Shown here: piece after piece, positions 1-20,765 of the stretch | Layout: each line of letters begins with the position of its first letter | Numbering within the stretch: position 1 is the stretch's first letter | DNA from: a virus | Lineage: Duplodnaviria; Heunggongvirae; Uroviricota; Caudoviricetes | IMG/VR virus record: IMGVR_UViG_2703718852_000001 | Direction: 5' to 3' (one strand) | DNA: 20,765 nucleotides | Program-made: the position numbers and the translations under genes | The notes under the pieces: generated by a model | What the model was told of the DNA's origin: nothing | The model's database searches: none | What the model saw: only the letters and a program-made list of their open reading frames with translations

Positions 1-19
1 CTATTTGATAAATATTAAA

Positions 20-1315
20 TTAATTTTTCATTGCTTCGTTATGGGGCATGGTTGGGGCAAACTCGCTTAACTGTGTATTTAACAAAGCTACCTGTGCATT
101 ATTGTTTTCAGACATCCATTTTCCGTATACCTGAAATACCATTTGCGCATCTGCATGGCCCATCTGGTTTGCTATAAATGCCGGGTTAGCACCAGCTGTC
201 AGCGACCAGCAGGCATAAGTATGTCTCGACTGATATGATTTTCGATGGCGGAGTCCGGCACGTTTTATCGCTGCGTCCCACATCTGCCTTATTGAGTCAA
301 CGGTAAAATGGTCACCATAATTTTTTACTCTCGCTGACACTTCAGGTTGAAAAACAAAGGTGCATTTTTGTTTTTCTGTTCTGCCATACTCTCTGAGGTG
401 AACATCAATGATATGCTCTTTGCTCAGTCTCGTTAATGTCATCTGACTCCGGAGAGCGTCGATTGCTGGCTTAATAAGATGAATGACCCGATTGGTTCCC
501 GCCTGTGTTTTTGGTACCGTGAAACGGTCTTTTGCTAAATTTCTCCTGATCATCATTGTTCCATTTTTCAGATCTATGTCCTCCCATCCAAGTGCACACA
601 GCTCACCAGGGCGAACTCCAGTATAAACAGAAACACACCATAAATTTTTTGCTTGCTGATTTCTGCACGCATCGATAAGACGGATAAATTCTTCCCGCGA
701 AAGAGGATCCGGAATGGTTCTTGATTCCTTTAATGGCGAGATCCCCTTAAACGGATTATCTGCCAGGTAACCGTTATCAACACCAAACTGGAACACGGCG
801 TTAAGATTTGTCATGTAATTATTTACAGTTACAGCCGATCTCCCTGGTTGTGTAACAATATAGTTACTTTTGGGGATCTGGTATCCAGTCAGTAACTCTT
901 TACGAACCTCCAGTAATTTTTCTTTATTAATCGATGAGGCAAGATTTTTTTCACCGATTATGCTCAGGATATTTTTGATGACGGCACGGTATGTGTTGAG
1001 TGATGTTTTGGCGACTTCAGTTTCTTTCAGTGCCAGAAATTTTTCAGCCAGTTCTTTTATGGTTAAATCTTGTCGGGCCTCACCAAATTTTTCCAGATTG
1101 CGTGAGGAGGGAAACTGTTTTGCATAGTCGAAAACACCAGTTTTTATTGCGTAACAAACAGAGGAGCGTAGTTCACCTGCAACGCGCCTGTTTTTTGCTG
1201 TGTCAGGAACCCCCAGATTTTCCCTGACTCTTACGTCTTTATAAACAAACCAGATACGTAATTTCCCTCCATGGTTTTCCACGCCTGTCGGATATTTCAT
1301 TTCAACTTCTCTCAT
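20..1315 (-). CDS. Phage tyrosine integrase (site-specific recombinase), 431 aa
   Basis: ORF track 20..1315 minus. C-terminal tyrosine-recombinase signature readable in the translation (..SRHTYACW.., ..QMGHAD.., ..VYGKW..) and an N-terminal arm-type domain (KYPTGVENHGGKLRIWF). Sits at the prophage edge, transcribed outward, as lambda int does. Alternative start at the second Met (coordinate 1300). Confidence 0.85.
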   Translation of the reverse strand: MREVEMKYPTGVENHGGKLRIWFVYKDVRVRENLGVPDTAKNRRVAGELRSSVCYAIKTGVFDYAKQFPSSRNLEKFGEARQDLTIKELAEKFLALKETEVAKTSLNTYRAVIKNILSIIGEKNLASSINKEKLLEVRKELLTGYQIPKSNYIVTQPGRSAVTVNNYMTNLNAVFQFGVDNGYLADNPFKGISPLKESRTIPDPLSREEFIRLIDACRNQQAKNLWCVSVYTGVRPGELCALGWEDIDLKNGTMMIRRNLAKDRFTVPKTQAGTNRVIHLIKPAIDALRSQMTLTRLSKEHIIDVHLREYGRTEKQKCTFVFQPEVSARVKNYGDHFTVDSIRQMWDAAIKRAGLRHRKSYQSRHTYACWSLTAGANPAFIANQMGHADAQMVFQVYGKWMSENNNAQVALLNTQLSEFAPTMPHNEAMKN

Positions 1316-1334
1316 TAGTTAGTGTGGCTTTTAG

Positions 1335-1619
1335 TCAAGTAAGATGACGTCTTGGTCTCGCTGATGCCTGGCGCTCAATCCAGCGATCAATTTCTTCCAG
1401 GTTGTAAAAGCATGGACTGTTATCCCATGGCATACCGTCATGAGCGACATGCTTATATTCCCTTCCTTCCATAAACGATTTTTCCCGGGCCTTTTTTAAC
1501 GTACCTTTTTTTATTCCTTTCAGCGCAATTAACTGCTCTTCGGATACGCGGTGGAAGTGCTGCTGATGTCGAATCCTAGCGTGATGACTATGAAGCGGGA
1601 AAAACTCCGGTCGAAGCAT
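1335..1619 (-). CDS. Putative excisionase-like small protein (xis position), 94 aa or shorter
   Basis: ORF ends 19 nt upstream of the int start on the same strand, the slot xis occupies in lambdoid phages. Contains ..EGREYKHV.., reminiscent of the lambda Xis DGREY wing. Function is inferred; the true start may be an internal Met. Confidence 0.35.
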   Translation of the reverse strand: MLRPEFFPLHSHHARIRHQQHFHRVSEEQLIALKGIKKGTLKKAREKSFMEGREYKHVAHDGMPWDNSPCFYNLEEIDRWIERQASARPRRHLT

Positions 1620-1669
1620 ATTGTGATGAGTGGGGCGATGAATGAGCGAGATTAATTATCAGGAAGGGC

Positions 1670-1929
1670 ATGAAACGGCGGGGCAAGCAAAACCAGTGGC
1701 ATGGCGATATCGCTACGTGAAAAAAGGCGTTACGGACTTTCAGGGGAAGTAGTGGTCTGGTGACTGGAAATATGTACCGAAAAAAGAGGATTGTAACGAC
1801 AGGCCGAACTATCAAATTCAGGCCTTATTCACTGCCTCACCAGTCCCAGTTACATCAGAAGAACTGGTTAAAGCTGTGCACTTTTATGAACAACTAAAAC
1901 GCGAAAATCCACCAACATCCGGCAACTAG
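1670..1929 (+). pseudogene. Decayed gene remnant (serial frameshifts, no usable start for the longest frame)
   Basis: Three consecutive short open frames: ATG 1670 to TGA 1720, ATG 1701 to TGA 1763, and a start-less 58-codon frame 1753..1929 ending ..EELVKAVHFYEQLKRENPPTSGN. Consistent with a frameshifted pseudogene. Confidence 0.2.
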
Positions 1930-2183
1930 ATTAATGGATTAACTATGTCGGTTAAACGACCAGCCAACTGAAAAAGCGGAAACCTGATTACAGGTTGCCA
2001 GATAAGGCAATGAGCTACCTGGCGCGGAACGGACTGATAAGTATGGGGAATGTTTTACGATGAACCTTTAGACTAAAGAGTTTGTAACGCTATGTAAGTG
2101 ATTTTTTCTGGTTTAGATATTTATATGTCCGGCCAAATTGAGGTGTGTTTAAATGTAATTGCACATTGATTGTAGGAGGAATA

Positions 2184-2363
2184 ATGAAAAACGCATTGCA
2201 GTTTTTGTTTGTTGCGTTCTGGTTGTTCGCATCATGTATGCCCATCATCTTCACAGCAAGGTATATGGAAAAAGTTGATGTTTTGATATTAATATTTGGA
2301 TATATAAATGCCCTTTTTTTAGGGGTGTTCATGGCGGTCATGTGCATTGAATACTGGCGGTAA
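2184..2363 (+). CDS. Small hydrophobic (predicted two-helix membrane) protein, 59 aa
   Basis: Internal ATG at 2184 of track ORF 2145..2363, preceded by AGGAGG at 2174-2179. Translation MKNALQFLFVAFWLFASCMPIIFTARYMEKVDVLILIFGYINALFLGVFMAVMCIEYWR has two hydrophobic stretches. Lies in an AT-rich segment. Confidence 0.45.
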   Translation: MKNALQFLFVAFWLFASCMPIIFTARYMEKVDVLILIFGYINALFLGVFMAVMCIEYWR

Positions 2364-2559
2364 ATACAGCGAACTCCATTGGTTTAGTTGGATATTTACT
2401 GTGCTGGACAAAAACGGTTTGCGGGGAAATCTTAGTTAAGTAGAATGACTGCGGGTGCTTGAGGCTATCTGCCTCGGGCATGGACACCAACGGCAGATAG
2501 AGAAAAGCCCCAGTTAACATTACGCGTCCTGCAAGACGCTTAACATTAATCTGAGGCCA

Positions 2560-4260
2560 ATTTCATGCTAGACACATGTAGGTTAGCCTCTTACGTGCCG
2601 AAAGGCACGGAGAAGCAGGCTATTGTTAACACCAAGCTGTAATGTCCCCTTTGAACCATTCTAAAATGTCCCCAGACAATTCTCTGGGGGATTTTTCATG
2701 ATCAAAGAGACTGTTACGATGAGTCATAAGGAACTCCACCGACTTCAGATTATTCAGGAACAAGCTGCGGCACGCATTGGCATTTCTATTCGGCAGGTTA
2801 AACGTCTGGTGCAACGGTATAGAAATGAAGGGCCTTCTGGTCTGGTTTCCCACCGACGTGGAAAGCGTCCTAATAATTCCTTTTCTACTGAATTCAGAGC
2901 AACAGTAATTTCACTCCTCAAAGGCCGTTACGCTGATTTTGGACCTACGTTTGCGTGCGAAAAATTGCGCGAGATACACGGTTTATCTTTATCCGTTGAA
3001 ACTCTCAGAAAGTGGATGATAGAAGAGGGGTTATGGCGTGAACGCCGTCGTAAAATTGCCCGTATATATCAACGCCGCATGCGACGACCATCTTACGGTG
3101 AACTGATCCAGATTGATGGCTCACCTCATGACTGGTTTGAAAATCGAGGCCCCAGATGTACACTGATCGTTTTCATTGATGATGCCACCAGTGCGTTGAT
3201 GGCGTTGCGTTTTGTGCCTGCTGAAACAACCCGGGCTTACATGGAAACCCTCCGGGGTTACCTTAATGATCATGGCGTACCGCTCGCTCTCTACTCTGAT
3301 AGACACAGTATATTCAGGGTAAATAACCCAGAGCGGGAAGGTGAGCTGACCCAGTTCACTCGTGCGATAAAGACACTGGGCATCGAGCCAATCCATGCCA
3401 ACAGCCCGCAGGCAAAAGGGCGGGTAGAGCGCGCCAATCAGACACTACAGGACAGGCTGGTCAAAGAAATGCGGCTTCAGAATATCAGTGATATTGAAAC
3501 AGCAAATGCATGGTTGCCGACCTTTATTGAAGCCTATAACAACCGGTTCGCTACGTCGCCTCGTACTACTGATAATGCTCATCTTGATGTGCACCATTCT
3601 GAAGAGGAACTGGGTTATATCTTCAGCCTACAGGCGAAGCGCGTTCTGTCTAAAAATCTCACTTTCCAGTACAAAAGCAGTGCGTTTCAGGTACGCAGTG
3701 AGGGCCGGGGATATCGACTTAGGCATTCGGTTGTTACTGTATGCGAGAACTTTGACGGTGAAATTAACGTTCTGTATGACGGGAAAGCGCTGGGCTGGGA
3801 AAAGTATGTTGATGGCCCGGAGCCTATACCACTGGATGATGAAAAGAGTGTCCATGAACGAGTGGATAATGCCCGTATTGATTTACGCTCAAAATACTAT
3901 GTTAAACCTAAAGCTGACCATCCCTGGCTTACGCGCCGAACGCAAAGTCATCAGCAAGTTAAGCCCCCGAAGTTACCTAAAAAGAAGCCTGATCCCGATA
4001 AAAAAGATTGAAACCAAGATCGATTCGGTTGAGTGCATATCCATTCATAGGGTAGATTCTTAAGTCGCGTTTCTGGTGTTCATTTTCGGGTGGTTTGTTA
4101 CTTGTTTTACCGGGGATATGCCAGAAACGCGCTGAGTCAGTCTGGGCGGTGCGCGTAATGAGGCGTTATGGTAAATAGCCTATGCTAATGTCCGCTAAGA
4201 GCAAGAAGCGGAAGTTGGCAGTTTTGTGGACTGTCCCCACAAAAGTGACTACAGAAATAG
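2560..4260 (+). mobile_element. Insertion sequence carrying the IS481-like transposase; ends not resolved
   Basis: Single transposase ORF with flanking non-coding DNA; I could not identify convincing terminal inverted repeats or a target duplication by eye. Bounds are approximate. Confidence 0.3.
2698..4011 (+). CDS. DDE transposase, IS481-like (retroviral-integrase-type catalytic core), 437 aa
   Basis: Track ORF 2698..4011. N-terminal HTH region (..ISIRQVKRLVQRYRNEGPSGLVSHRRGKRP..) followed by DDE-type motifs (..QIDGSPHDW.., ..LYSDRHSIF.., ..ANSPQAKGRVERANQTL..), as in IS481/IS3-type transposases. Confidence 0.85.
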   Translation: MIKETVTMSHKELHRLQIIQEQAAARIGISIRQVKRLVQRYRNEGPSGLVSHRRGKRPNNSFSTEFRATVISLLKGRYADFGPTFACEKLREIHGLSLSVETLRKWMIEEGLWRERRRKIARIYQRRMRRPSYGELIQIDGSPHDWFENRGPRCTLIVFIDDATSALMALRFVPAETTRAYMETLRGYLNDHGVPLALYSDRHSIFRVNNPEREGELTQFTRAIKTLGIEPIHANSPQAKGRVERANQTLQDRLVKEMRLQNISDIETANAWLPTFIEAYNNRFATSPRTTDNAHLDVHHSEEELGYIFSLQAKRVLSKNLTFQYKSSAFQVRSEGRGYRLRHSVVTVCENFDGEINVLYDGKALGWEKYVDGPEPIPLDDEKSVHERVDNARIDLRSKYYVKPKADHPWLTRRTQSHQQVKPPKLPKKKPDPDKKD

Positions 4261-4404
4261 TTGCAATTCATAATTGATCATGGGTTGTCAGTTAAACTCG
4301 TGGCGATTTAAATAGACTAATTGGGAGTGCGTCCATTACTTATATCTTGTAATGTTAACTATCAGAAATGATACAAAGATAATATGTCTTTAAAGAAAAG
4401 GCTG

Positions 4405-4433
4405 ATGGCGAAAAGTGGCCCGATGAGGGCCAC
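4405..4433 (-). terminator. Intrinsic terminator downstream of flxA
   Basis: Perfect hairpin GTGGCCC-GATGA-GGGCCAC (4415-4433), followed on the minus strand by UUUUCGCC, 15 nt past the flxA stop. Confidence 0.5.
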
Positions 4434-4447
4434 AATACGGCTGTCAC

Positions 4448-4780
4448 TTAGACGTAAATATCAATGGTGCCAGCGGTATTTGTATCGTCTTTTTTCTCTT
4501 CTTTTTTATCAGGCTGAACTGTCGCGTCTTCATTCTTTTTCTCTGCCTGCTGCCTTAACAACTGCTCCAGTTGAGCCCAGAGGCTTTCAATTTGCTTCTG
4601 TACCAATGCAGCCATTTCTTTTTTCTGCTGTGTCGTCATCCCCTCTTCCGATGAGATTTTCCCAAGCTTTTCAGTCAGCACCTGAATTTGTCTTGTGATT
4701 TTGGCTATTTCTGATGTTCCTTCCGGGGCGGAGTTGTTTGAAATAACGGTTGAGGTATTTCCCTGAATTGTGACAGACAT
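4448..4780 (-). CDS. flxA: FlxA, FliA-regulated protein, 110 aa
   Basis: Track ORF 4448..4780 minus (MSVTIQGNTSTVISNN..., acidic/Lys-rich C-terminus). AAGGAG SD upstream; sigma-28 consensus promoter immediately upstream; synteny with ydfV-relBE as in Qin. Confidence 0.85.
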   Translation of the reverse strand: MSVTIQGNTSTVISNNSAPEGTSEIAKITRQIQVLTEKLGKISSEEGMTTQQKKEMAALVQKQIESLWAQLEQLLRQQAEKKNEDATVQPDKKEEKKDDTNTAGTIDIYV

Positions 4781-4803
4781 AGATTTCTCCTTTTAAAAAA
4801 GCA

Positions 4804-4830
4804 CTATCGGCATGCACAAAAAAATCTTTA
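4804..4830 (-). promoter_or_regulatory. Sigma-28 (FliA) class 3 flagellar-type promoter for flxA
   Basis: Minus strand reads TAAAGATT-N11-GCCGATAG, against the sigma-28 consensus TAAAGTTT-N11-GCCGATAA, positioned about 25-50 nt upstream of the flxA ATG. Confidence 0.6.
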
Positions 4831-4982
4831 ATCGTATTTCTTGTGTCATTAATTGTTTGATGTTCAGATTGTTTTCCTCGCGGGCTGGCGCGCCTCAGAA
4901 AGTAAAGCTTGTTGACAGGGGTAAACGTTCGGCAATAATTTTCTGCCGCATGCGGGTGTTGCATAAAACGTGTTACGTTCCT

Positions 4983-5288
4983 TTATCGACAGGTCAGGTC
5001 ACCGCTCACCCGCCGACGAGAAAGCAACACTGACATGCTAAAGCAAAAAATAGATGAATAAGTTGAGTTGTGCATATGTAGCCTGACCGTCACAAAGTAT
5101 ATGGTGTCTGTACCAGTAAGATGATGGCCGGACTCTTTAAAAACGAGCTGACCTGCACAATACAGGATGGACTTAGCAATGGCTGCTCCTGGCACAAAGC
5201 GGACAGTGATCACCGTTCTTACGACTACTTTCTGACTTCCTTCGTGACTTGCCCTAAGCATGTTGTAGTGCGATACTTGTAATGACAT
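4983..5288 (-). CDS. ydfV: Hypothetical protein (ydfV-like ORF), 101 aa; coding status doubtful
   Basis: Track ORF 4983..5288 minus. Its start codon lies inside the relBE operator palindrome, the sequence is low-complexity, and I saw no convincing SD. Confidence 0.3.
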   Translation of the reverse strand: MSLQVSHYNMLRASHEGSQKVVVRTVITVRFVPGAAIAKSILYCAGQLVFKESGHHLTGTDTIYFVTVRLHMHNSTYSSIFCFSMSVLLSRRRVSGDLTCR

Positions 5289-5301
5289 TTGTAATTACAA
5301 G
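5249..5301 (+). promoter_or_regulatory. relBE promoter and operator (relO)
   Basis: TTGCCC (5249-5254), 17-nt spacer, GATACT (5272-5277), overlapping the palindromic operator CTTGTAATGACATTTGTAATTACAAG (5276-5301) immediately upstream of relB. Confidence 0.7.
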
Positions 5302-5312
5302 AGGTGTAAGAC

Positions 5313-5552
5313 ATGGGTAGCATTAACCTGCGTATTGACGATGAACTTAAAGCGCGTTCTTACGCCGCGCTTGAAAAAATGGGTGTAACTCCTTCTGAAG
5401 CGCTTCGTCTCATGCTCGAGTATATCGCTGACAATGAACGCTTGCCGTTCAAACAGACACTCCTGAGTGATGAAGATGCTGAACTTGTGGAGATAGTGAA
5501 AGAACGGCTTCGTAATCCTAAGCCAGTACGTGTGACGCTGGATGAACTCTGA
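5313..5552 (+). CDS. relB: RelB antitoxin, 79 aa
   Basis: Translation MGSINLRIDDELKARSYAALEKMGVTPSEALRLMLEYIADNERLPFKQTLLSDEDAELVEIVKERLRNPKPVRVTLDEL recognised as RelB; stop overlaps the relE start (TGATG). Confidence 0.95.
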   Translation: MGSINLRIDDELKARSYAALEKMGVTPSEALRLMLEYIADNERLPFKQTLLSDEDAELVEIVKERLRNPKPVRVTLDEL

Positions 5553-5839
5553 TGGCGTATTTTCTGGATTTTGACGAGCGGGCACTAAAGGAATGGCGAA
5601 AGCTGGGCTCGACGGTACGTGAACAGTTGAAAAAGAAGCTGGTTGAAGTACTTGAGTCACCCCGGATTGAAGCAAACAAGCTCCGTGGTATGCCTGATTG
5701 TTACAAGATTAAGCTCCGGTCTTCAGGCTATCGCCTTGTATACCAGGTTATAGACGAGAAAGTTGTCGTTTTCGTGATTTCTGTTGGGAAAAGAGAACGC
5801 TCGGAAGTATATAGCGAGGCGGTCAAACGCATTCTCTGA
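5552..5839 (+). CDS. relE: RelE mRNA-interferase toxin, 95 aa
   Basis: Translation MAYFLDFDERALKEWRKLGSTVREQLKKKLVEVLESPRIEANKLRGMPDCYKIKLRSSGYRLVYQVIDEKVVVFVISVGKRERSEVYSEAVKRIL recognised as RelE; translationally coupled to relB. Confidence 0.95.
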   Translation: MAYFLDFDERALKEWRKLGSTVREQLKKKLVEVLESPRIEANKLRGMPDCYKIKLRSSGYRLVYQVIDEKVVVFVISVGKRERSEVYSEAVKRIL

Positions 5840-5910
5840 ACCAAAGCATGACATCTCTGTTTCGCACCGAAGGTGACACTTCTGCTTTGCGTTGACAGGA
5901 GAAGCAGGCT

Positions 5911-6066
5911 ATGAAGCAGCAAAAGGCGATGTTAATCGCCCTGATCGTCATCTGTTTAACCGTCATAGTGACGGCACTGGTAACGAGGAAAGACCTCTGC
6001 GAGGTACGAATCCGAACCGGCCAGACGGAGGTCGCTGTCTTCACAGCTTACGAACCTGAGGAGTAA
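5911..6066 (+). CDS. hokD: HokD (RelF) Hok-family membrane toxin, 51 aa
   Basis: ATG 5911 to TAA 6064-6066, translation MKQQKAMLIALIVICLTVIVTALVTRKDLCEVRIRTGQTEVAVFTAYEPEE. Not in the ORF track (below 60 aa). Directly downstream of relE. Confidence 0.9.
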   Translation: MKQQKAMLIALIVICLTVIVTALVTRKDLCEVRIRTGQTEVAVFTAYEPEE

Positions 6067-6134
6067 GAGACCCGGCGGGGGAGAAATCCCTCGCCACCTC
6101 TGATGTGGCAGGCATCCTCAACGCACCCGCACTT

Positions 6135-6165
6135 AACCCGCTTCGGCGGGTTTTTGTTTTTATTT
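6135..6165 (+). terminator. Intrinsic terminator after hokD
   Basis: Hairpin CCCGC-TTCG-GCGGG (6137-6150) followed by TTTTTGTTTTTATTTT. Confidence 0.6.
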
Positions 6166-6282
6166 TCAACGCGTTTGAAGTTCTGGACGGTGCCGGAATA
6201 GAATCAAAAATACTTAAGTAGCGCGCAGGGATAAGAGGGATGGTCCCTTAAAGGGGAGAGCTAATTATCCGGAAGGATTCTG

Positions 6283-6534
6283 ATGATGAACATCGAAGAA
6301 CTGCGTAAAATTTTTTGTGAAGATGGCCTCTATGCTGTGTGCGTTGAAAATGGAAATCTTGTTAGTCATTACCGCATTATGTGTTTGCGAAAGAATGGGG
6401 CTGCGTTAATTAATTTTGTGGATGCTCGGGTCACGGACGGATTTATCTTGCGCGAAGGTGAGTTTGTCACTTCATTACAGGCATTGAAAGAGATCGGAAT
6501 AAAAGCTGGCTTTTCTGCTTTTTCAGGAGAATAA
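6283..6534 (+). CDS. rem: Rem, small prophage protein, 83 aa
   Basis: Track ORF 6283..6534 (MMNIEELRKIFCEDGLYAVCVENGNLVSHYRIM...); GGAAGGA SD; synteny between hokD and ydfU as in Qin. Confidence 0.8.
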   Translation: MMNIEELRKIFCEDGLYAVCVENGNLVSHYRIMCLRKNGAALINFVDARVTDGFILREGEFVTSLQALKEIGIKAGFSAFSGE

Positions 6535-6600
6535 ACTCATCTACAATCTTGCGCGGGGCTGAACTCCCGCTGAGTAACACCGTGCCACCGGAGAAAACCG

Positions 6601-6879
6601 ATGGCACGCAACGCAAAATATTACAATTCTGATAATTCGCCCGTTCTTGCCTGCACGCACGGGCGGTATTCTCACGCATTCAAGTCTGAATGGTTCCAGC
6701 ACCCTCCATGCACTGCAGAACAGGCCGAATGGCTGATTCATTCTTACCGCAGGCGCGGGTTCGAGGTTAAGAAAGCTCTCAGTCTCGACTATCGGCACTG
6801 GATAATCTCTGTCAGGCTGCCTTATTCCGAACGCCCACCACGTGCGTCCCGCACTTTCCAGCAACGGATCTGGAGGTAA
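6601..6879 (+). CDS. Hypothetical protein, 92 aa, translationally coupled to ydfU
   Basis: Track ORF 6601..6879 with GGAG SD at 6590-6593 (7-nt spacing). Its TAA stop (6877-6879) is 1 nt before the ydfU GTG start and the ydfU GGAGG SD lies within its last codons. Cys/His-containing (..ACTHGRYSHAFKSEWFQHPPCTAEQ..). Not a gene I recognise. Confidence 0.5.
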   Translation: MARNAKYYNSDNSPVLACTHGRYSHAFKSEWFQHPPCTAEQAEWLIHSYRRRGFEVKKALSLDYRHWIISVRLPYSERPPRASRTFQQRIWR

Positions 6880-6880
6880 C

Positions 6881-7930
6881 GTGCGGGTATTACTTAGACC
6901 TGTTCTGGTGCCTGAGCTTGGGCTGGTGGTCCTTAAGCCGGGCCGTGAATCCATACAGATATTTCATAATCCTCGAGTGCTGGTGGAACCGGAACCAAAA
7001 AGCATGCGTAATCTGCCATCCGGAGTCGTTCCTGCCGTTCGCCAGCCGCTGGCGGAAGACAAAACATTGCTGCCGTTTTTTAGTAACGAACGGGTGATTC
7101 GTGCTGCTGGCGGCGTTGGCGCATTGTCCGACTGGCTATTACGTCATGTTACATCCTGCCAGTGGCCTAATGGCGATTACCATCACACTGAAACAGTCAT
7201 TCACCGTTATGGTACCGGCGCAATGGTGTTGTGCTGGCACTGCGACAACCAACTGCGTGACCAGACATCGGAATCACTGGAGCTGCTTGCTCAACAAAAT
7301 CTGACAGCATGGGTGATTGACGTCATCCGTCACGCAATAAGCGGTACGCAGGAGCGGGAATTATCTTTGGCTGAATTATCCTGGTGGGCGGTCTGCAATC
7401 AGGTGGTGGATGCACTACCTGAGGCTGTATCGCGTCGTTCGCTGGGATTACCAGCGGAAAAAATCTGCTCGGTGTACCGCGAAAGCGACATCGTACCGGG
7501 AGAGCAGACCGCCACCAGCATATTGAAACAACGCACAAAAAATCTTGCACCGTTGCCTTACGCCCACCAGCAACAAAAATCACCACAGGAAAAGACGGTG
7601 GTAAGCATCACCGTTGATCCAGAGTCTCCGGAATCTTTCATGAAGCTGCCTAAACGTCGCCGCTGGGTTAAGGAGAAATACACACGTTGGGTTAAGACAC
7701 AGCCGTGTGCTTGCTGCGGTATGCCAGCCGACGATCCGCATCATCTGATTGGTCACGGGCAGGGCGGAATGGGAACAAAAGCACATGATCTCTTTGTGTT
7801 GCCTTTGTGCAGAAAGCATCACAACGAGCTGCATACGGATACAGTGGCATTTGAAGATAAGTATGGCTCCCAACTGGAGCTGATATTTCGTTTTATCGAT
7901 CGCGCGCTGACAATTGGCGTACTGGCGTAA
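6881..7930 (+). CDS. ydfU: YdfU, DUF968 family protein with C-terminal Cys/His (HNH-like) motif, 349 aa from GTG 6881
   Basis: Track ORF 6842..7930. GTG at 6881 preceded by GGAGG (6872-6876) gives 349 aa. C-terminus ..CACCGMPADDPHHLIGHGQGG...LCRKHHNELH.. Alternative start GTG 6842. Confidence 0.8.
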   Translation: MRVLLRPVLVPELGLVVLKPGRESIQIFHNPRVLVEPEPKSMRNLPSGVVPAVRQPLAEDKTLLPFFSNERVIRAAGGVGALSDWLLRHVTSCQWPNGDYHHTETVIHRYGTGAMVLCWHCDNQLRDQTSESLELLAQQNLTAWVIDVIRHAISGTQERELSLAELSWWAVCNQVVDALPEAVSRRSLGLPAEKICSVYRESDIVPGEQTATSILKQRTKNLAPLPYAHQQQKSPQEKTVVSITVDPESPESFMKLPKRRRWVKEKYTRWVKTQPCACCGMPADDPHHLIGHGQGGMGTKAHDLFVLPLCRKHHNELHTDTVAFEDKYGSQLELIFRFIDRALTIGVLA

Positions 7931-7943
7931 GTGGAGAACGAGC

Positions 7944-8696
7944 ATGAACCTTGAAGCCTTACCAAAATATTACTCCCCAAAATCTCCAAAATTGAGCGAT
8001 GACGCTCCAGCGACAGGCACCGGTTGTTTAACAATTACGGATGTAATGGCAGCGCAGGGGATGGTGCAGTCGAAAGCACCACTTGGGTTGGCCTTATTTC
8101 TGGCAAAAGTTGGTGTTCAGGACCCTCAGTTTGCGATTGAAGGCCTGCTAAATTACGCGATGGCACTGGATAACCCGACATTGAACAAATTGAGTGAAGA
8201 AATCCGGTTACAGATTATTCCTTACCTCGTGAGTTTTGCCTTTGCTGATTACTCCAGGTCTGCGGCAAGTAAGGCTCGCTGTGAGCATTGTTCAGGTACG
8301 GGATTTTATAATGTATTGCGCGAAGTGGTGAAACACTACAGACGCGGGGAATCTGTAATCAAGGAAGAATGGGTGAAGGAACTATGTCAGCATTGCCATG
8401 GTAAGGGCGAAGCCAGCACAGCGTGCAGAGGGTGTAAGGGTAAAGGGATTGTTCTGGATGAAAAAAGAACCCGGTTTCATGGCGTACCGGTATATAAGAT
8501 TTGTGGGCGTTGTAATGGAAACCGGTTTAGTCGTTTACCGACCACGCTGGCACGACGTCATGTCCAGAAGCTGGTACCAGACCTGACCGATTATCAGTGG
8601 TATAAGGGGTATGCGGACGTCATTGGTAAACTGGTAACAAAGTGCTGGCAGGAAGAAGCATACGCGGAAGCGCAATTGAGGAAGGTGACGAGATAA
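7944..8696 (+). CDS. quuQ: Late-gene antiterminator Q homolog, 250 aa
   Basis: Track ORF 7914..8696; ATG at 7944 with GGAG SD (7933-7936) gives 250 aa. Cys-rich zinc-finger-like region (..CEHCSGTG..CQHCHGKGE..CRGCKGKG..CGRCNGN..). Immediately followed by a strong promoter and a terminator (pR'/tR' arrangement). Confidence 0.85.
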   Translation: MNLEALPKYYSPKSPKLSDDAPATGTGCLTITDVMAAQGMVQSKAPLGLALFLAKVGVQDPQFAIEGLLNYAMALDNPTLNKLSEEIRLQIIPYLVSFAFADYSRSAASKARCEHCSGTGFYNVLREVVKHYRRGESVIKEEWVKELCQHCHGKGEASTACRGCKGKGIVLDEKRTRFHGVPVYKICGRCNGNRFSRLPTTLARRHVQKLVPDLTDYQWYKGYADVIGKLVTKCWQEEAYAEAQLRKVTR

Positions 8697-8728
8697 ATGA
8701 TTTTTGCTGAAGATGGCGACATGATGTT

Positions 8729-8757
8729 TGCATTTTTCAAAAAATATGGATAAAATT
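8729..8757 (+). promoter_or_regulatory. Candidate late promoter pR' (sigma-70)
   Basis: TTGCAT (8729-8734), 17-nt spacer, TAAAAT (8752-8757), 33 nt downstream of the Q stop. Confidence 0.55.
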
Positions 8758-8801
8758 TTTTCAACGATGGGCTTTGTATACCCGACGTTAAGAAAAAGTA
8801 G

Positions 8802-8830
8802 AAAACCCGCTGATGAGCGGGTTTTGTGCT
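8802..8830 (+). terminator. Candidate tR' terminator
   Basis: Hairpin AAAACCCGC-TGATGAG-CGGGTTTT followed by GTGCTTT, about 45-65 nt downstream of the predicted pR' start. Confidence 0.5.
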
Positions 8831-8973
8831 TTAAATGGGGCAATGGTAATGTTGAATCTCATCCCGGGACTCATGTCTGTTAACTTATTATTTAGCTGGT
8901 GACTTGGTTATTTGCCTGATGTTTAAAATGTTTTCTTCCAGTACAATGTCCCTAAACACAATGAGTCTGCTTA

Positions 8974-9063
8974 TTATATTATTAGCAGAGCTATTACGGC
9001 CAAAGTACAGCATAAGCTTTTAAAGCCAATCAACCAGTCATCAAGACAGACGGGGTTATTCAT
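8974..9063 (-). CDS. Candidate 29-aa hydrophobic peptide ORF downstream of cspF
   Basis: Minus-strand ATG at 9063 preceded by GGAGAG (plus 9069-9074) with 5-nt spacer; translation [29 protein letters not shown], then tandem TAA stops. Below the ORF-track size cut-off. Confidence 0.25.
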
Positions 9064-9117
9064 AAAAACTCTCCATGTGTGATCCGATGGGGCCTGAAAT
9101 TAAAGCTTTAATATAGC

Positions 9118-9330
9118 TCATGAAAGGTAAACATTGGCAGCTGAAGGGCCACGCAGACCATTTATCCGGCAAAATTCCACGCGTAATCCGGTGGTAATTT
9201 CTTCTGCATCGCGGAGATTGAGCGCTGAAACATGAAGCTGGACATCGATACGACCATCGGATGGGGTGATAAGACCCTTGCCGCTTTTGCCGTCAAAGGT
9301 TTTGACAATTCCTGTCATTTTACGGGACAA
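9118..9330 (-). CDS. cspF: Cold-shock protein family member CspF, 70 aa
   Basis: Translation [70 protein letters not shown] recognised as CspF. Confidence 0.95.
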
Positions 9331-9433
9331 AAAAATTCCTTAATACTGATAACTTGGCGCACTATACACACGTTCCTGAAGAAAGCTATAGTTTTTTGAT
9401 GGGGTTGAAGATGGCTGGATGTCTAAAATAAAC

Positions 9434-9463
9434 ATTGCTTCATATGTTCAACTATGCGTTAAT
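9434..9463 (+). promoter_or_regulatory. cspB promoter (cspA-like) preceding an approximately 160-nt 5' UTR
   Basis: TTGCTT (9434-9439), 18-nt spacer, TTAATG (9458-9463). The same ATGCGTTAATG block recurs upstream of cspI. UTR contains GCCGAAAGGC near the RBS, as in cspA. Confidence 0.45.
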
Positions 9464-9630
9464 GATTGCGTCGGTTTGAAGAACAGACGATATACGAAGT
9501 AGTTTACTAAAGCAGTTCTCATTTCAGGTGTTATTCACTTATTCCTTCTTTGAGTCTCTCCAATTAAGTACGAAGTCGTTTCTGTTATGCAAACCATTTA
9601 TGCCGAAAGGCTCAAGTTAAGGAATGTAGA

Positions 9631-9846
9631 ATGTCAAATAAAATGACTGGTTTAGTAAAATGGTTTAACGCTGATAAAGGTTTCGGCTTTATTTCTCCTG
9701 TTGATGGTAGTAAAGATGTGTTTGTGCATTTTTCTGCGATTCAGAATGATAATTATCGAACCTTATTTGAAGGTCAAAAGGTTACCTTCTCTATAGAGAG
9801 TGGTGCTAAAGGTCCTGCAGCAGCAAATGTCATCATTACTGATTAA
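9631..9846 (+). CDS. cspB: Cold-shock protein CspB, 71 aa
   Basis: Translation [71 protein letters not shown] with RNP1/RNP2 motifs (KGFGFI, VFVHF). Confidence 0.95.
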
Positions 9847-9957
9847 AATTCATCGCTCGTCTGTATACGATAACGAAGAAGGCTGATGCCTGAGTAGAGA
9901 TACGGACAGAGTAGTGAATATTGGATCTCTTTAATAAAAAGTAAGGAGGTCCAATAC

Positions 9958-9993
9958 ATGAAACAATGGCTAGCATATTTGGCAAAATCTTAA
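9958..9993 (+). CDS. Candidate 11-codon mini-ORF with near-perfect SD
   Basis: TAAGGAGGT (9942-9950), 7-nt spacer, ATG 9958; translation MKQWLAYLAKS, stop TAA 9991-9993. Between cspB and the downstream terminator. Confidence 0.3.
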   Translation: MKQWLAYLAKS

Positions 9994-10127
9994 TCAGGAA
10001 AAGTATGCTAACCATTGTGGTGAAGTGCAGGTTTGCTGCATGAATAGTTTTACAGCAGAAGCTAACTGCTGGCATGGCAAAACAAAGTGCGTAAGTGGAT
10101 GACTCCCACAAAAAGCACCACAATCTC

Positions 10128-10152
10128 AAACCCGCTCAGGCGGGTTTTTTAT
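10128..10152 (+). terminator. Hairpin terminator between convergent cspB and the zinc-ribbon gene
   Basis: CCCGC-TCAG-GCGGG followed by TTTTTT (10131-10150). Bidirectional function is plausible but only a short T-run follows on the other strand. Confidence 0.5.
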
Positions 10153-10209
10153 TATCTGCTTTAAATATATTATTAAAATATAAAAAATACTTGTTACTAA
10201 TAAAATCAA

Positions 10210-10380
10210 TCAGGCTACAGCTTTAAGATTTGTCTGGAATACTTTGTTGCAATGAGGGCAGATCAAAAGGGCACCTTTTTGTACTCTTGAAAAACTGTGT
10301 TCTGACTCTTGGGTGCAGTTTGGGCAGGAACATTTAACGAGATAATTACGGCGTGATTTTGAGTTTTTACGTTCTGACAT
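10210..10380 (-). CDS. ynfU: Small zinc-ribbon protein (CxCxxC...CxxC), 56 aa
   Basis: Internal ATG (10380) of track ORF 10210..10431, preceded by AGGAAA SD; translation MSERKNSKSRRNYLVKCSCPNCTQESEHSFSRVQKGALLICPHCNKVFQTNLKAVA. Symbol is from memory of the K-12 small-protein annotation and is not certain. Confidence 0.55.
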   Translation of the reverse strand: MSERKNSKSRRNYLVKCSCPNCTQESEHSFSRVQKGALLICPHCNKVFQTNLKAVA

Positions 10381-10599
10381 AGGCTTTTCCTGTATAAATG
10401 GCCGTATACAGTACACTAAATATGAAAACATTTCTCGTATTATTATTTTATATATGACTTTCTTTCAAAATAATTACCCACATTTTTAATGTGTATGTTT
10501 TTTTAGCGCCGTTGAGAACAACGTGTGCTGTCAAAACTACCCCGTAGACTCCGATCTTTTCAAACATATTGCACCATCCGTGTACATCGGGGTGAGGAT

Positions 10600-10815
10600 A
10601 TGAAATCAATGGATAAGTTAACAACAGGTGTTGCCTATGGCACATCGGCGGGTAATGCTGGTTTCTGGGCATTGCAGTTACTCGATAAAGTAACTCCGTC
10701 ACAGTGGGCTGCAATCGGTGTGCTGGGTAGCCTGGTTTTTGGCCTGCTGACGTATCTGACAAATCTTTATTTCAAGATTAAAGAAGACAGGCGTAAGGCT
10801 GCGAGAGGAGAGTAA
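10600..10815 (+). CDS. essQ: Holin (phage 21 S-type pinholin), 71 aa, dual-start motif
   Basis: ATG 10600 preceded by GGTGAGGA; translation [71 protein letters not shown] resembles the phage 21 pinholin. MKSM-DKL gives a holin/antiholin dual start. Track ORF extends upstream to 10525. Confidence 0.85.
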
Positions 10816-10819
10816 TCCA

Positions 10820-11127
10820 ATGACTCAAGACTATGAACTGGTTGTGAAAGGAGTCCGTAATTTTGAGAATAAAGTTACGGTAACTGTAGCCTTACAGGAC
10901 AAAGAACGCTTTGACGGTGAAATTTTTGACCTGGATGTCGCCATGGACCGTGTTGAAGGAGCTGCGCTGGAGTTTTATGAGGCAGCAGCCAGAAGGAGCG
11001 TCCGGCAAGTCTTCCTGGAAGTAGCAGAAAAATTGTCAGAAAAAGTTGAGTCTTATCTGCAGCATCAGTACTCCTTTAAGATTGAAAATCCTGCCAATAA
11101 GCACGAGCGTCCTCATCATAAATATCT

Positions 11128-11131
<4 letters not shown>
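10820..11131 (+). CDS. ydfR: YdfR, DUF1327-type prophage protein, 103 aa
   Basis: Track ORF 10820..11131, between holin and endolysin; start 5 nt after the essQ stop with GAGAGGAGAG SD. Confidence 0.75.
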
Positions 11132-12155
<1,024 letters not shown>

Positions 12156-12337
12156 GGTAATATTAAATCGGAACATTTACATCGCGGAATGTAAAATTTA
12201 AATAAAAAGGACTCTTCCATGAGCCAAAATTCCTGAAATCTTAAGGGTAAGATAAAAGGTCTTAATCAGAATGACACGTTTTATTAATAAATAAAGCTAT
12301 TCTTTCATTGCTGTGTTTTTCTTTACAAAAGTAATCC

Positions 12338-12367
12338 TTGCTATGGGTGGTTAATCATGCGTTAATG
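12338..12367 (+). promoter_or_regulatory. cspI promoter preceding an approximately 145-nt 5' UTR
   Basis: TTGCTA (12338-12343), 18-nt spacer, TTAATG (12362-12367); shares the ATGCGTTAATG block with the cspB promoter. Confidence 0.45.
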
Positions 12368-12517
12368 GTGTTCTGGTTTGTTACAAATTTATCTGAAGCA
12401 GTCATTGTTATAATTTTATTATTTGTACCTCTTGAGATTTCCTTGTTGGTTTTTCTCTCTGATATTTTTTTTCGGACCATTCTGCCCAAGGGCTAATTTC
12501 TTCAAAAGGTAATAATT

Positions 12518-12730
12518 ATGTCTAACAAAATGACTGGTTTAGTGAAATGGTTTAACCCTGAAAAAGGTTTTGGTTTCATCACGCCGAAAGATGGCAGCAA
12601 AGATGTGTTTGTCCATTTCTCAGCAATTCAGAGCAACGATTTCAAAACATTAACTGAGAATCAGGAAGTTGAATTTGGTATTGAGAACGGACCTAAAGGT
12701 CCTGCCGCTGTTCATGTAGTGGCGCTTTGA
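12518..12730 (+). CDS. cspI: Cold-shock protein CspI, 70 aa
   Basis: Translation [70 protein letters not shown] recognised as CspI. Confidence 0.95.
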
Positions 12731-12929
12731 GGTAGACAATATTACAAACCATATTCACTTTAGATGCCCGTGTTGTCATGGTTCCCAGTATAGAACATCA
12801 TCTTTTGATGTTTCTGACATGAATCCTTTCGGGGCAAAATGTATCTTTTGTAAATCAATGATGATTACATTTGATAATATTTCACAATACTTAAATGCCA
12901 GCCGTCTGTCGTTGGATTTAAAAAAGTGA
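12720..12929 (+). pseudogene. Start-less zinc-ribbon ORF, paralog of the 10210-10380 protein; probably frameshifted
   Basis: Open frame ..HIHFRCPCCHGSQYRTSSFDVSDMNPFGAKCIFCKSMMITFDNISQYLNASRLSLDLKK ending TGA 12927-12929. No ATG/GTG/TTG precedes the first Cys pair. An ATG at 12764 is out of frame by 1 nt at a CCC run. The CxC(x)C...CxxC spacing aligns with the 10210-10380 protein. Confidence 0.35.
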
Positions 12930-13076
12930 AAATGAAGGCTCCTTCGGGAGCTTTTTTGCTTGGTGTCTATTCGATGGATACTCACATACTACGGTAACAT
13001 CATGAAAAAAATCATAGTTTTTTTTAACTCTGAACCAGCAGTGGTAGTGCCAGCGATGACTGGAGTTAACACCATC

Positions 13077-13232
13077 ATGCGTGAATATCCAAATGGCGAA
13101 AAAACACACCTTACTGTAATGGCCGCAGGGTTTCCATCTCTGACCGGAGATCATAAAGTCATTTATGTAGCCGCGGATCGACATGTTACTTCAGAAGAAA
13201 TTCTGGAAGCAGCAATAAGGCTCTTGAGTTGA
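13077..13232 (+). CDS. ynfN: YnfN, small cold-shock-induced prophage protein, 51 aa
   Basis: Track ORF 12960..13232. The 51-aa form starts at ATG 13077 (MREYPNGEKTHLTVMAAGFPSLTGDHKVIYVAADRHVTSEEILEAAIRLLS). Alternative upstream starts at 13056 and 13002; none has a strong SD. Confidence 0.5.
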   Translation: MREYPNGEKTHLTVMAAGFPSLTGDHKVIYVAADRHVTSEEILEAAIRLLS

Positions 13233-13403
13233 TTTGATGCTATTGCATTGATAATTCAGGAAAATTCTCTTTGTCTGTTTGTGTAAAATTTAGACTATCG
13301 TATGTTGATTATTGCGATGTTTCATCTTATCTTTTACACGTTTGCACCATATAATCGACTTACTGTGTAACTGGAAAGTCATAACAGACTAAAAGAGGAA
13401 ATG

Positions 13404-13577
13404 ATGAATATTGAAAACTTAAAAACAAAAGCAGAAGCAGATATTTCTGAATATATAACAAAAAAAATTATTGAACTTAAGAAAAAGACCGGGAAAGAAG
13501 TTACCAGTATTCAGTTTACCGCACGGGAAAAAATGACGGGTCTTGAAAGCTATGATGTCAAGATTAATTTAATCTGA
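13404..13577 (+). CDS. gnsB: GnsA/GnsB family protein, 57 aa
   Basis: ATG 13404 (SD GAGGA at 13394-13398) to TGA 13575-13577; translation MNIENLKTKAEADISEYITKKIIELKKKTGKEVTSIQFTAREKMTGLESYDVKINLI. Below the ORF-track cut-off. Confidence 0.75.
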   Translation: MNIENLKTKAEADISEYITKKIIELKKKTGKEVTSIQFTAREKMTGLESYDVKINLI

Positions 13578-13596
13578 TGTATTCAATAATAAAATT

Positions 13597-13628
13597 TATC
13601 CATAAACCTCGTTTTTACGGGGTTTTGT
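13597..13628 (+). terminator. Probable terminator after gnsB
   Basis: Imperfect hairpin CCTCGT-TTTT-ACGGGG followed by TTTTGTTA. Confidence 0.35.
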
Positions 13629-13728
13629 TATATTTGAATGGTTCCGAATATCTAAATCACAATTGTTGATGGTTTTTATTAAACCAATGCAGTCCGGCTC
13701 AGGAGTGAGAGAAGCCGGACGTTATGGT

Positions 13729-14139
13729 TTAGCGTGGTAAGATCTGTGTAGTTTTCTGGATGCTTTCAGTAAATAGTAATGAATTATCAAAGGTATAGTA
13801 ATATCTTTTTTGTTCGTGGATATTTGTAACCCACCGAAAAACTCCTGCTTTAGCAAGGTTTCTTCTGTATTCCTGAAATGTGATCTCTCTGGATTTCAGC
13901 TTATTAGAGGTCGTTTCTATAAGATGCCTATCCTTTGAAAATTTGACAGACACAATGTTTTTTAGGCCCTTTAATAACACTGTATTATCATTTTTTAATA
14001 CAATATGAACATTCTCTGTGGCTAAATAGTAAATGTAATGTGAGACATTGTGACGTTTTAGCTCAGAATAAAACCATTGATAGTTTAAATCGTTTCGAAC
14101 TTTATCAAATATTTGTTTAAAAATGACTACCTGATCCAT
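13729..14139 (-). CDS. ydfO: YdfO, DUF1398 family protein, 136 aa
   Basis: Track ORF 13729..14154; internal ATG 14139 preceded by GGAAGG SD gives 136 aa ([23 protein letters not shown]...). Hairpin GTCCGGCT...AGCCGGAC (13692-13720) just past the stop. Confidence 0.8.
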
Positions 14140-14196
14140 AGATAAACCTTCCATGTGATATGAGGGGGCGTAGTCTGCACGATTATCTAAATTGCT

Positions 14197-14430
14197 TCAA
14201 TCTGGTCTGACCTGTTTTCTGAGCAATTCAGTAATGTCACTCTTTTCTTTGTTTGCTTCAGAAGAAACTCTTTTTTCTGAGCACAGTCTCCGGCGGCAGG
14301 CTTCAATGACCCAGGCTGAGAAATTCCCGGACCCTTTTTGCTCAAGAGCGATGTTAATTTGTTCAATCATTTGGTTAGGAAAGCGGATGTTGCGGGTTGT
14401 TGTTCTGCGGGTTCTGTTCTTCGTTGACAT
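14197..14430 (-). CDS. ynfO: YnfO, small protein with ribbon-helix-helix-like N-terminal region, 77 aa
   Basis: Track ORF 14197..14430. ..TRNIRFPNQMIEQINIALEQKGSGNFSAWVIEACRRRL.. has a beta-strand/helix/helix pattern typical of Arc/CopG RHH DNA-binding proteins (inference). Confidence 0.7.
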   Translation of the reverse strand: MSTKNRTRRTTTRNIRFPNQMIEQINIALEQKGSGNFSAWVIEACRRRLCSEKRVSSEANKEKSDITELLRKQVRPD

Positions 14431-14559
14431 GAGGTTGCCCCGTATTCAGTGTCGCTGATTTGTATTGTCTGAAGTTGTTTTTACGTTAAGTTGATGCAGA
14501 TCAATTAATATGATACCTGCGTCATAATTGATTATTTGACGTGGTTTGATGGCGTAGAT

Positions 14560-14818
14560 GCACGTTGTGACATGCAGATGATAATTATTATCATTTTGCG
14601 GGTCCTTTCCGGCGATCCGACAGGTTACGGGGCGGCGACCTCGCGGGTTTTCGCTATTTATGAAAATTTTCCGGTTTAAGGCATTTCCGTTCTTCTTCGT
14701 CGTAACTTAATGTTTTTATTTAAAATACCCCCTGAAAAGAAAGGAAACGACAGGTGCTGAAAACGAGCTTTTGGGCCTCTGTCGTTTCCTTTCTCTGTTT
14801 TTGGCCGTGGAATGAACA

Positions 14819-14820
<2 letters not shown>
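14560..14820 (+). other. Lambda-type cos site (cosQ, cosN, cosB region)
   Basis: ..CCGACAGGTTACG GGGCGGCGACCT CGCGGGTTTTCGCTATTTATGAAAATTTTCCGGTTTAAGG.. matches my memory of the lambda genome ends: the 12-nt cohesive end GGGCGGCGACCT lies at 14630-14641, right-end sequence to its left and the left-end cosB region leading into the Nu1 start (ATGGAAGTCAAC at 14819) to its right. Confidence 0.8.
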
Positions 14821-15969
<1,149 letters not shown>

Positions 15970-15979
15970 GTTATACGAG

Positions 15980-16882
15980 GTGTATAACAACGGATATCCA
16001 ACAGCGTATGGAAATATCATTCACCTGAAAGGGATGACAGCCGTTGGCGAAGGTGAGTTACTCATCGGCTGGAGTGGTACAAGCGGTGCTCATGCTCCGG
16101 CATTTATTCGTTCACGACGGGATACGACCGACGCAAACTGGTCGCCGTGGGCGCAGCTTTACACCTCGGCTCATCCTCCTGCAGAGTTTTATCCAGTCGG
16201 TGCACCAATCCCGTGGCCATCAGATACCGTTCCGTCTGGTTATGCCCTGATGCAGGGGCAGACTTTTGACAAATCTGCATACCCGAAACTTGCAGTTGCT
16301 TATCCGTCAGGCGTGATCCCTGATATGCGTGGCTGGACGATTAAGGGCAAGCCCGCCAGTGGTCGGGCCGTATTATCTCAGGAACAGGACGGCATTAAAT
16401 CGCACACCCACAGCGCCAGCGCATCCAGTACGGATTTGGGGACGAAAACCACATCGTCGTTTGATTACGGAACCAAATCCACGAATAACACCGGGGCGCA
16501 TACCCATAGTATTAGCGGGACCGCAAATAGTGCCGGTGCGCACCAACACAAGAGTTCCGGTGCATTTGGTGGCACGAACACGAGCATTTTCCCTAATGGT
16601 TATACCGCGATTTCAAATCTAAGCGCGGGGATTATGAGCACAACAAGCGGTAGTGGCCAGACTCGTAATGCAGGGAAGACATCATCAGATGGTGCTCATA
16701 CCCACTCGCTGTCCGGCACTGCTGCAAGCGCAGGCGCACATGCACATACTGTCGGTATTGGTGCTCATACGCACTCCGTTGCGATTGGTTCACATGGACA
16801 CACCATCACCGTTAACGCTGCTGGTAACGCGGAAAACACCGTCAAAAACATCGCATTTAACTATATTGTGAGGCTTGCATAA
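15980..16882 (+). CDS. stfQ: Side tail fibre protein, C-terminal portion (GTG start), 300 aa
   Basis: Track ORF 15980..16882. ..[37 protein letters not shown]...GAHTHS repeats...[24 protein letters not shown] matches the lambda Stf C-terminus as I remember it. In-frame TAG at 15917 limits upstream extension. Confidence 0.8.
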
Positions 16883-17457
16883 TGGCATTCAGAATGAGTG
16901 AACAACCACGGACCATAAAAATTTATAATCTGCTGGCCGGAACTAATGAATTTATTGGTGAAGGTGATGCATATATTCCGCCTCATACAGGTCTGCCAGC
17001 AAACAGTACCGATATTGCACCGCCAGATATTCCGGCTGGCTTCGTGGCTGTTTTCAACAGTGATGAGTCATCGTGGCATCTCGTTGAAGATCATCGGGGT
17101 AAAACGGTTTATGACGTGGCTTCCGGCGACGCGTTATTTATTTCTGAACTCGGTCCGTTACCGGAAAATGTTACCTGGTTATCGCCGGAAGGGGAGTTTC
17201 AGAAGTGGAACGGCACAGCCTGGGTGAAGGATACGGAAGCAGAAAAACTGTTCCGGATCCGGGAGGCGGAAGAAACAAAAAACAACCTGATGCAGGTAGC
17301 CAGTGAGCATATTGCGCCGCTTCAGGATGCTGCAGATCTGGAAATTGCAACGGAGGAAGAAATCTCGTTGCTGGAAGCATGGAAAAAGTATCGGGTATTG
17401 CTGAACCGTGTTGATACGTCAACTGCACAGGATATTGAATGGCCAGCACTGCCGTAG
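16882..17457 (+). CDS. tfaQ: Tail fibre assembly protein Tfa, 191 aa
   Basis: Track ORF 16882..17457; ATGA overlap with the stf stop; Tfa-like sequence ([28 protein letters not shown]...). Confidence 0.9.
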
Positions 17458-17554
17458 GGTAAAACATATAAATTCTATAATTAGATGTATCTTTCCATTT
17501 ACGGCAAGGAAGGGGGCTTGGAAGACGTAAAGCATCTCACACCGAGATTATTTT

Positions 17555-18145
17555 TTATATGTCAGGTGTCTGAAGTTTTGCTTTGGCTCTTAAAATGGTT
17601 TGCCGCGAGGTTTTGAATTCCCGGGCAATGGCACTTATACTTACACCTGACTTAATTCGTTCGAATACCGCCTGTTTCTGTTCTTCATTTAACACAGGTG
17701 GTCGACCAAAACGTTTCCCTGCGCCGCGGGCTCTTACTATCCCGGAATGAGTGCGTTCAAGTAAAAGGTCTCGTTCAAATTCAGCGACTGCTGAAATTAC
17801 TTGCATCATCATTTTTCCTGTTGGACTGGTCAGGTCAATGCCCCCCAATGCTAAGCAATGCACTCTGATACCTGTTTCGGTCAGTTGTTCCACTGTTTTC
17901 CTGATATCCATTGCATTACAACCAAGGCGATCCAGTTTTGTCACAATCAATTGATCACCACATTTCAGGCGAGCAAGCAACCGGTTAAAACCAGGACGCT
18001 CACTGGTTGCTGCTGAGCCGCTAATGTGTTCTTCGATTATTTGCTGAGGTTTGATTTTAAAACCTGCACTTTCGATTTCCCGGCGTTGATTTTCGGTGGT
18101 CTGATCCAGCGTTGATATCCGACAGTAAGCAAAAATTTGAGACAT
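17555..18145 (-). CDS. pinQ: Serine recombinase, Pin/Gin/Hin-family DNA invertase, 196 aa
   Basis: Track ORF 17555..18145 minus. N-terminal catalytic region (..[16 protein letters not shown].., active-site Ser context) and C-terminal HTH, typical of the Hin/Gin/Pin invertases. Confidence 0.9.
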
Positions 18146-18461
18146 AGTGAGACTCTATACGAAATTGGTGTTCATATCATAATGCATCTCAGAAAATAAT
18201 TATGATTATTTTTGTGCATATTTGTATGTACACGTTCGAAAATAAACGAATGCGTATGCAACCCCGTAATTTTGGTGAGACCCAAAATCGATTTTGTGAA
18301 AAATGGCTTTAACTCGGTTTGTTTTTCGAGTTCCGGGCGGACTCAAGGAAGAAGAATAGTGTTGCGTGTTATTTTAACCAGATTTCAAGTTGTTTGGTCG
18401 TGGAAAAGTGGAGCAAAATGTTGTTAAAGTGGAAAAATGATAAAAAAGTAAGTTTATTATA

Positions 18462-18695
18462 TTACATTTTACCATTTAAATTTTGGTTGTCTTTAAGAAC
18501 TGATATCGCTGTTTGTAATAATTCTTTGTTATCCAGCCATGATTTTTTCTTTATGTTTCCTTCAATGTAATCAAGCAATGTTCTGGTATTGATAGGTCTT
18601 CCCTGTTTTGCTACTTCCACTACAGCATCCCCTAGGATAATTCTTACTTCAGGAAGCTGCGCAGGGAACCACTTTAGGGTGTCTTTTGATTTCAT
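18462..18695 (-). CDS. ydfK: YdfK, small cold-shock-associated prophage protein, 77 aa
   Basis: Internal ATG (18695) of track ORF 18462..18728, preceded by AAGGAA SD; translation MKSKDTLKWFPAQLPEVRIILGDAVVEVAKQGRPINTRTLLDYIEGNIKKKSWLDNKELLQTAISVLKDNQNLNGKM. Confidence 0.75.
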   Translation of the reverse strand: MKSKDTLKWFPAQLPEVRIILGDAVVEVAKQGRPINTRTLLDYIEGNIKKKSWLDNKELLQTAISVLKDNQNLNGKM

Positions 18696-19481
18696 GAAGA
18701 TATTCCTTAAAATATTATTGATTTTCATTGCGATATTGTATGTCTGATTCAGGATATGTTGACTTATACATCGGTTTTGTCTGGGTTATTGGATATGCCA
18801 ATCCCTAATTTTATTAGGGCATGACTAAAAATGCTGAATATGATAAGGAGAGATGTGATTATCAGTATGCTGTTCATATAGCCTCGAATTAGTAATGTGT
18901 TATATATGATATAGTTGACAATTTTTATCTTGGGTGTTCTTAAAGTTCGTAGATAAACATTGTCGTTTCAGGTATACAGGAATGCTAACAGGTGGCAGCA
19001 AAAATCAGGCGGTTTATGGCGCAAGCTGAAGCGGCAACTGCAAACTATCTTATGCAGAGACTCTACACGGATTGGGTTTAAAAGTATACATAGATAACAG
19101 TTTTTATCTGAAAAAGAAAAATATCAAGGTGATATAGCCTATATGCCTTTGATGCGGAGGAATGAATGTGATGGGAGTGATGTATCTGAATAGTTGAAAA
19201 ACCGCAGACACGCCTTATGCAAGAACGTGCTGCGATTGGCTGGTAAATTTTTCGATAGTGTGAGTATTGAATGATTTCCAGCCGTTCTTGATTTTACGCA
19301 TAAATCCATGAAAAAACTACTTATCTGTTGGGGAGTTTTTTTGGGGCATATATGGGACAGAAATAGGCCCCAGATAGACACTGAGATCGAACTTAGGATG
19401 CTTTTTAAAAAAATGCAACTATCTGAAAAAACCTAGAAAACGCCAAGGAAACCACAGGATGGGAAAAAACACCTGTGAATT

Positions 19482-20765
19482 ATGGATTTCCAGTTATATT
19501 CGCTCGGCGCAGCGTTAGTGTTTCATGAAATATTTTTTCCTGAATCATCAACGGCAATGGCGTTAATTCTGGCAATGGGAACCTACGGTGCAGGTTATGT
19601 GGCGCGTATTGTCGGAGCATTTATTTTCGGCAAAATGGGCGACAGAATAGGGCGTAAAAAAGTGCTCTTTATTACCATCACCATGATGGGGATCTGTACC
19701 ACCTTAATTGGTGTGTTACCGACCTATGCACAGATTGGTGTTTTTGCACCCATCTTGCTGGTGACGTTGCGTATTATTCAGGGGTTGGGTGCAGGTGCGG
19801 AAATTTCCGGTGCCGGTACGATGCTGGCGGAATATGCGCCAAAAGGTAAGCGCGGAATTATCTCCTCATTTGTGGCTATGGGAACTAACTGCGGAACCTT
19901 GAGCGCAACGGCAATCTGGGCCTTTATGTTCTTCATTCTCAGTAAAGAGGAACTGCTGGCGTGGGGATGGCGTATACCGTTCCTGGCGAGTGTTGTCGTG
20001 ATGGTCTTTGCTATCTGGTTGCGTATGAATCTGAAAGAAAGCCCGGTCTTTGAGAAGGTTAACGACAGTAACCAACCGACAGCAAAACCTGCACCTGCTG
20101 GTAGCATGTTCCAGAGCAAATCCTTCTGGCTGGCAACAGGGCTGCGTTTTGGTCAGGCGGGTAACTCCGGGTTAATTCAGACTTTCCTTGCAGGCTATTT
20201 AGTGCAGACGTTATTGTTTAACAAAGCAATTCCAACAGATGCATTGATGATCAGTTCGATTCTCGGCTTTATGACCATTCCGTTCCTTGGTTGGTTATCC
20301 GATAAAATTGGTCGCCGGATCCCGTATATTATTATGAATACCTCCGCGATTGTGCTGGCATGGCCAATGCTTTCTATCATTGTAGATAAAAGCTATGCCC
20401 CGAGCACCATTATGGTTGCACTGATTGTGATTCATAACTGTGCGGTGCTGGGATTATTTGCTCTGGAAAACATTACCATGGCAGAAATGTTCGGCTGTAA
20501 AAACCGCTTTACCCGGATGGCTATTTCTAAAGAAATTGGTGGTCTTATCGCTTCCGGTTTTGGTCCTATCCTGGCGGGTATTTTCTGCACCATGACGGAA
20601 TCCTGGTATCCGATCGCCATTATGATCATGGCATATTCAGTGATTGGTTTAATCTCTGCGCTGAAAATGCCAGAGGTGAAAGACCGTGATTTAAGTGCGC
20701 TGGAAGACGCTGCGGAAGATCAACCGCGTGTTGTAAGAGCTGCGCAACCTTCCAGAAGTCTGTAA
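19482..20765 (+). CDS. ydfJ: MFS transporter (metabolite:H+ symporter type), N-terminally truncated host gene, 427 aa
   Basis: Track ORF 19482..20765, 12-TM-like hydrophobic pattern with MFS motifs (..GKMGDRIGRKK.., ..WGWRIPFL.., ..LSDKIGRR..). Begins within what would be TM1 of homologs such as KgtP/ProP; in-frame TGA three codons upstream (19476-19478). Confidence 0.9.
   Translation: MDFQLYSLGAALVFHEIFFPESSTAMALILAMGTYGAGYVARIVGAFIFGKMGDRIGRKKVLFITITMMGICTTLIGVLPTYAQIGVFAPILLVTLRIIQGLGAGAEISGAGTMLAEYAPKGKRGIISSFVAMGTNCGTLSATAIWAFMFFILSKEELLAWGWRIPFLASVVVMVFAIWLRMNLKESPVFEKVNDSNQPTAKPAPAGSMFQSKSFWLATGLRFGQAGNSGLIQTFLAGYLVQTLLFNKAIPTDALMISSILGFMTIPFLGWLSDKIGRRIPYIIMNTSAIVLAWPMLSIIVDKSYAPSTIMVALIVIHNCAVLGLFALENITMAEMFGCKNRFTRMAISKEIGGLIASGFGPILAGIFCTMTESWYPIAIMIMAYSVIGLISALKMPEVKDRDLSALEDAAEDQPRVVRAAQPSRSL

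Follow-up and report, generated by a model that had tools for sequence, protein, structure and literature searches.

The interval between xis and the nin-type genes of this prophage is most probably a deletion scar, from which genes were lost stepwise by illegitimate recombination at short homologies, independently of an older transposon. We give this reading a probability of about 0.87. The window, that is, the whole stretch of 20,765 nucleotides that was analysed, was compared with PhiR42_1 (PV340562.1, from ECOR13), which is a full-length prophage of the same type. The two are collinear, and window positions 1-1547 and 1545-13697 are 100% and 99.98% identical to PhiR42_1, respectively, save for one gap. 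This gap corresponds to 7,824 bp of PhiR42_1, which carry exoVIII, ydfD, dicB/dicF, ydfCBA, dicA (cI), dicC (cro), cII, O, LygF and a methyltransferase gene. The PhiR42_1 record has 48.7 kb, compared with a prophage span of about 19.5 kb within the window.

Place of the window among Qin-type prophages

The sequence of the window belongs to a cryptic E. coli prophage of the Qin type; it starts 18 bp inside the annotated rspB-side end and extends to ydfJ. Its assignment to the Qin-type lambdoid prophages was based on the rspB/ydfJ site, which is also the chromosomal site of Qin in K-12 MG1655 (b1544-b1579), and on collinearity with the late and nin-type genes of K-12 Qin. The identity to K-12 Qin is 99.9% over positions 1-1179, 3827-15325 and 15927-20765 (about 17.5 kb), and the first of these blocks is the match to K-12 intQ (99.9%). 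The genes flxA, ydfV, relBE, hokD, rem, ydfU, Q, the csp genes and the lysis cassette are common to both prophages, and replication genes are absent from both alike. However, K-12 Qin retains dicA, dicC, ydfABC, dicF, dicB and ydfD, whereas the window is without any dic region. On the other hand, int of K-12 Qin is a pseudogene disrupted by IS2, its xis is absent and its transposon is truncated at the 5' end; in the window, by contrast, int is intact, xis is mostly preserved, the transposon is complete and the sok/mok half of the hok locus is present. Coordinate mapping showed that K-12 ydfW is the final 49 codons of the transposase gene (window 3862..4011); K-12 ydfX corresponds to the beginning of a cII/YdaT-like gene. 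Both ydfW and ydfX are leftovers of deletion junctions. The features of the window from the integrase gene to the transposon are as follows.

20..1300, minus strand: intact intQ-type tyrosine integrase gene (PGAP CDS on identical sequence in relatives)
1335..1547, minus strand: xis, truncated at the 5' end, Xis residues 14-83 of 83 (tblastn with PhiR42_1 Xis)
1545..1547: deletion junction with the 3-bp microhomology TAC (blastn block boundaries and junction sequences)
1548..2405, plus strand: remnant of the nin-type region (equals PhiR42_1 10417-11274)
1642-2063: decayed small gene (PGAP pseudogene 'frameshifted; internal stop' on identical sequence)
2090..2347, minus strand: small ORF, overlapping the plus-strand ORF 2145/2184..2363
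2184/2145..2363, plus strand: small ORF, overlapping the minus-strand ORF 2090..2347
2406..2623, plus strand: 5' regulatory half (sok/mok) of a hok/sok locus (Rfam sok and matches to hok loci)

Deletion junction and the lost genes

The first-pass annotation had described the interval 1335-4447 as having no immunity or replication module between xis and the nin-like region, and this was borne out by tblastn, Pfam, NCBIfam, PHROGs and Rfam. In the whole window, tblastn found no homologue of dicA/cI, dicC/cro, cII, O, LygF or the early-left recombination genes exoVIII, ydfD, ydfC and dicB. For the dicA/dicC immunity pair, the tblastn matches at E <= 10 were noise only, and the window has no ORF of the HTH_3 type. 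DicF was not found in the window by Rfam, and no ORF of the interval, the small ones included, has a repressor-type family match in Pfam, NCBIfam or PHROGs. Among the contents listed at first for the interval, the decayed gene and the transposase gene (2698..4011) stand, but the element to which that gene belongs ends beyond the interval, at 5897.

The junction lies inside xis, the first 13 codons of which are gone. Residues 14-83 of PhiR42_1 Xis match window 1547-1338 at 100% identity in tblastn, and the product matches Pfam DUF1233 over model positions 10-69 of 70. The gene is not intact; the ORF at 1335..1619 reads across the junction, and its product is chimeric, with an unrelated N-terminus of 24 residues. 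To the right of the junction stands the nin-type remnant, which in PhiR42_1 follows O, LygF and the methyltransferase gene. The overlapping small ORFs at 2090-2363 have no family match in Pfam, NCBIfam or PHROGs; both are preserved in phage 640R1, which thereby does not tell apart which one is real. The DNA missing at the junction amounts to 4,509 bp in comparison with LR-58-1, the closest sequenced relative, which is base-for-base identical to the window apart from this segment, and to 4,195 bp in comparison with SCU-118. The prophage is carried by roughly 900 genomes, and the junction is documented by one sequence, the window itself. The exact junction was found in none of 5,426 complete E. 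coli genomes, and in neither the GTDB species representatives nor the JGI metagenomes.

The xis-to-nin stretch of PhiR42_1 is kept to at least 80% in one place in 422 of the 5,426 complete E. coli genomes. This and the clean junction with its identical flanks support the view that the arrangement in the window is derived and not ancestral, as had been proposed. The order of losses was inferred from three living relatives. The full-length ancestor would have been of the PhiR42_1 type, with exoVIII to the methyltransferase gene between xis and the nin-type region. An LR-58-1-like state may then have arisen by two losses, one extending from ydfC into the 5' part of cII and the other, next to an IS66-family remnant, from the 3' part of O up to and including the methyltransferase gene. 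In the last step, the window-specific deletion of 4,509 bp would have joined xis codon 14 to the nin-type region at TAC. The insertion of the transposon between the sok/mok leader and the hokD frame would be older than these gene losses and independent of them. SCU-118 cannot descend from LR-58-1, because it retains ydfCBA. Four independent deletion junctions of this region all have microhomology of 2-10 bp. Furthermore, three right-hand breakpoints fall within 45 bp (PhiR42_1 positions 10370, 10404 and 10414), a cluster that may point to a local hot spot or to an IS since lost.

The interval had been interpreted as the site of an IS-associated deletion, with the IS sitting where the module would be. 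The first part of this interpretation is sound, as a deletion did remove the recombination, immunity and replication genes; the association with the IS in the window is not, and the element occupies a hok locus within the nin region, on the downstream side of the former module. It is very improbable that the window's own element caused an adjacent deletion and took the place of the module. An IS-type transposase gene is indeed present in the interval, and a different deletion, that of K-12, ends within this same gene at window 3826/3827; the latter end, however, is a GGAGxCTA microhomology inside the transposase gene and no IS terminus. An adjacent deletion mediated by an IS has one end precisely at a terminus of the element and removes one of the two duplication copies. 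These hallmarks are absent in the window, where the junction at 1545-1547 is 1,076 bp from the left end of the element (2624) and both inverted repeats and both copies of the 15-bp duplication are intact. In PhiR42_1, SCU-118 and LR-58-1 the transposon occupies the same site, again with both ends and the duplication intact, and in PhiR42_1 it coexists with dicA, dicC, cII and O. Because the ends and the duplication are intact and the same site is occupied beside a full module in PhiR42_1, a deletion by the window's own element is not supported. A different, now lost element of the IS66 family, placed about 44 bp to the left of the right breakpoint, might have been involved through successive deletions that took the replication genes and then the IS itself. 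For this, LR-58-1 carries a 232-bp end fragment of the IS66 family exactly where PhiR42_1 8842-10369 is missing, 44 bp from the right breakpoint of the window, some strains carry a whole ISEc8 in the region, and the three clustered breakpoints agree with it. An IS of this family probably took part in the earlier loss of the replication genes. Nevertheless, we consider it rather unlikely as an account of the interval, which it would explain at most for that earlier loss (O through the methyltransferase gene). The junction of the window joins two non-IS sequences at TAC, no trace of IS66-family sequence was found in the window, and the breakpoint of SCU-118, 34 bp away, is without IS sequence and not derivable from LR-58-1.

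A non-biological origin of the junction in the source record, by mis-assembly, a collapsed contig join, or a deletion that was engineered or arose in the laboratory, would fit the uniqueness of the junction among the collections searched and its flanks, which are 100% identical to LR-58-1. We regard this as improbable, since the junction falls at no gene boundary, its 3-bp homology is too short to mislead an assembler and deletions of this type often occur naturally at the locus. Judged against K-12 alone, the stretch 1548-2623 has about the position and size of dicA-dicC-ydfX, and it was also considered as an alternative immunity module acquired by mosaic (heteroimmune) replacement. This candidate was dropped on comparison with PhiR42_1, which has a normal dicA/dicC pair and, in addition, this very stretch behind O, LygF and the methyltransferase gene. 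Moreover, none of the ORFs of the stretch matches a helix-turn-helix or any other family, one of them is a pseudogene and the last 218 bp of the stretch are the hok/sok leader, so that we give this explanation practically no credence. We therefore retain stepwise loss at short homologies as the preferred reading of the interval.

Transposon in the hok locus

The element that divides the hok locus, and the genes within and behind it, are listed below.

2609..2623: left copy of the target-site duplication, 15 bp, GGAGAAGCAGGCTAT (exact repeat of 5898-5912)
2624..5897, plus strand: ISEsa1-type (IS1202 family) cargo transposon, 3,274 bp (insert relative to 640R1 and inverted repeats)
2698..4011, plus strand: transposase gene, 437 aa (NCBIfam NF033594, Pfam HTH_32/HTH_29 and rve_3)
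4448..4780, minus strand: flxA, cargo gene inside the element (PGAP on identical sequence)
4983..5288, minus strand: ydfV, cargo gene, its last 20 codons being part of the conserved right-end module (PGAP)
5313..5552, plus strand: relB, cargo beside the right inverted repeat (PGAP on identical sequence)
5552..5839, plus strand: relE, transcribed outward to hokD (PGAP on identical sequence)
5898..5912: right copy of the target-site duplication, 15 bp, giving the hokD Shine-Dalgarno sequence and the 'AT' of its start codon
5911..6066, plus strand: hokD (relF) frame, 3' half of the split hok locus (PGAP; joined to 2406-2623 in 640R1)
6135..6160, plus strand: intrinsic terminator after hokD (terminator scan; RNA fold -12.8 kcal/mol)
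7944..8696, plus strand: Q-type antiterminator gene, ydfT/quuQ (PGAP annotation mapped from identical sequence)

The leader, frame and terminator of the hok locus are contiguous in 640R1, whereas 3,274 bp separate the two halves in the window. Rfam sok (RF01794) matches 2453-2624 with 104 bits over the full model, and 2406-2623 matches hokW/mokW/sokW and other hok loci as far as position 2623. The empty site of phage 640R1 has a single copy of the 15-bp sequence. The left (2624-2651) and right (5870-5897) inverted repeats of the element are alike at 21 of 28 positions and both start with TGT, and the same transposon ends are present at at least 20 loci. A right end inside the interval was also sought near 4216, where some plasmid copies diverge, and no inverted repeat was found there. 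An end similarity on a plasmid copy, 'TGGTTGAC', had been taken as a candidate right end and proved coincidental once more of the plasmid was compared.

The element had been called IS481-like. Its transposase scored 456.4 bits with NF033594 (ISNCY_2; cut-off 250), compared with 125.7 bits with NF033577 (IS481; cut-off 224), and Pfam LZ_Tnp_IS481 gave E = 0.075; these scores, above the ISNCY cut-off and below that of IS481, place it in the IS1202 family, ISEsa1 type. In BLASTP against a plasmid ISEsa1-family protein (WP_004196353.1-type), all 437 of the 437 aligned residues are identical around a gap of nine residues, which is an in-frame deletion of the Qin transposase in the N-terminal helix-turn-helix region. 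Full-length copies of the element include those of Shigella flexneri SFBU0723 and pA-CRECL419. The near-identity of the transposase and the imperfect inverted repeats (about 22-28 bp) are the points of likeness to ISEsa1 and the IS1202 family. This family is reported to include 'transporter IS', which carry additional genes, as well as members that duplicate 16-17 bp (PMC10132070). The entry for ISEsa1 itself gives 1,609 bp and no detectable target duplication (PMC10132070), in contrast to the element of the window with its 3,274 bp and exact 15-bp duplication. In addition, the pdif/dif targeting of the ISAjo2 group (PMC10132070) was not seen in the elements here, which mostly target the start regions of hok-family genes.

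The RelB and RelE proteins of the window are identical to the K-12 pair (WP_000534858.1 and WP_000323025.1), and this stretch is 99.9% identical to K-12. In all 16 of the 16 relBE-carrying elements examined, the distance from relBE to the end of the right inverted repeat is 58 nt. Related elements measure 4.3-12.8 kb, and relBE adjoins the right end in nearly all of them; on pRHBSTW-00012_2, what looked like a 'short' copy proved to be the left arm of an element of 12,843 bp. The middle cargo is variable, with flxA and ydfV in Qin and nickel and chromate resistance on a plasmid. Plasmid copies have their own local 15-bp duplication inside other hok-family genes, and the genes targeted (hokD, plasmid hok and pndA) are entered at the ribosome-binding site and start codon. 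A relative in Hahella is without cargo and has 1,449 bp, and 12 of its copies have duplications of 15-17 bp. From these comparisons we find it very likely that there is a family of IS1202-type cargo transposons with the transposase at the left, relBE at the right inverted repeat, a duplication of about 15 bp and a marked preference for the start of hok-family genes.

The search of the literature on PhiR42, on relBE with ISNCY and on hok-targeting transposons gave nothing relevant beyond PMC10132070, PMC6379469 and PMC5120126. A passage of PMC6379469 states that plasmid-derived relBE integrated into hokD. As far as their passages on relBE go, PMC6379469 and PMC5120126 give accounts without the vehicle, that is, without the transposase, the inverted repeats, the 15-bp duplication, the co-cargo flxA/ydfV and the recurrent insertion into other hok-family genes. 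The anatomy of the transposon may be undescribed so far, and we propose only tentatively that the anatomy given here is both correct and unpublished.

Transcription towards Q and biological meaning

If the genes were lost stepwise as we favour, the prophage would have no repression, induction, efficient excision or phage-type replication. The dicC/pR-side region is absent from the window, which leaves Q without its usual early rightward promoter, and the feed of Q and the lysis genes from that promoter would have been lost. The first-pass annotation had suggested, as a speculative example, that transcription from the relBE promoter reads through hokD, rem and ydfU into Q. According to a passage in PMC5120126, which cites Gotfredsen and Gerdes 1998, relBE and hokD are co-transcribed, and in the window, as in the relBEF operon, relB, relE and hokD run in one direction with no terminator between them. 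Read-through to Q is nevertheless unlikely as suggested, because a strong intrinsic terminator, with a 7-bp G+C-rich stem followed by UUUUUGUUUUU, stands at 6135-6160, after hokD and upstream of rem, ydfU and Q. The promoter scan gave 13 predictions, which is no excess over the 11.5 in shuffled sequence.

Overall, the deletion is one more strain-specific decay step in a well-known cryptic prophage and is in itself ordinary. The lesson from it is that a repressor missing beside an IS does not by itself point to the IS as the cause of its loss. The transposon gives a further meaning, as relBE, a much-studied toxin-antitoxin pair, would be the right-end cargo of an IS1202-family transposon, which lands repeatedly on hok-family genes and so brings hok under relBE transcription. 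If this is true, the relBEF operon of K-12 is a fusion of a transposon with its target, and the right end is wrongly placed in the ISfinder entry of ISEsa1 (1,609 bp, no duplication). On Enterobacter plasmids this vehicle carries resistance to nickel and chromate, and correct element boundaries therefore matter for the annotation of resistance plasmids.

Loss of the repressor and replication module

The window is an E. coli Qin-type prophage, which starts 18 bp inside the rspB-side end, runs through int and stops at the end of ydfJ. When window 1-9000 was compared by megablast with 5,426 complete E. coli genomes, perfect matches were numerous and in every case split in two, with 3-4.5 kb of additional DNA between the parts. 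In the full-length relative, phage PhiR42_1 (PV340562.1, from ECOR13), positions 1046-2592 equal window 1-1547 (100%) and 10414-22566 equal window 1545-13697 (99.98%), and the two blocks are separated by 7,824 bp.

Annotated content of the 7,824 bp in PhiR42_1
First part: xis start, exodeoxyribonuclease VIII, ydfD, dicB region, ydfC, ydfB, ydfA
Second part: cI (dicA), Cro (dicC), cII, replication protein O, LygF, SAM methyltransferase

Of the 5,426 genomes, 422 hold at least 80% of the PhiR42_1 xis-to-nin-type stretch (L004 2300-10700) at a single location, and therefore the short arrangement is derived. Both comparisons bear out the deletion proposed in the first-pass annotation.

The claim that this interval lacks immunity and replication genes was confirmed by tblastn on the whole window and by family scans. 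The queries, taken from two related phages and K-12, were Xis, exoVIII, YdfD, YdfC, DicA/cI, DicC/Cro, cII, O, LygF, methyltransferase and DicB. Xis residues 14-83 (at 1547-1338) gave the sole match, and the ten other proteins had none anywhere in the window. In addition, Pfam, NCBIfam and PHROGs gave nothing for the ORFs of 1335-4698 but the transposase, an excisionase domain and, for flxA and neighbours, families of unknown function, and DicF was not found by Rfam. The xis gene is truncated, and ORF 1335..1619 is a chimera. In window 2090-2363, two small ORFs (85 aa and 59-72 aa) overlap on opposite strands, the shorter resembling a two-helix membrane peptide; both are kept in phage 640R1, with no family match and no PGAP annotation.

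K-12 MG1655 is 99.9% identical to the window over 1-1179 (intQ), 3827-15325 and 15927-20765, but differs across 1180-3826, where it carries IS2, the ydfE remnant, ydfD, dicB, dicF, ydfCBA, dicA, dicC and ydfX. In the right half, only 15326-15926, between K-12 nohA and stfQ, has no K-12 match; close relatives have the identical sequence, with annotations of a terminase small subunit and fragments of tail proteins. Rfam also returned RNA features expected for Qin:

9470-9862, 12372-12757, 17225-17423: cspA thermoregulator leaders (cspB, cspI) and IS009 RNA

Origin of the deletion

The nearest relative, strain LR-58-1, is identical over all 20,765 bases apart from 4,509 bp at the junction (window 1545-1547, inside xis). 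Compared with PhiR42_1, it has lost 2,018 bp (ydfC through the 5' part of cII), and a 232-bp IS66-family end fragment replaces 1,528 bp (3' part of O through the methyltransferase). After losses of this type, a window-specific step would have taken out the xis start, exoVIII, ydfD, dicB and dicF, together with the cII'-O' remnant and the IS66 fragment. Short microhomology was present at all four junctions examined, including those of strains SCU-118 and BR1220, which carry other deletions.

Microhomology at deletion junctions
Window: TAC
SCU-118: TA
BR1220: CTCCGGxTAC
K-12: GGAGxCTA

Such microhomology is characteristic of illegitimate recombination. The window junction rests on one record and was found nowhere else among the 5,426 complete E. 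coli genomes, GTDB representatives and JGI metagenomes. Three right-hand breakpoints, belonging to LR-58-1 (adjoining the IS66-family end), SCU-118 and the window, lie within 45 bp (L004 10370, 10404 and 10414; window side 1545); this cluster may be a hot spot or a trace left by an IS since lost.

The deletion had been attributed to the insertion element, which was said to sit where the module would be. The deletion stands, and the association does not: the element's left end (2624) lies 1,076 bp from the junction, its target duplication is intact, and the hallmarks of IS-mediated adjacent deletion are absent there. Furthermore, PhiR42_1 carries the element and keeps the module. Phage vB_EcoS-640R1 is without the element, and there window 1545-2623 abuts 5897-6161 with a 16-bp overlap, which makes 2624-5897 a simple insertion of 3,274 bp. 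Its termini, TGTTAACACCAAGCTGTAATGTCCCCTT and the complement of TGTCAACGCAAAGCAGAAGTGTCACCTT, agree at 21 of 28 positions, and an exact 15-bp duplication, GGAGAAGCAGGCTAT, flanks them. PhiR42_1, SCU-118 and LR-58-1 have this insertion too, each with the duplication in both copies, and therefore the element is older than the deletions.

The ISEsa1-type transposon and its relatives

The element reaches 5897, beyond the interval to which it had been confined, and the IS481-like label is wrong (IS481 model 126 bits, cut-off 224; ISNCY/IS1202 456 bits, cut-off 250). Its transposase (window 2698-4011) matches a plasmid protein named 'IS1202-like element ISEsa1 family transposase' at every residue, apart from an in-frame deletion of 9 residues, SINRHITQE, near codon 22 in the N-terminal helix-turn-helix region. 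E. coli Qin copies lack these residues, whereas the Shigella flexneri SFBU0723 chromosomal copy and the plasmid copies retain the full length; the Qin copy may be unable to move. The cargo comprises flxA, ydfV, relB and relE. The transposon inserted where hokD has its ribosome-binding site and start codon: the sok/mok leader (Rfam sok, 2453-2624) now ends in the left copy of the duplication, and the Shine-Dalgarno sequence and ATG are restored by the right one. K-12 ydfW (window 3862-4011; L003 19175-19324) corresponds to the last 49 transposase codons, and ydfX (L003 19347-19637) to the first ~93 codons of a cII/YdaT-like gene, with the fusion point at the deletion junction of K-12; both look more like remnants of the junction than like genes.

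Elsewhere, this element and relatives with different cargo are each flanked by a local duplication of their own.

Insertions in hok-family genes
IncF plasmid hok: duplication GGAGAAGAAGGCCAT, element 3,301 bp
IncI pndA: duplication TGGAGGGGCTATGAT, element 3,301 bp
Several other hok-family genes: various duplications of 13-15 bp, elements 4.5-6.1 kb
hok of pRHBSTW-00012_2 (L092 130-12972): duplication GGAGAAGAAGGCCAT, element 12,843 bp

The largest carries nickel (ncrABCY) and chromate (chrBA) resistance and hupE, and its annotation shows merely a short 'ISEsa1'. In all 16 relBE-carrying elements examined, relBE points outward 58 nt from the right end. Three insertions lie outside hok genes, and GGCA directly precedes (5') the duplication at almost all sites. 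ISEsa1-type elements are cargo transposons of 3.3-12.8 kb, most with a relBE module adjoining the right inverted repeat, which make ~15-bp duplications and insert repeatedly at the ribosome-binding site/start codon of hok-family genes (hokD, plasmid hok, pndA; window 2624-5897 and loci L007, L009, L013, L016, L019, L022, L023, L030, L043 and L092). A cargo-free relative of 1,449 bp (transposase 62% identical) occurs on the Hahella sp. SMD15-11 chromosome in 12 copies with exact 15-17-bp duplications (L031-L042, L056), several adjoining the ends of other copies. In Enterobacter hormaechei p49589CZ_IncFII (L008 3188-3253), the relBE module's right end joins the transposase module's left end through a 15-bp spacer, IRR-GGAGAAGAAGGCCTG-IRL, which looks like a head-to-tail tandem or a circle junction. 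In the IS1202-family paper (PMC10132070), ISEsa1 is given as 1,609 bp long and without a detectable duplication; our comparison suggests that the right end in that entry is wrongly placed. According to PMC6379469, relBE integrated into hokD from plasmids. Of all the results, only the transposon anatomy may be new.

Transcription towards Q and state of the prophage

Read-through from relBE to Q had also been proposed. relBE and hokD share one orientation, with the right inverted repeat alone between them, and their co-transcription has been published, as cited in PMC5120126. One feature lies upstream of rem, ydfU and Q:

6135-6160: canonical intrinsic terminator immediately 3' of hokD; stem AACCCGC...GCGGGUU then UUUUUGUUUUU, -12.8 kcal/mol

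Since this predicted terminator comes before all three genes, transcription from relBE is unlikely to reach Q without antitermination. The best promoter-like match of the scan, window 4912-4939 (+) (TTGACA, 16 nt, AATAAT; 11/12), lies between flxA and ydfV, directed towards relBE and antisense to ydfV.

The first-pass observation was largely right. The integrase is intact, and the prophage has lost the first 13 xis codons with the xis promoter context, all early-left genes, the repressor pair, the early rightward promoter region and the replication genes. From this gene content, the prophage is expected to be locked in the chromosome and non-inducible, and the finding is one of ordinary prophage decay.

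Follow-up and report, generated by a model that had tools for sequence, protein, structure and literature searches.

Between positions 2184 and 2363 of the window, by which is meant the whole stretch of 20,765 nucleotides that was analysed, the plus strand carries a small open reading frame, here called ORF59, which on comparative grounds is a genuine protein-coding gene; the frame antisense to it is not. Judged from its sequence relatives, ORF59 is a conserved orphan gene of Qin-type prophages for a small membrane protein, unannotated in the RefSeq records inspected. Taken as a whole, the statement that it is a genuine gene, that its product is a two-helix inner-membrane protein, and that it belongs to a prophage family lying beside hok, with its function left open, is probably correct. 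The part of this explanation that concerns the gene and its helical hairpin can be put forward with considerable confidence.

The evidence for coding is comparative, and it adds a candidate prophage membrane effector, adjacent to a toxin locus that has been much studied. Three misreadings are corrected as well: those of the strand, of the relevance of the integrase, and of the supposedly foreign composition. Small membrane proteins are systematically overlooked by annotation, and the kind to which ORF59 belongs is a familiar one: small prophage-encoded membrane proteins of unassigned function.

The reading frame, its relatives and the case for coding

An earlier note on this DNA had described a strong Shine-Dalgarno sequence (AGGAGG) ahead of the ATG at 2184, and a nearly all-hydrophobic product of 59 residues with two helices. 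Both descriptions stand. The Shine-Dalgarno sequence and its short spacer can be read directly (Table 1), and the translation, MKNALQFLFVAFWLFASCMPIIFTARYMEKVDVLILIFGYINALFLGVFMAVMCIEYWR, has a GRAVY of 1.27 and, on the Kyte-Doolittle scale, two peaks of hydropathy on either side of the polar loop ARYMEKVD. AlphaFold2, run on a seven-sequence alignment, models two helices, residues 2-24 and 30-58, at a mean pLDDT of 71; the C-terminus is merely IEYWR.

Table 1. Features of the window that bear on ORF59 and its surroundings (positions are those of the window).
Feature	Position	Strand	Basis and remarks
Junction of int/xis module (left) and Qin-type nin region (right)	1545..1547	.	BLAST against related loci; genome search
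Frameshifted remnant of upstream nin-region gene	1642..2063	+	PGAP pseudogene in ATCC 8739
ORF59 cassette (5' leader, CDS, ~40 nt of 3' flank), common to both subfamilies	2049..2400	+	Alignment with locus L089, 7856-8225
Antisense 85-aa ORF, "hornerin" or "hypothetical protein" in phage records	2090..2347	-	Judged not coding: stops in the paralog, lacks a Shine-Dalgarno sequence
Shine-Dalgarno AGGAGG	2174..2179	+	Read from sequence; spacer AATA, 4 nt, then ATG 2184-2186
ORF59 CDS, subfamily A	2184..2363	+	59 codons, TAA 2361-2363 included; paralog, codon pattern, locus survey
ORF59 helix 1, residues 2-24 (predicted)	2187..2255	+	AlphaFold2 model; A/B subfamily alignment
ORF59 short polar loop ARYME (predicted)	2256..2270	+	AlphaFold2, hydropathy; wider stretch ARYMEKVD
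ORF59 helix 2, residues 30-58 (predicted)	2271..2357	+	AlphaFold2 model; subfamily alignment
T7 homopolymer within the ORF59 CDS	2314..2320	+	Site of +1 frameshift variants in some assemblies
Probable hok promoter, TTGCGG, 16 nt, TAGAAT	2419..2446	+	Relaxed promoter scan
hok/sok 5' leader (fold-back end, mok start, Sok region)	2453..2623	+	Rfam RF01794, 104 bits against a gathering threshold of 59
Left copy of 15-bp direct repeat, GGAGAAGCAGGCTAT	2609..2623	+	Perfect repeat, seen in sequence
Insertion, 3274 nt	2624..5897	+	Absent from some loci; flanked by the 15-bp repeat
Right copy of 15-bp direct repeat, GGAGAAGCAGGCTAT	5898..5912	+	Supplies the Shine-Dalgarno sequence and the "AT" of the hokD ATG
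hokD CDS, 3' half of the hok locus started at 2453	5911..6066	+	Pfam HOK_GEF, 1.2e-23
P21-type holin, Phage_holin_2_1	10525..10812		Pfam
Lysozyme	11128..11658		Lysis cassette
Rz-like	11658..12152		Lysis cassette

How isolated is this protein? A phmmer search of 1.84 billion representatives returned one distant relative, P0037 (E 1.2e-8), which also has 59 residues and aligns with ORF59 from end to end, without gaps, at 41% identity. A word-indexed protein search gave only E. coli/Shigella proteins of at least 74% identity, its lower-identity matches being truncated or frameshifted variants. No third subfamily emerged from a profile search with the first two, and the scan of viral contigs, repeated with the alignment, recovered the same loci only. 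As far as these searches reach, the family consists of two subfamilies and is restricted to the lambdoid prophages of Escherichia/Shigella and their remnants. Of 5426 complete E. coli genomes, 1569 (about 29%) have a copy of subfamily A, the one in the window, at no less than 98% identity, and 1045 (about 19%) have subfamily B, which comprises P0037, P0042 and their relatives. The latter is encoded between ttcA and uspF, in the Rac attachment region, where the prophage remnant around it is AT-rich and an integrase fragment lies ∼0.7 kb away.

The two subfamilies have in common W13, S17, C18, P20, I21, I22, and T24 in helix 1, and L36, F38, G39, N42, A43, L44, V48, F49, E56, W58, and R59 in helix 2 and the C-terminus. 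On helix 2, G39-xxx-A43-xxx-G47 forms a small-residue face that, together with N42, is small and polar. Broken alleles exist as well: P0022, P0024, and P0025 are frameshifted ORF59 proteins, and alleles interrupted by an IS were also found.

The length of the frame and its AT-rich surroundings are by themselves insufficient to call a gene, because an ATG-initiated frame of at least 59 codons arises on either strand in 9.5% of shuffles of 2040-2460, and because 10% of the 311-nt windows of this sequence are at least as AT-rich as 2090-2400. The AT-rich dip seen by the earlier note is there, at 35.4% GC compared with 44.6% for the whole window, though it is this common. What makes the frame a coding one is purifying selection specific to its frame, together with the retention of the ORF in a diverged paralog. 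Between subfamilies A and B, nucleotide identity at codon positions 1, 2, and 3 is 0.58, 0.71, and 0.47, the second position being the most conserved and the third the least. By the Nei-Gojobori method pN is 0.34 and pS is 0.72, a ratio of about 0.19 after Jukes-Cantor correction, and the contrast between synonymous and nonsynonymous changes has a Fisher p of 8.7e-5, all of this being one pairwise comparison between two subfamilies of one genus, with synonymous sites that are saturated. The other five frames of the same alignment display no coding pattern of substitution. Base composition has a 3-periodicity with p of 0.015 in A and 0.04 in B, the values for the flanks being 0.47 and 0.30. In simulations of neutral divergence at the observed size, a frame with the same length, start, and stop was kept in 0.25% of the runs. 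Lastly, no indel separates A from B within the CDS, and about six do in the 150-nt 5' flank, where the local alignment score is 48, shuffles giving 30.7 +/- 4.6.

The picture within subfamily A is one of constancy. The ATG and the TAA are invariant in all 84 loci (28 haplotypes), and the Shine-Dalgarno sequence reads AGGAGG in 68 loci and AGGGGG in the other 16. ORF59 is the least polymorphic part of 2000-2623, with 2.8% of its sites variable compared with 7.7-37% elsewhere; set against its immediate flanks, the count is 5 polymorphic sites of 180 versus 17 of 206 (p 0.026). All five are nonsynonymous and conservative, which makes dN/dS within subfamily A uninformative, and two of them, I37M and Y40H, change to the residues of subfamily B. 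Locus L086 (strain ECMA0423) had been considered as a diverged homolog with a broken frame; its clustered indels and scrambled motifs are those of a poor assembly, and it was left out of the comparison. The earlier note had named conservation in related elements as one of the points bearing on its reading, and ORF59 is indeed conserved there, including a paralog of 41% identity that displays the coding pattern.

Could ORF59 be a chance frame in non-coding, T-rich DNA that separates the nin genes from hok/sok, with its hydrophobicity a by-product of T-rich codons? The shuffles that reach its length in 9.5% of cases speak for this, and so do the promoter that was not found upstream, the tally of zero synonymous against five nonsynonymous polymorphisms in subfamily A, and the lack of a PGAP/RefSeq call and of family matches. 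However, the paralog keeps exactly 59 codons despite a nucleotide divergence of 41% (neutral survival 0.0025), the codon-position pattern and the excess of pS over pN are confined to the ORF59 frame, and the CDS is free of indels while its flanks are not. T-richness does not account for it either: T makes up 37, 53, and 24% of codon positions 1, 2, and 3, and GC3 is 0.50, so that the bias is specific to the frame rather than uniform. A chance origin is thus improbable, and the reading of ORF59 as a gene is retained.

An explanation through RNA structure was also considered and set aside: the fold z-scores are unremarkable (-1.15 for the plus strand, 0.28 for the minus strand, and 0.14 for the paralog), and Rfam has no match at E<=1 over 1950-2460.

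The choice of strand deserves a separate comment. The antisense ORF of 85 residues is the longest of the region and is the one annotated in the three phage records that contain it (PV340562, ON470612, and ON470619), so that these records annotate the strand opposite to ORF59. That it is the real gene is hardly credible, though, since the same frame of the paralog has two stops, pN and pS are about equal (0.40 and 0.44), no Shine-Dalgarno sequence precedes its ATG, and its product would be a low-complexity peptide rich in Asn, Lys, and Ile, with no family matches. As for the plus-strand gene, no RefSeq/PGAP feature lies at ORF59 or at the paralog match in the 55 rows inspected; GenBank submissions and UniProt list it as "hypothetical protein" or "membrane protein" (e.g., A0A1Q9L2W4 and A0A2S5RMW9). 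A full-text literature search with the peptide sequences turned up nothing, and the accessible portion of a recent Hok survey makes no mention of the upstream ORF (bioRxiv 10.1101/2025.08.07.668861).

Native context and composition

From 1545 rightward, BLAST finds the window collinear with lambdoid prophages and phages of the Qin type (ATCC 8739, PhiR42_1, and vB_EcoS-640R1). The order of these elements is dicA/dicC, replication genes, LygF, methyltransferase, small nin-type genes, ORF59, hok/sok, rem, ydfU, and Q. By this collinearity, ORF59 is natively a gene of the delayed-early region, on the strand of the operon, with the replication/nin genes on one side and the Q antiterminator on the other. 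The degraded nin-region gene that precedes it in the window has an intact counterpart in locus L003, an ORF of 85 residues at 5514-5771.

The earlier note had placed ORF59 next to an integrase module, and it had taken this position as a hint about function. The adjacency is peculiar to the present DNA: the junction at 1545-1547 occurs in 0 of 5426 complete E. coli genomes and in 0 of 85 related loci, and the int/xis module itself (1-1547) is present in the same genomes, kilobases away. The closeness of the integrase here is thus due to a local deletion of the early region, and the site natural to ORF59 is the one between nin and hok/sok. The same note had put the gene between xis and the IS; the coordinates are correct, and what the description missed is the hok/sok leader (2453-2624) that lies between ORF59 and the IS.

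Nor does the composition point to a separate acquisition, as had been proposed from the AT-richness. ORF59 has GC1, GC2, and GC3 of 0.33, 0.28, and 0.50, and its GC3 is at the top of the range of the neighbouring prophage genes (0.35-0.52). Its low GC is due to codons for Phe, Ile, Leu, Met, and Tyr, with T at 53% of second codon positions, and to an AT-rich 5' leader. In related phages homology is continuous over 1545-2623 and is interrupted at neither 2090 nor 2400. The unit that does emerge from the comparison with the paralog is a block of ∼360 nt (about 2049-2400).

How would such a gene be expressed? A strict scan found no sigma-70-like promoter with at least 9 of 12 matches upstream of ORF59, a relaxed scan gave only weak candidates for subfamily A, and no terminator was found by scanning between ORF59 and hok. 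Since neither a strong promoter nor a terminator belongs to subfamily A, it would be expressed by read-through of the early rightward transcript upon induction. Subfamily B differs in that the relaxed scan finds a perfect extended -10 element, TGATATAAT, a possible promoter.

The hok/sok neighbour and the insertion that splits it

ORF59 of subfamily A ends 90 nt before the start of the hok mRNA. In subfamily B, a hok fragment begins ∼55 nt after the stop codon; it has 21 codons, 57% identity to HokD residues 24-44, and an internal stop, its DNA is 80% identical, and neither a leader nor a sok was found with it. On this evidence, both subfamilies descend from an arrangement in which ORF59 was followed by hok.

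In the window the hok locus is itself broken, and its leader ends one letter short of the complete hok ATG. The intact form can be seen in locus L003, where the RF01794 match runs into a complete mok/hok and where Hok is identical to HokD. What separates the two halves is a segment that contains an ISNCY/IS1202-like (ISEsa1-family) transposase (2698-4011), ydfW, flxA and ydfV (both on the minus strand), relB, and relE. In insertion-free loci (L003, L005, L022, L053, and others), position 2623 joins 5897 directly. The ends of the insertion are imperfect terminal inverted repeats in which ∼23 of 31 positions match, by eye. ISEsa1 is listed as 1609 bp and without target duplication (PMC10132070). 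The duplicated 15-mer encloses 3274 nt instead, and the element is single-copy and always found in the same context, so that it is at most a putative mobile unit.

These observations have a consequence for a well-known strain. K-12 keeps only the part that corresponds to window position 3827 onward, and this is why its hokD has no mok/sok. The relBE-hokD arrangement of K-12 can be explained, at the level of sequence, by an insertion of 3.3 kb around the hok start codon of a hok/sok locus that had been intact: an element with relBE and an IS1202-like transposase would have stranded the leader and the Sok region upstream of hokD. This insertion history may interest researchers of toxin-antitoxin systems more than ORF59 does.

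What does the linkage of ORF59 and hok mean? One answer is that ORF59 and the Hok beside it make up a single module, in which ORF59 would modulate Hok, confer immunity to it, or be its partner in the membrane. In both subfamilies the gene immediately precedes a HokC/D-type hok of the same orientation, and no terminator intervenes. Yet the hok modules of Stx phages do without ORF59, their homology beginning only at ∼2406, and an intact ORF59 has persisted beside a destroyed hok in subfamily B and beside a split one in the window, which argues against any strict dependence on Hok. The linkage may reflect a functional tie, plain co-inheritance, or hitch-hiking on an addiction module while the prophage decayed. 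A partnership with Hok is rated as quite unlikely. Because the block at 2049-2400 behaves as a unit and the Stx hok homology starts after it, ORF59 is better described as a discrete cassette than as part of the generic hok module.

A more elaborate version of the idea makes ORF59 and the HokC/D-type hok a co-inherited two-protein membrane module, in which ORF59 would kill alongside Hok, serve Hok as an immunity or gating partner, or be a lipid-anchored peptide of one helix, cleaved by LspA at C18. The chance of this is small, and it is mentioned for what would follow: if true, some prophage hok/sok loci would have an unrecognised protein component, and ORF59 would represent a new family of small membrane effectors.

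Possible functions and comparison with known systems

Leaving the orphan membrane protein as the preferred description, what might it do? Our best guess, tentative and somewhat less likely than not to be right, is that ORF59 is a membrane-active effector, an accessory protein. The topology would be N-in/C-in, in view of the K/R at the N-terminus and of the acidic loop in subfamily B, and the face of helix 2 formed by G39, N42, A43, and G47 would mediate helix packing or oligomerisation. From there, the protein could act in the inner membrane by perturbing its integrity or energetics, in the manner of a toxin, a holin, or an abortive-infection protein. Alternatively, it could bind a host membrane machine, as exclusion proteins do.

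Family searches leave ORF59 on its own. It matches 0 Pfam families at E<=0.1 and 0 PHROG or PADLOC models at E<=1, it has no relative in NCBIfam or, by sequence, in the PDB, and Foldseek against BFVD and the PDB finds only generic helical hairpins at E>0.4. Compared with the features of established groups, it cannot be assigned to Hok/Gef, GhoT/OrtT, the holins, or the known defence and exclusion proteins; of the defining group features compared, the one that it does have is a lipoprotein lipobox.

That lipobox raises the question of the mature form. ORF59 carries F-A-S-C at residues 15-18 (2226-2237), and the sequences of both subfamilies ([FV][AI]S-C, residues 15-18, after an N-terminal K/R and a hydrophobic stretch) fit the PROSITE-type rule, namely a Cys at residues 15-35, an n-region with K/R, and a hydrophobic h-region. 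Shuffled versions of helix 1 pass this rule in only 1.4-1.7% of cases. Since the conserved S17-C18 fits in both subfamilies, mature ORF59 might be a lipoprotein with one helix instead of a hairpin. Processing by Lgt/LspA is made less likely by the hydrophobic residues that occupy +2 to +8 from the Cys. Rz1, Cor, and the entericidins are the proteins to compare here: they share with ORF59 an N-terminal K/R, a hydrophobic stretch, and the lipobox, but in ORF59 the hydrophobic residues after the Cys continue the helix 2-24, and a second transmembrane helix follows.

Exclusion of superinfecting phages, which the earlier note had put forward as a speculation beside abortive infection and toxicity, is another role that a prophage could assign to such a protein, by blocking DNA entry or a receptor or transport component, on the analogy of T4 Imm or HK97 gp15. 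ORF59 is prophage-borne, small, and predicted to reside in the inner membrane, traits that it shares with T4 Imm, HK97 gp15, and lambda SieB, and subfamily B is intact, with its perfect extended -10 element, in a prophage remnant that has otherwise decayed. On the other hand, ORF59 has no detectable homology to these or other known exclusion proteins, and subfamily A is without a promoter for expression in the lysogen; exclusion is regarded as an unlikely role.

The neighbourhood invites the comparison with toxins. ORF59 might be the membrane toxin of a TA-like or abortive-infection module, similar to Hok or to GhoT/OrtT and silent until induction or infection. Its size and two-helix hydrophobic architecture fit, the stretch is rich in toxin genes (hok/sok, relBE, and rem), and ORF59 has been disrupted several times independently by IS or frameshift, although IS1 commonly targets AT-rich DNA anyway. 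What stands in the way is that no candidate antitoxin gene adjoins ORF59, and that no PADLOC or Pfam model (GhoT/OrtT, Hok) matches. Hallmarks of type I toxin-antitoxin systems were likewise not seen: neither an antisense RNA nor a structured leader was detected at ORF59, with Rfam and the fold z-scores both negative and no conserved antisense promoter, although an sRNA of a kind not yet described may be present. A toxin is an outcome of low probability, and the preferred reading continues to be a membrane protein whose function is left open.

Placed beside the known families one by one, ORF59 resembles each of them in part. Hok has one helix and a periplasmic tail that contains a Cys, and it is controlled by mok, by Sok, and by its folded mRNA. 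ORF59 is similar to Hok/Gef proteins in being small, hydrophobic, prophage-borne, and of the inner membrane, as well as a neighbour on the same strand; unlike them, it has two predicted helices, no match to PF01848 or to Rfam, and no unusually stable fold.

The class II holins, and the phage 21 pinholin S21 68 with its face of small residues (Gly/Ala/Ser) on helix 2, have two transmembrane segments in ∼60-70 residues and the same kind of face as ORF59 does. ORF59 differs from them in lying outside the lysis cassette, which is 8 kb away in the window and has a P21-type holin of its own, in having no charged C-terminal tail, and in having no Pfam or PHROG holin match.

GhoT, a type V toxin, and OrtT, an orphan toxin, are proteins of 57 residues with two transmembrane helices. 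ORF59 is of nearly equal length and is predicted to form the same helical hairpin, but it has no Pfam match to them at E<=0.1 and no GhoS-like neighbour. In its architecture, and by analogy only, ORF59 stands nearest to these two-helix toxins of the GhoT/OrtT type and to the class II holins.

Sequence variants of ORF59 and its paralog

ORF59, the gene for the 59-aa predicted two-helix membrane protein, and its paralog at the E. coli ttcA/uspF site both keep a lipobox-like motif, [FV][AI]S-C, at residues 15-18 (window 2226-2237), together with N-terminal K/R residues, and this shared arrangement suggests that lipoprotein processing is possible. The database proteins related to ORF59 include several variants. 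Four of them (P0022, P0024, P0025 and P0019), whose source is mostly automated read assemblies, carry a +1 frameshift at the T7 run within the coding sequence; these could be sequencing errors or slippage. Truncations are many and independent, and they cluster at codons 22-40 (window ~2250-2300; P0026-P0035 and P0038). One truncated protein terminates in IS1 end sequence (GDAANLLI), and several genomes carry IS1 copies breaking the stretch equivalent to window 1900-2700. Because the truncations map there and IS1 interrupts the surrounding stretch, this AT-rich segment looks like an insertion hot spot. One further copy (L086; CP178302.1, strain ECMA0423), which is a species representative in the genome collection, has clustered indels and scrambled short motifs over 2000-2623, unlike all other copies; this looks like an assembly error rather than genuine divergence.

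The paralogous gene is the sole intact ORF in its prophage remnant, which also holds fragments of an integrase gene, of hok and of sit (ABC-3). A perfect extended -10 element, TGATATAAT, lies ~75 nt upstream of it (hexamer start, L089 7921). Phage records annotate an antisense ORF across ORF59, but its frame is not conserved in the comparison with the paralog; we therefore reject it as a gene and regard that annotation as placed on the wrong strand.

Features discussed, in window coordinates unless another record is named
Feature	Window	Strand	Other record
Frameshifted remnant of a nin-region gene	1642-2063		
Antisense ORF ("hornerin" or "hypothetical protein" in phage records)	2090-2347	-	PV340562.1 10959-11210; ON470612.1 23105-23356
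T7 run, then A and GGGG, within ORF59	2314-2325		
hok/sok leader and Sok region	2453-2623		
Perfect direct repeat bordering the insertion	2609-2623 and 5898-5912		
Insertion: ISNCY/IS1202-like transposase, ydfW, flxA, ydfV, relBE	2624-5897		
hokD	5911-6066		
Paralogous 59-aa gene, decayed prophage remnant in ttcA-uspF interval			L089 8001-8180 (and L087-L095)

The int/xis junction and the neighbouring nin remnant

The junction of the int/xis module with the nin region (1545-1547) has no match among 5426 complete E. coli genomes or among 85 related loci. A strain-specific loss of the entire early region could account for it, or else a join made during assembly. The "xis" ORF (94 aa, 1335-1619) begins with ~25 codons that come from the nin side, and its Pfam DUF1233 match is limited to residues 25-84. 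The gene behind the frameshifted nin remnant is unbroken in phage vB_EcoS-640R1 (85-aa ORF, L003 5514-5771), and its counterpart in E. coli ATCC 8739 is a pseudogene according to PGAP.

Elsewhere in the window, two cspA-thermoregulator matches (9470-9862 and 12372-12757) correspond to prophage cspB/cspI-type cold-shock genes, and an IS009 RNA-family match (17225-17423) lies inside the tail-fibre assembly region.

The split hok/sok locus and E. coli K-12

The hok/sok locus is unbroken in related phages, and in the window it is in two pieces, parted by a 3274-nt insertion that is bordered by imperfect inverted ends and a perfect 15-bp direct repeat. In the stretch 3827-4450, homology to K-12 starts at window 3827, within the ISNCY transposase gene. 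The deletion scar at ~3827 is the site of K-12 ydfW (intK) and ydfX, which do not look like independent genes. As for the K-12 relBE-hokD (relF) locus, the splitting of hok/sok by this insertion would explain why it is found without mok and sok.

Follow-up and report, generated by a model that had tools for sequence, protein, structure and literature searches.

A cargo transposon of the ISEsa1 lineage very probably inserted in the translation-initiation region of hokD

Features of the hokD locus

The window analysed here is a 20,765-nt stretch of DNA from a virus of the Caudoviricetes (IMG/VR record IMGVR_UViG_2703718852_000001). Near its left end, the two halves of a hok-family toxin locus are separated by a DDE transposase gene, a cer-like Xer site, flxA, ydfV and the relBE genes (Table 1). 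Comparison with genomes lacking the insertion identified positions 2624-5897 as a single inserted unit of 3,274 bp.

Table 1. Features of the window from the hok/sok leader to hokD
Feature	Position	Strand	Evidence or remark
hok/sok leader, left half of target	2453..2623	+	Rfam RF01794, full-length, 104.1 bits (gathering 59)
Upstream hairpin 1, CTATCTGCC/GGCAGATAG	2465-2473/2492-2500	+	hok leader
Upstream hairpin 2, GCGTCCTGCAAGACGC	2524-2539	+	hok leader
Upstream hairpin 3, GTGCCGAAAGGCAC	2595-2608	+	hok leader
Target-site duplication, left copy GGAGAAGCAGGCTAT	2609..2623	+	hokD Shine-Dalgarno through AT of the start codon
Left terminal inverted repeat (IRL) TGTTAACACCAAGCTGTAATGTCCCC	2624..2649	+	Edge set by the empty site; includes the first TGTCCCC
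Two 19-bp subterminal direct repeats, spacing 24 bp	2631..2673	+	ACCAAGCTGTAATGTCCCC at 2631-2649; ACCATTCTAAAATGTCCCC at 2655-2673
Stem-loop TCCCCAGA...TCTGGGGG, then ATTTTTCATG	2669..2690	+	Terminator-like hit and inverted repeat
DDE transposase, ISEsa1-type (IS1202 family), 437 aa	2698..4011	+	NF033594 and Pfam
cer-like Xer multimer-resolution site	4034..4176	+	Alignment with the ColE1 cer site
TGCATATCCATTCATA block	4034-4049	+	Aligns with ColE1 TGCATAGGTATTCATA, which we take to be the ArgR box of cer
11-bp inverted repeat in the cer-like site	4066-4076/4121-4131	+	ColE1 has an equivalent at equal spacing
Xer core GGTGCGCGTAA-TGAGGCG-TTATGGTAAAT	4148-4176	+	Arms compared with published dif, cer and psi
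Variable cargo segment	4217..5184	.	flxA and most of ydfV
flxA	4448-4780	-	Pfam confirms FlxA
ydfV	4983-5288	-	Mostly inside the variable segment
relB	5313-5552	+	Pfam RelB PF04221, 112 bits
relE	5552-5839	+	Pfam ParE_toxin PF05016, 51 bits
Right terminal inverted repeat (IRR), reverse complement TGTCAACGCAAAGCAGAAGTGTCACC	5872..5897	-	Right terminal inverted repeat
Target-site duplication, right copy	5898..5912	+	Exact 15-bp direct repeat of 2609-2623
hokD ORF, right half of target	5911..6066	+	PF01848, 82.9 bits

In an intact hok locus the leader is followed directly by the Hok/Gef ORF, and in strain 1532MA the leader region is contiguous with hokD. Both parts are present in the window, but they lie 3,274 bp apart and the locus is therefore disrupted. 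The RF01794 model ends at the hok AUG, but positions 2622-2624 of the window are AU|U, as the insertion lies within the hokD start codon (AT|G). Through the target-site duplication hokD keeps a Shine-Dalgarno sequence and an ATG, now 71 bp behind relE. No terminator-like site was predicted in the relE-hokD interval, and one was predicted after hokD at 6135-6152. Given this layout, relB, relE and hokD may be co-transcribed, which might have regulatory consequences for hokD. The three stem-loops that a preliminary description had placed upstream of the transposase gene are present, some of them off by 1 nt, but they are part of the mRNA leader of the target hok gene (RF01794) and not of the element.

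Boundaries of the inserted unit

As that description had proposed, comparison with genomes lacking the insertion located an empty site, in which window position 2623 is joined straight to 5898. In strain 1532MA, positions 2678-3325 of the matching locus (L003) correspond to window 1977-2623 and positions 3310-3572 to window 5897-6161; the 16 bp common to both matches occur there as a single copy (3310-3325). In 4,033 of 5,426 complete E. coli genomes the reconstructed empty site is uninterrupted, and 760 of the 5,426 held at least 80% of the unit, usually as one copy per genome. Of 79 phage records with a match, PhiR42_1 alone covers at least 80% of the query; the others among the matches listed align to the two flanks side by side, the configuration of the empty site. 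The case for transposition of the unit rests on comparative evidence of this kind throughout, and we consider it very probable that 2624-5897 is an IS1202-family cargo transposon of the ISEsa1 lineage that landed in a hok translation-initiation region.

The preliminary description reported neither terminal inverted repeats nor a target duplication. Both exist (19/26 and 15 bp, respectively), with the right end (5872-5897) and the right copy of the duplication (5898-5912) outside the interval that it had considered; the true right end lies 1.7 kb past that interval. The two terminal repeats are imperfect and have TGT/ACA tips, reading TGTTAAC...TGTCCCC in IRL and TGTCAAC...TGTCACC in IRR, with TGTC at positions 20-23 of both. 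IRL matches the reverse complement of IRR at 19 of 26 positions (P ~5e-6 against random window pairs, with the boundaries fixed independently). The IRL sequence was found in more than 80 loci, 23 of its 26 positions are kept in relatives from Hahella, and the IRR of the unit bounds all related elements that have duplications. Other internal candidates for a right end, matching at 17/26 (5153-5178) and 16/26 (at 4112), were rejected as neither is backed by a duplication.

Each end also contains a pair of 19-bp repeats, which are putative transposase-binding sites. The second repeat on the left (2655-2673) holds the second TGTCCCC and is close to the inner part of the Hahella IRR; the corresponding pair at the right end (5847-5890) is GCAAAGCAGAAGTGTCACC and GCGAAACAGAGATGTCATG. 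The 7-mer TGTCCCC occurs exactly three times, all on the plus strand (2643-2649, 2667-2673 and 4232-4238), just as first described, although this count is not above chance (1.64 expected; three or more in 26 of 100 shuffles). The earlier idea that these copies flank the gene as motifs survives for the two left copies, which lie in the paired repeats, whereas the third looks incidental, and a counterpart to it was not found in the ends of other elements. We also considered the third copy as a relic of a left end. However, the match of 4213-4238 to IRL (15/26) is not significant, because 7 of the 15 matching positions are the motif itself. By the earlier reasoning, canonical inverted repeats and a duplication would render all TGTCCCC copies incidental; both were found, yet the two copies on the left belong to the left end of the element. 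Just inside that end, the 3' arm of the stem-loop at 2669-2690 overlaps the sequence that probably serves the transposase gene as ribosome-binding site, and the structure may shield the gene from hok-promoter read-through.

The transposase and its family

The preliminary description had recognised the transposase of a mobile element, which the DDE gene confirms, and had called it IS481-like, which does not hold. The IS481 model (NF033577) scored 125.7 bits, beneath its curated cut-off of 224, which rules out membership, whereas NF033594 (ISNCY_2, IS1202/ISEsa1-type) scored 456.4 bits against a cut-off of 250 and matched over profile positions 7-365 of 368. The Pfam domains HTH_32, HTH_29, HTH_28 and rve_3 were found in the protein. 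In an alignment with relatives, the DDE triad is intact, as is the Q at +7 after the E, and IQIDGS, LYSDRH and GRVERANQTLQ are conserved. The last 49 codons of the gene (3862-4011) are the segment annotated as 'ydfW'.

The window copy has a 27-bp in-frame deletion that removes 9 codons (QESINRHIT) just before the helix-turn-helix; these codons are present in plasmid copies of 446 aa and in all distant relatives. An intact unit, such as that of pSA20064858.1, spans 3,301 bp. Because these conserved codons are missing, the transposase of the window copy probably cannot supply full activity, and current activity is doubtful given both the deletion and the usual presence of a single copy in E. coli genomes. 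The earlier suspicion of partial deletion was borne out by this copy and by E. coli K-12 strains, which lack the left 1.2 kb; the element is also atypical, as had been supposed, in that it carries cargo.

Membership in the IS1202 family is indicated by the profile match, by the N-terminal helix-turn-helix followed by a DDE domain with Q, and by the TGT-starting imperfect inverted repeats with a block at about position 20. The published features of this family include TGT tips, conservation around position 20 and, in one subgroup, repeats of 15-17 bp (bioRxiv 2022.12.17.520857). The 15-bp duplication in the window falls within the range for that subgroup (15-17 or 18 bp), the ISTde1 subgroup of Siguier et al., with which the unit also shares the helix-turn-helix and DDE domains, the Q 7 residues after the E, the TGT tips and the block near position 20. 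Harmer and Hall put ISEsa1 in a subgroup of its own (PMC10132070). Plain 1,449-bp relatives from Hahella (62% amino acid identity) have similar ends and, at many sites, are flanked by 15- to 17-bp duplications. Unlike family members in general, which are typically single-gene elements of 1.3-2 kb, the unit has five further genes and an Xer site. A simple IS would span 1.3-2 kb with the transposase as its sole gene; the unit spans 3,274 bp with flxA, ydfV, relB, relE and a cer-like site, and is better named a cargo-carrying (transporter) IS or a small transposon.

Cargo of the unit

The 11-bp inverted repeat described downstream of the transposase gene is exact, but it is not a flanking hairpin and belongs to an internal cer-like site. 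This site has an 11-bp XerC arm, a centre within 6-8 bp, an 11-bp XerD arm and upstream accessory homology to cer, with about 110-150 bp upstream of the core aligning with ColE1 cer and with small-plasmid sites; the arm sequences of dif, cer and psi used for comparison were taken from PMC2410131. The core pattern occurs once in the window and matched in none of 100 shuffles, and window 4066-4178 is matched by thousands of small Col-type plasmids. The site and ColE1 cer have in common an XerD arm, TTATGGTAAAT (11/11), the TTTTCGGGTGGTTTGTT block and a block resembling the ArgR box; the XerC arm of both is dif/psi-like, and they have inverted repeats of equal length and spacing, detected in each sequence separately. 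It differs in its central region, which is 8 bp in cer and 7 bp in the window, and in lying within a prophage-borne transposon, a setting with no evident use for the resolution of plasmid dimers. We regard it as a candidate Xer recombination site that may have a role in the element. We also asked whether a second Xer site bounds the variable cargo, in the style of dif modules, but the window has one core only.

Related elements share element positions 1 to ~1583-1593 and 2562-3274 and differ in between. In the window, this variable segment includes a hairpin with an 8-bp stem (4222-4244) around the third TGTCCCC. The relBE pair has the layout of a type II toxin-antitoxin module, with relB followed by relE and a 1-nt overlap at 5552, and the right-hand module to which it belongs shows 96-99% identity across every ISEsa1-type element examined.

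Related elements and their target sites

Equal ends bound elements of 3.3 to 12.8 kb that carry other cargo on enterobacterial plasmids and have duplications of 13-16 bp, a range found at nine related enterobacterial sites. Some of the larger elements, on clinical Enterobacter plasmids, carry nickel and chromate resistance. Among 19 distinct ISEsa1-type junctions, 14 fall at the Shine-Dalgarno/ATG of different hok-family genes and 5 outside hok loci. The insertion in a pndA-type hok gene of a Salmonella IncI plasmid has its own duplication (TGGAGGGGCTATGAT), as do one in an Enterobacter IncF hok gene (GGAGAAGAAGGCCA) and five further independent insertions. The ORF to the right of IRR encodes a PF01848 Hok protein in 7 of 7 cases, and the Rfam hok-leader model stops exactly at IRL in the window and at six other loci. 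Junction positions vary by 0-3 nt among sites, and one insertion is in the opposite orientation. Duplications of 15-16 bp were likewise found at the non-hok sites L012, L020, L040 and L080. The duplication is absent in some relatives (pMS7884B and L124), and one locus (L153) has hybrid flanks, pnd-type on the left and hokD on the right. A scan of IMG/VR for IRL returned mainly more copies of the hokD insertion and few new sites.

These junctions suggest that the ISEsa1 lineage strongly prefers the hok translation-initiation site, a preference that is not reported for the IS1202 family and that could be inflated by plasmid or prophage relatedness or by selection after insertion. The target cue may be one of sequence or of shape, possibly the short GCC-N4-GGC hairpin together with the CAA that directly precedes the duplicated 15 bp.

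Relation to published ISEsa1 and alternative explanations

ISEsa1, an IS1202-family element from Cronobacter (Enterobacter) sakazakii, is listed as 1,609 bp long with an inverted repeat of 15/22 and no target duplication found (Harmer and Hall 2023, PMC10132070; ISfinder as cited there). Window 2624-4216 is 98-99% identical to NCBI copies annotated as 'IS1202-like element ISEsa1 family transposase', and starting the 446-aa ORF at its second Met agrees with the ISfinder ORF length of 439 aa. Unlike ISEsa1 as published, the duplication-bearing units found here span 3,274-12,843 bp, have their right end behind relBE and generate duplications of 13-16 bp. Where the ISEsa1 right end would be expected (window ~4190-4232), we saw neither an end-like sequence nor a duplication, with the left 1.59 kb matching at 98-99%; a right end at the ISfinder position (~4205-4232) was rejected in the same way, as no end-like match lies at that place. 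These comparisons suggest that the published right end is misplaced, and it appears to have been set ~1.7 kb or more too early. A misplaced right end would explain why ISEsa1 was reported without a target duplication. ISEsa1 would then be redefined as the transposase module of 3.3-12.8-kb elements, some with resistance cargo, and such units would therefore currently be missed by annotation pipelines.

It is very unlikely that ISEsa1 is instead a plain 1.6-kb IS ending at ~4205-4216, in which case flxA, ydfV and relBE would be prophage genes with no connection to it and the 15-bp repeat (2609/5898) would have arisen by coincidence. The published length and 15/22 inverted repeat agree with such an element (Harmer and Hall 2023, PMC10132070), and the sequence shared by diverged variants does stop at element positions 1579-1593. 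However, the same source reports no target duplication for the 1,609-bp definition, and the entire 3.3-kb unit recurs with different flanks and duplications. Further, window 4190-4232 has no likeness to a right end; within 2650-6100, the sequence most like the reverse complement of IRL, and also most like the Hahella IS right end, is 5872-5897 (19/26 each), and the empty site connects 2623 to 5898. One could also suppose that an ISEsa1 copy lost its right end and moves neighbouring DNA by means of a fortuitous end-like sequence behind relE, forming one-ended units in the style of ISEcp1; the cargo would then have been adjacent to the element and not acquired within it. Cargo ranging from 3.3 to 12.8 kb beside a constant left module and the small hairpin that closes the left module are compatible with this, and a right module that is 96-99% identical while the left modules differ by 10% fits a separate history of that module. 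We nevertheless think it improbable: every element uses a single IRR rather than a range of surrogate ends, and this IRR looks ancestral and not fortuitous because it agrees at 19/26 positions with the right end of the plain Hahella IS and has its TGTC blocks at equal offsets. An older relic of a right end was not seen just 3' of the transposase stop, where the match read by eye (12/26 at 4009-4034) is not conserved in variants.

A third proposal dispenses with transposition and has relBE and its neighbours enter hokD by plasmid recombination, other hok loci being reached via homologous hok flanks. According to Ramisetty and Santhosh (2016, as cited in PMC6379469), relBE came from plasmids and became integrated into hokD; hok loci are mutually homologous, and hybrid flanks exist, as at L153. 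Yet every site has its own duplication of 13-16 bp of local sequence, the two copies being identical, junctions shift by 0-3 nt, one insertion is reversed, and the duplications at L012, L020, L040 and L080 lie at sites that are not hok loci, all of which makes this explanation extremely unlikely.

Proposed mechanism and the K-12 relBE-hokD region

Under the transposition model, the transposase would bind the paired 19-bp repeats within IRL and IRR, and staggered cuts ~15 bp apart in the target would give rise to the 15-bp duplication. Insertion into the translation-initiation region of the prophage hokD split the start codon (AT|G); the mok/Sok regulatory leader with its hairpins and the hok promoter now lie cut off upstream of the element (2453-2623). 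The hokD ORF, with its duplicated Shine-Dalgarno and ATG, lies directly behind relE and could be co-transcribed as relB-relE-hokD. A broader reading, which we hold only tentatively and rate somewhat short of probable, is that the ISEsa1 lineage consists of cargo transposons that recognise hok-family initiation regions, cut hok, a resident type I addiction system, from its promoter and Sok/mok control and place the hok ORF under their own relBE operon, bringing a cer-like site and, in larger versions, nickel and chromate resistance. If this were true, one plasmid-stability system would have specialised to capture another, and K-12 relBEF would be a fossil of such a capture.

The relB-relE-hokD (relBEF) region of the Qin prophage in E. 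coli K-12 shares ydfW, flxA, ydfV, relBE, IRR, the right duplication and hokD with the window. Element positions 1204-3274 are kept there at 100% identity. In K-12, unlike in the window, element position 1204 directly adjoins a truncated ydfX and the left 1.2 kb is lost, which accounts for the absence of IRL, of the hok leader and of most of the transposase gene; the mobile-element origin is therefore invisible from K-12 alone. By its match to the unit, the K-12 arrangement is best read as a remnant of a transposon insertion into hokD. The textbook relB-relE-hokD arrangement and the orphan genes ydfW, flxA and ydfV would thereby gain a mechanistic origin in one transposon insertion in hok.

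The lineage would be the second IS1202-family case of strong, oriented target choice, after the elements that insert at Xer sites, and its target would be a toxin-antitoxin control region. ISAjo2/ISAba32-type elements, which insert next to pdif/xrs Xer sites, resemble it in family and in their strong, oriented preference for a short functional plasmid site. They differ in having 5-6-bp duplications and inserting 5 bp from the XerC arm, whereas the ISEsa1 lineage makes ~15-bp duplications, has the hok initiation region as its target and carries a (cer-like) Xer site inside the element rather than alongside it.

Element ends and the empty site

The window contains a cargo transposon of the IS1202 family, which has inserted in hokD and whose ends are resolved. 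The preliminary description had noticed a real feature, but its reading as an IS481-like element with unresolved ends needs correction. It had proposed a comparison with insertion-free genomes, and this comparison located the empty site. In E. coli strain 1532MA (locus L003), the sequence left of window position 2623 is joined directly to the sequence right of 5897; L003 2678-3325 corresponds to window 1977-2623, L003 3310-3572 corresponds to window 5897-6161, and the 16 bases common to both matches occur there in a single copy. Because the flanks are contiguous and these bases are single-copy in 1532MA, window 2624-5897 is a 3,274-bp insert. Of 5,426 complete E. coli genomes, 4,033 have the reconstructed empty site as one uninterrupted stretch. 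The filled site was found whole (100% identity) in only one of 79 matching phage records, PhiR42_1, and the other listed records matched the two flanks as adjacent pieces.

No terminal inverted repeats or target-site duplication had been recognized by eye, but both are present. The insert is flanked by an exact 15-bp direct repeat, and its ends, which were set independently from the empty site before being compared, form an inverted repeat matching at 19 of 26 positions, a level reached by random 26-mer pairs from the window at a frequency of ~5e-6. When 2650-6100 was scanned for right ends, the right terminus of the insert was the top match both to the left end and to the right end of a distant relative, with nothing comparable near 4190-4232. 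One internal segment, just left of the right-module boundary (5185), matches the reverse complement of IRL at 17 of 26 positions and could be a chance match or a decayed internal end.

Features of the element and its flanks in the window
Feature	Position	Remark
Phage integrase and DUF1233 excisionase	20-1619	integrase 431 aa, minus strand
hok mRNA leader (Rfam RF01794)	2453-2624	full-length match, 104 bits
Second leader hairpin	2524-2539	GCGTCCTGCAAGACGC
Left target duplication	2609-2623	GGAGAAGCAGGCTAT
IRL	2624-2649	TGTTAACACCAAGCTGTAATGTCCCC
19-bp direct repeats	2631-2649, 2655-2673	24-bp spacing
Stem-loop	2669-2690	
Transposase ORF	2698-4011	437 aa
Xer core	4148-4176	GGTGCGCGTAA-TGAGGCG-TTATGGTAAAT
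Third TGTCCCC	4232-4238	plus strand
IRL-like internal segment	5153-5178	CTGCACAATACAGGATGGACTTAGCA
IRR	5872-5897	TGTCAACGCAAAGCAGAAGTGTCACC (reverse complement)
Right target duplication	5898-5912	GGAGAAGCAGGCTAT
hokD ORF	5911-6066	PF01848

Transposase and subterminal sequences

The transposase has N-terminal helix-turn-helix domains and an integrase-core fragment. Its score exceeds the cut-off of the NCBIfam ISNCY_2 model (456 against 250 bits) and falls short of that of the IS481 model (125.7 against 224 bits), which argues against the earlier family assignment; near-identical genes carry the RefSeq annotation 'IS1202-like element ISEsa1 family transposase'. The protein has kept an intact DDE triad and the Q at +7. 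The suspicion that the element may be partly deleted was borne out, as the protein lacks nine residues (QESINRHIT) just before the helix-turn-helix that were present in all relatives compared, a set reaching from plasmid copies to Chlamydiae. Prophages hold alleles with and without this deletion, and nearly all E. coli genomes with the element carry one copy. The window copy is probably not autonomous.

The TGTCCCC motif does occur three times, always on the plus strand, at the positions first described, but this count is not unusual (1.64 expected; at least three copies in 26 of 100 shuffles). The two left copies fall in the 19-bp direct repeats, the first of which is the inner part of IRL, and a matching pair lies at the right end at the same offsets; these paired repeats are putative transposase-binding sites. 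According to the published account of the IS1202 family, the tips are TGT and another conserved block lies near position 20 (bioRxiv 2022.12.17.520857). The second TGTCCCC is in addition the 5' arm of a stem-loop. The 3' arm of this stem-loop overlaps the probable ribosome-binding site for the transposase, and the structure may shield the transposase gene from read-through transcription. The third copy lies in variable cargo without a counterpart elsewhere and is regarded as incidental.

The 11-bp inverted repeat noted downstream of the transposase gene is real and is part of a cer-like Xer site. The Xer core is unique in the window and had zero matches in shuffles. Compared with a published table of Xer sites (PMC2410131), its XerD arm is the same as that of ColE1 cer, and its XerC arm matches those of dif and psi at 10 of 11 positions each. 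Upstream of the core, 150 bp can be aligned with the cer region of ColE1 as well as with sites from small Col-type plasmids, and the inverted repeat has the same length and spacing as in ColE1 cer.

Modular structure and relatives

Salmonella, Enterobacter and E. coli plasmids carry the whole unit at ~99% identity, and its intact form is 3,301 bp with a 446-aa transposase. It lies in a pndA-type hok gene on a Salmonella IncI plasmid (L007; duplication TGGAGGGGCTATGAT) and in another hok gene on an Enterobacter IncF plasmid (L008; duplication GGAGAAGAAGGCCA). Because these duplications, like that in the prophage hokD of the window, are local sequences, the three insertions are independent.

In a scan of one genome per species, we identified further elements with the same IRL and IRR, of 4,487, 4,600, 5,822, 6,092-6,093 and 7,320 bp, with duplications of 13-16 bp. 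All have a left module of IRL, transposase gene and cer-like site (element position 1 to ~1583-1593) and a right module of relBE and IRR (2562-3274), and they differ in between. The middle segment holds flxA and ydfV in the window; in other elements its ORFs match a region of plasmid L002 annotated as a cytochrome b/b6-domain protein and a cation-diffusion-facilitator transporter, and further large ORFs in some are read as nested IS110- and IS30-type transposases.

On Enterobacter hormaechei plasmid pMS7884B (L088; NZ_CP022534.1, 105,917-118,759), the same IRL and IRR bound a unit of 12,843 bp. Inside it are the nickel/cobalt genes ncrABCY, the chromate genes chrBA, a HupE/UreJ gene and relBE; a hok gene follows on its right side, and no target duplication was found at the ends of this copy. 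Its left module also occurs on at least 14 other plasmids of Klebsiella, Enterobacter and Phytobacter, and the unit may be an unrecognised metal-resistance transposon. In a 71%-identical relative (L040), relBE is replaced by two adjacent ORFs beside IRR (element positions 3349-4094), which from sequence alone we read as genes for a 163-aa GNAT toxin and an 88-aa DUF1778 antitoxin; right-end toxin-antitoxin pairs may recur in the lineage.

The Hahella sp. SMD15-11 chromosome carries at least 12 plain single-gene relatives of 1,449 bp (L028-L039, L053; 62% amino acid identity). Their ends are of the same kind, the left one matching that of the window at 23 of 26 positions, and they lie at diverse sites with duplications that span 15 to 17 bp. 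These copies are a useful reference for the ancestral, cargo-free form.

Insertion into hokD

The window lies in a Qin-like lambdoid prophage. Three hairpins upstream of the transposase gene, previously assigned to the surroundings of the element, belong to the hok mRNA leader; these and the 11-bp inverted repeat were described correctly except that some coordinates were 1 nt off. The leader model ends in the hok AUG, whereas in the window AU runs into the T that begins the element; therefore the insertion falls within the hokD start codon. Through the duplication, the hokD ORF regains its Shine-Dalgarno sequence and ATG. The second hairpin is a 16-nt insertion relative to the Rfam model, sits in the loop of the model's second stem and has the repeat TTAACATTA on its flanks.

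The hok promoter and mok/Sok control region would be cut off upstream of the element. The hokD ORF lies 71 bp behind relE, and no terminator was predicted between the two, which agrees with the relBEF co-transcription reported by Gotfredsen and Gerdes (1998), as cited in PMC5120126. K-12 has a truncated ydfX next to element position 1204 and retains no more than the final 49 transposase codons (ydfW), the cer-like site, flxA, ydfV, relBE, IRR, the right duplication and hokD. The integrase and excisionase genes of the window lie ~1 kb from the hok leader; because PhiR42_1 and strain W5-6 have replication and DUF977/methyltransferase genes at this position, the window prophage has been rearranged or deleted upstream of ~1545.

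Target preference

Among elements with an ISEsa1-type IRL (0-1 mismatch), 14 of 19 distinct junctions fall at the Shine-Dalgarno/ATG of a hok-family gene, including one in reverse orientation and one formed by a second element in the regenerated target beside the first. From site to site the junction moves by 0-3 nt. The ORFs behind IRR encode seven different Hok proteins, and IRL marks the exact end of the Rfam leader model in the window and six other loci. CAA directly precedes the duplicated segment in 14 of 21 sites by our own count, which includes the Hahella sites, and at hok loci a short GCC-N4-GGC hairpin also precedes it. More diverged relatives do not use hok sites.

Spread by homologous recombination through hok flanks cannot account for site-specific duplications. 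Selection and shared plasmid ancestry could inflate the proportion of hok sites. We read the hok preference as target choice at the level of the transposase.

ISEsa1 was described as 1,609 bp with a 15/22 inverted repeat, no detected target duplication and a subgroup of its own (Harmer and Hall 2023, PMC10132070), and IS1202 subgroups have duplications of 5-6, 15-17 or 27-28 bp, with one subgroup targeting Xer sites (Siguier et al., bioRxiv 2022.12.17.520857). Integration of plasmid-derived relBE into hokD was reported by Ramisetty and Santhosh (2016), as cited in PMC6379469. In the literature searched, we found no link of ISEsa1 or IS1202 to hok, or of relBE and flxA to a transposon; the redefined ends, cargo architecture and hok preference therefore appear undescribed, with ISfinder, TnCentral and subscription journals lying outside that survey.

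Tandem arrays, in which IRR is followed by a 10-17 bp spacer and the next IRL, were present in L006 (2150-2260), L024 (~7527) and L029 (5929-8850). The spacer is the target duplication (15-17 bp) in L006 and L029, and only 10 bp of the expected duplication in L024. The L006 pair consists of two variants, one 99% and the other 90% identical to the window. Such arrangements suggest that a regenerated target was hit repeatedly, as opposed to dimerization of one element. An IMG/VR contig (L153) combines a pnd-type hok flank on the left with a hokD flank on the right, a sign that copies at two separate hok loci have recombined. At non-hok sites, the L124 insertion has only a 6-bp repeat, and the L020 insertion (5837-5950) overlaps a match to Rfam isrO (58.8 bits; gathering score 42), a family of Hfq-binding sRNAs in Salmonella, so that another small-RNA locus has been hit by this lineage.

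Follow-up and report, generated by a model that had tools for sequence, protein, structure and literature searches.

Coupled gene pairs, such as trpE-trpD and trpB-trpA, are known from phages and operons. A gene order close to the one described here is found in DLP12, which reads ybcN (DUF1367), ninE, ybcO, rusA, ylcG and quuD; its small basic ORF, ninE, sits in the slot that the phage protein family PHROG 1212 holds in mEp237 and phiES15. The nuclease families relevant to this comparison, DUF968, DUF1364 and NinG, are all His-Me-finger nucleases (PMC5714182). In addition, Rho-dependent termination has been documented upstream of ydfU: ydfU rises by log2 +1.4 to +2.8 in nusG/rho mutants or with bicyclomycin, whereas values for rem are about 0, and RT-qPCR ranked the terminator that precedes ydfU among the strongest Rho-dependent ones (PMC9160355).

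Here, we analysed the reading frame that lies between rem and ydfU in Qin, a prophage of E. coli K-12, at positions 6601-6879 of the window (the whole stretch of 20,765 nucleotides that was analysed; all features located below are on its + strand). Taken together, the observations make it probable that this ORF is a genuine PHROG 1212 gene, laid out for coupling with the nuclease gene that follows it; dependence of ydfU translation on it and silencing by Rho are putative, and an accessory role is a guess.

A conserved gene absent from the K-12 reference record

Starting at ATG 6601 and ending with TAA 6877-6879, the ORF codes for a protein of 92 aa. A length of 92 aa is by itself within chance, since the ORF list of the 20-kb window holds many of that size, and we judged the ORF real because it is conserved, not because of its length. 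Our sample of the long form comprises 93 distinct nucleotide versions from ~220 viral contigs. ATG or GTG stands at the homologous start and the frame is open in all 93, with exchanges between ATG and GTG at this same start codon; in the remaining five frames, the number of versions interrupted by stops is between 14 and 93. Pooled pairwise Nei-Gojobori estimates gave a dN/dS of 0.11 for codons 27-75, 0.10 for codons 76-92 (where dS is 0.21, vs 0.76 in the core) and 0.66 for codons 1-26. By this pattern of substitution, ORF 6601-6879 is a genuine protein-coding gene whose core and tail are under strong purifying selection. An antisense ORF of 137 aa over the same DNA was considered as the true gene and rejected, being open in just 19 of 90 versions. 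A Shine-Dalgarno GGAG lies at 6590-6593 with a gap of 7 nt to ATG 6601, as the sequence-only reading had described it; in relatives, this spot is occupied by GGAG, AGAG or GAGG.

E. coli K-12 MG1655 provides the reference annotation for bacterial genetics. In its record, NC_000913.3, where the start codon falls at position 1644584 on the minus strand, the ORF is without annotation; in K-12 derivatives, PGAP calls a hypothetical protein, WP_012304870.1, at identical coordinates. The DNA from 6535 to 6900 (the ORF and its flanks) is matched in 4530 of 5426 complete E. coli genomes, and the exact 92-aa protein is found on >1000 contigs, labelled “hypothetical” or “Prophage protein”. The ORF had been put down as unrecognised, which is correct for NC_000913.3 but not for PGAP or PHROG 1212, both of which already include it. 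A literature search found no paper on the ORF protein, WP_012304870.1 or PHROG 1212.

The gene is silent in K-12. We found no direct sign of its translation there: a Ribo-RET novel-ORF supplement for K-12 has no entry near 16445xx (coverage of the table unchecked), which would also be expected because the prophage gene is transcriptionally silenced, and the ORF peptide was not found in novel-small-gene supplements for EHEC Sakai.

Family membership and protein regions

The PHROG 1212 profile matches the protein with E=1.7e-35 and 121.9 bits, residues 27-92 corresponding to profile positions 1-66 of 66. Based on this match and on genomic position, the ORF represents PHROG 1212 in Qin, and the family itself is a small one whose members sit in the nin (delayed-early) region of lambdoid phages from Enterobacterales. 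The ancestral form of the family is ~66 aa, and relatives of 66 aa occur in Gifsy-2, mEp237, PY54, phiES15, GF-2, Eho59, Pocitis76 and Klebsiella phages; a scan with one genome per species gave 35 loci, mostly in distinct enterobacterial species. Distant members share 36-47% identity, and W31, T38, Y49, D63, L73 and W91 are invariant in 14 sequences across genera.

Fold and sequence searches gave no match that points to a function. Pfam and NCBIfam scans assigned the ORF protein to no family (Pfam E<=1), a PDB sequence profile search returned chance-level matches only (E at least 0.036), and PADLOC anti-phage defence profiles matched neither the ORF protein nor a short-form relative at E<=0.1. 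HMMER against 1.84 billion representatives found 100 proteins only, mostly short (~50-110 aa); ten longer or divergent homologues were inspected, with chimeras among them and no informative domain fusion. The sole near-significant fold match, from Foldseek against BFVD, was Orf QD1 of Ravinvirus N15 (UniProt O21966; E=1.4e-3, probability 1.00, 28% identity over 75 columns). N15 is a relative of PY54, a phage with a PHROG 1212 member. At 142 aa, Orf QD1 is longer than the ORF protein, and because it is likewise uncharacterised it is uninformative on function.

The protein is strongly basic (16 K/R vs 7 D/E) and can be divided into three regions. The N-terminal extension (codons 1-26, 6601-6678) is specific to one clade, variable, basic and absent from the 66-aa relatives; in-frame 6-nt indels within it produce 90- or 92-aa forms, and it is predicted to be disordered, with pLDDT <50 for residues 1-21. 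Since the frame has no other in-frame ATG, GTG or TTG, the conserved core can be produced from ATG 6601 only. The core domain (codons 27-75, 6679-6825) is conserved and predicted to form a strand-helix-strand-strand fold (E28-33, H39-52, E55-60 and E67-75), with mean pLDDT >90 in 10-residue blocks from residue 31 to 70. The C-terminal tail (codons 76-92, 6826-6876) is conserved and Pro/Arg-rich and ends in W-R, its last two codons being also the ydfU ribosome-binding site.

Gene order, the ydfU junction and Rho

In Qin, the ORF is followed by ydfU (DUF968) and then, downstream, by the Q homologue ydfT, and it is preceded by rem in place of DUF1367. Downstream, the arrangement is very regular: ydfU is directly 3' of the ORF in ~87 of ~90 long-form versions with downstream DNA, and the short-form loci in which the gene was located (n=43) continue with NinG in 25 and YbcO in 13, all but a few of these with a 2-nt spacer after TGGGGGTGA. 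Hafnia Pocitis76 has NinG at a distance of 180 nt, with a 59-aa ORF in between, and three further short-form loci continue with sub-threshold YbcO/DUF968-like proteins. Judging from these neighbourhoods, the family's fixed place is directly 5' of a His-Me-finger nuclease gene (NinG/Rap, YbcO/DUF1364 or YdfU/DUF968), with Q further downstream. Upstream, DUF1367 precedes the gene in 38 of these 43 loci. The E. coli clade to which Qin belongs has exchanged this DUF1367/NinB-like gene for variable cargo (rem, hok, dcm and others), and the same clade has gained the variable disordered extension of 24-26 codons with its own start and Shine-Dalgarno. The sequence-only reading had suggested that rem may form one operon with the ORF, ydfU and Q; as a fixed partner rem is not supported, being swappable cargo that is found upstream in only ~26 of the 93 versions, the others having hok, a dcm-type methylase or other genes there.

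The nuclease gene ydfU (6881-7930) encodes a DUF968 His-Me-finger (HNH-type) protein (Pfam DUF968 E=2.6e-76; PHROG 96 “HNH endonuclease”), and its annotated start at 6881 agrees with PGAP and NC_000913.3. Its Shine-Dalgarno GGAGG (6872-6876) is inside codons 91-92 of the ORF, and a single base (C 6880) separates the ORF stop TAA 6877-6879 from the ydfU GTG 6881. The coupled layout that had been noticed earlier is thus borne out by the sequence, and with the downstream Shine-Dalgarno inside the upstream ORF and only a few nt from stop to start, the two genes are laid out as a coupled cistron pair. The junction TGGAGGTAACGTG is present in at least 90 of the 93 long-form versions, and end codons TGG-AGG-TAA or TGG-GGG-TGA are kept family-wide, most short-form loci having them as TGGGGGTGA-NN-ATG (n=43). 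As read from these junctions, the last two sense codons and the stop form the Shine-Dalgarno of the nuclease gene, which starts 1-2 nt further on.

Two RNA hairpins are predicted around the gene. The one over the ORF start (6581-6608; 5' arm 6581-6587, 3' arm 6602-6608) has a 3' arm that takes in UGG at the AUG, then codon 2 and, from codon 3, the first base, and holds GGAG in its inner stem and loop. Its predicted energy is -16.4 kcal/mol (z=-5.3; 0 of 200 shuffles as stable), and the same helix appears in every common 5' sequence type folded. Across 34 distinct sequences, 98.3% of the cells of the 7-bp helix are paired, with three pairs changed on both sides; in control alignments slid by 1-3 columns, the value for the whole structure falls to 13-42%. 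The predicted start hairpin is, on this alignment, kept by compensatory changes in the Qin clade. Rfam 15 covariance models had no match in 6100-7100 at E<=1. The second, a predicted junction hairpin (6848-6887), pairs the ydfU Shine-Dalgarno 6872-6876 and GTG 6881-6883 with ORF codons 83-87, at -19.3 kcal/mol (z=-2.9; 1 of 200 shuffles as stable). Its sequence is 96% conserved, with no two-sided pair changes and no covariation in excess of the shuffle control; because compensatory changes are lacking, we treat it as predicted and not as supported by covariation. The equivalent junctions of three short-form loci showed no significant fold.

These features suggest how the locus might work. In an intact phage, the block would be read from pR under antitermination. 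The start hairpin would hold initiation on the ORF low, and ribosomes ending the ORF would deliver or expose the ydfU start, so that ydfU translation would depend on translation of the ORF. In K-12, where antitermination is lacking, poor translation of the C-rich stretch could let Rho stop transcription. The earlier reading had seen no terminator after rem; we predicted no intrinsic terminator between rem and the ORF either, but a strong Rho-dependent one has been published for the interval between rem and ydfU (PMC9160355). C minus G in 70-nt windows over 6515-6865 ranges from -0.01 to +0.17 and is positive in all but one, compared with -0.10 to -0.19 across most of rem, and the 6515-6865 stretch is accordingly C-rich and G-poor, as a Rho terminator zone would be. 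A Rho stop in the ORF region would fit the published Rho-dependent silencing of ydfU and not of rem.

Readings of function and comparison with known systems

As for the role of the protein, our guess is a basic nucleic-acid-binding accessory of the NinR recombination/nuclease module. A narrower proposal, which we find rather unlikely, ties the protein to the His-Me-finger nuclease encoded downstream, as its dedicated inhibitor, chaperone or DNA-targeting subunit, with linkage providing a fixed proportion of the two. The His-Me nuclease gene is indeed immediately 3' in ~40 of 43 short-form loci and ~87 of 90 long-form versions, and in a basic protein the conserved unstructured tail could be a binding peptide. 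However, three nuclease families follow near-identical copies (for example NinG at locus L262 and YbcO at L263), the nuclease type is shared with the nearest-neighbour copy in 23 of 35 cases (chance expectation 0.44), and PY54 and Erwinia Eho59 have other genes downstream. Protein identity weakly tracks nuclease type (mean 0.69 for the same type vs 0.62 for different types), too weak an association for a strict pairing of protein subtype with nuclease type, which we rejected; together with the near-identical copies before NinG and YbcO, it argues against a nuclease-specific partnership. A more ambitious proposal, which we regard as decidedly unlikely, joins PHROG 1212 and the nin His-Me nucleases into one unit, in which the protein, by binding either the nuclease or nucleic acid that is branched or single-stranded, would control the timing and place of cutting, and the Qin-type start hairpin and junction would be a translational relay gating expression of the nuclease and, through Rho polarity, of Q. 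If true, such a nuclease-relay module would add a control point, not described before, to the passage from early to late phage gene expression.

On the other hand, the act of translation alone might matter, with the ORF acting as a leader cistron: ribosomes would be loaded for ydfU and Rho kept off the RNA, the peptide being functionless. The ydfU Shine-Dalgarno inside the ORF, the hairpin predicted over the ydfU start and the variable extension with its dN/dS of 0.66 would all suit a leader, but a core with dN/dS of 0.11, a fold predicted with confidence, and residues that do not vary between genera at 36-47% identity, would not; the conserved amino-acid sequence speaks against a pure leader, and makes this reading very unlikely. 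The Cys/His residues emphasised earlier (C-x-H...H-P-P-C) occur in the Qin copy, and in a set of 47 sequences H34 is invariant and C37 nearly so, but they do not amount to a conserved motif. C18, H20 and H25 sit in the variable extension and are all missing from the 66-aa form, with Ser instead of C18 in most E. coli relatives and with variation at H20 and H25; the PY54, GF-2 and Hafnia copies have Met in place of C37, two of them also have Gln in place of H34, and the predicted model has no metal-site geometry. With fewer than four conserved Cys/His ligands, the protein was rejected as a zinc-finger or zinc-ribbon small protein, and a zinc-binding regulatory role is highly implausible. That the frame is open by chance in a non-coding spacer, or belongs to ydfU through a frameshift or an extension, is scarcely credible, even though the ORF is absent from the curated MG1655 record and an in-frame GTG at 6842 could lengthen ydfU into the region. 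Frame conservation and dN/dS across the 93 versions contradict it, as does a reading frame different from that of ydfU; relatives stand alone 5' of unrelated nuclease genes, NinG or YbcO, and no fusion of ~440 aa occurs among 129, 523 or 100 homologues. The possibility of an N-terminal extension or frameshifted part of ydfU, which had been named as the case that would overturn the ORF, is in this way excluded by frame and genomic context.

A conserved gene under purifying selection that is absent from the MG1655 annotation is worth correcting, an ordinary but useful fix, and in its light the rem-ydfU “intergenic” region should be read differently, as should the Rho-dependent terminator in it. 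It also marks a very stable gene junction within mosaic lambdoid phages, at which the last two codons of a small gene are the ribosome-binding site for three nuclease families, and it gives a handle for studying how the expression of NinG, YbcO and YdfU is set. Biologically, the stakes are modest: the protein belongs to an uncharacterised family, and K-12 does not express the gene.

Compared with known systems, NinE (lambda ninE; DLP12 ninE, b0548) is a positional analogue of the ORF without sequence relationship; we rejected homology to NinE (PF05322), with no Pfam match at E<=1 and a probability of 0.06% in a profile-to-sequence hhalign comparison with DLP12 NinE. The ORF and ydfU share with trpE-trpD and trpB-trpA a Shine-Dalgarno inside the upstream ORF, a stop-start gap of 1-2 nt, a weak GTG downstream start and a predicted stem over that start; they differ in that coupling is seen here in the layout, and that the stem is without covariation support. 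Like the Rho terminators that silence K-12 prophage genes (PMC9160355), the ORF region is C-rich and G-poor and lies between a Rho-insensitive gene, rem, and a Rho-sensitive one, ydfU; unlike them, its zone would overlap a conserved CDS and not a leader, the stop being placed to the rem..ydfU interval only. The closest comparison is with the PHROG 1212 short forms (Gifsy-2 STM1021.1n, mEp237_051, PY54 ORF47 and phiES15_017), whose profile is matched over its full length by the core of the Qin ORF, and which share its nin position before a His-Me nuclease gene with Q downstream, as well as the nuclease Shine-Dalgarno within the last codons. In contrast to these short forms, Qin-type copies have an extra N-terminus of 24-26 residues with its own Shine-Dalgarno, start and start-site hairpin, variable cargo rather than DUF1367 upstream, and DUF968 rather than NinG or YbcO downstream.

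A conserved coding frame between rem and ydfU

The window is the Qin cryptic prophage of E. coli K-12. The genes annotated in it are flxA, ydfV, relB, relE, hokD, rem (6283-6534), ydfU (6881-7930), ydfT (a Q homologue), ynfS, and cspF, and the 346-nt gap between rem and ydfU holds a 92-codon plus-strand ORF running from ATG 6601 to TAA 6877-6879. Its Shine-Dalgarno sequence (SD; GGAG, 6590-6593, +) lies 7 nt 5' of the ATG, the ydfU SD (GGAGG, 6872-6876, +) lies within its final two codons, a single C separates its stop from the ydfU GTG at 6881, and its product is strongly basic; these features, proposed in a sequence-only reading, all match the sequence. Because an ORF of such length is not unusual by chance, we tested conservation. 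Of 5426 complete E. coli genomes, 4530 match the DNA at 6535-6900, frequently with several copies each, and three viral-contig scans gave ~220 loci comprising 93 distinct nucleotide versions. In every version the frame is unbroken and the homologous codon is ATG or GTG, with length variation in-frame (90 or 92 aa), while stops interrupt the remaining five frames in 14 to 93 of the 93 versions. By the Nei-Gojobori method, pooled pairwise dN/dS comes to 0.11 in the core (codons 27-75), 0.10 in the tail (codons 76-92), and 0.66 in codons 2-26 of the N-terminal extension. Since the ORF has no second in-frame start codon, the constrained core must be made solely from ATG 6601, and the variable extension is therefore translated too. 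These comparative data show a real protein-coding gene under selection, belonging to PHROG 1212 (E=1.7e-35). An antisense 137-aa ORF (6541-6954, -) spans the whole gene, is open in 19 of 90 related versions, and was set aside as a shadow ORF.

The ORF had been described as unrecognised, which holds for NC_000913.3, where no feature lies between rem and ydfU, and for Pfam and NCBIfam, neither of which has a model for the protein; PHROG 1212, however, covers it, and PGAP places the hypothetical protein WP_012304870.1 at identical coordinates in K-12 derivatives. The exact protein occurs on >1000 contigs as 'hypothetical protein' or 'Prophage protein', the former label also lies under matching DNA in sampled E. 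coli genomes, and we found no mention of the ORF or its protein in the literature searched. Its absence from the MG1655 reference is a genuine annotation gap. A 29-codon ORF adjoining cspF, ynfS (b4750; 8974-9063, -), is annotated in MG1655 and a hypothetical protein in PGAP, so the reference has gained small Qin ORFs before, though not this one. Two phage records, ON470583.1 (locus L006, 3001-3279) and ON470619.1, name the homologue 'toxin to Rem'; we found nothing in support of this name, which looks like a label carried over from the neighbouring gene. As for rem itself, it has no Pfam family, and its PHROG match (E=4.4e-21) is to family 340, of unknown function; its score against the SocB toxin model (14.9 bits, cut-off 210) is far below threshold and is not evidence for such a toxin.

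The PHROG profile spans only residues 27-92, and short-form relatives of 65-68 aa, found in Salmonella (Gifsy-2), Klebsiella, Citrobacter, Cronobacter, Yersinia (PY54), Edwardsiella, Erwinia, and Hafnia phages, have starts that align to Qin residue 26 or 27. The family is small: HMMER, run in full against 1.84 billion representatives, returned 100 proteins, mostly short, with no informative domain fusion among the longer ones inspected. W31, T38, Y49, D63, L73, and W91 are invariant between genera. The Cys/His pattern to which attention had been drawn does not behave as a motif: C18, H20, and H25 fall in the variable extension, C37 is Met in several members, and none is invariant. AlphaFold2, run on a 47-sequence alignment, predicts a confident core (block-mean pLDDT >90; strand 28-33, helix 39-52, strand 55-60, strand 67-75), a disordered N-terminus (residues 1-21, pLDDT <50), and a tail of lower confidence than the core. 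Our guess is that the protein binds nucleic acid and aids the NinR recombination module.

Upstream cargo, the start hairpin, and Rho

It had been suggested that rem, the ORF, ydfU, and Q form one operon. In the long form (Qin-type copies with the extension), rem lies upstream in only ~26 of 93 versions, the others having hok, dcm-type methylase, or other genes, which marks rem as cargo and not as a conserved member of the operon. The slot 5' of the ORF-ydfU pair (L155, L151, L163, L225, and other homologue loci), occupied by rem, hok-type toxin genes, dcm-like cytosine methylase, or unknown ORFs, behaves as an insertion hot spot. A promoter-like site at 6520-6547 (+; TTTTCA, 16 nt, TACAAT; 9/12 matches) overlaps the rem end ~55 nt 5' of the ORF start and, if active, would give the ORF-ydfU block a rem-independent transcript.

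An unimpeded operon also conflicts with published Rho data. On arrays, ydfU RNA rises by log2 +1.4 to +2.8 in Rho/NusG mutants and with bicyclomycin, rem is unchanged in the same conditions, and RT-qPCR classed the terminator 5' of ydfU among the strongest Rho-dependent ones (PMC9160355); a Rho-dependent termination zone must therefore lie between rem and the ydfU probe. The proposed absence of a terminator between rem and the ORF thus stands for intrinsic terminators, as a scan that detected the hokD terminator (6135-6152) found none in that interval, but not for Rho, whose zone is placed within rem to ydfU, exact stop sites not being given (PMC9160355). Unlike rem, the ORF region is rich in C and poor in G, which makes it a plausible Rho loading region.

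The Qin-type extension carries its own SD-like purine tract, and at its start a predicted hairpin (-16.4 kcal/mol, z=-5.3 in the window) pairs the start codon and the following four bases with an upstream arm. All the different 5' sequence types form it, including a GTG-start type of unrelated sequence. Across 34 distinct sequences, pairing holds in 98.3% of the cells of its 7-bp helix, where three pairs change on both sides, and in 89.2% for the whole structure (both helices); sliding the 3' partners by 1-3 columns lowers the latter figure to 13-42%. The independent events are few, yet the covariation signal is clear. This pairing also accounts for the conserved M-A-(R/H/Q) start, in which codon 3 always begins with C. 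In an intact phage, we suggest, the ORF would be read from pR under antitermination and its translation would feed ribosomes into the nuclease cistron, with the hairpin throttling ribosome entry in the Qin-type clade; in K-12, lacking antitermination, Rho would halt transcription in or just past the ORF. Such strong action of Rho implies poor translation of both the ORF and ydfU in K-12, which agrees with an occluded start. Nothing near these coordinates is listed in the supplement of a Ribo-RET study of novel E. coli ORFs, which is weak negative evidence.

The junction with nuclease genes

Genomic context is the most informative result of our analysis. In the long form, ydfU (DUF968) comes next in ~87 of 90 evaluable versions, across an almost invariant junction, TGGAGGTAACGTG. 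Of the 43 short-form loci located, a one-genome-per-species scan supplied 34, while 7 came from phage records and 2 from contigs; DUF1367 lies upstream in 38 and a NinB-like gene in 2, and the next nuclease gene 3' is NinG in 25 and YbcO (DUF1364) in 13; three more encode YbcO/DUF968-like proteins below the Pfam threshold, and in Hafnia Pocitis76 a 59-aa ORF intervenes before the nuclease gene. Nearly all short-form NinG/YbcO junctions have a 2-nt spacer after ...TGG-GGG-TGA. DUF968, DUF1364, and NinG all belong to the His-Me-finger nucleases and have a presumed role in recombination (PMC5714182). Family-wide, the final two sense codons double as the SD of a His-Me nuclease gene with conserved junction geometry, so the coupled layout first noted for ydfU extends across the family. 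For ydfU itself, an alternative in-frame GTG (6842-6844, +) lies 39 nt 5' of the annotated start; from there YdfU would be 362 aa long and its gene would overlap the ORF end, but 6881 is favoured because GGAGG precedes it and both annotations agree. Further downstream, the longest ydfT ORF begins at TTG 7914 (260 aa) and overlaps the ydfU end, the RefSeq start being 7944 (250 aa).

This double use of the last codons would explain why the terminal Trp is invariant and why the tail has diverged less at synonymous sites, although the latter may have other causes. Synonymous divergence at 6826-6879 (the last 17 codons) is 0.21 vs 0.76 in the core, which could reflect the SD overlap, a junction hairpin, or a younger common ancestry of the tail-plus-ydfU module. 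That hairpin is predicted at 6848-6887 (-19.3 kcal/mol, z=-2.9), where it would occlude the ydfU SD and GTG; it has no covariation support, coding and SD constraints could account for its sequence conservation, and three short-form junctions have no significant fold. Nor do we favour a nuclease-specific partnership of the PHROG 1212 protein: its sequence tracks the downstream nuclease type only weakly, NinG and YbcO both being found behind near-identical copies, so the junction behaves as a recombination boundary.

As a kind, the ORF is ordinary, a small phage gene of the nin region that was catalogued already with no function assigned; what is new, in two small observations, is that the whole family uses its last codons as the SD of three different nuclease families, and that the start hairpin covaries. 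In DLP12 (ybcN-ninE-ybcO-rusA-ylcG-quuD), NinE fills the same slot as the PHROG 1212 gene; the position is shared, but the two families are unrelated.

Follow-up and report, generated by a model that had tools for sequence, protein, structure and literature searches.

The window, a 20,765-nt stretch of viral DNA, is a Qin cryptic prophage. Over 7501-12200 it is 99.96% identical to E. coli K-12 and 100% identical to PhiR42_1, a 48.7-kb record that continues downstream into the terminase and a complete set of head and tail genes. The features of this interval are the late-gene switch of a well-known E. coli prophage in an ordinary layout. The genes named by a first-pass annotation (ydfT/quuQ, cspF, cspB, ynfU and essQ) are all real and already annotated, as judged from RefSeq, Pfam and the open reading frames; ynfS (8974-9063, minus strand) was absent from its gene list. 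The dicA/dicC immunity region is missing from the Qin variant in the window, and this loss leaves it unclear when, or whether, Q is expressed there. The features are given below, with their basis in brackets.

7944-8696, plus strand: Q antiterminator gene ydfT/quuQ, 250 aa (RefSeq, Pfam, PDB match, alignment)
8728-8733, plus strand: pR' -35 hexamer TTGCAT (read from the sequence)
8734-8750, plus strand: 17-nt spacer TTTTCAAAAAATATGGA, candidate Q-binding element, QBE (conservation, phi80 annotation)
8751-8756, plus strand: pR' -10 hexamer TAAAAT (sequence, scan, comparison)
8763-8771, plus strand: predicted start A8763, pause element AACGAT (+1 to +6) and discriminator-like GGG (+7 to +9) (identity with lambda)
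8763-8829, plus strand: predicted 67-nt terminated pR' transcript (fold, Term-seq 3' end; inferred 5' end)
8802-8829, plus strand: tR' intrinsic terminator, stem-loop 8802-8825, RNA 3' end C8829 (scan, Term-seq, conservation)
8974-9330, minus strand: cargo unit 1, cspF (9118-9330) and the small protein gene ynfS (8974-9063) (RefSeq, Pfam CSD and YnfS)
9470-9961, plus strand: cargo unit 2, cspB mRNA, coding sequence 9631-9846 (Rfam, Pfam CSD, Term-seq, fold)
10125-10380, minus strand: cargo unit 3, ynfU (10210-10380) and terminator hairpin (10128-10147) (Pfam, annotation, Term-seq, scan, folds)
10600-12155, plus strand: lysis cassette, the first late genes (Pfam Phage_holin_2_1, open reading frames, RefSeq)
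10600-10815, plus strand: essQ, P21-type holin (Pfam Phage_holin_2_1)
10820-11131, plus strand: ydfR (open reading frames, RefSeq)
11128-11661, plus strand: rrrQ, lysozyme (open reading frames, RefSeq)
11658-12155, plus strand: rzpQ (open reading frames, RefSeq)

The late genes essQ, ydfR, rrrQ and rzpQ, from 10600 onwards, are thus on the same strand as pR'. Two further reading frames were set aside. One, of 51 aa at 8728-8883, covers pR'-tR'; PhiR42_1 lists it as a gene, most likely through over-annotation. Nor did we accept as a gene the 11-codon frame that has a strong TAAGGAGG at 9959, because the Shine-Dalgarno-like sequence is the 3' arm of the hairpin at the 3' end of cspB, and the mRNA ends at 9959/9961.

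The Q protein and the candidate promoter behind its gene

By its sequence QuuQ is a member of the lambda-Q family. It matches Pfam PF03589 (E=3.6e-54; 181 bits against a cutoff of 26.7), which is defined as the Q-lambda family (PMC9388147), and also DnaJ_CXXCXGXG. The Q-lambda structures 7UBM, 4MO1 and 7UBJ match it with E values from 4.6e-36 (7UBM) to 1.3e-20, and it aligns with Q-lambda (7UBM) from end to end except for one insertion, an extra CXXCXGXG zinc module of ~43 aa in the 'arm'; the alignment shows an invariant N-terminus (the nozzle segment) and a conserved C-terminal VTR. Pfam hits at E<=0.01 included no match to Q21 (PF06530) or Q82 (PF06323), and no Q21 structure was among the PDB hits.

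In the Q-lambda cassette the Q gene is accompanied by PR', a sigma-dependent pause element, a terminator and the downstream genes (PMC9388147). A candidate promoter, TTGCAT-17-TAAAAT, with the geometry of lambda pR' is present at 8728-8756, its hexamers beginning 32 nt past the Q stop codon. The first-pass annotation had it one base too far to the right, at 8729-8757, and overstated it as near-consensus: TTGCAT agrees with TTGACA at three of six positions, and TAAAAT is a 5/6 match. The scan of 3.6 kb gave 10 promoter-like sites where 7.7 +/- 2.7 were expected; by themselves the hexamers therefore do not exceed chance, and we counted both this and the weak -35 hexamer against the reading of the region as a Q cassette.

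What follows the hexamers is more specific. The 9-mer AACGATGGG occurs once in the window (0.12 expected), at 8763-8771, 6 nt past the -10 hexamer, and both its sequence and its distance are those of lambda pR' (TAAATT-TGACTC-AACGATGGG in lambda, TAAAAT-TTTTTC-AACGATGGG in Qin, with equal spacing). It is also found after the Q gene in P22, Klebsiella phage 5 and SF6, with near-matches in phi80 and mEp460. In lambda, AACGAT at +1 to +6, the GGG and the pause at +16 are experimentally defined (PMC4005639), and by homology with lambda the most likely start site in Qin is A8763. The position of the pause is uncertain, because the surroundings of +16 in Qin (T15 A16 T17) lack the C16-G17 pause motif of lambda. 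No coordinate near 1642422 (1640446 in the old numbering) appears in the supplementary data of SMRT-Cappable-seq, Cappable-seq, Kim 2012 or Sun 2021 RNET-seq; these files may be incomplete, and we regard the absence as uninformative. A literature search on quuQ, ydfT and Qin with antitermination returned no description of a Qin pR'. Among ~20 sequence variants of the module the spacer at 8734-8750 is nearly invariant, while the -10 hexamer varies (TAAAAT, TAAGAT, TAGGAT), and the 17-nt spacer is our candidate for the element to which Q would bind, in this family with its helix-turn-helix and zinc arm.

Cold-shock genes ahead of the lysis cassette

Coordinates and annotation agree that cspF (antisense), cspB (sense) and a convergent zinc-ribbon gene lie between the late promoter and essQ, as the first reading of the sequence had it. 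The span from tR' to essQ is about 1.77 kb, and in it only ynfS, cspF and ynfU are antisense to late transcription. YnfS has been detected experimentally (PMC6001520). The 5' UTR of cspB matches the Rfam cspA thermoregulator RF01766 (158.8 bits, over 9470-9862), its 3' hairpin lies at 9919-9955, and Term-seq 3' ends follow at 9959/9961 (1641226/1641224, minus strand of the genome); an extra Term-seq 3' end, at 1641634(-), falls inside the 5' UTR at window position 9551. The product of ynfU is a zinc ribbon (Pfam PF23499, E=6.4e-31), and its transcript has a Term-seq 3' end at 1641060(+), window position 10125. A second terminator had been proposed at 10131-10150, and a hairpin with a T-run following on the plus strand does exist, at 10128-10147; its observed use is as the terminator of ynfU, on the minus strand, whereas in the K-12 Term-seq data the cspB transcripts end at 9959/9961 and not there.

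The cold-shock genes are self-contained cargo units, read here as having promoters and terminators of their own: cspB comes with a 5' UTR and a 3' end, ynfU with a terminator. They occupy the classic cargo site, behind tR' and ahead of the lysis genes, where the content varies among phages sharing the flanks. That late transcription and cold-shock transcription may interfere with each other, as the first-pass annotation suggested, is plausible. Its wording needs to be changed insofar that cspB, being in the sense orientation, would be co-transcribed, as stx is in Stx phages.

The hairpin behind the candidate pR' and its competing explanations

A hairpin terminator directly after Q and the promoter, earlier drawn at 8802-8830, was confirmed, with the stem-loop at 8802-8825 followed by GTGCTTT. 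In K-12, Term-seq recorded a dominant 'orphan' RNA 3' end at NC_000913.3 1642356(-), which is window position 8829, eight bases 3' of the stem (Adams et al. 2021, Suppl. file 1; PMC7815308). The file, which covers three growth conditions, holds three entries for it; the scores of two rows are 103591 and 55368, of the same order as, or above, those of the hokD 3' end. Taken together with a start at 8763, this 3' end predicts a 67-nt RNA (fold -26.2 kcal/mol, z -5.55) in which an A-rich linker connects a 5' stem-loop (8763-8789) to the hairpin of the terminator. The terminator scan calls the hairpin on the minus strand only, because the T-run on the plus strand forms part of the stem. Folded as the minus strand the hairpin has a z of -6.37, and since its tail on that strand is the U-rich CTACTTTTTC, tR' is probably bidirectional.

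Conservation was assessed in 80 IMG/VR loci encoding a Q 94-100% identical to QuuQ. Of these, 78 retain the promoter, the pause element and an equally placed hairpin, in ~20 sequence variants; TTGCAT is invariant in these 78 loci, although the matching pattern itself fixes TTGCAT. The stretch from +1 to +15 is almost invariant across 19 variants, and the two-hairpin consensus structure is kept in 19/19 aligned variants. In phages whose downstream DNA is unrelated, the hairpin keeps its position with different stems and loops. The homology to phages with other cargo ends at the terminator or ~20 nt before it (at 8825 in an Stx2c phage, 8832 in SKA5 and 8779 in Salmonella phage F1055). The same Q/pR'/tR' module leads into csp cargo, stx2 cargo, other reading frames or the lysis genes directly.

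Our results favor, at a probability of roughly 85%, the interpretation that the region is a late-gene regulatory cassette of the lambda-Q family with cargo genes inserted behind it. The structural part of this interpretation, with Q, pR', tR' and cargo ahead of the holin, is strongly supported, because the pR' homology (lambda, P22, phi80), the conservation in 78 of 80 loci, the mosaic break at the hairpin and the 3' end at 8829 all point to it. The last of these should be taken with some caution, since in principle the 3' end could come from transcripts of the Q gene.

Could the product itself be what matters in a cryptic prophage? Its main present-day function would then be that of a 67-nt trans-acting sRNA like StxS or IsrK, with the control of lysis genes secondary, and we consider this quite unlikely. 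The 3' end at 8829 is abundant across the sampled growth conditions. Such a role would also fit the stable fold of the RNA into two hairpins, with AAGAAAAAG as its single-stranded linker and a terminator rich in U, the precedents of StxS, IsrK and lambda 6S RNA, which all arise at antiterminated late promoters (PMC7547250), and the presence of the segment in 1627 of 5426 complete E. coli genomes. However, the linker is the only plausible seed region, and it is not conserved among the module variants; Hfq-binding or target data were not found. Rfam gave no gathering-level match over 8700-9100, the isrK model (RF01394) reaching 16.6 of the required 50 bits, among many generic terminator matches. 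We treated the sub-threshold hits of a permissive search (isrK, leader peptides, P9 and others) as chance, driven by the terminator hairpin. The prophage sRNA HnrS is similar in size (66 nt), but MG1655 is stated to lack it and it is a different RNA.

We regard as very unlikely a second explanation, that the hairpin is a plain terminator of the flanking genes (the ydfU-ydfT mRNA on the plus strand, cspF-ynfS on the minus strand) and the promoter-like hexamers an inactive relic. The minus-strand call of the scan and the strong minus-strand fold with its U-rich tail are what it would lead one to expect, and in Term-seq data the ends of a pR' RNA and of a Q mRNA look alike. Moreover, the A-rich tract that gives the minus-strand U-tail is present in 56 loci, 54 of them with a convergent cspF, and in 0/22 loci without cspF, a correlation that rests on about two lineages only. 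Yet a hairpin at the same position is kept in phages without cspF, full-length relatives have exactly the same promoter and AACGATGGG, both undamaged here, and the read score at 8829 is high for a gene of a silent prophage. The Term-seq file lists no 3' end for the opposite strand (the minus strand of the window) at 1642370-1642399. A bidirectional role would also add to the role as tR' rather than replace it.

In a further reading, the 67-nt RNA would be an abundant, constitutive and so far unannotated sRNA in K-12 and ~30% of sequenced E. coli, with a regulatory role of its own like that of StxS in Stx phages, and tR' would have been adapted as a bidirectional terminator. This is unlikely; if true, the upstream A-tract, present only where cspF converges, would make tR' keep cspF-ynfS transcription from running antisense into Q.

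Highly improbable, finally, is a promoter for the lysis genes between ynfU and essQ that would spare late transcription from crossing the cargo: a site TTTATA-16-AATAAT does lie at 10447-10474 (plus strand), ~125 nt upstream of essQ, but its 9/12 matching positions are at chance level, and such an arrangement is not known for lambdoid late operons under Q control. In relatives whose cargo is different, the same pR'-tR' is also followed, 1.4-2.3 kb further on, by a closely related holin (EssQ-like), and in Stx2c phages stx2 lies ~2.5 kb downstream of this pR'-tR'.

A probable late-gene switch and its relatives

According to the cassette interpretation, sigma70 RNA polymerase would start at pR', most likely at A8763. 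Sigma region 2 would re-bind the -10-like AACGAT (+1 to +6) with the assistance of the GGG behind it (+7 to +9), and the polymerase would stall within the first ~13-17 nt. Without Q it would resume and terminate at the tR' hairpin, releasing the 67-nt RNA that ends at 8829, presumably the state seen in K-12 cultures. Once made, Q would bind its site in the spacer between the -35 and -10 hexamers and load onto the paused polymerase, NusA probably taking part as it does for Q-lambda. The modified, terminator-resistant polymerase would read through tR' and the cargo, crossing ynfS and cspF in the antisense direction, then cspB with its 3' hairpin in the sense direction, and finally, again antisense, ynfU with the terminator at 10128-10147. 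Next in its path would come essQ-ydfR-rrrQ-rzpQ, followed in intact relatives by the genes for head and tail.

The cassette is an ordinary member of a textbook system that had gone unannotated, the switch itself not being marked in genome annotations, and the current understanding of Q antitermination is unchanged by it. Qin gains an explicit annotation of its late switch (promoter, pause element, terminator and a predicted 67-nt product), and an 'orphan' Term-seq 3' end of K-12 would be explained by the Qin tR'. One Q/pR'/tR' module is common to Qin-like prophages in ~30% of complete E. coli genomes and to Stx2c toxin phages, and therefore this Q specificity and promoter bear on stx2c expression. 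The cargo arrangement also offers a natural case of a terminator-resistant polymerase meeting convergent transcription units.

Among known systems, lambda Q/pR'/6S RNA/tR' shares with Qin a homologous Q, a promoter (in Qin a predicted one) directly after the Q gene, the 17-nt spacer, an identical AACGATGGG 6 nt past the -10 hexamer and an intrinsic terminator ahead of the lysis genes. It differs in lacking the ~43-aa zinc module of the Qin Q, in its -35 hexamer and spacer (the presumed QBE), in the length of the terminated RNA (~194 nt for 6S RNA, from a start at 788 to the terminator at ~L003 981, versus a predicted 67 nt) and in the gap from tR' to the holin (~0.4 kb versus ~1.77 kb with cargo). 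Like StxS, IsrK and 6S RNA, the Qin RNA would by prediction start at pR', end at tR' and be present in uninduced cells, but it belongs to no sequence family (isrK, 16.6 versus 50 bits). In DLP12 of E. coli K-12 (quuD-nmpC-essD), a Q homologue is likewise followed by antisense cargo (nmpC, minus strand) and then by holin, lysozyme and spanin genes; the quuD product has 127 aa as against the 250 of QuuQ, and the cargo is a porin gene disrupted by IS5.

In phi80 the Q protein, gp17, is a long-arm Q with extra CXXCXGXG modules, and the annotated pR' has the same -35 TTGCAT and 17-nt spacing as Qin. In the phi80 record the corresponding spacer carries an annotated Q site, and a terminator ~50 nt downstream would give a short RNA. 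The two Q proteins are however only about 36-40% identical, the pause element of phi80 is TAACGCTGGG, and its holin follows within ~0.35 kb without cargo. Stx2c phages (e.g. LC727877) have a Q that is 94% identical, nearly the same pR', pause element and tR' hairpin, and cargo that likewise separates tR' from the lysis genes. In contrast to Qin, with which their homology ends at 8825, that cargo consists of unrelated reading frames, tRNA-Met, tRNA-Arg and stx2 A and B, all in the sense orientation.

Gene content of the locus and its Q protein

The span has at least a partial match in 5,413 of 5,426 complete E. coli genomes, and in about 1,600 of these the match covers 80% of it or more; beneath the matches, the annotated features are the gene for antitermination protein Q (ydfT), cspF, cspB, ynfU and a holin. 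K-12 MG1655 carries the Qin cryptic prophage, which aligns in reverse orientation with window 3827-15329 at 99.87% identity, and with 7501-12200 at 99.96%; coordinates were converted as NC_000913.3 = 1651185 minus window position. At the level of genes the first-pass annotation was correct, since every assignment is backed by Pfam, and all of these genes had been annotated before.

Features of the predicted switch and its surroundings
7944-8696, + strand: ydfT/quuQ (RefSeq annotation, ORF, PF03589)
8728-8733, + strand: predicted pR' -35 hexamer, TTGCAT (read from sequence)
8751-8756, + strand: predicted pR' -10 hexamer, TAAAAT, 17 nt from the -35 (read from sequence)
8802-8825, + strand: tR' hairpin, AAAACCCGCT-GATG-AGCGGGTTTT, then GTGCTTT
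8974-9063, - strand: ynfS (annotation; Pfam YnfS)
9118-9330, - strand: cspF (annotation; Pfam CSD)
9470-9862, + strand: cspA-type thermoregulator of cspB (Rfam match)
9631-9846, + strand: cspB (annotation; Pfam CSD)
10210-10380, - strand: ynfU (annotation; Pfam YnfU)
10600-10815, + strand: essQ, P21-type holin (annotation; Pfam), followed by ydfR, rrrQ and rzpQ

QuuQ, the 250-aa product of ydfT/quuQ, matched Pfam PF03589 (E=3.6e-54) and the solved Q-lambda structures (7UBM, E=4.6e-36), whereas the Pfam and PDB searches returned no match to the Q21 and Q82 families. PF03589 is the Q-lambda family, and a Q-dependent cassette comprises by definition a Q gene with PR', a sigma-dependent pause element and a terminator, followed by the downstream genes (PMC9388147). 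When QuuQ was aligned with its counterparts from lambda, P22, phi80, a Stx2c phage, Klebsiella phage 5 and mEp460, the N-terminal segment and the C-terminal VTR were invariant. In lambda the N-terminal segment is the RNA-exit-channel nozzle. At the site of lambda's zinc-ribbon arm QuuQ carries an insertion of ~43 aa with an extra CXXCXGXG zinc motif, and in the phi80-type Qs of the alignment this insertion is still longer.

The dicC, dicA, dicF, dicB and ydfX of the MG1655 immunity/division segment were not found in the Qin variant of the window (1-5300, especially 1179-3827). In their place are an intact integrase (20-1315, -), an excisionase-like gene (1335-1619, -), an Rfam sok match (2453-2624, +) and a 437-aa HTH+rve ORF (2698-4011, +), the C-terminal part of which corresponds to the 'ydfW' of K-12. 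Because the dic segment is missing, Q stands in the window without its normal early-promoter and repressor context. Elsewhere, a second cspA-type thermoregulator match (12372-12757, +) lies over cspI, a cold-shock cargo gene behind the lysis cassette, and an Rfam IS009 RNA match (17225-17423, +) lies near the tail-fibre and pin region.

Predicted promoter, pause element and terminator

A near-consensus promoter had been proposed directly behind Q. Its hexamers and 17-nt gap stand, but the sequence places them one base further to the left. TTGCAT shares 3 of its 6 bases with the -35 consensus, and the 3.6-kb stretch has no excess of promoter-like sites (10, versus 7.7 +/- 2.7 in shuffled sequence); by themselves the hexamers are unremarkable. 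What decides in favour of a predicted Qin pR' is homology: where lambda has TTGACT-17-TAAATT-TGACTC-AACGATGGG, Qin has TTGCAT-17-TAAAAT-TTTTTC-AACGATGGG. In lambda, AACGAT at +1 to +6 is a -10-like element that is re-bound by sigma70, leading to the +16 pause required for Q loading, and the GGG that follows is a discriminator-like element (PMC4005639; for the general geometry see also PMC7876045). The window has a single copy of the 9-mer, where 0.12 would be expected anywhere, and this copy sits at exactly the homologous distance. The pause element is identical behind the Q genes of P22, Klebsiella phage 5 and SF6, with near-matches in phi80 (TAACGCTGGG) and mEp460 (AATGATGGG); the GenBank record of phi80 annotates pR' with a -35 of TTGCAT, a Q-binding site in the spacer and a terminator ~50 nt downstream. 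By homology, the predicted Qin start site is placed at A8763. Around +16 the sequence is unlike that of lambda, which makes the exact position of the pause uncertain.

A scan of IMG/VR yielded 80 loci whose Q is 94-100% identical, and the promoter-pause pattern was found in 78 of them, in ~20 sequence variants. The spacer is nearly invariant, in contrast to a variable -10 hexamer, which fits a protein-binding role for 8734-8750 as the candidate Q-binding element (QBE). Across 19 aligned variants, changes are almost absent from +1 to +15 and set in beyond; a 5' stem-loop and a terminator hairpin occupy the same place in all 19, with stems and loops that differ and double changes at three pairs. 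The pR'-tR' segment is carried by 1,627 of the 5,426 complete E. coli genomes, has no RefSeq feature beneath it among the genomes listed, and a literature search found no paper describing a Qin pR'-tR' switch.

The 5' end of the predicted RNA (8763-8789, +) could form a stem, AACG(A)...(U)CGUU, which is possible in all Q-lambda-family examples examined (lambda, P22, phi80, SF6, Klebsiella phage 5 and mEp460). The pause element itself makes up the 5' arm, loop length and sequence vary, and the conserved downstream CGTT may act as part of an RNA 5' hairpin or as a DNA signal. A 51-aa TTG-initiated ORF across pR', the pause element and tR' (8728-8883, +; 4785-4940 in locus L004 of phage PhiR42_1, where it is a hypothetical protein) is most likely an over-annotation.

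The predicted 67-nt RNA (8763-8829) folds at -26.2 kcal/mol (z -5.55). In published Term-seq of K-12 MG1655, the 3' end at 1642356 (-) is dominant and classed as 'orphan' (Adams et al. 2021, PMC7815308, Supplementary file 1); its 61-nt context is exactly window 8779-8839, so that the end falls at C8829, 8 bases past the G+C stem. The file covers three growth conditions and has this position three times; two of these entries score 103,591 and 55,368 (assigned to LB OD 0.4 and OD 2.0, respectively, from file position), and the hokD 3' end scores ~45,000-49,000 for comparison (PMC7815308). Uninduced cells therefore do contain a Q-strand RNA that ends at tR', although this end could partly come from Q-gene transcripts. 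Another + strand 3' end, at 8997 (1642188 -), appears only in the sample assigned to LB OD 2.0, where its score of 87,904 exceeds that of tR'. It lies 168 nt beyond tR', behind a weak hairpin and antisense to ynfS; it may come from tR' read-through or from another promoter.

The scan tool calls the tR' hairpin a minus-strand terminator with the tail CTACTTTTTC, and the minus-strand fold has a z of -6.37. The A-rich tract behind this tail, AAGAAAAAGTAGAAAA (8790-8801, just 5' of tR'), is present in 56/56 csp-lineage loci and 0/22 others in IMG/VR, a pattern that would fit an added role in halting cspF-ynfS transcription before Q. The comparison suggests a hairpin adapted into a bidirectional terminator, but is phylogenetically confounded, with only about two lineages. 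No minus-strand 3' end was observed at tR' in K-12 Term-seq.

Module boundary and the path through the cargo

Qin is homologous to a Stx2c-converting phage, to phage SKA5 and to Salmonella phage F1055 over a segment that begins within ydfU and takes in Q and pR'; the homology ends at the terminator or ~20 nt ahead of it (8825, 8832 and 8779, respectively). Beyond this boundary the Stx2c phage has unrelated ORFs, tRNA-Met and tRNA-Arg and then, ~2.5 kb downstream, stx2 A and B; SKA5 has lysis genes within ~0.5 kb, and F1055 other ORFs. Convergent cspF cargo is found in 54 of 78 IMG/VR loci, as two sub-types, one with a deletion that takes out ynfS. Two further loci are broken by insertion sequences or cut short, and the other 22 hold different content, sometimes with an EssQ-like holin 1.4-2.3 kb downstream. 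Since content differs past the shared module, the cold-shock genes are cargo that occupies the classic position behind tR' and ahead of the lysis genes. Over 7501-12200 the window is 100% identical to PhiR42_1, a 48.7-kb phage record that has genes for integrase, immunity, replication, head and tail. A full-length genome thus has the same arrangement, and transcription has to cross the cargo there to get to the late operon. The Stx2c module before tRNA-Met, tRNA-Arg and stx2AB (L005, LC727877, 4001-8701) is of the Qin type, with a Q that is 94% identical, and 15 records of Stx2c-converting phages match the Qin-type Q.

A Q-modified polymerase on the + strand would first meet tR' (3' end 8829), then the weak hairpin with the 3' end at 8997, the cspB 5' UTR with a 3' end at 9551, the cspB 3' hairpin (9919-9955) with very abundant 3' ends at 9959/9961, and a hairpin with a T-run at 10128-10147. 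It would read ynfS, cspF and ynfU antisense and cspB sense. The last hairpin had been taken for a terminator shared by cspB and the zinc-ribbon gene; ynfU does use it (Term-seq 3' end 10125), but the cspB RNA ends earlier, behind a 15-bp hairpin without a U-tract. An 11-codon ORF with a Shine-Dalgarno-like TAAGGAGG, starting right at the cspB 3' end, is probably no gene. No cspF or ynfS 3' ends occur in the 37 C Term-seq datasets, which suggests that both are weakly expressed at that temperature. Interference between late and cold-shock transcription, as proposed in the first-pass annotation, is speculative.

Comparison with known late switches

In all respects that can be judged from sequence the region agrees with the lambda late switch, and would be expected to work like it. 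An sRNA role for the 67-nt RNA is speculative, with precedents in StxS, IsrK and lambda 6S RNA (PMC7547250). Compared with lambda, the zinc arm of the Qin Q is longer, as in phi80-type Qs; the spacer, and with it presumably the specificity of the QBE, is different; termination would yield a short RNA, which is also the case in phi80 and P22; and the holin is preceded by 1.77 kb of cargo in mixed orientation. In DLP12, another K-12 prophage, the corresponding slot ahead of the lysis genes holds an antisense gene, nmpC. The Qin switch is an unannotated yet ordinary member of a textbook system.

Follow-up and report, generated by a model that had tools for sequence, protein, structure and literature searches.

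The window, which is the whole analysed stretch of 20,765 nucleotides, contains a locus of the Qin prophage of E. coli with two already known Qin-prophage genes, ynfO and ydfO, that are 100% identical to the annotated ynfO/ydfO of many E. coli genomes. The first gene, ynfO (14197..14430, minus strand), encodes a 77-aa protein of the YlcI/YnfO family (DUF3950), as assigned from the open reading frame list, Pfam, NCBIfam and the RefSeq annotation. It is followed by ydfO (13729..14139, minus strand), which encodes in its RefSeq form a 136-aa DUF1398 protein with the YdfO-like fold (PDB 2HH8). The open reading frame of ydfO spans 13729..14154 (141 aa); the RefSeq start at 14139 has the sequence GGAAGG 7 nt upstream, whereas the alternative ATG at 14154 has no Shine-Dalgarno sequence. 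The earlier note had described a 77-aa and a 136-aa gene on the same strand separated by 57 nt, and the reading frames and coordinates bear this out. The spacer (14140..14196, minus strand) runs from the ynfO stop to the ydfO start, is in frame and free of stop codons and holds the GGAAGG ribosome-binding site of ydfO. A terminator scan found none in these 57 nt, and due to this and the shared reading frame, co-transcription of ynfO and ydfO is possible in Qin. A ynfO-ydfO fusion protein was considered and rejected, as the TGA stop is kept in 87 of 87 loci of the 77-aa YnfO type and an open in-frame spacer is estimated to arise by chance in about 13% of cases; a rare read-through allele (P0122) with TGA changed to TGG encodes a 233-aa fusion.

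Both genes are oriented antisense to the lysis genes and nohA, i.e., they are convergent with gnsB and divergent from nohA. The lambda cohesive-end sequence cosN, GGGCGGCGACCT, occurs as a unique exact match at 14630..14641 (plus strand), 200 bp from the ynfO start codon, and the lambda right end aligns up to 14629. The block 14268..14629 (minus strand) shares 95% identity with the final 362 bp of the lambda sequence (48141-48502; blastn) and comprises the left side of cos, the region upstream of ynfO and ynfO codons 1-54. The placement of the two genes next to cos, in the accessory slot between the lysis genes and cos, was thus correctly recognized before. The site cosQ would be located at 14600..14606 (plus strand), a position transferred from the phage 434 record, in which cosQ is annotated 23-29 nt from the right end; Qin, lambda and 434 align without gaps at this place. 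An inverted repeat, ATCAATTA-N17-TAATTGAT, was found by a repeat search at 14500..14532, 70-100 bp upstream of ynfO; it is kept in the alignment with lambda and 434 and is a candidate operator or promoter element. A sigma-70 scan found no minus-strand promoters upstream of ynfO or ydfO, and a promoter is therefore not claimed for either gene; an Rfam search found no RNA families in the ynfO-ydfO interval. Right after the ydfO stop, between the convergent genes ydfO and gnsB, a GC-rich hairpin is present (13692..13720, minus strand; RNA fold -21.9 kcal/mol, z=-5.2 vs shuffles), which is a candidate terminator; this function is assigned tentatively because a canonical U-run is missing. The GC content is 0.32 in ydfO (0.32-0.44 for the accessory genes) compared to 0.53-0.56 at the nohA 5' end, and such AT-richness is typical of morons.

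YnfO belongs to a small, Enterobacterales-restricted family: it matches Pfam DUF3950 with E=2.7e-21 and 75.6 bits (cut-off 25) and NCBIfam YlcI_YnfO_N (NF041551) with a score of 36.6 (cut-off 30). The conserved core comprises residues 13-50 (14281..14394, minus strand), which are near-invariant in the family alignment among E. coli relatives, and constitutes a putative ribbon-helix-helix (RHH) domain with a strand RNIRF, a proline, helix A at residues 19-32, a GSGNFS turn and helix B from residue 36. The C-terminal tails, on the other side, are hypervariable across the family alignment. The RHH sequence pattern proposed by the earlier note was found in YnfO, i.e., the Arc register without gaps with NIRFP, a 14-residue helix, G-S-G-N-F-S and a second helix. 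Moreover, 8 of 20 DUF3950 family members matched a HicB-like RHH PHROG (best E=7e-5), and five matches of member families to three Arc-like repressor PHROGs were obtained (E=0.004-0.037). Hhalign placed the strand and helix A of the DUF3950 family in the expected register of the Arc family profile (P=7e-4, probability 26%) and gave no match of the family to the single Mnt and CopG sequences. The AlphaFold2 model of the YnfO monomer (pLDDT 65) has an extended N-terminus, with residues 1-18 unstructured, and then two helices; the top Foldseek matches of this model in PDB and BFVD were RHH proteins at non-significant E-values of 2-3, the sole PDB match being a ParD antitoxin (E=2). Phmmer and profile searches of YnfO against the PDB returned nothing relevant. 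Compared to the P22 repressors Arc and Mnt, which are likewise small phage proteins, the strand, the proline, the helix of about 14 residues, the G-x-x-x-x-S turn and the second helix align gap-free; however, YnfO does not reach significance at database level, with an empty PDB profile search and Pfam RHH_6 as the single match at E=0.12, and it has another genomic position. The RHH assignment is supported by the pattern, the PHROG and hhalign matches and the two-helix model; the statistics are weak and no confident fold was obtained. From sequence and model, the N-terminal approximately 50 residues of YnfO most likely fold as an RHH dimer, and with such a fold YnfO would probably be a small prophage-made DNA-binding regulator.

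Next to the predicted fold, the pattern of selection is informative on whether ynfO is a gene at all. The N-terminal 163 nt of ynfO are located inside the block that is 95% identical to the region left of cos in lambda, and the corresponding reading frame is unannotated in the lambda reference record, which would fit a non-functional ynfO conserved by a DNA-level constraint from the neighboring cos. This is extremely improbable. Within the first 50 codons, 33 polymorphic sites were observed, mostly synonymous third-position changes, with a mean dS of 0.196 vs a dN of 0.023 (dN/dS about 0.12; dS up to 1.0). Furthermore, across phages with different packaging modules the homology begins exactly at the ATG, and upstream of it no homology to the Stx-phage copies is present; this shows that the conserved unit is the protein and not the cos DNA. 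Relatives at 33-57% identity retain the motif IRFP...NFSAWV.(E/D)AC in satellites distant from any lambda cos, and the DLP12 homologue ylcI was reported to be transcribed, in convergent overlap with ybcW and with transcription extending into the ybcW region. For ydfO, dN/dS values of 0.18-0.25 were obtained in comparison to the copies in lambda and DLP12 and to ycgX. Purifying selection acts on both genes, which evolve as proteins.

YdfO matches Pfam DUF1398 with E=1.7e-46 and 157.5 bits (gathering threshold 22) and the PDB entry 2hh8_A with E=2e-90 and 140 of 141 residues identical; 2HH8 is an NMR structure. As the protein was produced in quantity for NMR, it would not be expected to be strongly toxic. 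Searches of YnfO and YdfO against toxin, antitoxin and defence models in Pfam, NCBIfam, PHROGs and PADLOC gave no match. The fold search for YdfO was uninformative and the predicted model is poor, so that YdfO might have a cryptic toxin-like fold. In the literature searched, no experiment was found on growth arrest by YdfO, on rescue by YnfO or on a YnfO-YdfO complex. Overexpression of the homologue ybcV was reported to change glycogen accumulation in an ASKA screen, and ybcV is listed there in one COG table with the toxins hokA and yoeB, which hints weakly at an effect on growth. The published induction of ydfO by an ionic liquid was 116-fold. An increased oxidative-stress resistance upon YdfO overexpression was traced to a mis-citation, as the cited paper concerns YfdO of CPS-53; similarly, "ydfO" in PMC9181523 is actually yfdO. 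The labels "head protein" (PHROG) and "putative envelope protein" (GenBank) for DUF1398 are unsupported by any evidence found.

The comparison with the lambda right end and with ylcI-ybcW-ybcV of DLP12 explains how the two genes came to be neighbors. In all three, the genes occupy the same place, with Rz/bor on one side and cos on the other, and have the same orientation with respect to the late genes; the homologues share 98% identity with YnfO over residues 1-54 and 79% with YdfO. In lambda, the DUF1398 gene (lambdap78) is located at 47045-47452, lambdap79/ybcW lies on the opposite strand and an unannotated ylcI-like reading frame spans 48109-48303; in lambda and DLP12 the ylcI-like gene and the DUF1398 gene are about 690 nt apart with ybcW in between. 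YlcI differs in having 64 aa and another tail. In Qin, two blastn segments, the lambda-like block described above and a second one in which window positions 14213-13710 correspond to lambda 47527-47023, are separated by 54 nt (14214..14267, minus strand) that replace 613 bp of lambda, namely the 3' end of the ylcI-like gene and ybcW. The tight adjacency of ynfO and ydfO in Qin results from this local replacement, which removed ybcW along with the 3' end that the ylcI-like gene originally had. Most of the C-terminal tail specific to YnfO (residues 55-72) is encoded by the 54-nt junction, and this tail is a variable recombination product. The identical YnfO tail adjoins DUF1398 variants of 76%, 96% and 100% identity, and a DUF1398 protein of 79% identity adjoins the lambda-type YlcI, the tail of which is unrelated. 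The Qin-type haplotype is stable, with DUF1398 about 290 nt past the ynfO start in 78 of the 80 closest viral contigs.

As a result of the replacement, the ydfO promoter region overlaps the end of ynfO. A PdhR-box-like palindrome, ATCTGGTCTGACCTGTT, is present as a unique exact match at 14200..14216, where it overlaps the final codons of ynfO at a distance of 61-77 nt upstream of the ydfO start, within the block homologous to the DNA upstream of ybcV. Published PdhR gSELEX targets include this sequence at ydfO, a 10-fold drop in mRNA in a pdhR mutant was connected with the homologous ybcV/ybcW site, and ybcV is under PdhR control from a divergent promoter common to ybcW (PMC7660256). Moreover, ybcV/ybcW were reported to be induced more than 1000-fold upon overexpression of T4 MotB, which alters H-NS-dependent repression. 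With the PdhR box, ydfO has an upstream control region of its own, common to its lambda/DLP12 homologue ybcV.

Each family occurs without the other. Phage 434 carries a YnfO-like gene without DUF1398, with bor coming directly after, and the Stx phage YYZ-2008 has a solo YnfO-like gene beside an HNH-TerS gene, again without DUF1398. Among phage records, the YnfO-like gene was found in 152 compared to 43 for DUF1398. In other Enterobacterales, 39 of 42 loci, defined as YnfO-like matches with at most 60% identity or fragmentary matches, have no DUF1398 downstream and belong mostly to P4/PICI-like satellites. Conversely, the intact, Qin-like phage Tritos has DUF1398, and a DUF3950 gene is absent from its whole genome, in which a single tblastn match of 25 residues (E=0.002) lies inside ydfU; ycgX of K-12 is a solo DUF1398 gene. 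Within 5,426 E. coli genomes, ydfO-like DNA is present in 5,376 and ynfO-like DNA in 4,184, and at least 1,192 genomes have DUF1398 and lack any YnfO-like sequence; in one O157 record, 7 ynfO-like places were counted vs only 1 ydfO-like place.

As a counterpoint to this independence, the Qin-type arrangement is stable; moreover, of the inspected phage DUF1398 loci only that of Tritos has no YnfO-like gene within about 1 kb, which would also be seen for a toxin depending on its antitoxin.

We favor, with moderate confidence, that ynfO and ydfO are two separately evolving lambdoid accessory ("moron"-type) genes antisense to the late operon and do not form a toxin-antitoxin (TA) system: YnfO would be a small RHH regulator and YdfO a DUF1398 protein, and neither would need the other. 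With lambdoid morons they share the inter-module slot, the patchy presence among related phages, the deviating GC content, the PdhR site with independent induction and the hairpin after ydfO. A close likeness is to lambda bor and lom, which are AT-rich, are located in the same slot between lysis and cos on the strand opposite to the late operon and are patchy among related phages; Bor differs in being a lipoprotein with a described serum-resistance phenotype. The earlier note had compared the two genes to antitoxin-toxin or regulator-effector pairs, a claim that is not supported in view of the families occurring apart in both directions, ybcW lying between the genes in lambda/DLP12, an adjacency explained by replacement, the PdhR site of ydfO itself and the missing toxin, antitoxin or defence matches. 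A type II TA system, in which YnfO would be an RHH antitoxin neutralizing the toxin YdfO by its C-terminal tail within an autoregulated operon, would account for the order of a small RHH-like protein followed by a protein of about 136 aa on the same strand, for a variable tail behind a conserved, predicted DNA-binding domain as in antitoxins, for the PHROG matches, which fall mainly on the RHH part of HicB-like antitoxins, and the ParD match in Foldseek, and for a YnfO-like gene within about 1 kb in all inspected phage DUF1398 loci except Tritos. Gene order, sizes, the putative RHH N-terminus with its variable tail and the weak HicB-like/ParD matches thus resemble ParDE, RelBE and HicAB; what differs is that the pairing is unconserved both ways, the partner is not a known toxin, the genes stand apart in lambda and ydfO has regulation of its own. 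Type II TA genes would be expected as a conserved, adjacent and co-transcribed pair; the two genes here are split in lambda/DLP12 by about 690 nt with an opposite-strand gene, and YnfO-like genes stand solo in 434, the Stx phages and the 39 distant loci. The putative toxin is kept without the antitoxin in Tritos, ycgX and the at least 1,192 E. coli genomes. The tail was made by the replacement junction, with tail types not matched to DUF1398 variants; searches in Pfam, NCBIfam and PADLOC assigned DUF1398 to no toxin family; the production for NMR argues against strong toxicity; and in their list of TA systems from cryptic prophages of K-12, Wang et al. name only RelBE for Qin. It is therefore very unlikely that the two form a TA system.

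Regarding a regulator-effector unit confined to the Qin-type arrangement, YnfO would bind at or near its own gene and set ydfO expression, either through a shared transcript or through action on the promoter overlapping the ynfO 3' end. The spacer free of a detected terminator, the retained adjacency in 78 of 80 loci with the 77-aa form, the probable DNA binding of YnfO as judged from its sequence, the inverted repeat upstream of ynfO and the extension of DLP12 ylcI transcription into the ybcW region are consistent with such a unit. It is nevertheless unlikely, as YnfO-like genes are conserved where DUF1398 is missing (434, Stx phages and satellites), the region upstream of ynfO is not conserved along with the gene across packaging types, and ybcV is controlled by PdhR from the divergent promoter shared with ybcW. 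The other alternative, a role of YnfO/YlcI in DNA packaging or in helper-satellite interplay by binding near cos or by regulating terminase genes, with satellites copying YnfO/YlcI to sense or interfere with the helper, is quite improbable as well. It draws on the position of ynfO-like genes, which adjoin the start of the packaging module divergently with terminases of two unrelated kinds, namely the Nu1 type in lambda, Qin and 434 and the HNH-TerS type in Stx phages; Nu1 is divergent upstream in 78 of 80 loci. Moreover, YnfO homologues are common in P4/PICI-like satellites, and two DUF3950 members are fused to the first approximately 50 residues of a Terminase_2 small subunit. This part shares 64-66% identity with the TerS N-terminus of the helper type, and one of the fusions belongs to a satellite inserted in a helper terS gene. 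In helper phages, the DUF3950 gene adjoins HNH-TerS. The Terminase_2 N-terminal domain, which stands C-terminally in the two members, is absent from YnfO, and the small terminase subunit next to it in Qin is of the unrelated Nu1 type. The position beside cos may be mere linkage within the mosaic slot for morons, packaging in Tritos proceeds without a DUF3950 gene, and the fusions make up only 2 of 120 family clusters. Furthermore, neither lambda growth nor cosmid packaging requires the region left of cosQ, which counts against a role in packaging.

As a summary, a new toxin-antitoxin or defence pair would be of importance, if true, as these prophages are the best studied; the evidence points against it. 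With ynfO and ydfO read as separate accessory genes, both can be handled as independent genes in the design of experiments in K-12. DUF3950, which is present in lambda but unannotated in its reference record, can probably be filed, based on sequence and model, as an RHH DNA-binding protein. More speculatively, and with low probability in our view, DUF3950 may be an RHH module that specifically serves the packaging end in cos-type phages and PICI/P4-like satellites, with ydfO as an unrelated passenger. In helpers, DUF3950 would be retained as a solo gene divergent from those of the terminase; satellites would have one or two DUF3950 copies, in some of them joined to a copied DNA-binding domain of the helper TerS. 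The small DNA-binding protein would then read or compete for the helper cos or the terminase control region in a helper-satellite conflict. That DUF3950 recurs next to terminase genes and is fused to a TerS DNA-binding domain in satellites provides an inexpensive, testable lead on phage-satellite packaging.

The window is the Qin cryptic prophage of E. coli. Over the 1.5 kb around ynfO and ydfO it matches many complete genomes at 100% identity, and their RefSeq annotation of this stretch lists gnsB, ydfO (DUF1398), ynfO (YlcI/YnfO family) and nohA. The locus is ordinary and annotated already. The presence of two genes near cos was confirmed by the open reading frames, the family matches and the lambda cohesive-end sequence, which occurs once in the window, at 14630-14641, 200 bp from the ynfO start codon. 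The ynfO gene (14197-14430, minus strand, 77 aa) encodes a protein matching Pfam DUF3950 (E=2.7e-21) and NCBIfam YlcI_YnfO_N. The ydfO reading frame spans 13729-14154 on the minus strand; the RefSeq start at 14139 yields a product of 136 aa and leaves 57 nt to ynfO. A GGAAGG ribosome-binding site lies 7 nt before this start, and the ATG at 14154 is without such a site. YdfO matches Pfam DUF1398 (E=1.7e-46) and differs from PDB entry 2HH8 in 1 of 141 residues. Both genes lie on the strand opposite to that of the lysis cassette and nohA. A PADLOC search matched neither protein, and an Rfam search of the ynfO-ydfO interval returned no RNA family; gathering-level Rfam matches elsewhere in the window (2453-2624, 9470-9862, 12372-12757, 17225-17423) are the sok antitoxin RNA, two cspA thermoregulator leaders (cspB, cspI) and IS009.

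Several features of the surroundings were recorded. The gnsB gene (13401-13577, plus strand) is convergent with ydfO and carries the RefSeq name "GnsA/GnsB family addiction module toxin"; this toxin by annotation adjoins the proposed cassette but is unrelated to it. Between ynfO and cosQ lie an inverted repeat, ATCAATTA-N17-TAATTGAT (14500-14532), which lambda and 434 share without change, and a palindrome, ATGATAAT-t-ATTATCAT (14578-14594), of which these two phages conserve only part. The nohA reading frame (14819-15439) encodes 206 aa, and its counterpart in the complete genome closest to the window 181 aa; just downstream of it (about 15300-15700) the GC content rises to 0.59-0.65. Both fit the Qin deletion junction, at which most packaging, head and tail genes were lost, and therefore the Qin cos cannot serve the prophage itself.

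Both ynfO and ydfO are real protein genes under purifying selection. The first 50 ynfO codons of 16 distinct E. coli prophage haplotypes contain 33 polymorphic sites, mostly synonymous third-position changes (mean dS 0.196, dN 0.023, ratio about 0.12), and ydfO shows dN/dS values of 0.18-0.25 against its lambda, DLP12 and ycgX relatives. Moreover, in Stx-type phages, whose packaging module differs, ynfO homology starts exactly at the ATG with none upstream; the conserved unit is therefore the YnfO protein and not the cos-adjacent DNA. In the searched literature no function is reported for YnfO or YdfO, and a 2024 survey still counts both genes among the uncharacterised Qin genes (PMC11551758). 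A statement that YdfO overexpression confers oxidative-stress resistance (PMC4077768) was rejected, as the text of the cited Wang et al. 2010 does not contain ydfO and reports instead YfdK, YfdO and YfdS of prophage CPS-53 (PMC3105296); the claim is a name confusion with YfdO. Similarly, PMC9181523 prints ydfO where its own text means yfdO.

The earlier note had read YnfO as RHH-like, and this part stands as likely. Among YnfO relatives in E. coli, residues 1-49 are near-invariant and the tail past residue 50 is hypervariable. When 1.84 billion cluster representatives were searched exhaustively with HMMER, only 120 related clusters came up, and distant relatives (33-57% identity) retain the motif K-x-IRFP-h-x-L-I/L-E-x-I ... 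NFS(A/S)WV-x-(E/D)-AC. This motif aligns gaplessly with strand, proline, helix A, turn and helix B of P22 Arc, and both proteins have a glycine-containing turn and a serine opening helix B. Eight of 20 DUF3950 family members matched the RHH part of a PHROG of HicB-like antitoxins (best E=7e-5), five member-family matches fell on three PHROGs of Arc-like repressors, and hhalign placed strand and helix A of the DUF3950 family in the expected register of the Arc family profile (P=7e-4, probability 26%). In the AlphaFold monomer (pLDDT 65), helices span residues 19-32 and 34-72 and the N-terminus before them is unstructured, and the best Foldseek matches, both non-significant, were a ParD antitoxin (PDB) and an annotated RHH protein (BFVD); PDB sequence searches with YnfO returned nothing. 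The statistics are weak but all point in one direction. As a member of the DUF3950 family, YnfO would accordingly be a small RHH regulator that probably dimerises and may bind DNA.

The proposed pairing as antitoxin and toxin, or regulator and effector, is not supported, and several independent lines speak against it. In lambda, DUF1398 (47045-47452) and a ylcI-like reading frame (48109-48303) lie about 690 nt apart, separated by lambdap79/ybcW on the other strand, and DLP12 has the same layout (ylcI, opposite-strand ybcW, ybcV). The lambda ylcI-like frame shares 98% identity with YnfO residues 1-54 and lies about 200 bp away from the right cohesive end; its 64 codons (minus strand of NC_001416; 2710-2904 in the extracted locus L002) are without an annotated feature in the reference record. 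Window positions 14629-14268 correspond to lambda 48502-48141 at 95% identity (cos-left and ynfO codons 1-54) and 14213-13710 to lambda 47527-47023 at 84% identity (the ybcV gene with its upstream region), with 54 nt between the two blocks in Qin versus 613 bp in lambda. A replacement junction in Qin has thus produced the 57-nt spacing, together with most of the tail specific to YnfO, and explains the adjacency.

Furthermore, each gene is found without the other. In phage 434 bor comes directly after the YnfO-like gene and DUF1398 is absent, Stx phage YYZ-2008 has a solo YnfO-like gene divergent from HNH-TerS-TerL, and K-12 ycgX is a solo DUF1398 gene adjoining bluR. Phage records include 152 with a YnfO-like gene versus only 43 with DUF1398. 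DUF1398 is absent from 39 of 42 loci with a fragmentary or at most 60% identical YnfO-like match (Serratia, Klebsiella, Enterobacter, Xenorhabdus, Pectobacterium and other genera), most of which are integrase-AlpA-primase satellites with the small gene alone on its strand. Of 5,426 complete E. coli genomes, 5,376 contain ydfO-like and 4,184 ynfO-like DNA, and one O157 record has seven ynfO-like places and one ydfO-like place. An identical 77-aa YnfO is encoded beside DUF1398 variants of 76%, 96% and 100% identity; tail and partner do not co-vary. The intact isolated phage Tritos (OV696610.1; L177, L178) carries almost all Qin genes (dicB, dicF, hokD, ydfU, Q, cspB, lysis genes, cspI, ynfN, gnsB, DUF1398, ybcW) with a different terminase. 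Tritos is of use as a live relative of Qin, which is itself defective. The homology of Tritos to lambda ends just short of the ylcI-like gene, and its whole 46 kb yielded no DUF3950 gene, the only sub-threshold match being 25 residues inside ydfU (E=0.002).

Near-identical lambda right ends (ylcI-like, ybcW, DUF1398, bor, Rz, R) were also met in short contigs or contig ends of assemblies labelled Streptomyces, Cohnella, Pedobacter, Flavobacterium, Arcanobacterium ("plasmid") and others, in contigs of about 3.5 kb (L014, L016, L018, L021, L025, L029, L031, L039, L063) and about 48.5 kb (L013, L015, L028, L037) and among proteins P0014-P0120, and frameshifted versions are numerous in ENA. These copies look like lambda control or spike-in contamination, which inflates the apparent taxonomic range of both families.

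As a further line against the pairing, the ydfO gene possesses a control region of its own. The PdhR gSELEX site reported for ydfO is the palindrome ATCTGGTCTGACCTGTT at 14200-14216, within the last codons of ynfO and 61-77 nt upstream of the ydfO start (PMC7660256). For ybcV/ybcW, with a homologous site, mRNA decreased about 10-fold in a pdhR mutant (PMC7660256), and overexpression of T4 MotB, which alters H-NS-dependent repression, raised ybcV and ybcW more than 1000-fold (PMC7827196). By analogy with ybcV, the ydfO promoter is probably PdhR-dependent and H-NS-silenced. Ionic liquid was shown to induce ydfO 116-fold (PMC4077768), and ylcI is transcribed in convergent overlap with ybcW (PMC12288877).

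Some facts leave a degree of scope, in the Qin arrangement, for the two genes being transcribed together or for YnfO regulating ydfO locally. Among the 80 closest IMG/VR loci, DUF1398 lies 290-372 nt past the ynfO start in 78, and Nu1 is divergent upstream of ynfO in 78 as well; the Qin-type haplotype is common and stable. A terminator scan between the genes found none, they share a reading frame across an open 57-nt spacer, and among the inspected phage DUF1398 loci Tritos alone is without a YnfO-like neighbour. A rare allele (P0122, six contigs) with TGA changed to TGG at 14197-14199 encodes a 233-aa YnfO-YdfO fusion, and another (P0006, TGA to CGA) a partial 86-aa read-through; however, the TGA stop is kept in all 87 examined loci of the 77-aa type, which speaks against the fusion reading. 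Stable adjacency, terminator-free shared frame and near-constant neighbour are consistent with simple linkage in one recombination block. Co-occurrence of the two genes is not obligate, and the most likely reading is that they are accessory genes independent of each other, located in the moron slot beside cos and brought together in Qin by a local replacement, with YdfO a probably non-toxic DUF1398 protein of unknown activity.

DUF3950 genes are frequent in satellites, and in two terminase contexts unrelated to each other they lie next to where the packaging module begins. In two family clusters, P0310 and P0328, DUF3950 is fused to the N-terminal ~50 residues of a Terminase_2 small subunit, both domains scoring above the Pfam cut-offs. 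A PICI/P4-like satellite (L168, E. coli CP027459.1; 5590-6363, 8696-9776), inserted after codon ~61 of the terS of a helper prophage, carries the fusion gene and an adjoining solo DUF3950 gene, both on one strand, with every other satellite gene on the other. The TerS-like part of the fusion is 64-66% identical to the helper-type TerS N-terminus, and beside HNH the helper carries a DUF3950 gene of its own. Loci L167 and L169-L171 were listed together with L168 for the satellite-in-terS arrangement. Terminase-side placement, frequency in satellites and TerS fusions weakly suggest that the DUF3950 domain acts at a packaging or control region in helper-satellite interplay.

As a summary, the gains are modest: DUF3950 receives a probable fold, and ynfO and ydfO are to be studied as separate genes.

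Follow-up and report, generated by a model that had tools for sequence, protein, structure and literature searches.

A lambda-type cos sequence beside a slightly shortened nu1 gene in a Qin-family defective prophage of Escherichia coli

We analysed a stretch of viral DNA of 20,765 nucleotides (hereafter the window), in which a packaging site stands next to a damaged terminase gene. With high confidence, the best explanation is that this is the packaging site of a Qin-family defective prophage together with a nohA-type Nu1 gene cut off at codon 169 by an illegitimate deletion of about 16.5 kb, i.e. a relic with a cos sequence of a working type and of lambda specificity. The cos site appears intact as far as its sequence goes, and is predicted to have lambda packaging specificity. 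That a relic site is still intact might reflect a recent deletion, or a region refreshed by recombination with live phages; we found no evidence of host selection for it. As such, the arrangement belongs to the standard biology of E. coli K-12, and prophage remnants of this ordinary type have been described before. It corresponds to the cos-nohA pair already known from Qin, although its deletion end point is unlike that of K-12, and it recurs throughout E. coli.

The cos site and its counterparts in lambda and PhiR42_1

An earlier note on this DNA had picked out by eye a 12-nt cohesive end with cosQ- and cosB-like flanks. The cohesive end proved to be an exact GGGCGGCGACCT on the + strand (Table 1), the sole exact copy in the window, where about 0.64 matches with up to two mismatches would be expected by chance. 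The flanks were likewise borne out, as they hold a complete cosQ, cosN, I2, R3, an IHF-like site, R2 and R1, and then the Nu1 start codon. Window positions 14300-15500 were aligned to lambda (NC_001416), with its right end joined to its left, a comparison of the kind which the earlier note had proposed. In this alignment homology is collinear from lambda 48173 through the cohesive end to bp ~697. Leftward, homology starts at window 14268, so that it covers 362 bp on the left side and about 700 bp on the right side of cos.

A 238-bp insert, lambda 48446-182, has been stated to hold cosQ, cosN and cosB (PMC4856287). Its equivalent, window 14573-14810, is enclosed by the 14560-14830 stretch of the earlier note and shows 12 differences from lambda (11 substitutions and one 1-bp deletion). 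None of them falls in cosQ, cosN, I2, the R3 contact bases 55-63, R2 or R1, while one, G54A, lies beside the contact bases.

Table 1. Coordinates of the cos subsites, of the variants relative to lambda and of the deletion junctions
Feature	Window position	Strand	Lambda position	Remarks
cosQ heptamer GGGTCCT	14600-14606	+	48473-48479 (which we take to be its exact coordinates)	same nick distance as in lambda and N15
cosN nicking site	14628-14643	+		cohesive end at 14630-14641
Predicted cosN nicks	14629/14630 (top), 14641/14642 (bottom)			
I2, AT-rich cosN-cosB spacer	14647-14679	+	18-50	identical to lambda
R3, cosN-proximal Nu1 binding site	14681-14696	+		contact bases lambda 55-63 = 14684-14692; one variant, G54A at 14683
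I1, IHF-like predicted site between R3 and R2	14703-14720	-		pattern match only
R2, Nu1 binding site, inverted	14738-14753	-		AGAAAGGAAACGACAG, identical to lambda
R1, Nu1 binding site	14779-14794	+		CTGTCGTTTCCTTTCT, identical to lambda
cos variant	14575		48448	substitution
cos variant	14586		48459	substitution
cos variant	14594		48467	substitution
cos variant	14598		48471	substitution
cos variant	14613		48486	substitution
cos variant	14683		54	G to A (G54A)
cos variant	14702		73	substitution
cos variant	14731		102	substitution
cos variant	14763		134	substitution
cos variant	between R2 and R1		G138	1-bp deletion
cos variant	14773		145	substitution
cos variant	14804		176	substitution
nohA-type Nu1 remnant ORF	14819-15439	+		206 aa
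Deletion junction, Nu1 codon 169 :: J codon 576	15324-15325	+		2-bp TA microhomology
Internal J fragment	15324-15928	+		lambda J residues 576-776; tblastn 97.5% identity over 201 aa; Pfam Ig_J domains
Second junction, J fragment :: 3' part of side tail fibre gene (stf)	15926-15928			GTA microhomology

The cosQ element, 7 bp long and highly conserved (PMC4669245), is embedded in TTTnCGGGTCCTTTCCGG, which is conserved at an equal nick distance also in the distant phage N15. The cosN site includes two symmetric flanking bp on each side of the cohesive end (PMC9026076, Fig. 1 legend); together with I2, whose extent we took from PMC4856287, it is spanned by window 14614-14682, which is 100% identical to lambda 48487-53. 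As I2 has neither insertions nor deletions relative to lambda, the critical cosN-R3 spacing is unchanged. Bases 55-63 of R3, TTTCCGTTC, are also identical to lambda; it is here that TerS probably makes its base contacts, bp 56, 58 and 59 being critical (PMC9026076). In I1 two overlapping matches to WATCAANNNNTTR, with 1 and 2 mismatches, were found on the bottom strand, and the variants at 14702 and 14731 lie outside both, while R1 and R2 form an inverted repeat, as expected. The window thus has all the parts of a lambda-type cos: cosN, cosQ at the lambda distance, a cosB with R3 spacing and bp 56/58/59 as in lambda, a putative IHF site, an inverted R2 and a direct R1. A promoter and terminator scan of 14100-15000 gave chance-level matches only. 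Phage records annotate a small “hypothetical protein” ORF across cosQ and cosN (window 14536-14679; PhiR42_1 locus 3237-3380); since maturation cuts the DNA within it, this ORF is almost certainly an error of gene calling.

The complete lambdoid genome of phage PhiR42_1 (PV340562.1), which has a Qin-like late region, matches window 11300-15329 over 4,030 bp with 0 mismatches and one 1-bp gap. The shared stretch holds rrrQ/rzpQ-cspI-gnsB-ydfO-ynfO-cos-Nu1, with the two cos sites identical over -120 to +260, and it stops at 15329, at the deletion junction of the window. PhiR42_1 goes on with a full-length Nu1, A, W, B and other structural genes, whereas the window breaks at Nu1 codon 169. Our literature search found no publication on PhiR42_1, and its viability rests on the GenBank record, in which a complete genome is described and a host is named. 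From the identity to the cos of PhiR42_1 we infer that the window site could be cleaved and packaged by lambda terminase.

One might still ask whether the likeness to lambda is fortuitous or the site degenerate, given twelve differences in 238 bp, one of them beside the R3 contact bases. We see next to no chance of this, as the differences miss every one of the subsites named above, the collinear homology exceeds 1 kb and a complete phage genome carries the identical site; the idea is refuted by these three comparisons.

The G54A substitution is common to the window, K-12 Qin and PhiR42_1. It is rare in deposited phages: among the matches listed, PhiR42_1 is the sole full-length 100% match, and three records reach at least 99%. 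The change affects a G common to R1, R2 and R3, the base directly 5' of the contact segment in R3, and it is conceivable that it causes a mild cosB defect. The other variants, including the 1-bp deletion, occur in several deposited phages, e.g. Kati, 2H10 and PhiR34_1, and the deletion of lambda G138 is found also in K-12 Qin and in all four other phages compared. Among these sequences lambda is the outlier at all cos variant positions except G54A.

The shortened Nu1 and the Qin locus

The earlier note had described Nu1 as truncated to its DNA-binding domain, with gpA and all head genes absent. The gene is indeed truncated, but only slightly. When the translation was compared with lambda Nu1 and K-12 NohA, residues 1-169 of 181 were found to be kept, with 3 substitutions vs lambda, after which J DNA, in another frame, supplies 37 more. 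What remains covers the full Pfam Phage_Nu1 model (1-164 of 164, E=3.6e-101), and RefSeq names the identical gene “terminase small subunit”, so the description as a DNA-binding domain only is not tenable. The last ~40 residues of TerS are the TerL (gpA)-binding domain (PMC9026076); of this tail only the last 12 residues (170-181) are lost, 37 unrelated ones standing in their place.

The absence of gpA and of all head genes was confirmed. The likeness to lambda Nu1 extends to 15325 and that to J begins at 15324, so that J codons 576-776 follow directly. The deletion, ~16.5 kb or lambda-equivalent 699-17228, took away A, W, B, C, Nu3, D, E, FI, FII, Z, U, V, G, T, H, M, L, K, I and the 5' half of J, and no gene for a large terminase subunit, a portal or a capsid is listed in the RefSeq annotation of an identical prophage, that of E. 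coli LR-58-1. From 15926 the DNA is homologous to stf of intact phages. K-12 (Nu1 176::stf'; L002, about 4841-4859) and the window (J 776::stf') share the stf breakpoint GTA/ACCGCGCTGAC, which is also marked at 26192 of the strain MLI105 locus, while their left junctions differ; no single deletion converts the K-12 form to the window form or the reverse. The shared breakpoint may mark a hot spot of deletion or have arisen by coincidence. A crossover by a Pin-type invertase at this point was considered and rejected, the likeness to a hix/gix half-site (by eye) being weak and offset from the junction.

As the remnant keeps complete DNA-binding and oligomerisation regions and has lost only those 12 residues of a TerL-binding domain that comprises the C-terminal 40 residues of TerS (PMC9026076), an anti-phage role might be imagined, in which a small subunit with a changed C-terminus either spoils terminase oligomers or blocks cosB, or in which the chromosomal cos titrates terminase. 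The Rpp proteins of satellites, TerS relatives without that tail, block phage packaging (PMC6739421). However, the prophage is silent, the gene comes last in a late operon that depends on Q, and expression of the remnant is putative. Moreover, it is a 30-residue loss that has been reported to weaken gpA binding (PMC9026076), whereas 12 residues are lost here. Finally, NohA of K-12 ends at residue 176 and Nu1 of MLI105 is intact, so there is no conserved truncated form of the kind expected of a selected inhibitor. We therefore regard an anti-phage role as extremely unlikely, and return to a deletion relic as the preferred reading.

Judged by its genes and flanks, the window is a Qin-family defective lambdoid prophage reaching from rspB to ydfJ: it is inserted between rspB/ynfP and ydfJ and carries the Qin gene set (relBE, hokD, ydfU, ydfT, cspB/F/I, ess, rrrQ, rzpQ, gnsB, ydfO, ynfO, nohA, tfaQ, pinQ, ydfK). 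E. coli LR-58-1 matches it at 100% identity, in two pieces, with the order rspB-int-xis...ydfT(Q)-ess-rrrQ-rzpQ-cspI-gnsB-ydfO-ynfO-[cos]-terminase small subunit-J'-tail'-tfaQ-pinQ-ydfK-ydfJ. Rightward of cos the order is Nu1', J', stf', tfaQ, pinQ, ydfK and ydfJ, then ydfI, dcp, marRAB, the lsr operon and hipBA. The element measures ~19.5 kb, and the annotation of the identical prophage lists no genes for replication. The LR-58-1 prophage has 4.5 kb extra (L001, 2048-6553), with an exonuclease gene, ydfD, dicB and adjacent pseudogenes, which are missing at window 1545-1547; since it is otherwise 100% identical, the window derives from a further-deleted relative.

K-12 Qin occupies the same rspB/ydfJ locus with the same flanking genes and is 99.9% identical to the window (99.87% DNA identity over window 3827-15329). 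The K-12 gene adjoining cos is nohA, “putative prophage DNA-packaging protein” (b1548, “Nu one homolog”). Its cosN and cosB are identical to those of the window, including G54A, and so is Nu1 over residues 1-169. K-12 Nu1, however, runs to residue 176 and is fused straight to stf', whereas in the window Nu1 ends at 169 and is followed by a 600-bp J fragment. The two also differ at the left end, where the window has intact reading frames for the integrase (20-1315) and excisionase (1335-1619), both on the - strand and named site-specific integrase and excisionase by RefSeq, unlike K-12 intQ, a pseudogene interrupted by IS2. Window 1545-3827, including an ORF at 2698-4011 (+), has no K-12 Qin counterpart and contains pseudogenes as well as a partial transposase gene of the ISNCY family; in its place K-12 has ydfX-dicC-dicA-ydfABC-dicF-dicB-ydfD-ydfE and IS2E, of which dicB and ydfD are still present in LR-58-1. 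As this stretch replaces the K-12 dic block, the dicA/dicC immunity region is absent from the window, as is the rest of the dicA-dicB region.

Over 11.5 kb the comparison of the window with K-12 Qin gave 15 listed differences, the last of which is an end-of-alignment artefact, leaving 14 real ones. Eleven of these 14 lie within 14511-14613, the 103 bp directly left of cosN, where K-12 agrees with lambda and the window agrees with PhiR42_1 and other environmental phages. Right of cosN, K-12 agrees with the window at every site that separates the window from lambda, and at six sites in 14268-14299 it does so likewise, unlike lambda. The exchanged tract is therefore 103-383 bp long, with its right boundary in 14614-14682, the segment that holds cosN. 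It abuts cosN on the side that terminase leaves unprotected when it cuts (PMC3945230), a position compatible with recombination stimulated by cos, though no proof of it. Wild isolates carry the K-12-type mosaic too, and an origin of the lambda-like tract from K-12's own lambda prophage, as a K-12-specific event, is not supported, as the same mosaic occurs at 100% identity in the human isolate G1/2 and 584 records reach at least 99%.

Decay at this locus has taken at least three forms, all of which keep cos: Nu1(176)::stf' in K-12, Nu1(169)::J'::stf' in the window, and in MLI105 an intact nohA with gpA fused to lom'. At the MLI105 locus (L013, NZ_CP116929.1, 21145-24006) the cos is identical, nohA is intact at 181 aa, and the large terminase subunit, of nearly full length, is fused to part of lom, after which a full-length tail fibre gene follows; this locus represents a third, independent decay path retaining cos. 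That cos and most of Nu1 are kept in three independent deletion architectures could hint at selection.

What a helper terminase might do at the relic site

In lambda, Nu1 and IHF assemble on cosB, gpA nicks cosN, the terminase stays on the cosB end and translocation proceeds in the Nu1-to-J direction (PMC4669245, PMC9026076). Packaging needs cosN and cosB to start, and a downstream cosQ and cosN to terminate (PMC4669245). By its sequence, the window site should be recognisable to any helper of lambda-type specificity, and its cutting by a helper terminase is plausible and has published precedents; a helper enzyme could probably cut it. The course of events may be pictured as follows. A phage with a lambda-type Nu1/gpA would grow in the cell, its Nu1 and IHF would assemble on R3-I1-R2-R1, and gpA would nick at 14629/14630 and 14641/14642. 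This would leave a chromosomal double-strand break, whose free left (cosQ) end would be recombinogenic. The terminase-bound right end would then be threaded into a prohead in the + direction, from Nu1' towards ydfJ. Packaging could not terminate normally, as a second cosQ-cosN is missing over one genome length downstream and the element, at ~19.5 kb, lacks replication genes. Realistically, one would expect an exchange of markers with the helper and no more than rare, defective particles packaged from a single cos.

The earlier note had speculated that cleavage in trans by a superinfecting helper might permit packaging or transduction of adjacent chromosomal DNA. Productive packaging of this kind is not supported, for it requires a second cosQ-cosN (PMC4669245), and none was found within 49 kb downstream in the genome with the identical prophage, where a search gave four 2-mismatch matches only, vs 3.4 expected by chance. 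Having no replication module, the element also cannot form the concatemers that the terminase needs. For both reasons efficient helper-dependent transduction of flanking DNA is unlikely. Packaging from a single cos yields defective “doc” particles in low numbers.

It is rather doubtful, though conceivable, that in nature the relic cos is cut by lambda-type terminases of co-resident or infecting phages and so serves both as a fixed point on the chromosome at which recombination enters and as the start of one-directional packaging of the ydfJ-marRAB-lsr-hipBA flank. The tract exchanged between K-12 and the window left of cosN is a possible footprint of such cutting. If true, this would be a cos-phage counterpart of lateral transduction.

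A further step would be to assume that cos has been kept by selection as a mobilisation device, with the prophage or the right-hand chromosome hitch-hiking in capsids of a lambda-type helper, in the manner of a satellite or of a cos-type lateral transduction origin. On one hand, the functional cos subsites are sequence-perfect, the integrase and excisionase ORFs are intact here, unlike in K-12, and cos is kept in all three of the deletion forms known from the locus. In O157, prophages with a defective terminase undergo packaging in trans (PMC2669165), and lambda-type Nu1/cos sequences, a rough proxy for potential helpers, are found in 5,225 of the 5,426 complete E. coli genomes. On the other hand, termination would lack its second cos over those same 49 kb, and the element is far under lambda head capacity and has no replication module. 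The cosB is of the ordinary phage type, which allows no preferential packaging of the satellite kind (PMC6739421), and 0 mismatches to a live phage over 4 kb leave no time for detectable selection. We thus find selection for mobilisation very unlikely, and a relic of deletion remains the reading that we prefer.

Occurrence in E. coli and comparison with known systems

Lambda-type cos sequences occur in 4,591 of the 5,426 complete E. coli genomes (~85%); among the genomes with at least one, the median number is two. Taken alone, the window site is of little import, as the Qin cos-nohA and the equivalent cos-nohD remnant of DLP12 have long been annotated in E. coli K-12. The region is said to have been recognised for decades, as reflected in the lambda qin recombinants of Espion (1983) and in the “noh” (Nu one homolog) names. 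It may serve, however, as a reminder that defective prophages retain cis-acting sites which are usable by live phages.

The Gram-negative phage-inducible chromosomal islands, such as EcCICFT073, have a lambda-like cosQ and cosN and a TerS relative without the normal C-terminal tail, as here (PMC6739421, PMC9026076). Those islands possess their own distinct cosB, an Rpp that redirects the helper TerS, and the means of excision and replication, whereas the window has an ordinary phage cosB and Nu1 DNA-binding domain. It carries neither its own replication module, nor a distinct cosB, nor a redirecting TerS-like Rpp. Because of the phage-type cosB and Nu1 DNA-binding region, and as it has no replication module, the window element is, judged by its gene content, not a phage satellite.

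With lambda itself the window shares the same subsites in the same order and orientation, the cosN-R3 spacing, the cohesive end, and a Nu1 DNA-binding region that is identical through residue 47; it differs by the 12 changes in the 238-bp cos, the missing gpA and a Nu1 without residues 170-181. Prophage Sp4 of O157 Sakai, in which nu1 is disrupted, is packaged most likely by the terminase of Sp14, whose cos is identical (PMC2669165). The likeness to the window lies in a lambdoid prophage without a working terminase of its own, the cos of which is that of a terminase-proficient relative (PMC2669165). Yet Sp4 has nearly its full length, is able to excise and owes its amplification to a neighbouring prophage, whereas the window element, at ~19.5 kb, has no head or replication genes. 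Along with Sp4, the transfer by lambda and phi80 of plasmids into which cos has been cloned (PMC6739421) is a direct precedent for terminase supplied in trans, and the cos of DLP12 raises recombination with infecting lambda, half of the junctions adjoining cos (PMC3945230). In the window, too, a terminase cut would give a chromosomal break and a hot spot of phage-prophage exchange, feeding lambdoid mosaicism, and such exchange is already in the literature for DLP12 and the O157 prophages.

Follow-up and report, generated by a model that had tools for sequence, protein, structure and literature searches.

The pinQ gene of the cryptic prophage Qin as a probable captured transposon-type resolvase gene with a decayed res region

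Two groups of small serine recombinases provide the closest described counterparts of PinQ from Escherichia coli, namely the Din invertases (Hin, Gin of phage Mu, Cin of phage P1 and PinE of prophage e14) and the TnpR resolvases of Tn3-family transposons and their plasmid relatives. In Din systems, the recombinational enhancer is located inside the invertase gene. In Tn3-type elements, the resolvase represses its own promoter. The locus analyzed here is already known, as pinQ and pinR are annotated genes of E. coli K-12. Kirigo et al. (2025, NAR; PMC12529663) reported that overproduction of PinQ inverts the 1,797-bp P segment of e14 and thereby generates a chimeric StfE2 that blocks T2 adsorption. 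In that study, inversion of the P segment measured by qPCR reached 88% with PinQ overproduction and 26-30% in the controls, the deletion of pinQ lowered both inversion and T2 survival, and inversions were found only in e14 (PMC12529663). The idea that PinQ acts in trans is therefore a known one, published in 2025 (PMC12529663).

The window, by which we mean the whole stretch of 20,765 nucleotides that was analyzed, comprises the whole cryptic prophage Qin of an E. coli strain other than K-12. Both ends of Qin were found within it, with an intact integrase ORF at 20-1315 and a truncated ydfJ at 19482-20765, and positions 15927-20765 showed 99.9% identity to the Qin prophage of MG1655. According to the annotation, the local gene order is a stf fragment (+), tfaQ (+), pinQ (-), ydfK (-) and ynfT; the coordinates of these and other features are collected in Table 1. 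A Pfam search revealed two domains in PinQ, a Resolvase domain (PF00239, E=2.5e-36) and an HTH_7 domain (PF02796, E=2e-11). As evident from the coordinates, the gene layout described in the original prediction, which had been made from the DNA letters alone, was correct. There is a single stf/tfa set consisting of one stf fragment and one tfa, pinQ is convergent with tfaQ, and the 5' end of pinQ is directed toward ydfK.

Table 1. Features of the pinQ region in the Qin window (positions counted from the first nucleotide of the window).
Feature	Position	Strand	Basis and remarks
stfQ', 3' fragment of the side tail-fibre gene, with J' and nohQ' fragments fused upstream	15980..16882	+	Collar and Phage_fiber domains; annotated as partial
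tfaQ, sole tail-fibre assembly gene	16882..17457	+	Pfam Caudo_TAP, E=3.6e-43; annotation
tfaQ-pinQ spacer between convergent genes, 97 bp	17458..17554		Colinearity across genomes
pinQ coding sequence, 196-aa small serine recombinase	17555..18145	-	ORF list; RefSeq annotation as pinQ; 99.9% identity to the K-12 Qin region
HTH domain, aa 147-190, recognition helix TSRQTILR	17576..17707	-	HTH_7 match
Codon 76 (TGT, Cys), aligned with the catalytic Arg71 of Tn3/gamma-delta resolvase	17918..17920	-	Alignments
Codon 11 (TCA), catalytic Ser, equivalent to Ser10 of gamma-delta/Tn3 resolvase	18113..18115	-	Alignment to Gin and gamma-delta resolvase
Putative res site III homologue, TGAACACCAATTTCGTATA	18156..18174	-	Colinear alignment, blastn, half-site matrix scan
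Putative res site II relic, TGCACAAAAATAATCATAATTATTTTCTGAGA	18187..18218	-	CG core gone from both arms; 3.0 and 3.3 bits vs 11-16 in relatives
Predicted sigma-70 promoter of pinQ, TGTACA-16-AATAAT, within the res relic	18205..18232	-	Consensus scan
Putative positional homologue of res site I (crossover site), CATACGCATTCGTTTATTTTCGAACG	18233..18258	-	Eroded, about 0-1 bits vs 33-39 in relatives
Perfect 14-bp palindrome, CAAAATCGATTTTG	18283..18296		Outside the res relic; matches no known site class
ydfK	18462..18695	-	Faces the 5' end of pinQ; annotation

Protein comparisons were used to place PinQ among the small serine recombinases. Alignments showed that PinQ shares about 36-40% identity with Gin and 38-39% with PinE, and Gin was only slightly better than gamma-delta resolvase as a match to PinQ. 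Ten plasmid, transposon and phage relatives showed 57-83% identity to PinQ, and a tblastn search identified 1,798 plasmids with PinQ homologues, which were mostly 60-84% identical and came chiefly from Klebsiella, Escherichia and Enterobacter. A protein database search gave the same picture, as the close relatives of PinQ were found to be of the resolvase type and not invertases. The scan of viral contigs revealed only PinQ copies with 98-100% identity and no intermediate relatives, whereas the plasmid collection did contain intermediates. NCBIfam produced only sub-threshold matches for PinQ and PinE alike and does not discriminate. The PinQ recognition helix matches TTRQTILR of the Tn3-family and plasmid relatives, in contrast to the VSTLYK of the Din invertases.

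The genetic context of several relatives is also that of a transposon resolvase. In plasmid pS130-1 of K. pneumoniae (L108), a gene whose product is 78% identical to PinQ is separated by 159 bp from a divergently oriented, intact Tn3-family tnpA of 994 aa; this arrangement is the classical tnpA-res-tnpR. When the pS130-1 transposase was used as a tblastn query, a frameshifted or truncated tnpA was found directly upstream of the homologue in three plasmids and one metagenomic contig (L110, L112, L114 and L018). No Tn3-family tnpA remnant was detected by tblastn in the Qin window or in the tail/pin locus of phage 2H10 (L003). Judged from these sequence relationships, PinQ is by descent a member of the Tn3-family/plasmid resolvase clade and not of the Hin/Gin/Cin/Pin invertases.

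We then compared the catalytic residues of PinQ with those of its homologues. The column of Ser11 was invariant in the alignment of PinQ with its relatives. Relative to the catalytic set Y6, R8, S10, D36, R68 and R71 (Tn3 numbering), PinQ retains Y7, R9, S11 and R73, while E39 takes the place of D36 throughout the clade and C76 takes the place of R71 in the phage lineage only; with Cys76 at the R71 position, the catalytic residue set of a resolvase is not complete in PinQ. The motif in this region reads LDRLGC in PinQ, whereas it reads LDRLGR in all plasmid and transposon relatives as well as in Gin, PinE and gamma-delta resolvase. Since Cys76 was present in all 88 phage-lineage copies that were checked and also in a lineage only 84% identical in protein (P0009/L116), the Arg-to-Cys change is, on comparison of these copies, old and fixed. 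In Tn3 resolvase, the R71A and R71K substitutions abolished resolution in vivo and reduced cleavage about 1000-fold (PMC2794168). By extrapolation from these two substitutions, the catalytic competence of PinQ would appear doubtful. The dN/dS values were 0.31-0.38 among the sequences with Cys and 0.15 when these were compared with the Arg lineage, which is consistent with a constraint that is relaxed but not absent. Given an intact ORF in thousands of genomes and dN/dS values lower than 1, some function of PinQ appears to be under selection.

The region upstream of pinQ was compared with the corresponding regions of its relatives. In seven plasmid relatives, half-sites of the form TGT(C/A)CGAAA were found at fixed positions within the 125 bp before the ATG: at -115/-99 (the 26-bp palindromic site I), at -75/-53 (site II) and at (-34)/-22 (site III), each with a score of 11-16 bits. 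More distant homologues, including those of Erwinia phage LS-2018a and Mycoavidus, showed the same architecture with a half-site variant of their own. The upstream region of pinQ in Qin was found to be colinear with the three-subsite res of the relatives, with the subsites in the order III, II, I, and of the 125 bp preceding the ATG, about 113 (positions 18146-18258) could be aligned with the res of the relatives. The overall identity between the Qin upstream region and that of the homologue on an IncI plasmid (L107) was 66% over 127 columns, and blastn detected the similarity to the IncI homologue over site III and the -10 region, with 83% identity and E=5e-12.

The preservation of the three subsites was very unequal. 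The site III half-site ATTTCGTATA (18156-18165 region, at -20) scored 12.3 bits and was the only well-preserved recombinase half-site. One of the six half-sites thus scores like those of the relatives, while the other colinear positions reached about -1.5 to 5.7 bits as compared with 11-16 bits. In the variant of site I found in phage 2H10, TCCGAA was kept and the score was 5.6 bits. The hexamers of the promoter predicted within the res relic are the same as those of a constitutive RpoD promoter found for both pinQ and pinR by genomic SELEX (PMC3946193). A divergent sequence upstream of pin in one locus (L067) was considered as a possible site-specific junction and rejected: foreign sequence, probably an IS, breaks the homology there at window position 18255.

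A Din dyad matrix was built from pixL, pixR, gixL and gixR, together with hixL; true sites scored 28-33 bits on this matrix, and pixL and pixR from K-12 e14 and gixL and gixR from Mu were recovered as positive controls. The best 26-mer anywhere in the Qin prophage scored 12.8 bits, as against 28-33 bits for real sites. Matches resembling AAACCNNGGTTT occurred in the window at the level of chance (11 found and 12.8 expected). Scans of the whole Qin prophage and of the complete phage 2H10 genome (46 kb) revealed neither a Din-type nor a resolvase-type dyad site, and the inverted repeats bounding a stf/tfa/pin segment in the window and in 2H10 were limited to short, chance-like pairs of low complementarity. 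A full-text literature search with the half-site words TGTCCGAAA and TTTCGGACA returned nothing relevant. The description of pinQ as an orphan in the original prediction is thus supported, as the gene has no partner dyad site in the prophage or in 2H10 and its flanking junctions show colinearity across about 2,700 genomes of E. coli.

The palindrome CAAAATCGATTTTG had been proposed as a crossover-like site with a loose resemblance to hix and gix sites. We found this sequence exactly at the expected position, 137 nt upstream of the ATG, and it is unique in the window. The proposed resemblance, however, was not borne out by alignment, an outcome that the original prediction had itself named as a refutation of its proposal. 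The palindrome-centred 26-mer scored -1.4 bits on the gix/pix/hix dyad matrix, ranking 115th of 20,740, as compared with 28-33 bits for real sites. The inner CC/GG that is conserved in Din sites is missing from the palindrome. On the PinQ-clade matrix, its arms reached no more than 2 bits, with -22 to -26 bits in the 26-bp geometry. The relic of the true crossover site is res site I; the palindrome is located 25 bp past this relic and fits neither class, so the term crossover-like does not apply. From these scores, the palindrome belongs to neither class of recombination site.

Several further properties of the palindrome were determined. Two perfect 14-bp palindromes were found in the window, and 1.5 were expected from dinucleotide-preserving shuffles (P=0.45 for two or more); when the AT-rich 316-bp ydfK-pinQ spacer alone was considered, such a palindrome was mildly unusual (P=0.036). 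Its 12-bp core AAAATCGATTTT was invariant in all 83 readable phage-lineage copies, the outer pair being C..G, A..T, A..G or A..A, although this invariance says little because the whole pin-ydfK spacer is 89-100% conserved. The motif occurs once in the Qin prophage and once in phage 2H10, and it is missing at the homologous position of plasmid relative L107. Folding of the ydfK-pin spacer gave a z-score of -0.5, the palindrome belonging neither to a structured RNA nor to a terminator, and an Rfam search over 17400-19500 gave no match beyond weak sub-threshold ones. Two other interpretations were tried and rejected. The symmetric change from C..G to A..T in the 2H10/O145 variant had suggested selection for the dyad, but A..G and A..A intermediates are present among the 88 copies. 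A derivation of the palindrome from site I by removal of the central 4 bp (15/22 matches by eye) was also considered, but the geometry of the half-sites does not fit, and the arms do not exceed 2 bits. The palindrome has probably arisen by chance in AT-rich DNA; at most, it would serve to bind some factor.

The layout of the locus was then compared with that of intact phages and of other E. coli genomes. A PinQ with 98-100% identity is also encoded by viable lambdoid phages, among them 2H10 and Kati, for which the loci were examined, and mEp460, Tritos and others, which were identified by tblastn. In both 2H10 and Kati, the genes J, lom, full-length stf and tfa are followed by a convergent pin and a ydfK-like gene, and a second tail-fibre set was never found in this phage lineage (2H10 and Kati loci). 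The suggestion that an invertible segment had probably been lost does not agree with these observations, since intact 2H10 and Kati share the single stf/tfa set and the convergent pin, and PinQ belongs to the resolvase clade. Because the intact phages have the same layout, nothing was lost specifically in Qin.

Among 5,426 complete E. coli genomes surveyed, the PinQ/PinR lineage was present in about half. Of 2,801 genomes with the pin-ydfK spacer, 2,783 contained it in intact form, and the tfa-pin junction was colinear across the 97-bp spacer in 2,661 genomes. In about 1,000 further genomes, the homology is limited to the 3' end of tfa and ends near 17445-17448, and the left boundary of the pin module is therefore the tfa stop codon. 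No sign of alternative orientations of the stf/tfa/pin region was seen among the surveyed E. coli genomes.

Taken together, the sequence comparisons make it probable that pinQ is a captured Tn3-family/plasmid-type (tnpR-like) resolvase gene with a decayed res region, and not an invertase gene whose segment has disappeared. The latter model, in which PinQ is a Hin/Gin/Cin/Pin-type invertase that lost its adjacent invertible tail-fibre segment by deletion and retained the palindrome as a crossover site, draws on the proximity of pinQ to stf/tfa, which is also seen in Mu and e14, on a match of half of the palindrome region to 8/12 positions of a pix/hix half-site by eye, and on the palindrome-centred 26-mer of 2H10, which has the top Din-matrix score in that genome. 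This score is only 11.5 bits, however, and equals the background maximum, while the 26-mer in Qin falls below zero on the same matrix and is without the inner CC/GG. Additionally, it is the 3' end of pinQ and not the 5' end that adjoins tfa, the intact phages have the same layout without a second tail-fibre set, and PinQ is 36-39% identical to Din invertases as compared with up to 84% to resolvase-type relatives. With no partner site in the window or 2H10 and no junction breakpoints in about 2,780 genomes, this model is very improbable and is largely refuted already. Another model, in which PinQ and its upstream region still function together as resolvase and res in the resolution of multimers of the phage or prophage, would fit the classical tnpA-res-tnpR arrangement of the relatives and the retention of the module in viable phages. 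It appears just as improbable, given Cys76 and the low scores (about -1.5 to 5.7 bits) of five of the six half-sites, including both arms of site I. Lambdoid phages package their DNA from concatemers, and they have no known need for a resolvase, which counts against multimer resolution. The palindrome might alternatively be a cis-regulatory site unrelated to recombination, serving as the operator of a dimeric regulator from the host or a phage and located about 90 bp upstream of the point where pinQ transcription starts. Its invariant core, its P value within the 316-bp spacer and its plausible distance from the SELEX-mapped promoter are in line with such a role, but the conservation of the whole spacer deprives the invariance of most of its meaning, the symmetric change dissolves given the intermediates, the motif occurs once each in the prophage and in 2H10 and is missing in L107, and no candidate binding protein was found. 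We consider an operator unlikely, as nothing specific speaks for a regulatory role.

The published inversion data stand against the captured-resolvase reading, because the reported 88% inversion and the effects of pinQ deletion argue for catalysis on pix (PMC12529663). That PinQ is an active invertase that acts in trans on the e14 pix sites and produces the T2-blocking StfE2 chimera is a real possibility, although we do not favor it. Besides the overproduction and deletion results cited above, the inverted P segment was present in T2 survivors, and PinQ had no effect in strains lacking stfP, stfE or e14 (PMC12529663); the original prediction had also arrived independently, from sequence, at an action of PinQ in trans. 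On the other side, the pix and gix sites scored -10 to -15 bits on the PinQ-clade matrix (pixL -15.3, pixR -12.4), which is a sequence-based prediction of specificity, and PinQ keeps the recognition helix of the resolvase clade, from which a specificity unlike that for pix would be expected. Cys76 occupies the residue whose mutation abolishes recombination in Tn3 resolvase (PMC2794168). Furthermore, deletion of pinE locks the P segment despite the presence of pinQ and pinR, and the report includes neither a catalytic-serine mutant nor an in vitro assay, nor does it discuss the enhancer (PMC12529663). The bias of 88% would also be greater than expected from a simple invertase, for which the equilibrium should be roughly 50:50. 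The pinE deletion result is itself ambiguous, because the enhancer would lie within the invertase gene. Finally, a P segment of the K-12 type (at least 95% identity) was found in at most about 380 records, as compared with about 2,800 genomes with the pinQ module; for this reason, the e14 P segment cannot explain the general retention of pinQ. The features of the PinQ sequence would thus seem to sit uneasily with direct catalysis on pix. A somewhat doubtful suggestion is that the PinQ/PinR lineage represents an exapted, catalytically crippled Tn3-type resolvase that has been kept as a DNA-binding autoregulator or recombinase modulator, with the inversion chemistry in e14 performed by PinE or another Din invertase and PinQ acting indirectly.

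According to the captured-resolvase reading, which we prefer, an ancestor of the lambdoid phage lineage would have acquired the resolvase gene and its res region jointly, as a module that came to lie behind tfa. Sites II and I would subsequently have eroded, leaving the site III half-site next to the ATG as the only one that is still a good predicted binding site. Because no crossover site or partner site exists, PinQ would no longer recombine anything in cis. By analogy with Tn3-type resolvases, PinQ most likely continues to bind site III and thereby to regulate its own promoter.

These results correct the presumed ancestry of the locus: it would derive from a captured transposon-type resolvase with a decayed res and not from a degenerate tail-fibre inversion system, and the name Pin is a poor guide to function. 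Two facts of the sequence bear on the published mechanism, namely a DNA-binding domain and site class unlike those of pix and the replacement of a catalytic Arg by Cys. The claim of a recombinase-activated phage defence could be tested cheaply with S11A and C76R variants.

In comparison with Hin, Gin of Mu, Cin of P1 and PinE of e14, PinQ has the same small serine recombinase fold with a nucleophilic serine and an HTH, and pinQ likewise lies beside tail-fibre genes. A 26-bp dyad crossover site (12+2+12) is also seen in the relatives of the PinQ clade, and inversion of the P segment in vivo has been reported for PinQ (PMC12529663). In contrast, the identity is only 36-39% and the recognition helix is different; Qin contains no gix/hix/pix-type site, no inverted pair of sites and no alternative Sv/tfa genes; pinQ has the opposite orientation, with its 3' end toward tfa across 97 bp; and the surveyed genomes showed no inversions at the pinQ locus. 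The similarity to TnpR of Tn3-family transposons and plasmid relatives is closer, with 72-84% protein identity, a shared recognition helix and a colinear homologue of res sites I-II-III that precedes pinQ and contains its promoter. Several of these relatives are divergent from a Tn3-family tnpA, whereas the Qin window has neither tnpA nor a remnant of it, and no second res in direct repeat was found in the Qin window or in the complete 2H10 genome. pinQ further differs in its location in the b-region of a lambdoid phage adjoining tfa, in the erosion of sites I and II and in the Cys at the equivalent of Arg71. PinR of the Rac prophage is a 99% identical protein encoded in the same stf-tfa-pin-ynaE/ydfK module (PMC12529663) and preceded by the same promoter (PMC3946193); it differs from PinQ by its prophage and its chromosomal position, which is outside this window.

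Codon 76 of pinQ occupies the position equivalent to the catalytic Arg71 and encodes cysteine. This substitution was found in every phage-lineage copy checked (88 of 88), whereas the plasmid and transposon relatives of PinQ retain arginine at this position; the cysteine goes unmentioned in the 2025 paper on PinQ (Kirigo et al., NAR, PMC12529663). The protein-database entries P0004-P0007 were found to be chimeric, with a plasmid-type N-terminus that carries Arg76 and a phage-type C-terminus. These entries are rare and few, with one or two members each, and were sourced from read-level assemblies; the chimeras may have arisen by natural recombination or as artefacts of assembly.

Upstream of pinQ, comparison of the Qin sequence (18263-18345) with the homologous locus of the IncI plasmid pS30-1 (L107, 3745-3880) revealed that the homology runs approximately 80 bp past res into non-coding DNA, where the two share the sequence GAA(C/T)TCG(A/G)AAAA(C/T)AAACC..GTTAA. 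It follows that the captured module comprised more than res and the gene. In the IMG/VR locus L067 (UViG 2617270939_000001), the homology to Qin upstream of pin ends at position 18255, within the relic of res site I, and is followed by unrelated sequence. This break looks like the end of a putative insertion sequence rather than a site-specific junction.

Two further features were observed. Besides the palindrome upstream of pinQ, the window contains just one perfect 14-bp palindrome, ATTAAAGCTTTAAT, at 9099-9112. In the spacer between ynfT and ydfJ', Rfam gave a match to the Shigella small RNA CssrB (19097-19234, plus strand) that is weak and below threshold, at 25 bits (gathering score 76; E = 0.016).

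Coordinates of features in pinQ, around nohQ' and stfQ' and at the left end of the window
Feature	Position	Strand	Description
Integrase ORF	20-1315	-	Tyrosine integrase, 431 aa, intact
Excisionase-like ORF	1335-1619	-	DUF1233
Transposase-like ORF	2698-4011	+	HTH and rve, 437 aa
Inverted repeat	14738-14794		26 nt, 85% complementary, 5-nt loop; just 5' of the nohQ' fragment
Lambda J-like fragment	15330-15926		C-terminal; between nohQ' and stfQ'
pinQ codon 76	17918-17920	-	TGT (Cys)

The inverted repeat is probably a terminator-like hairpin. The stretch containing the lambda J-like fragment is missing from the Qin prophage of MG1655, and K-12 therefore bears a further deletion of approximately 600 bp at the nohA/stfQ junction. 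At the left end, positions 1180-3826 were without a counterpart in the alignment to MG1655 Qin. In K-12, intQ is a pseudogene disrupted by IS2, in contrast to the intact integrase ORF of the Qin prophage described here.
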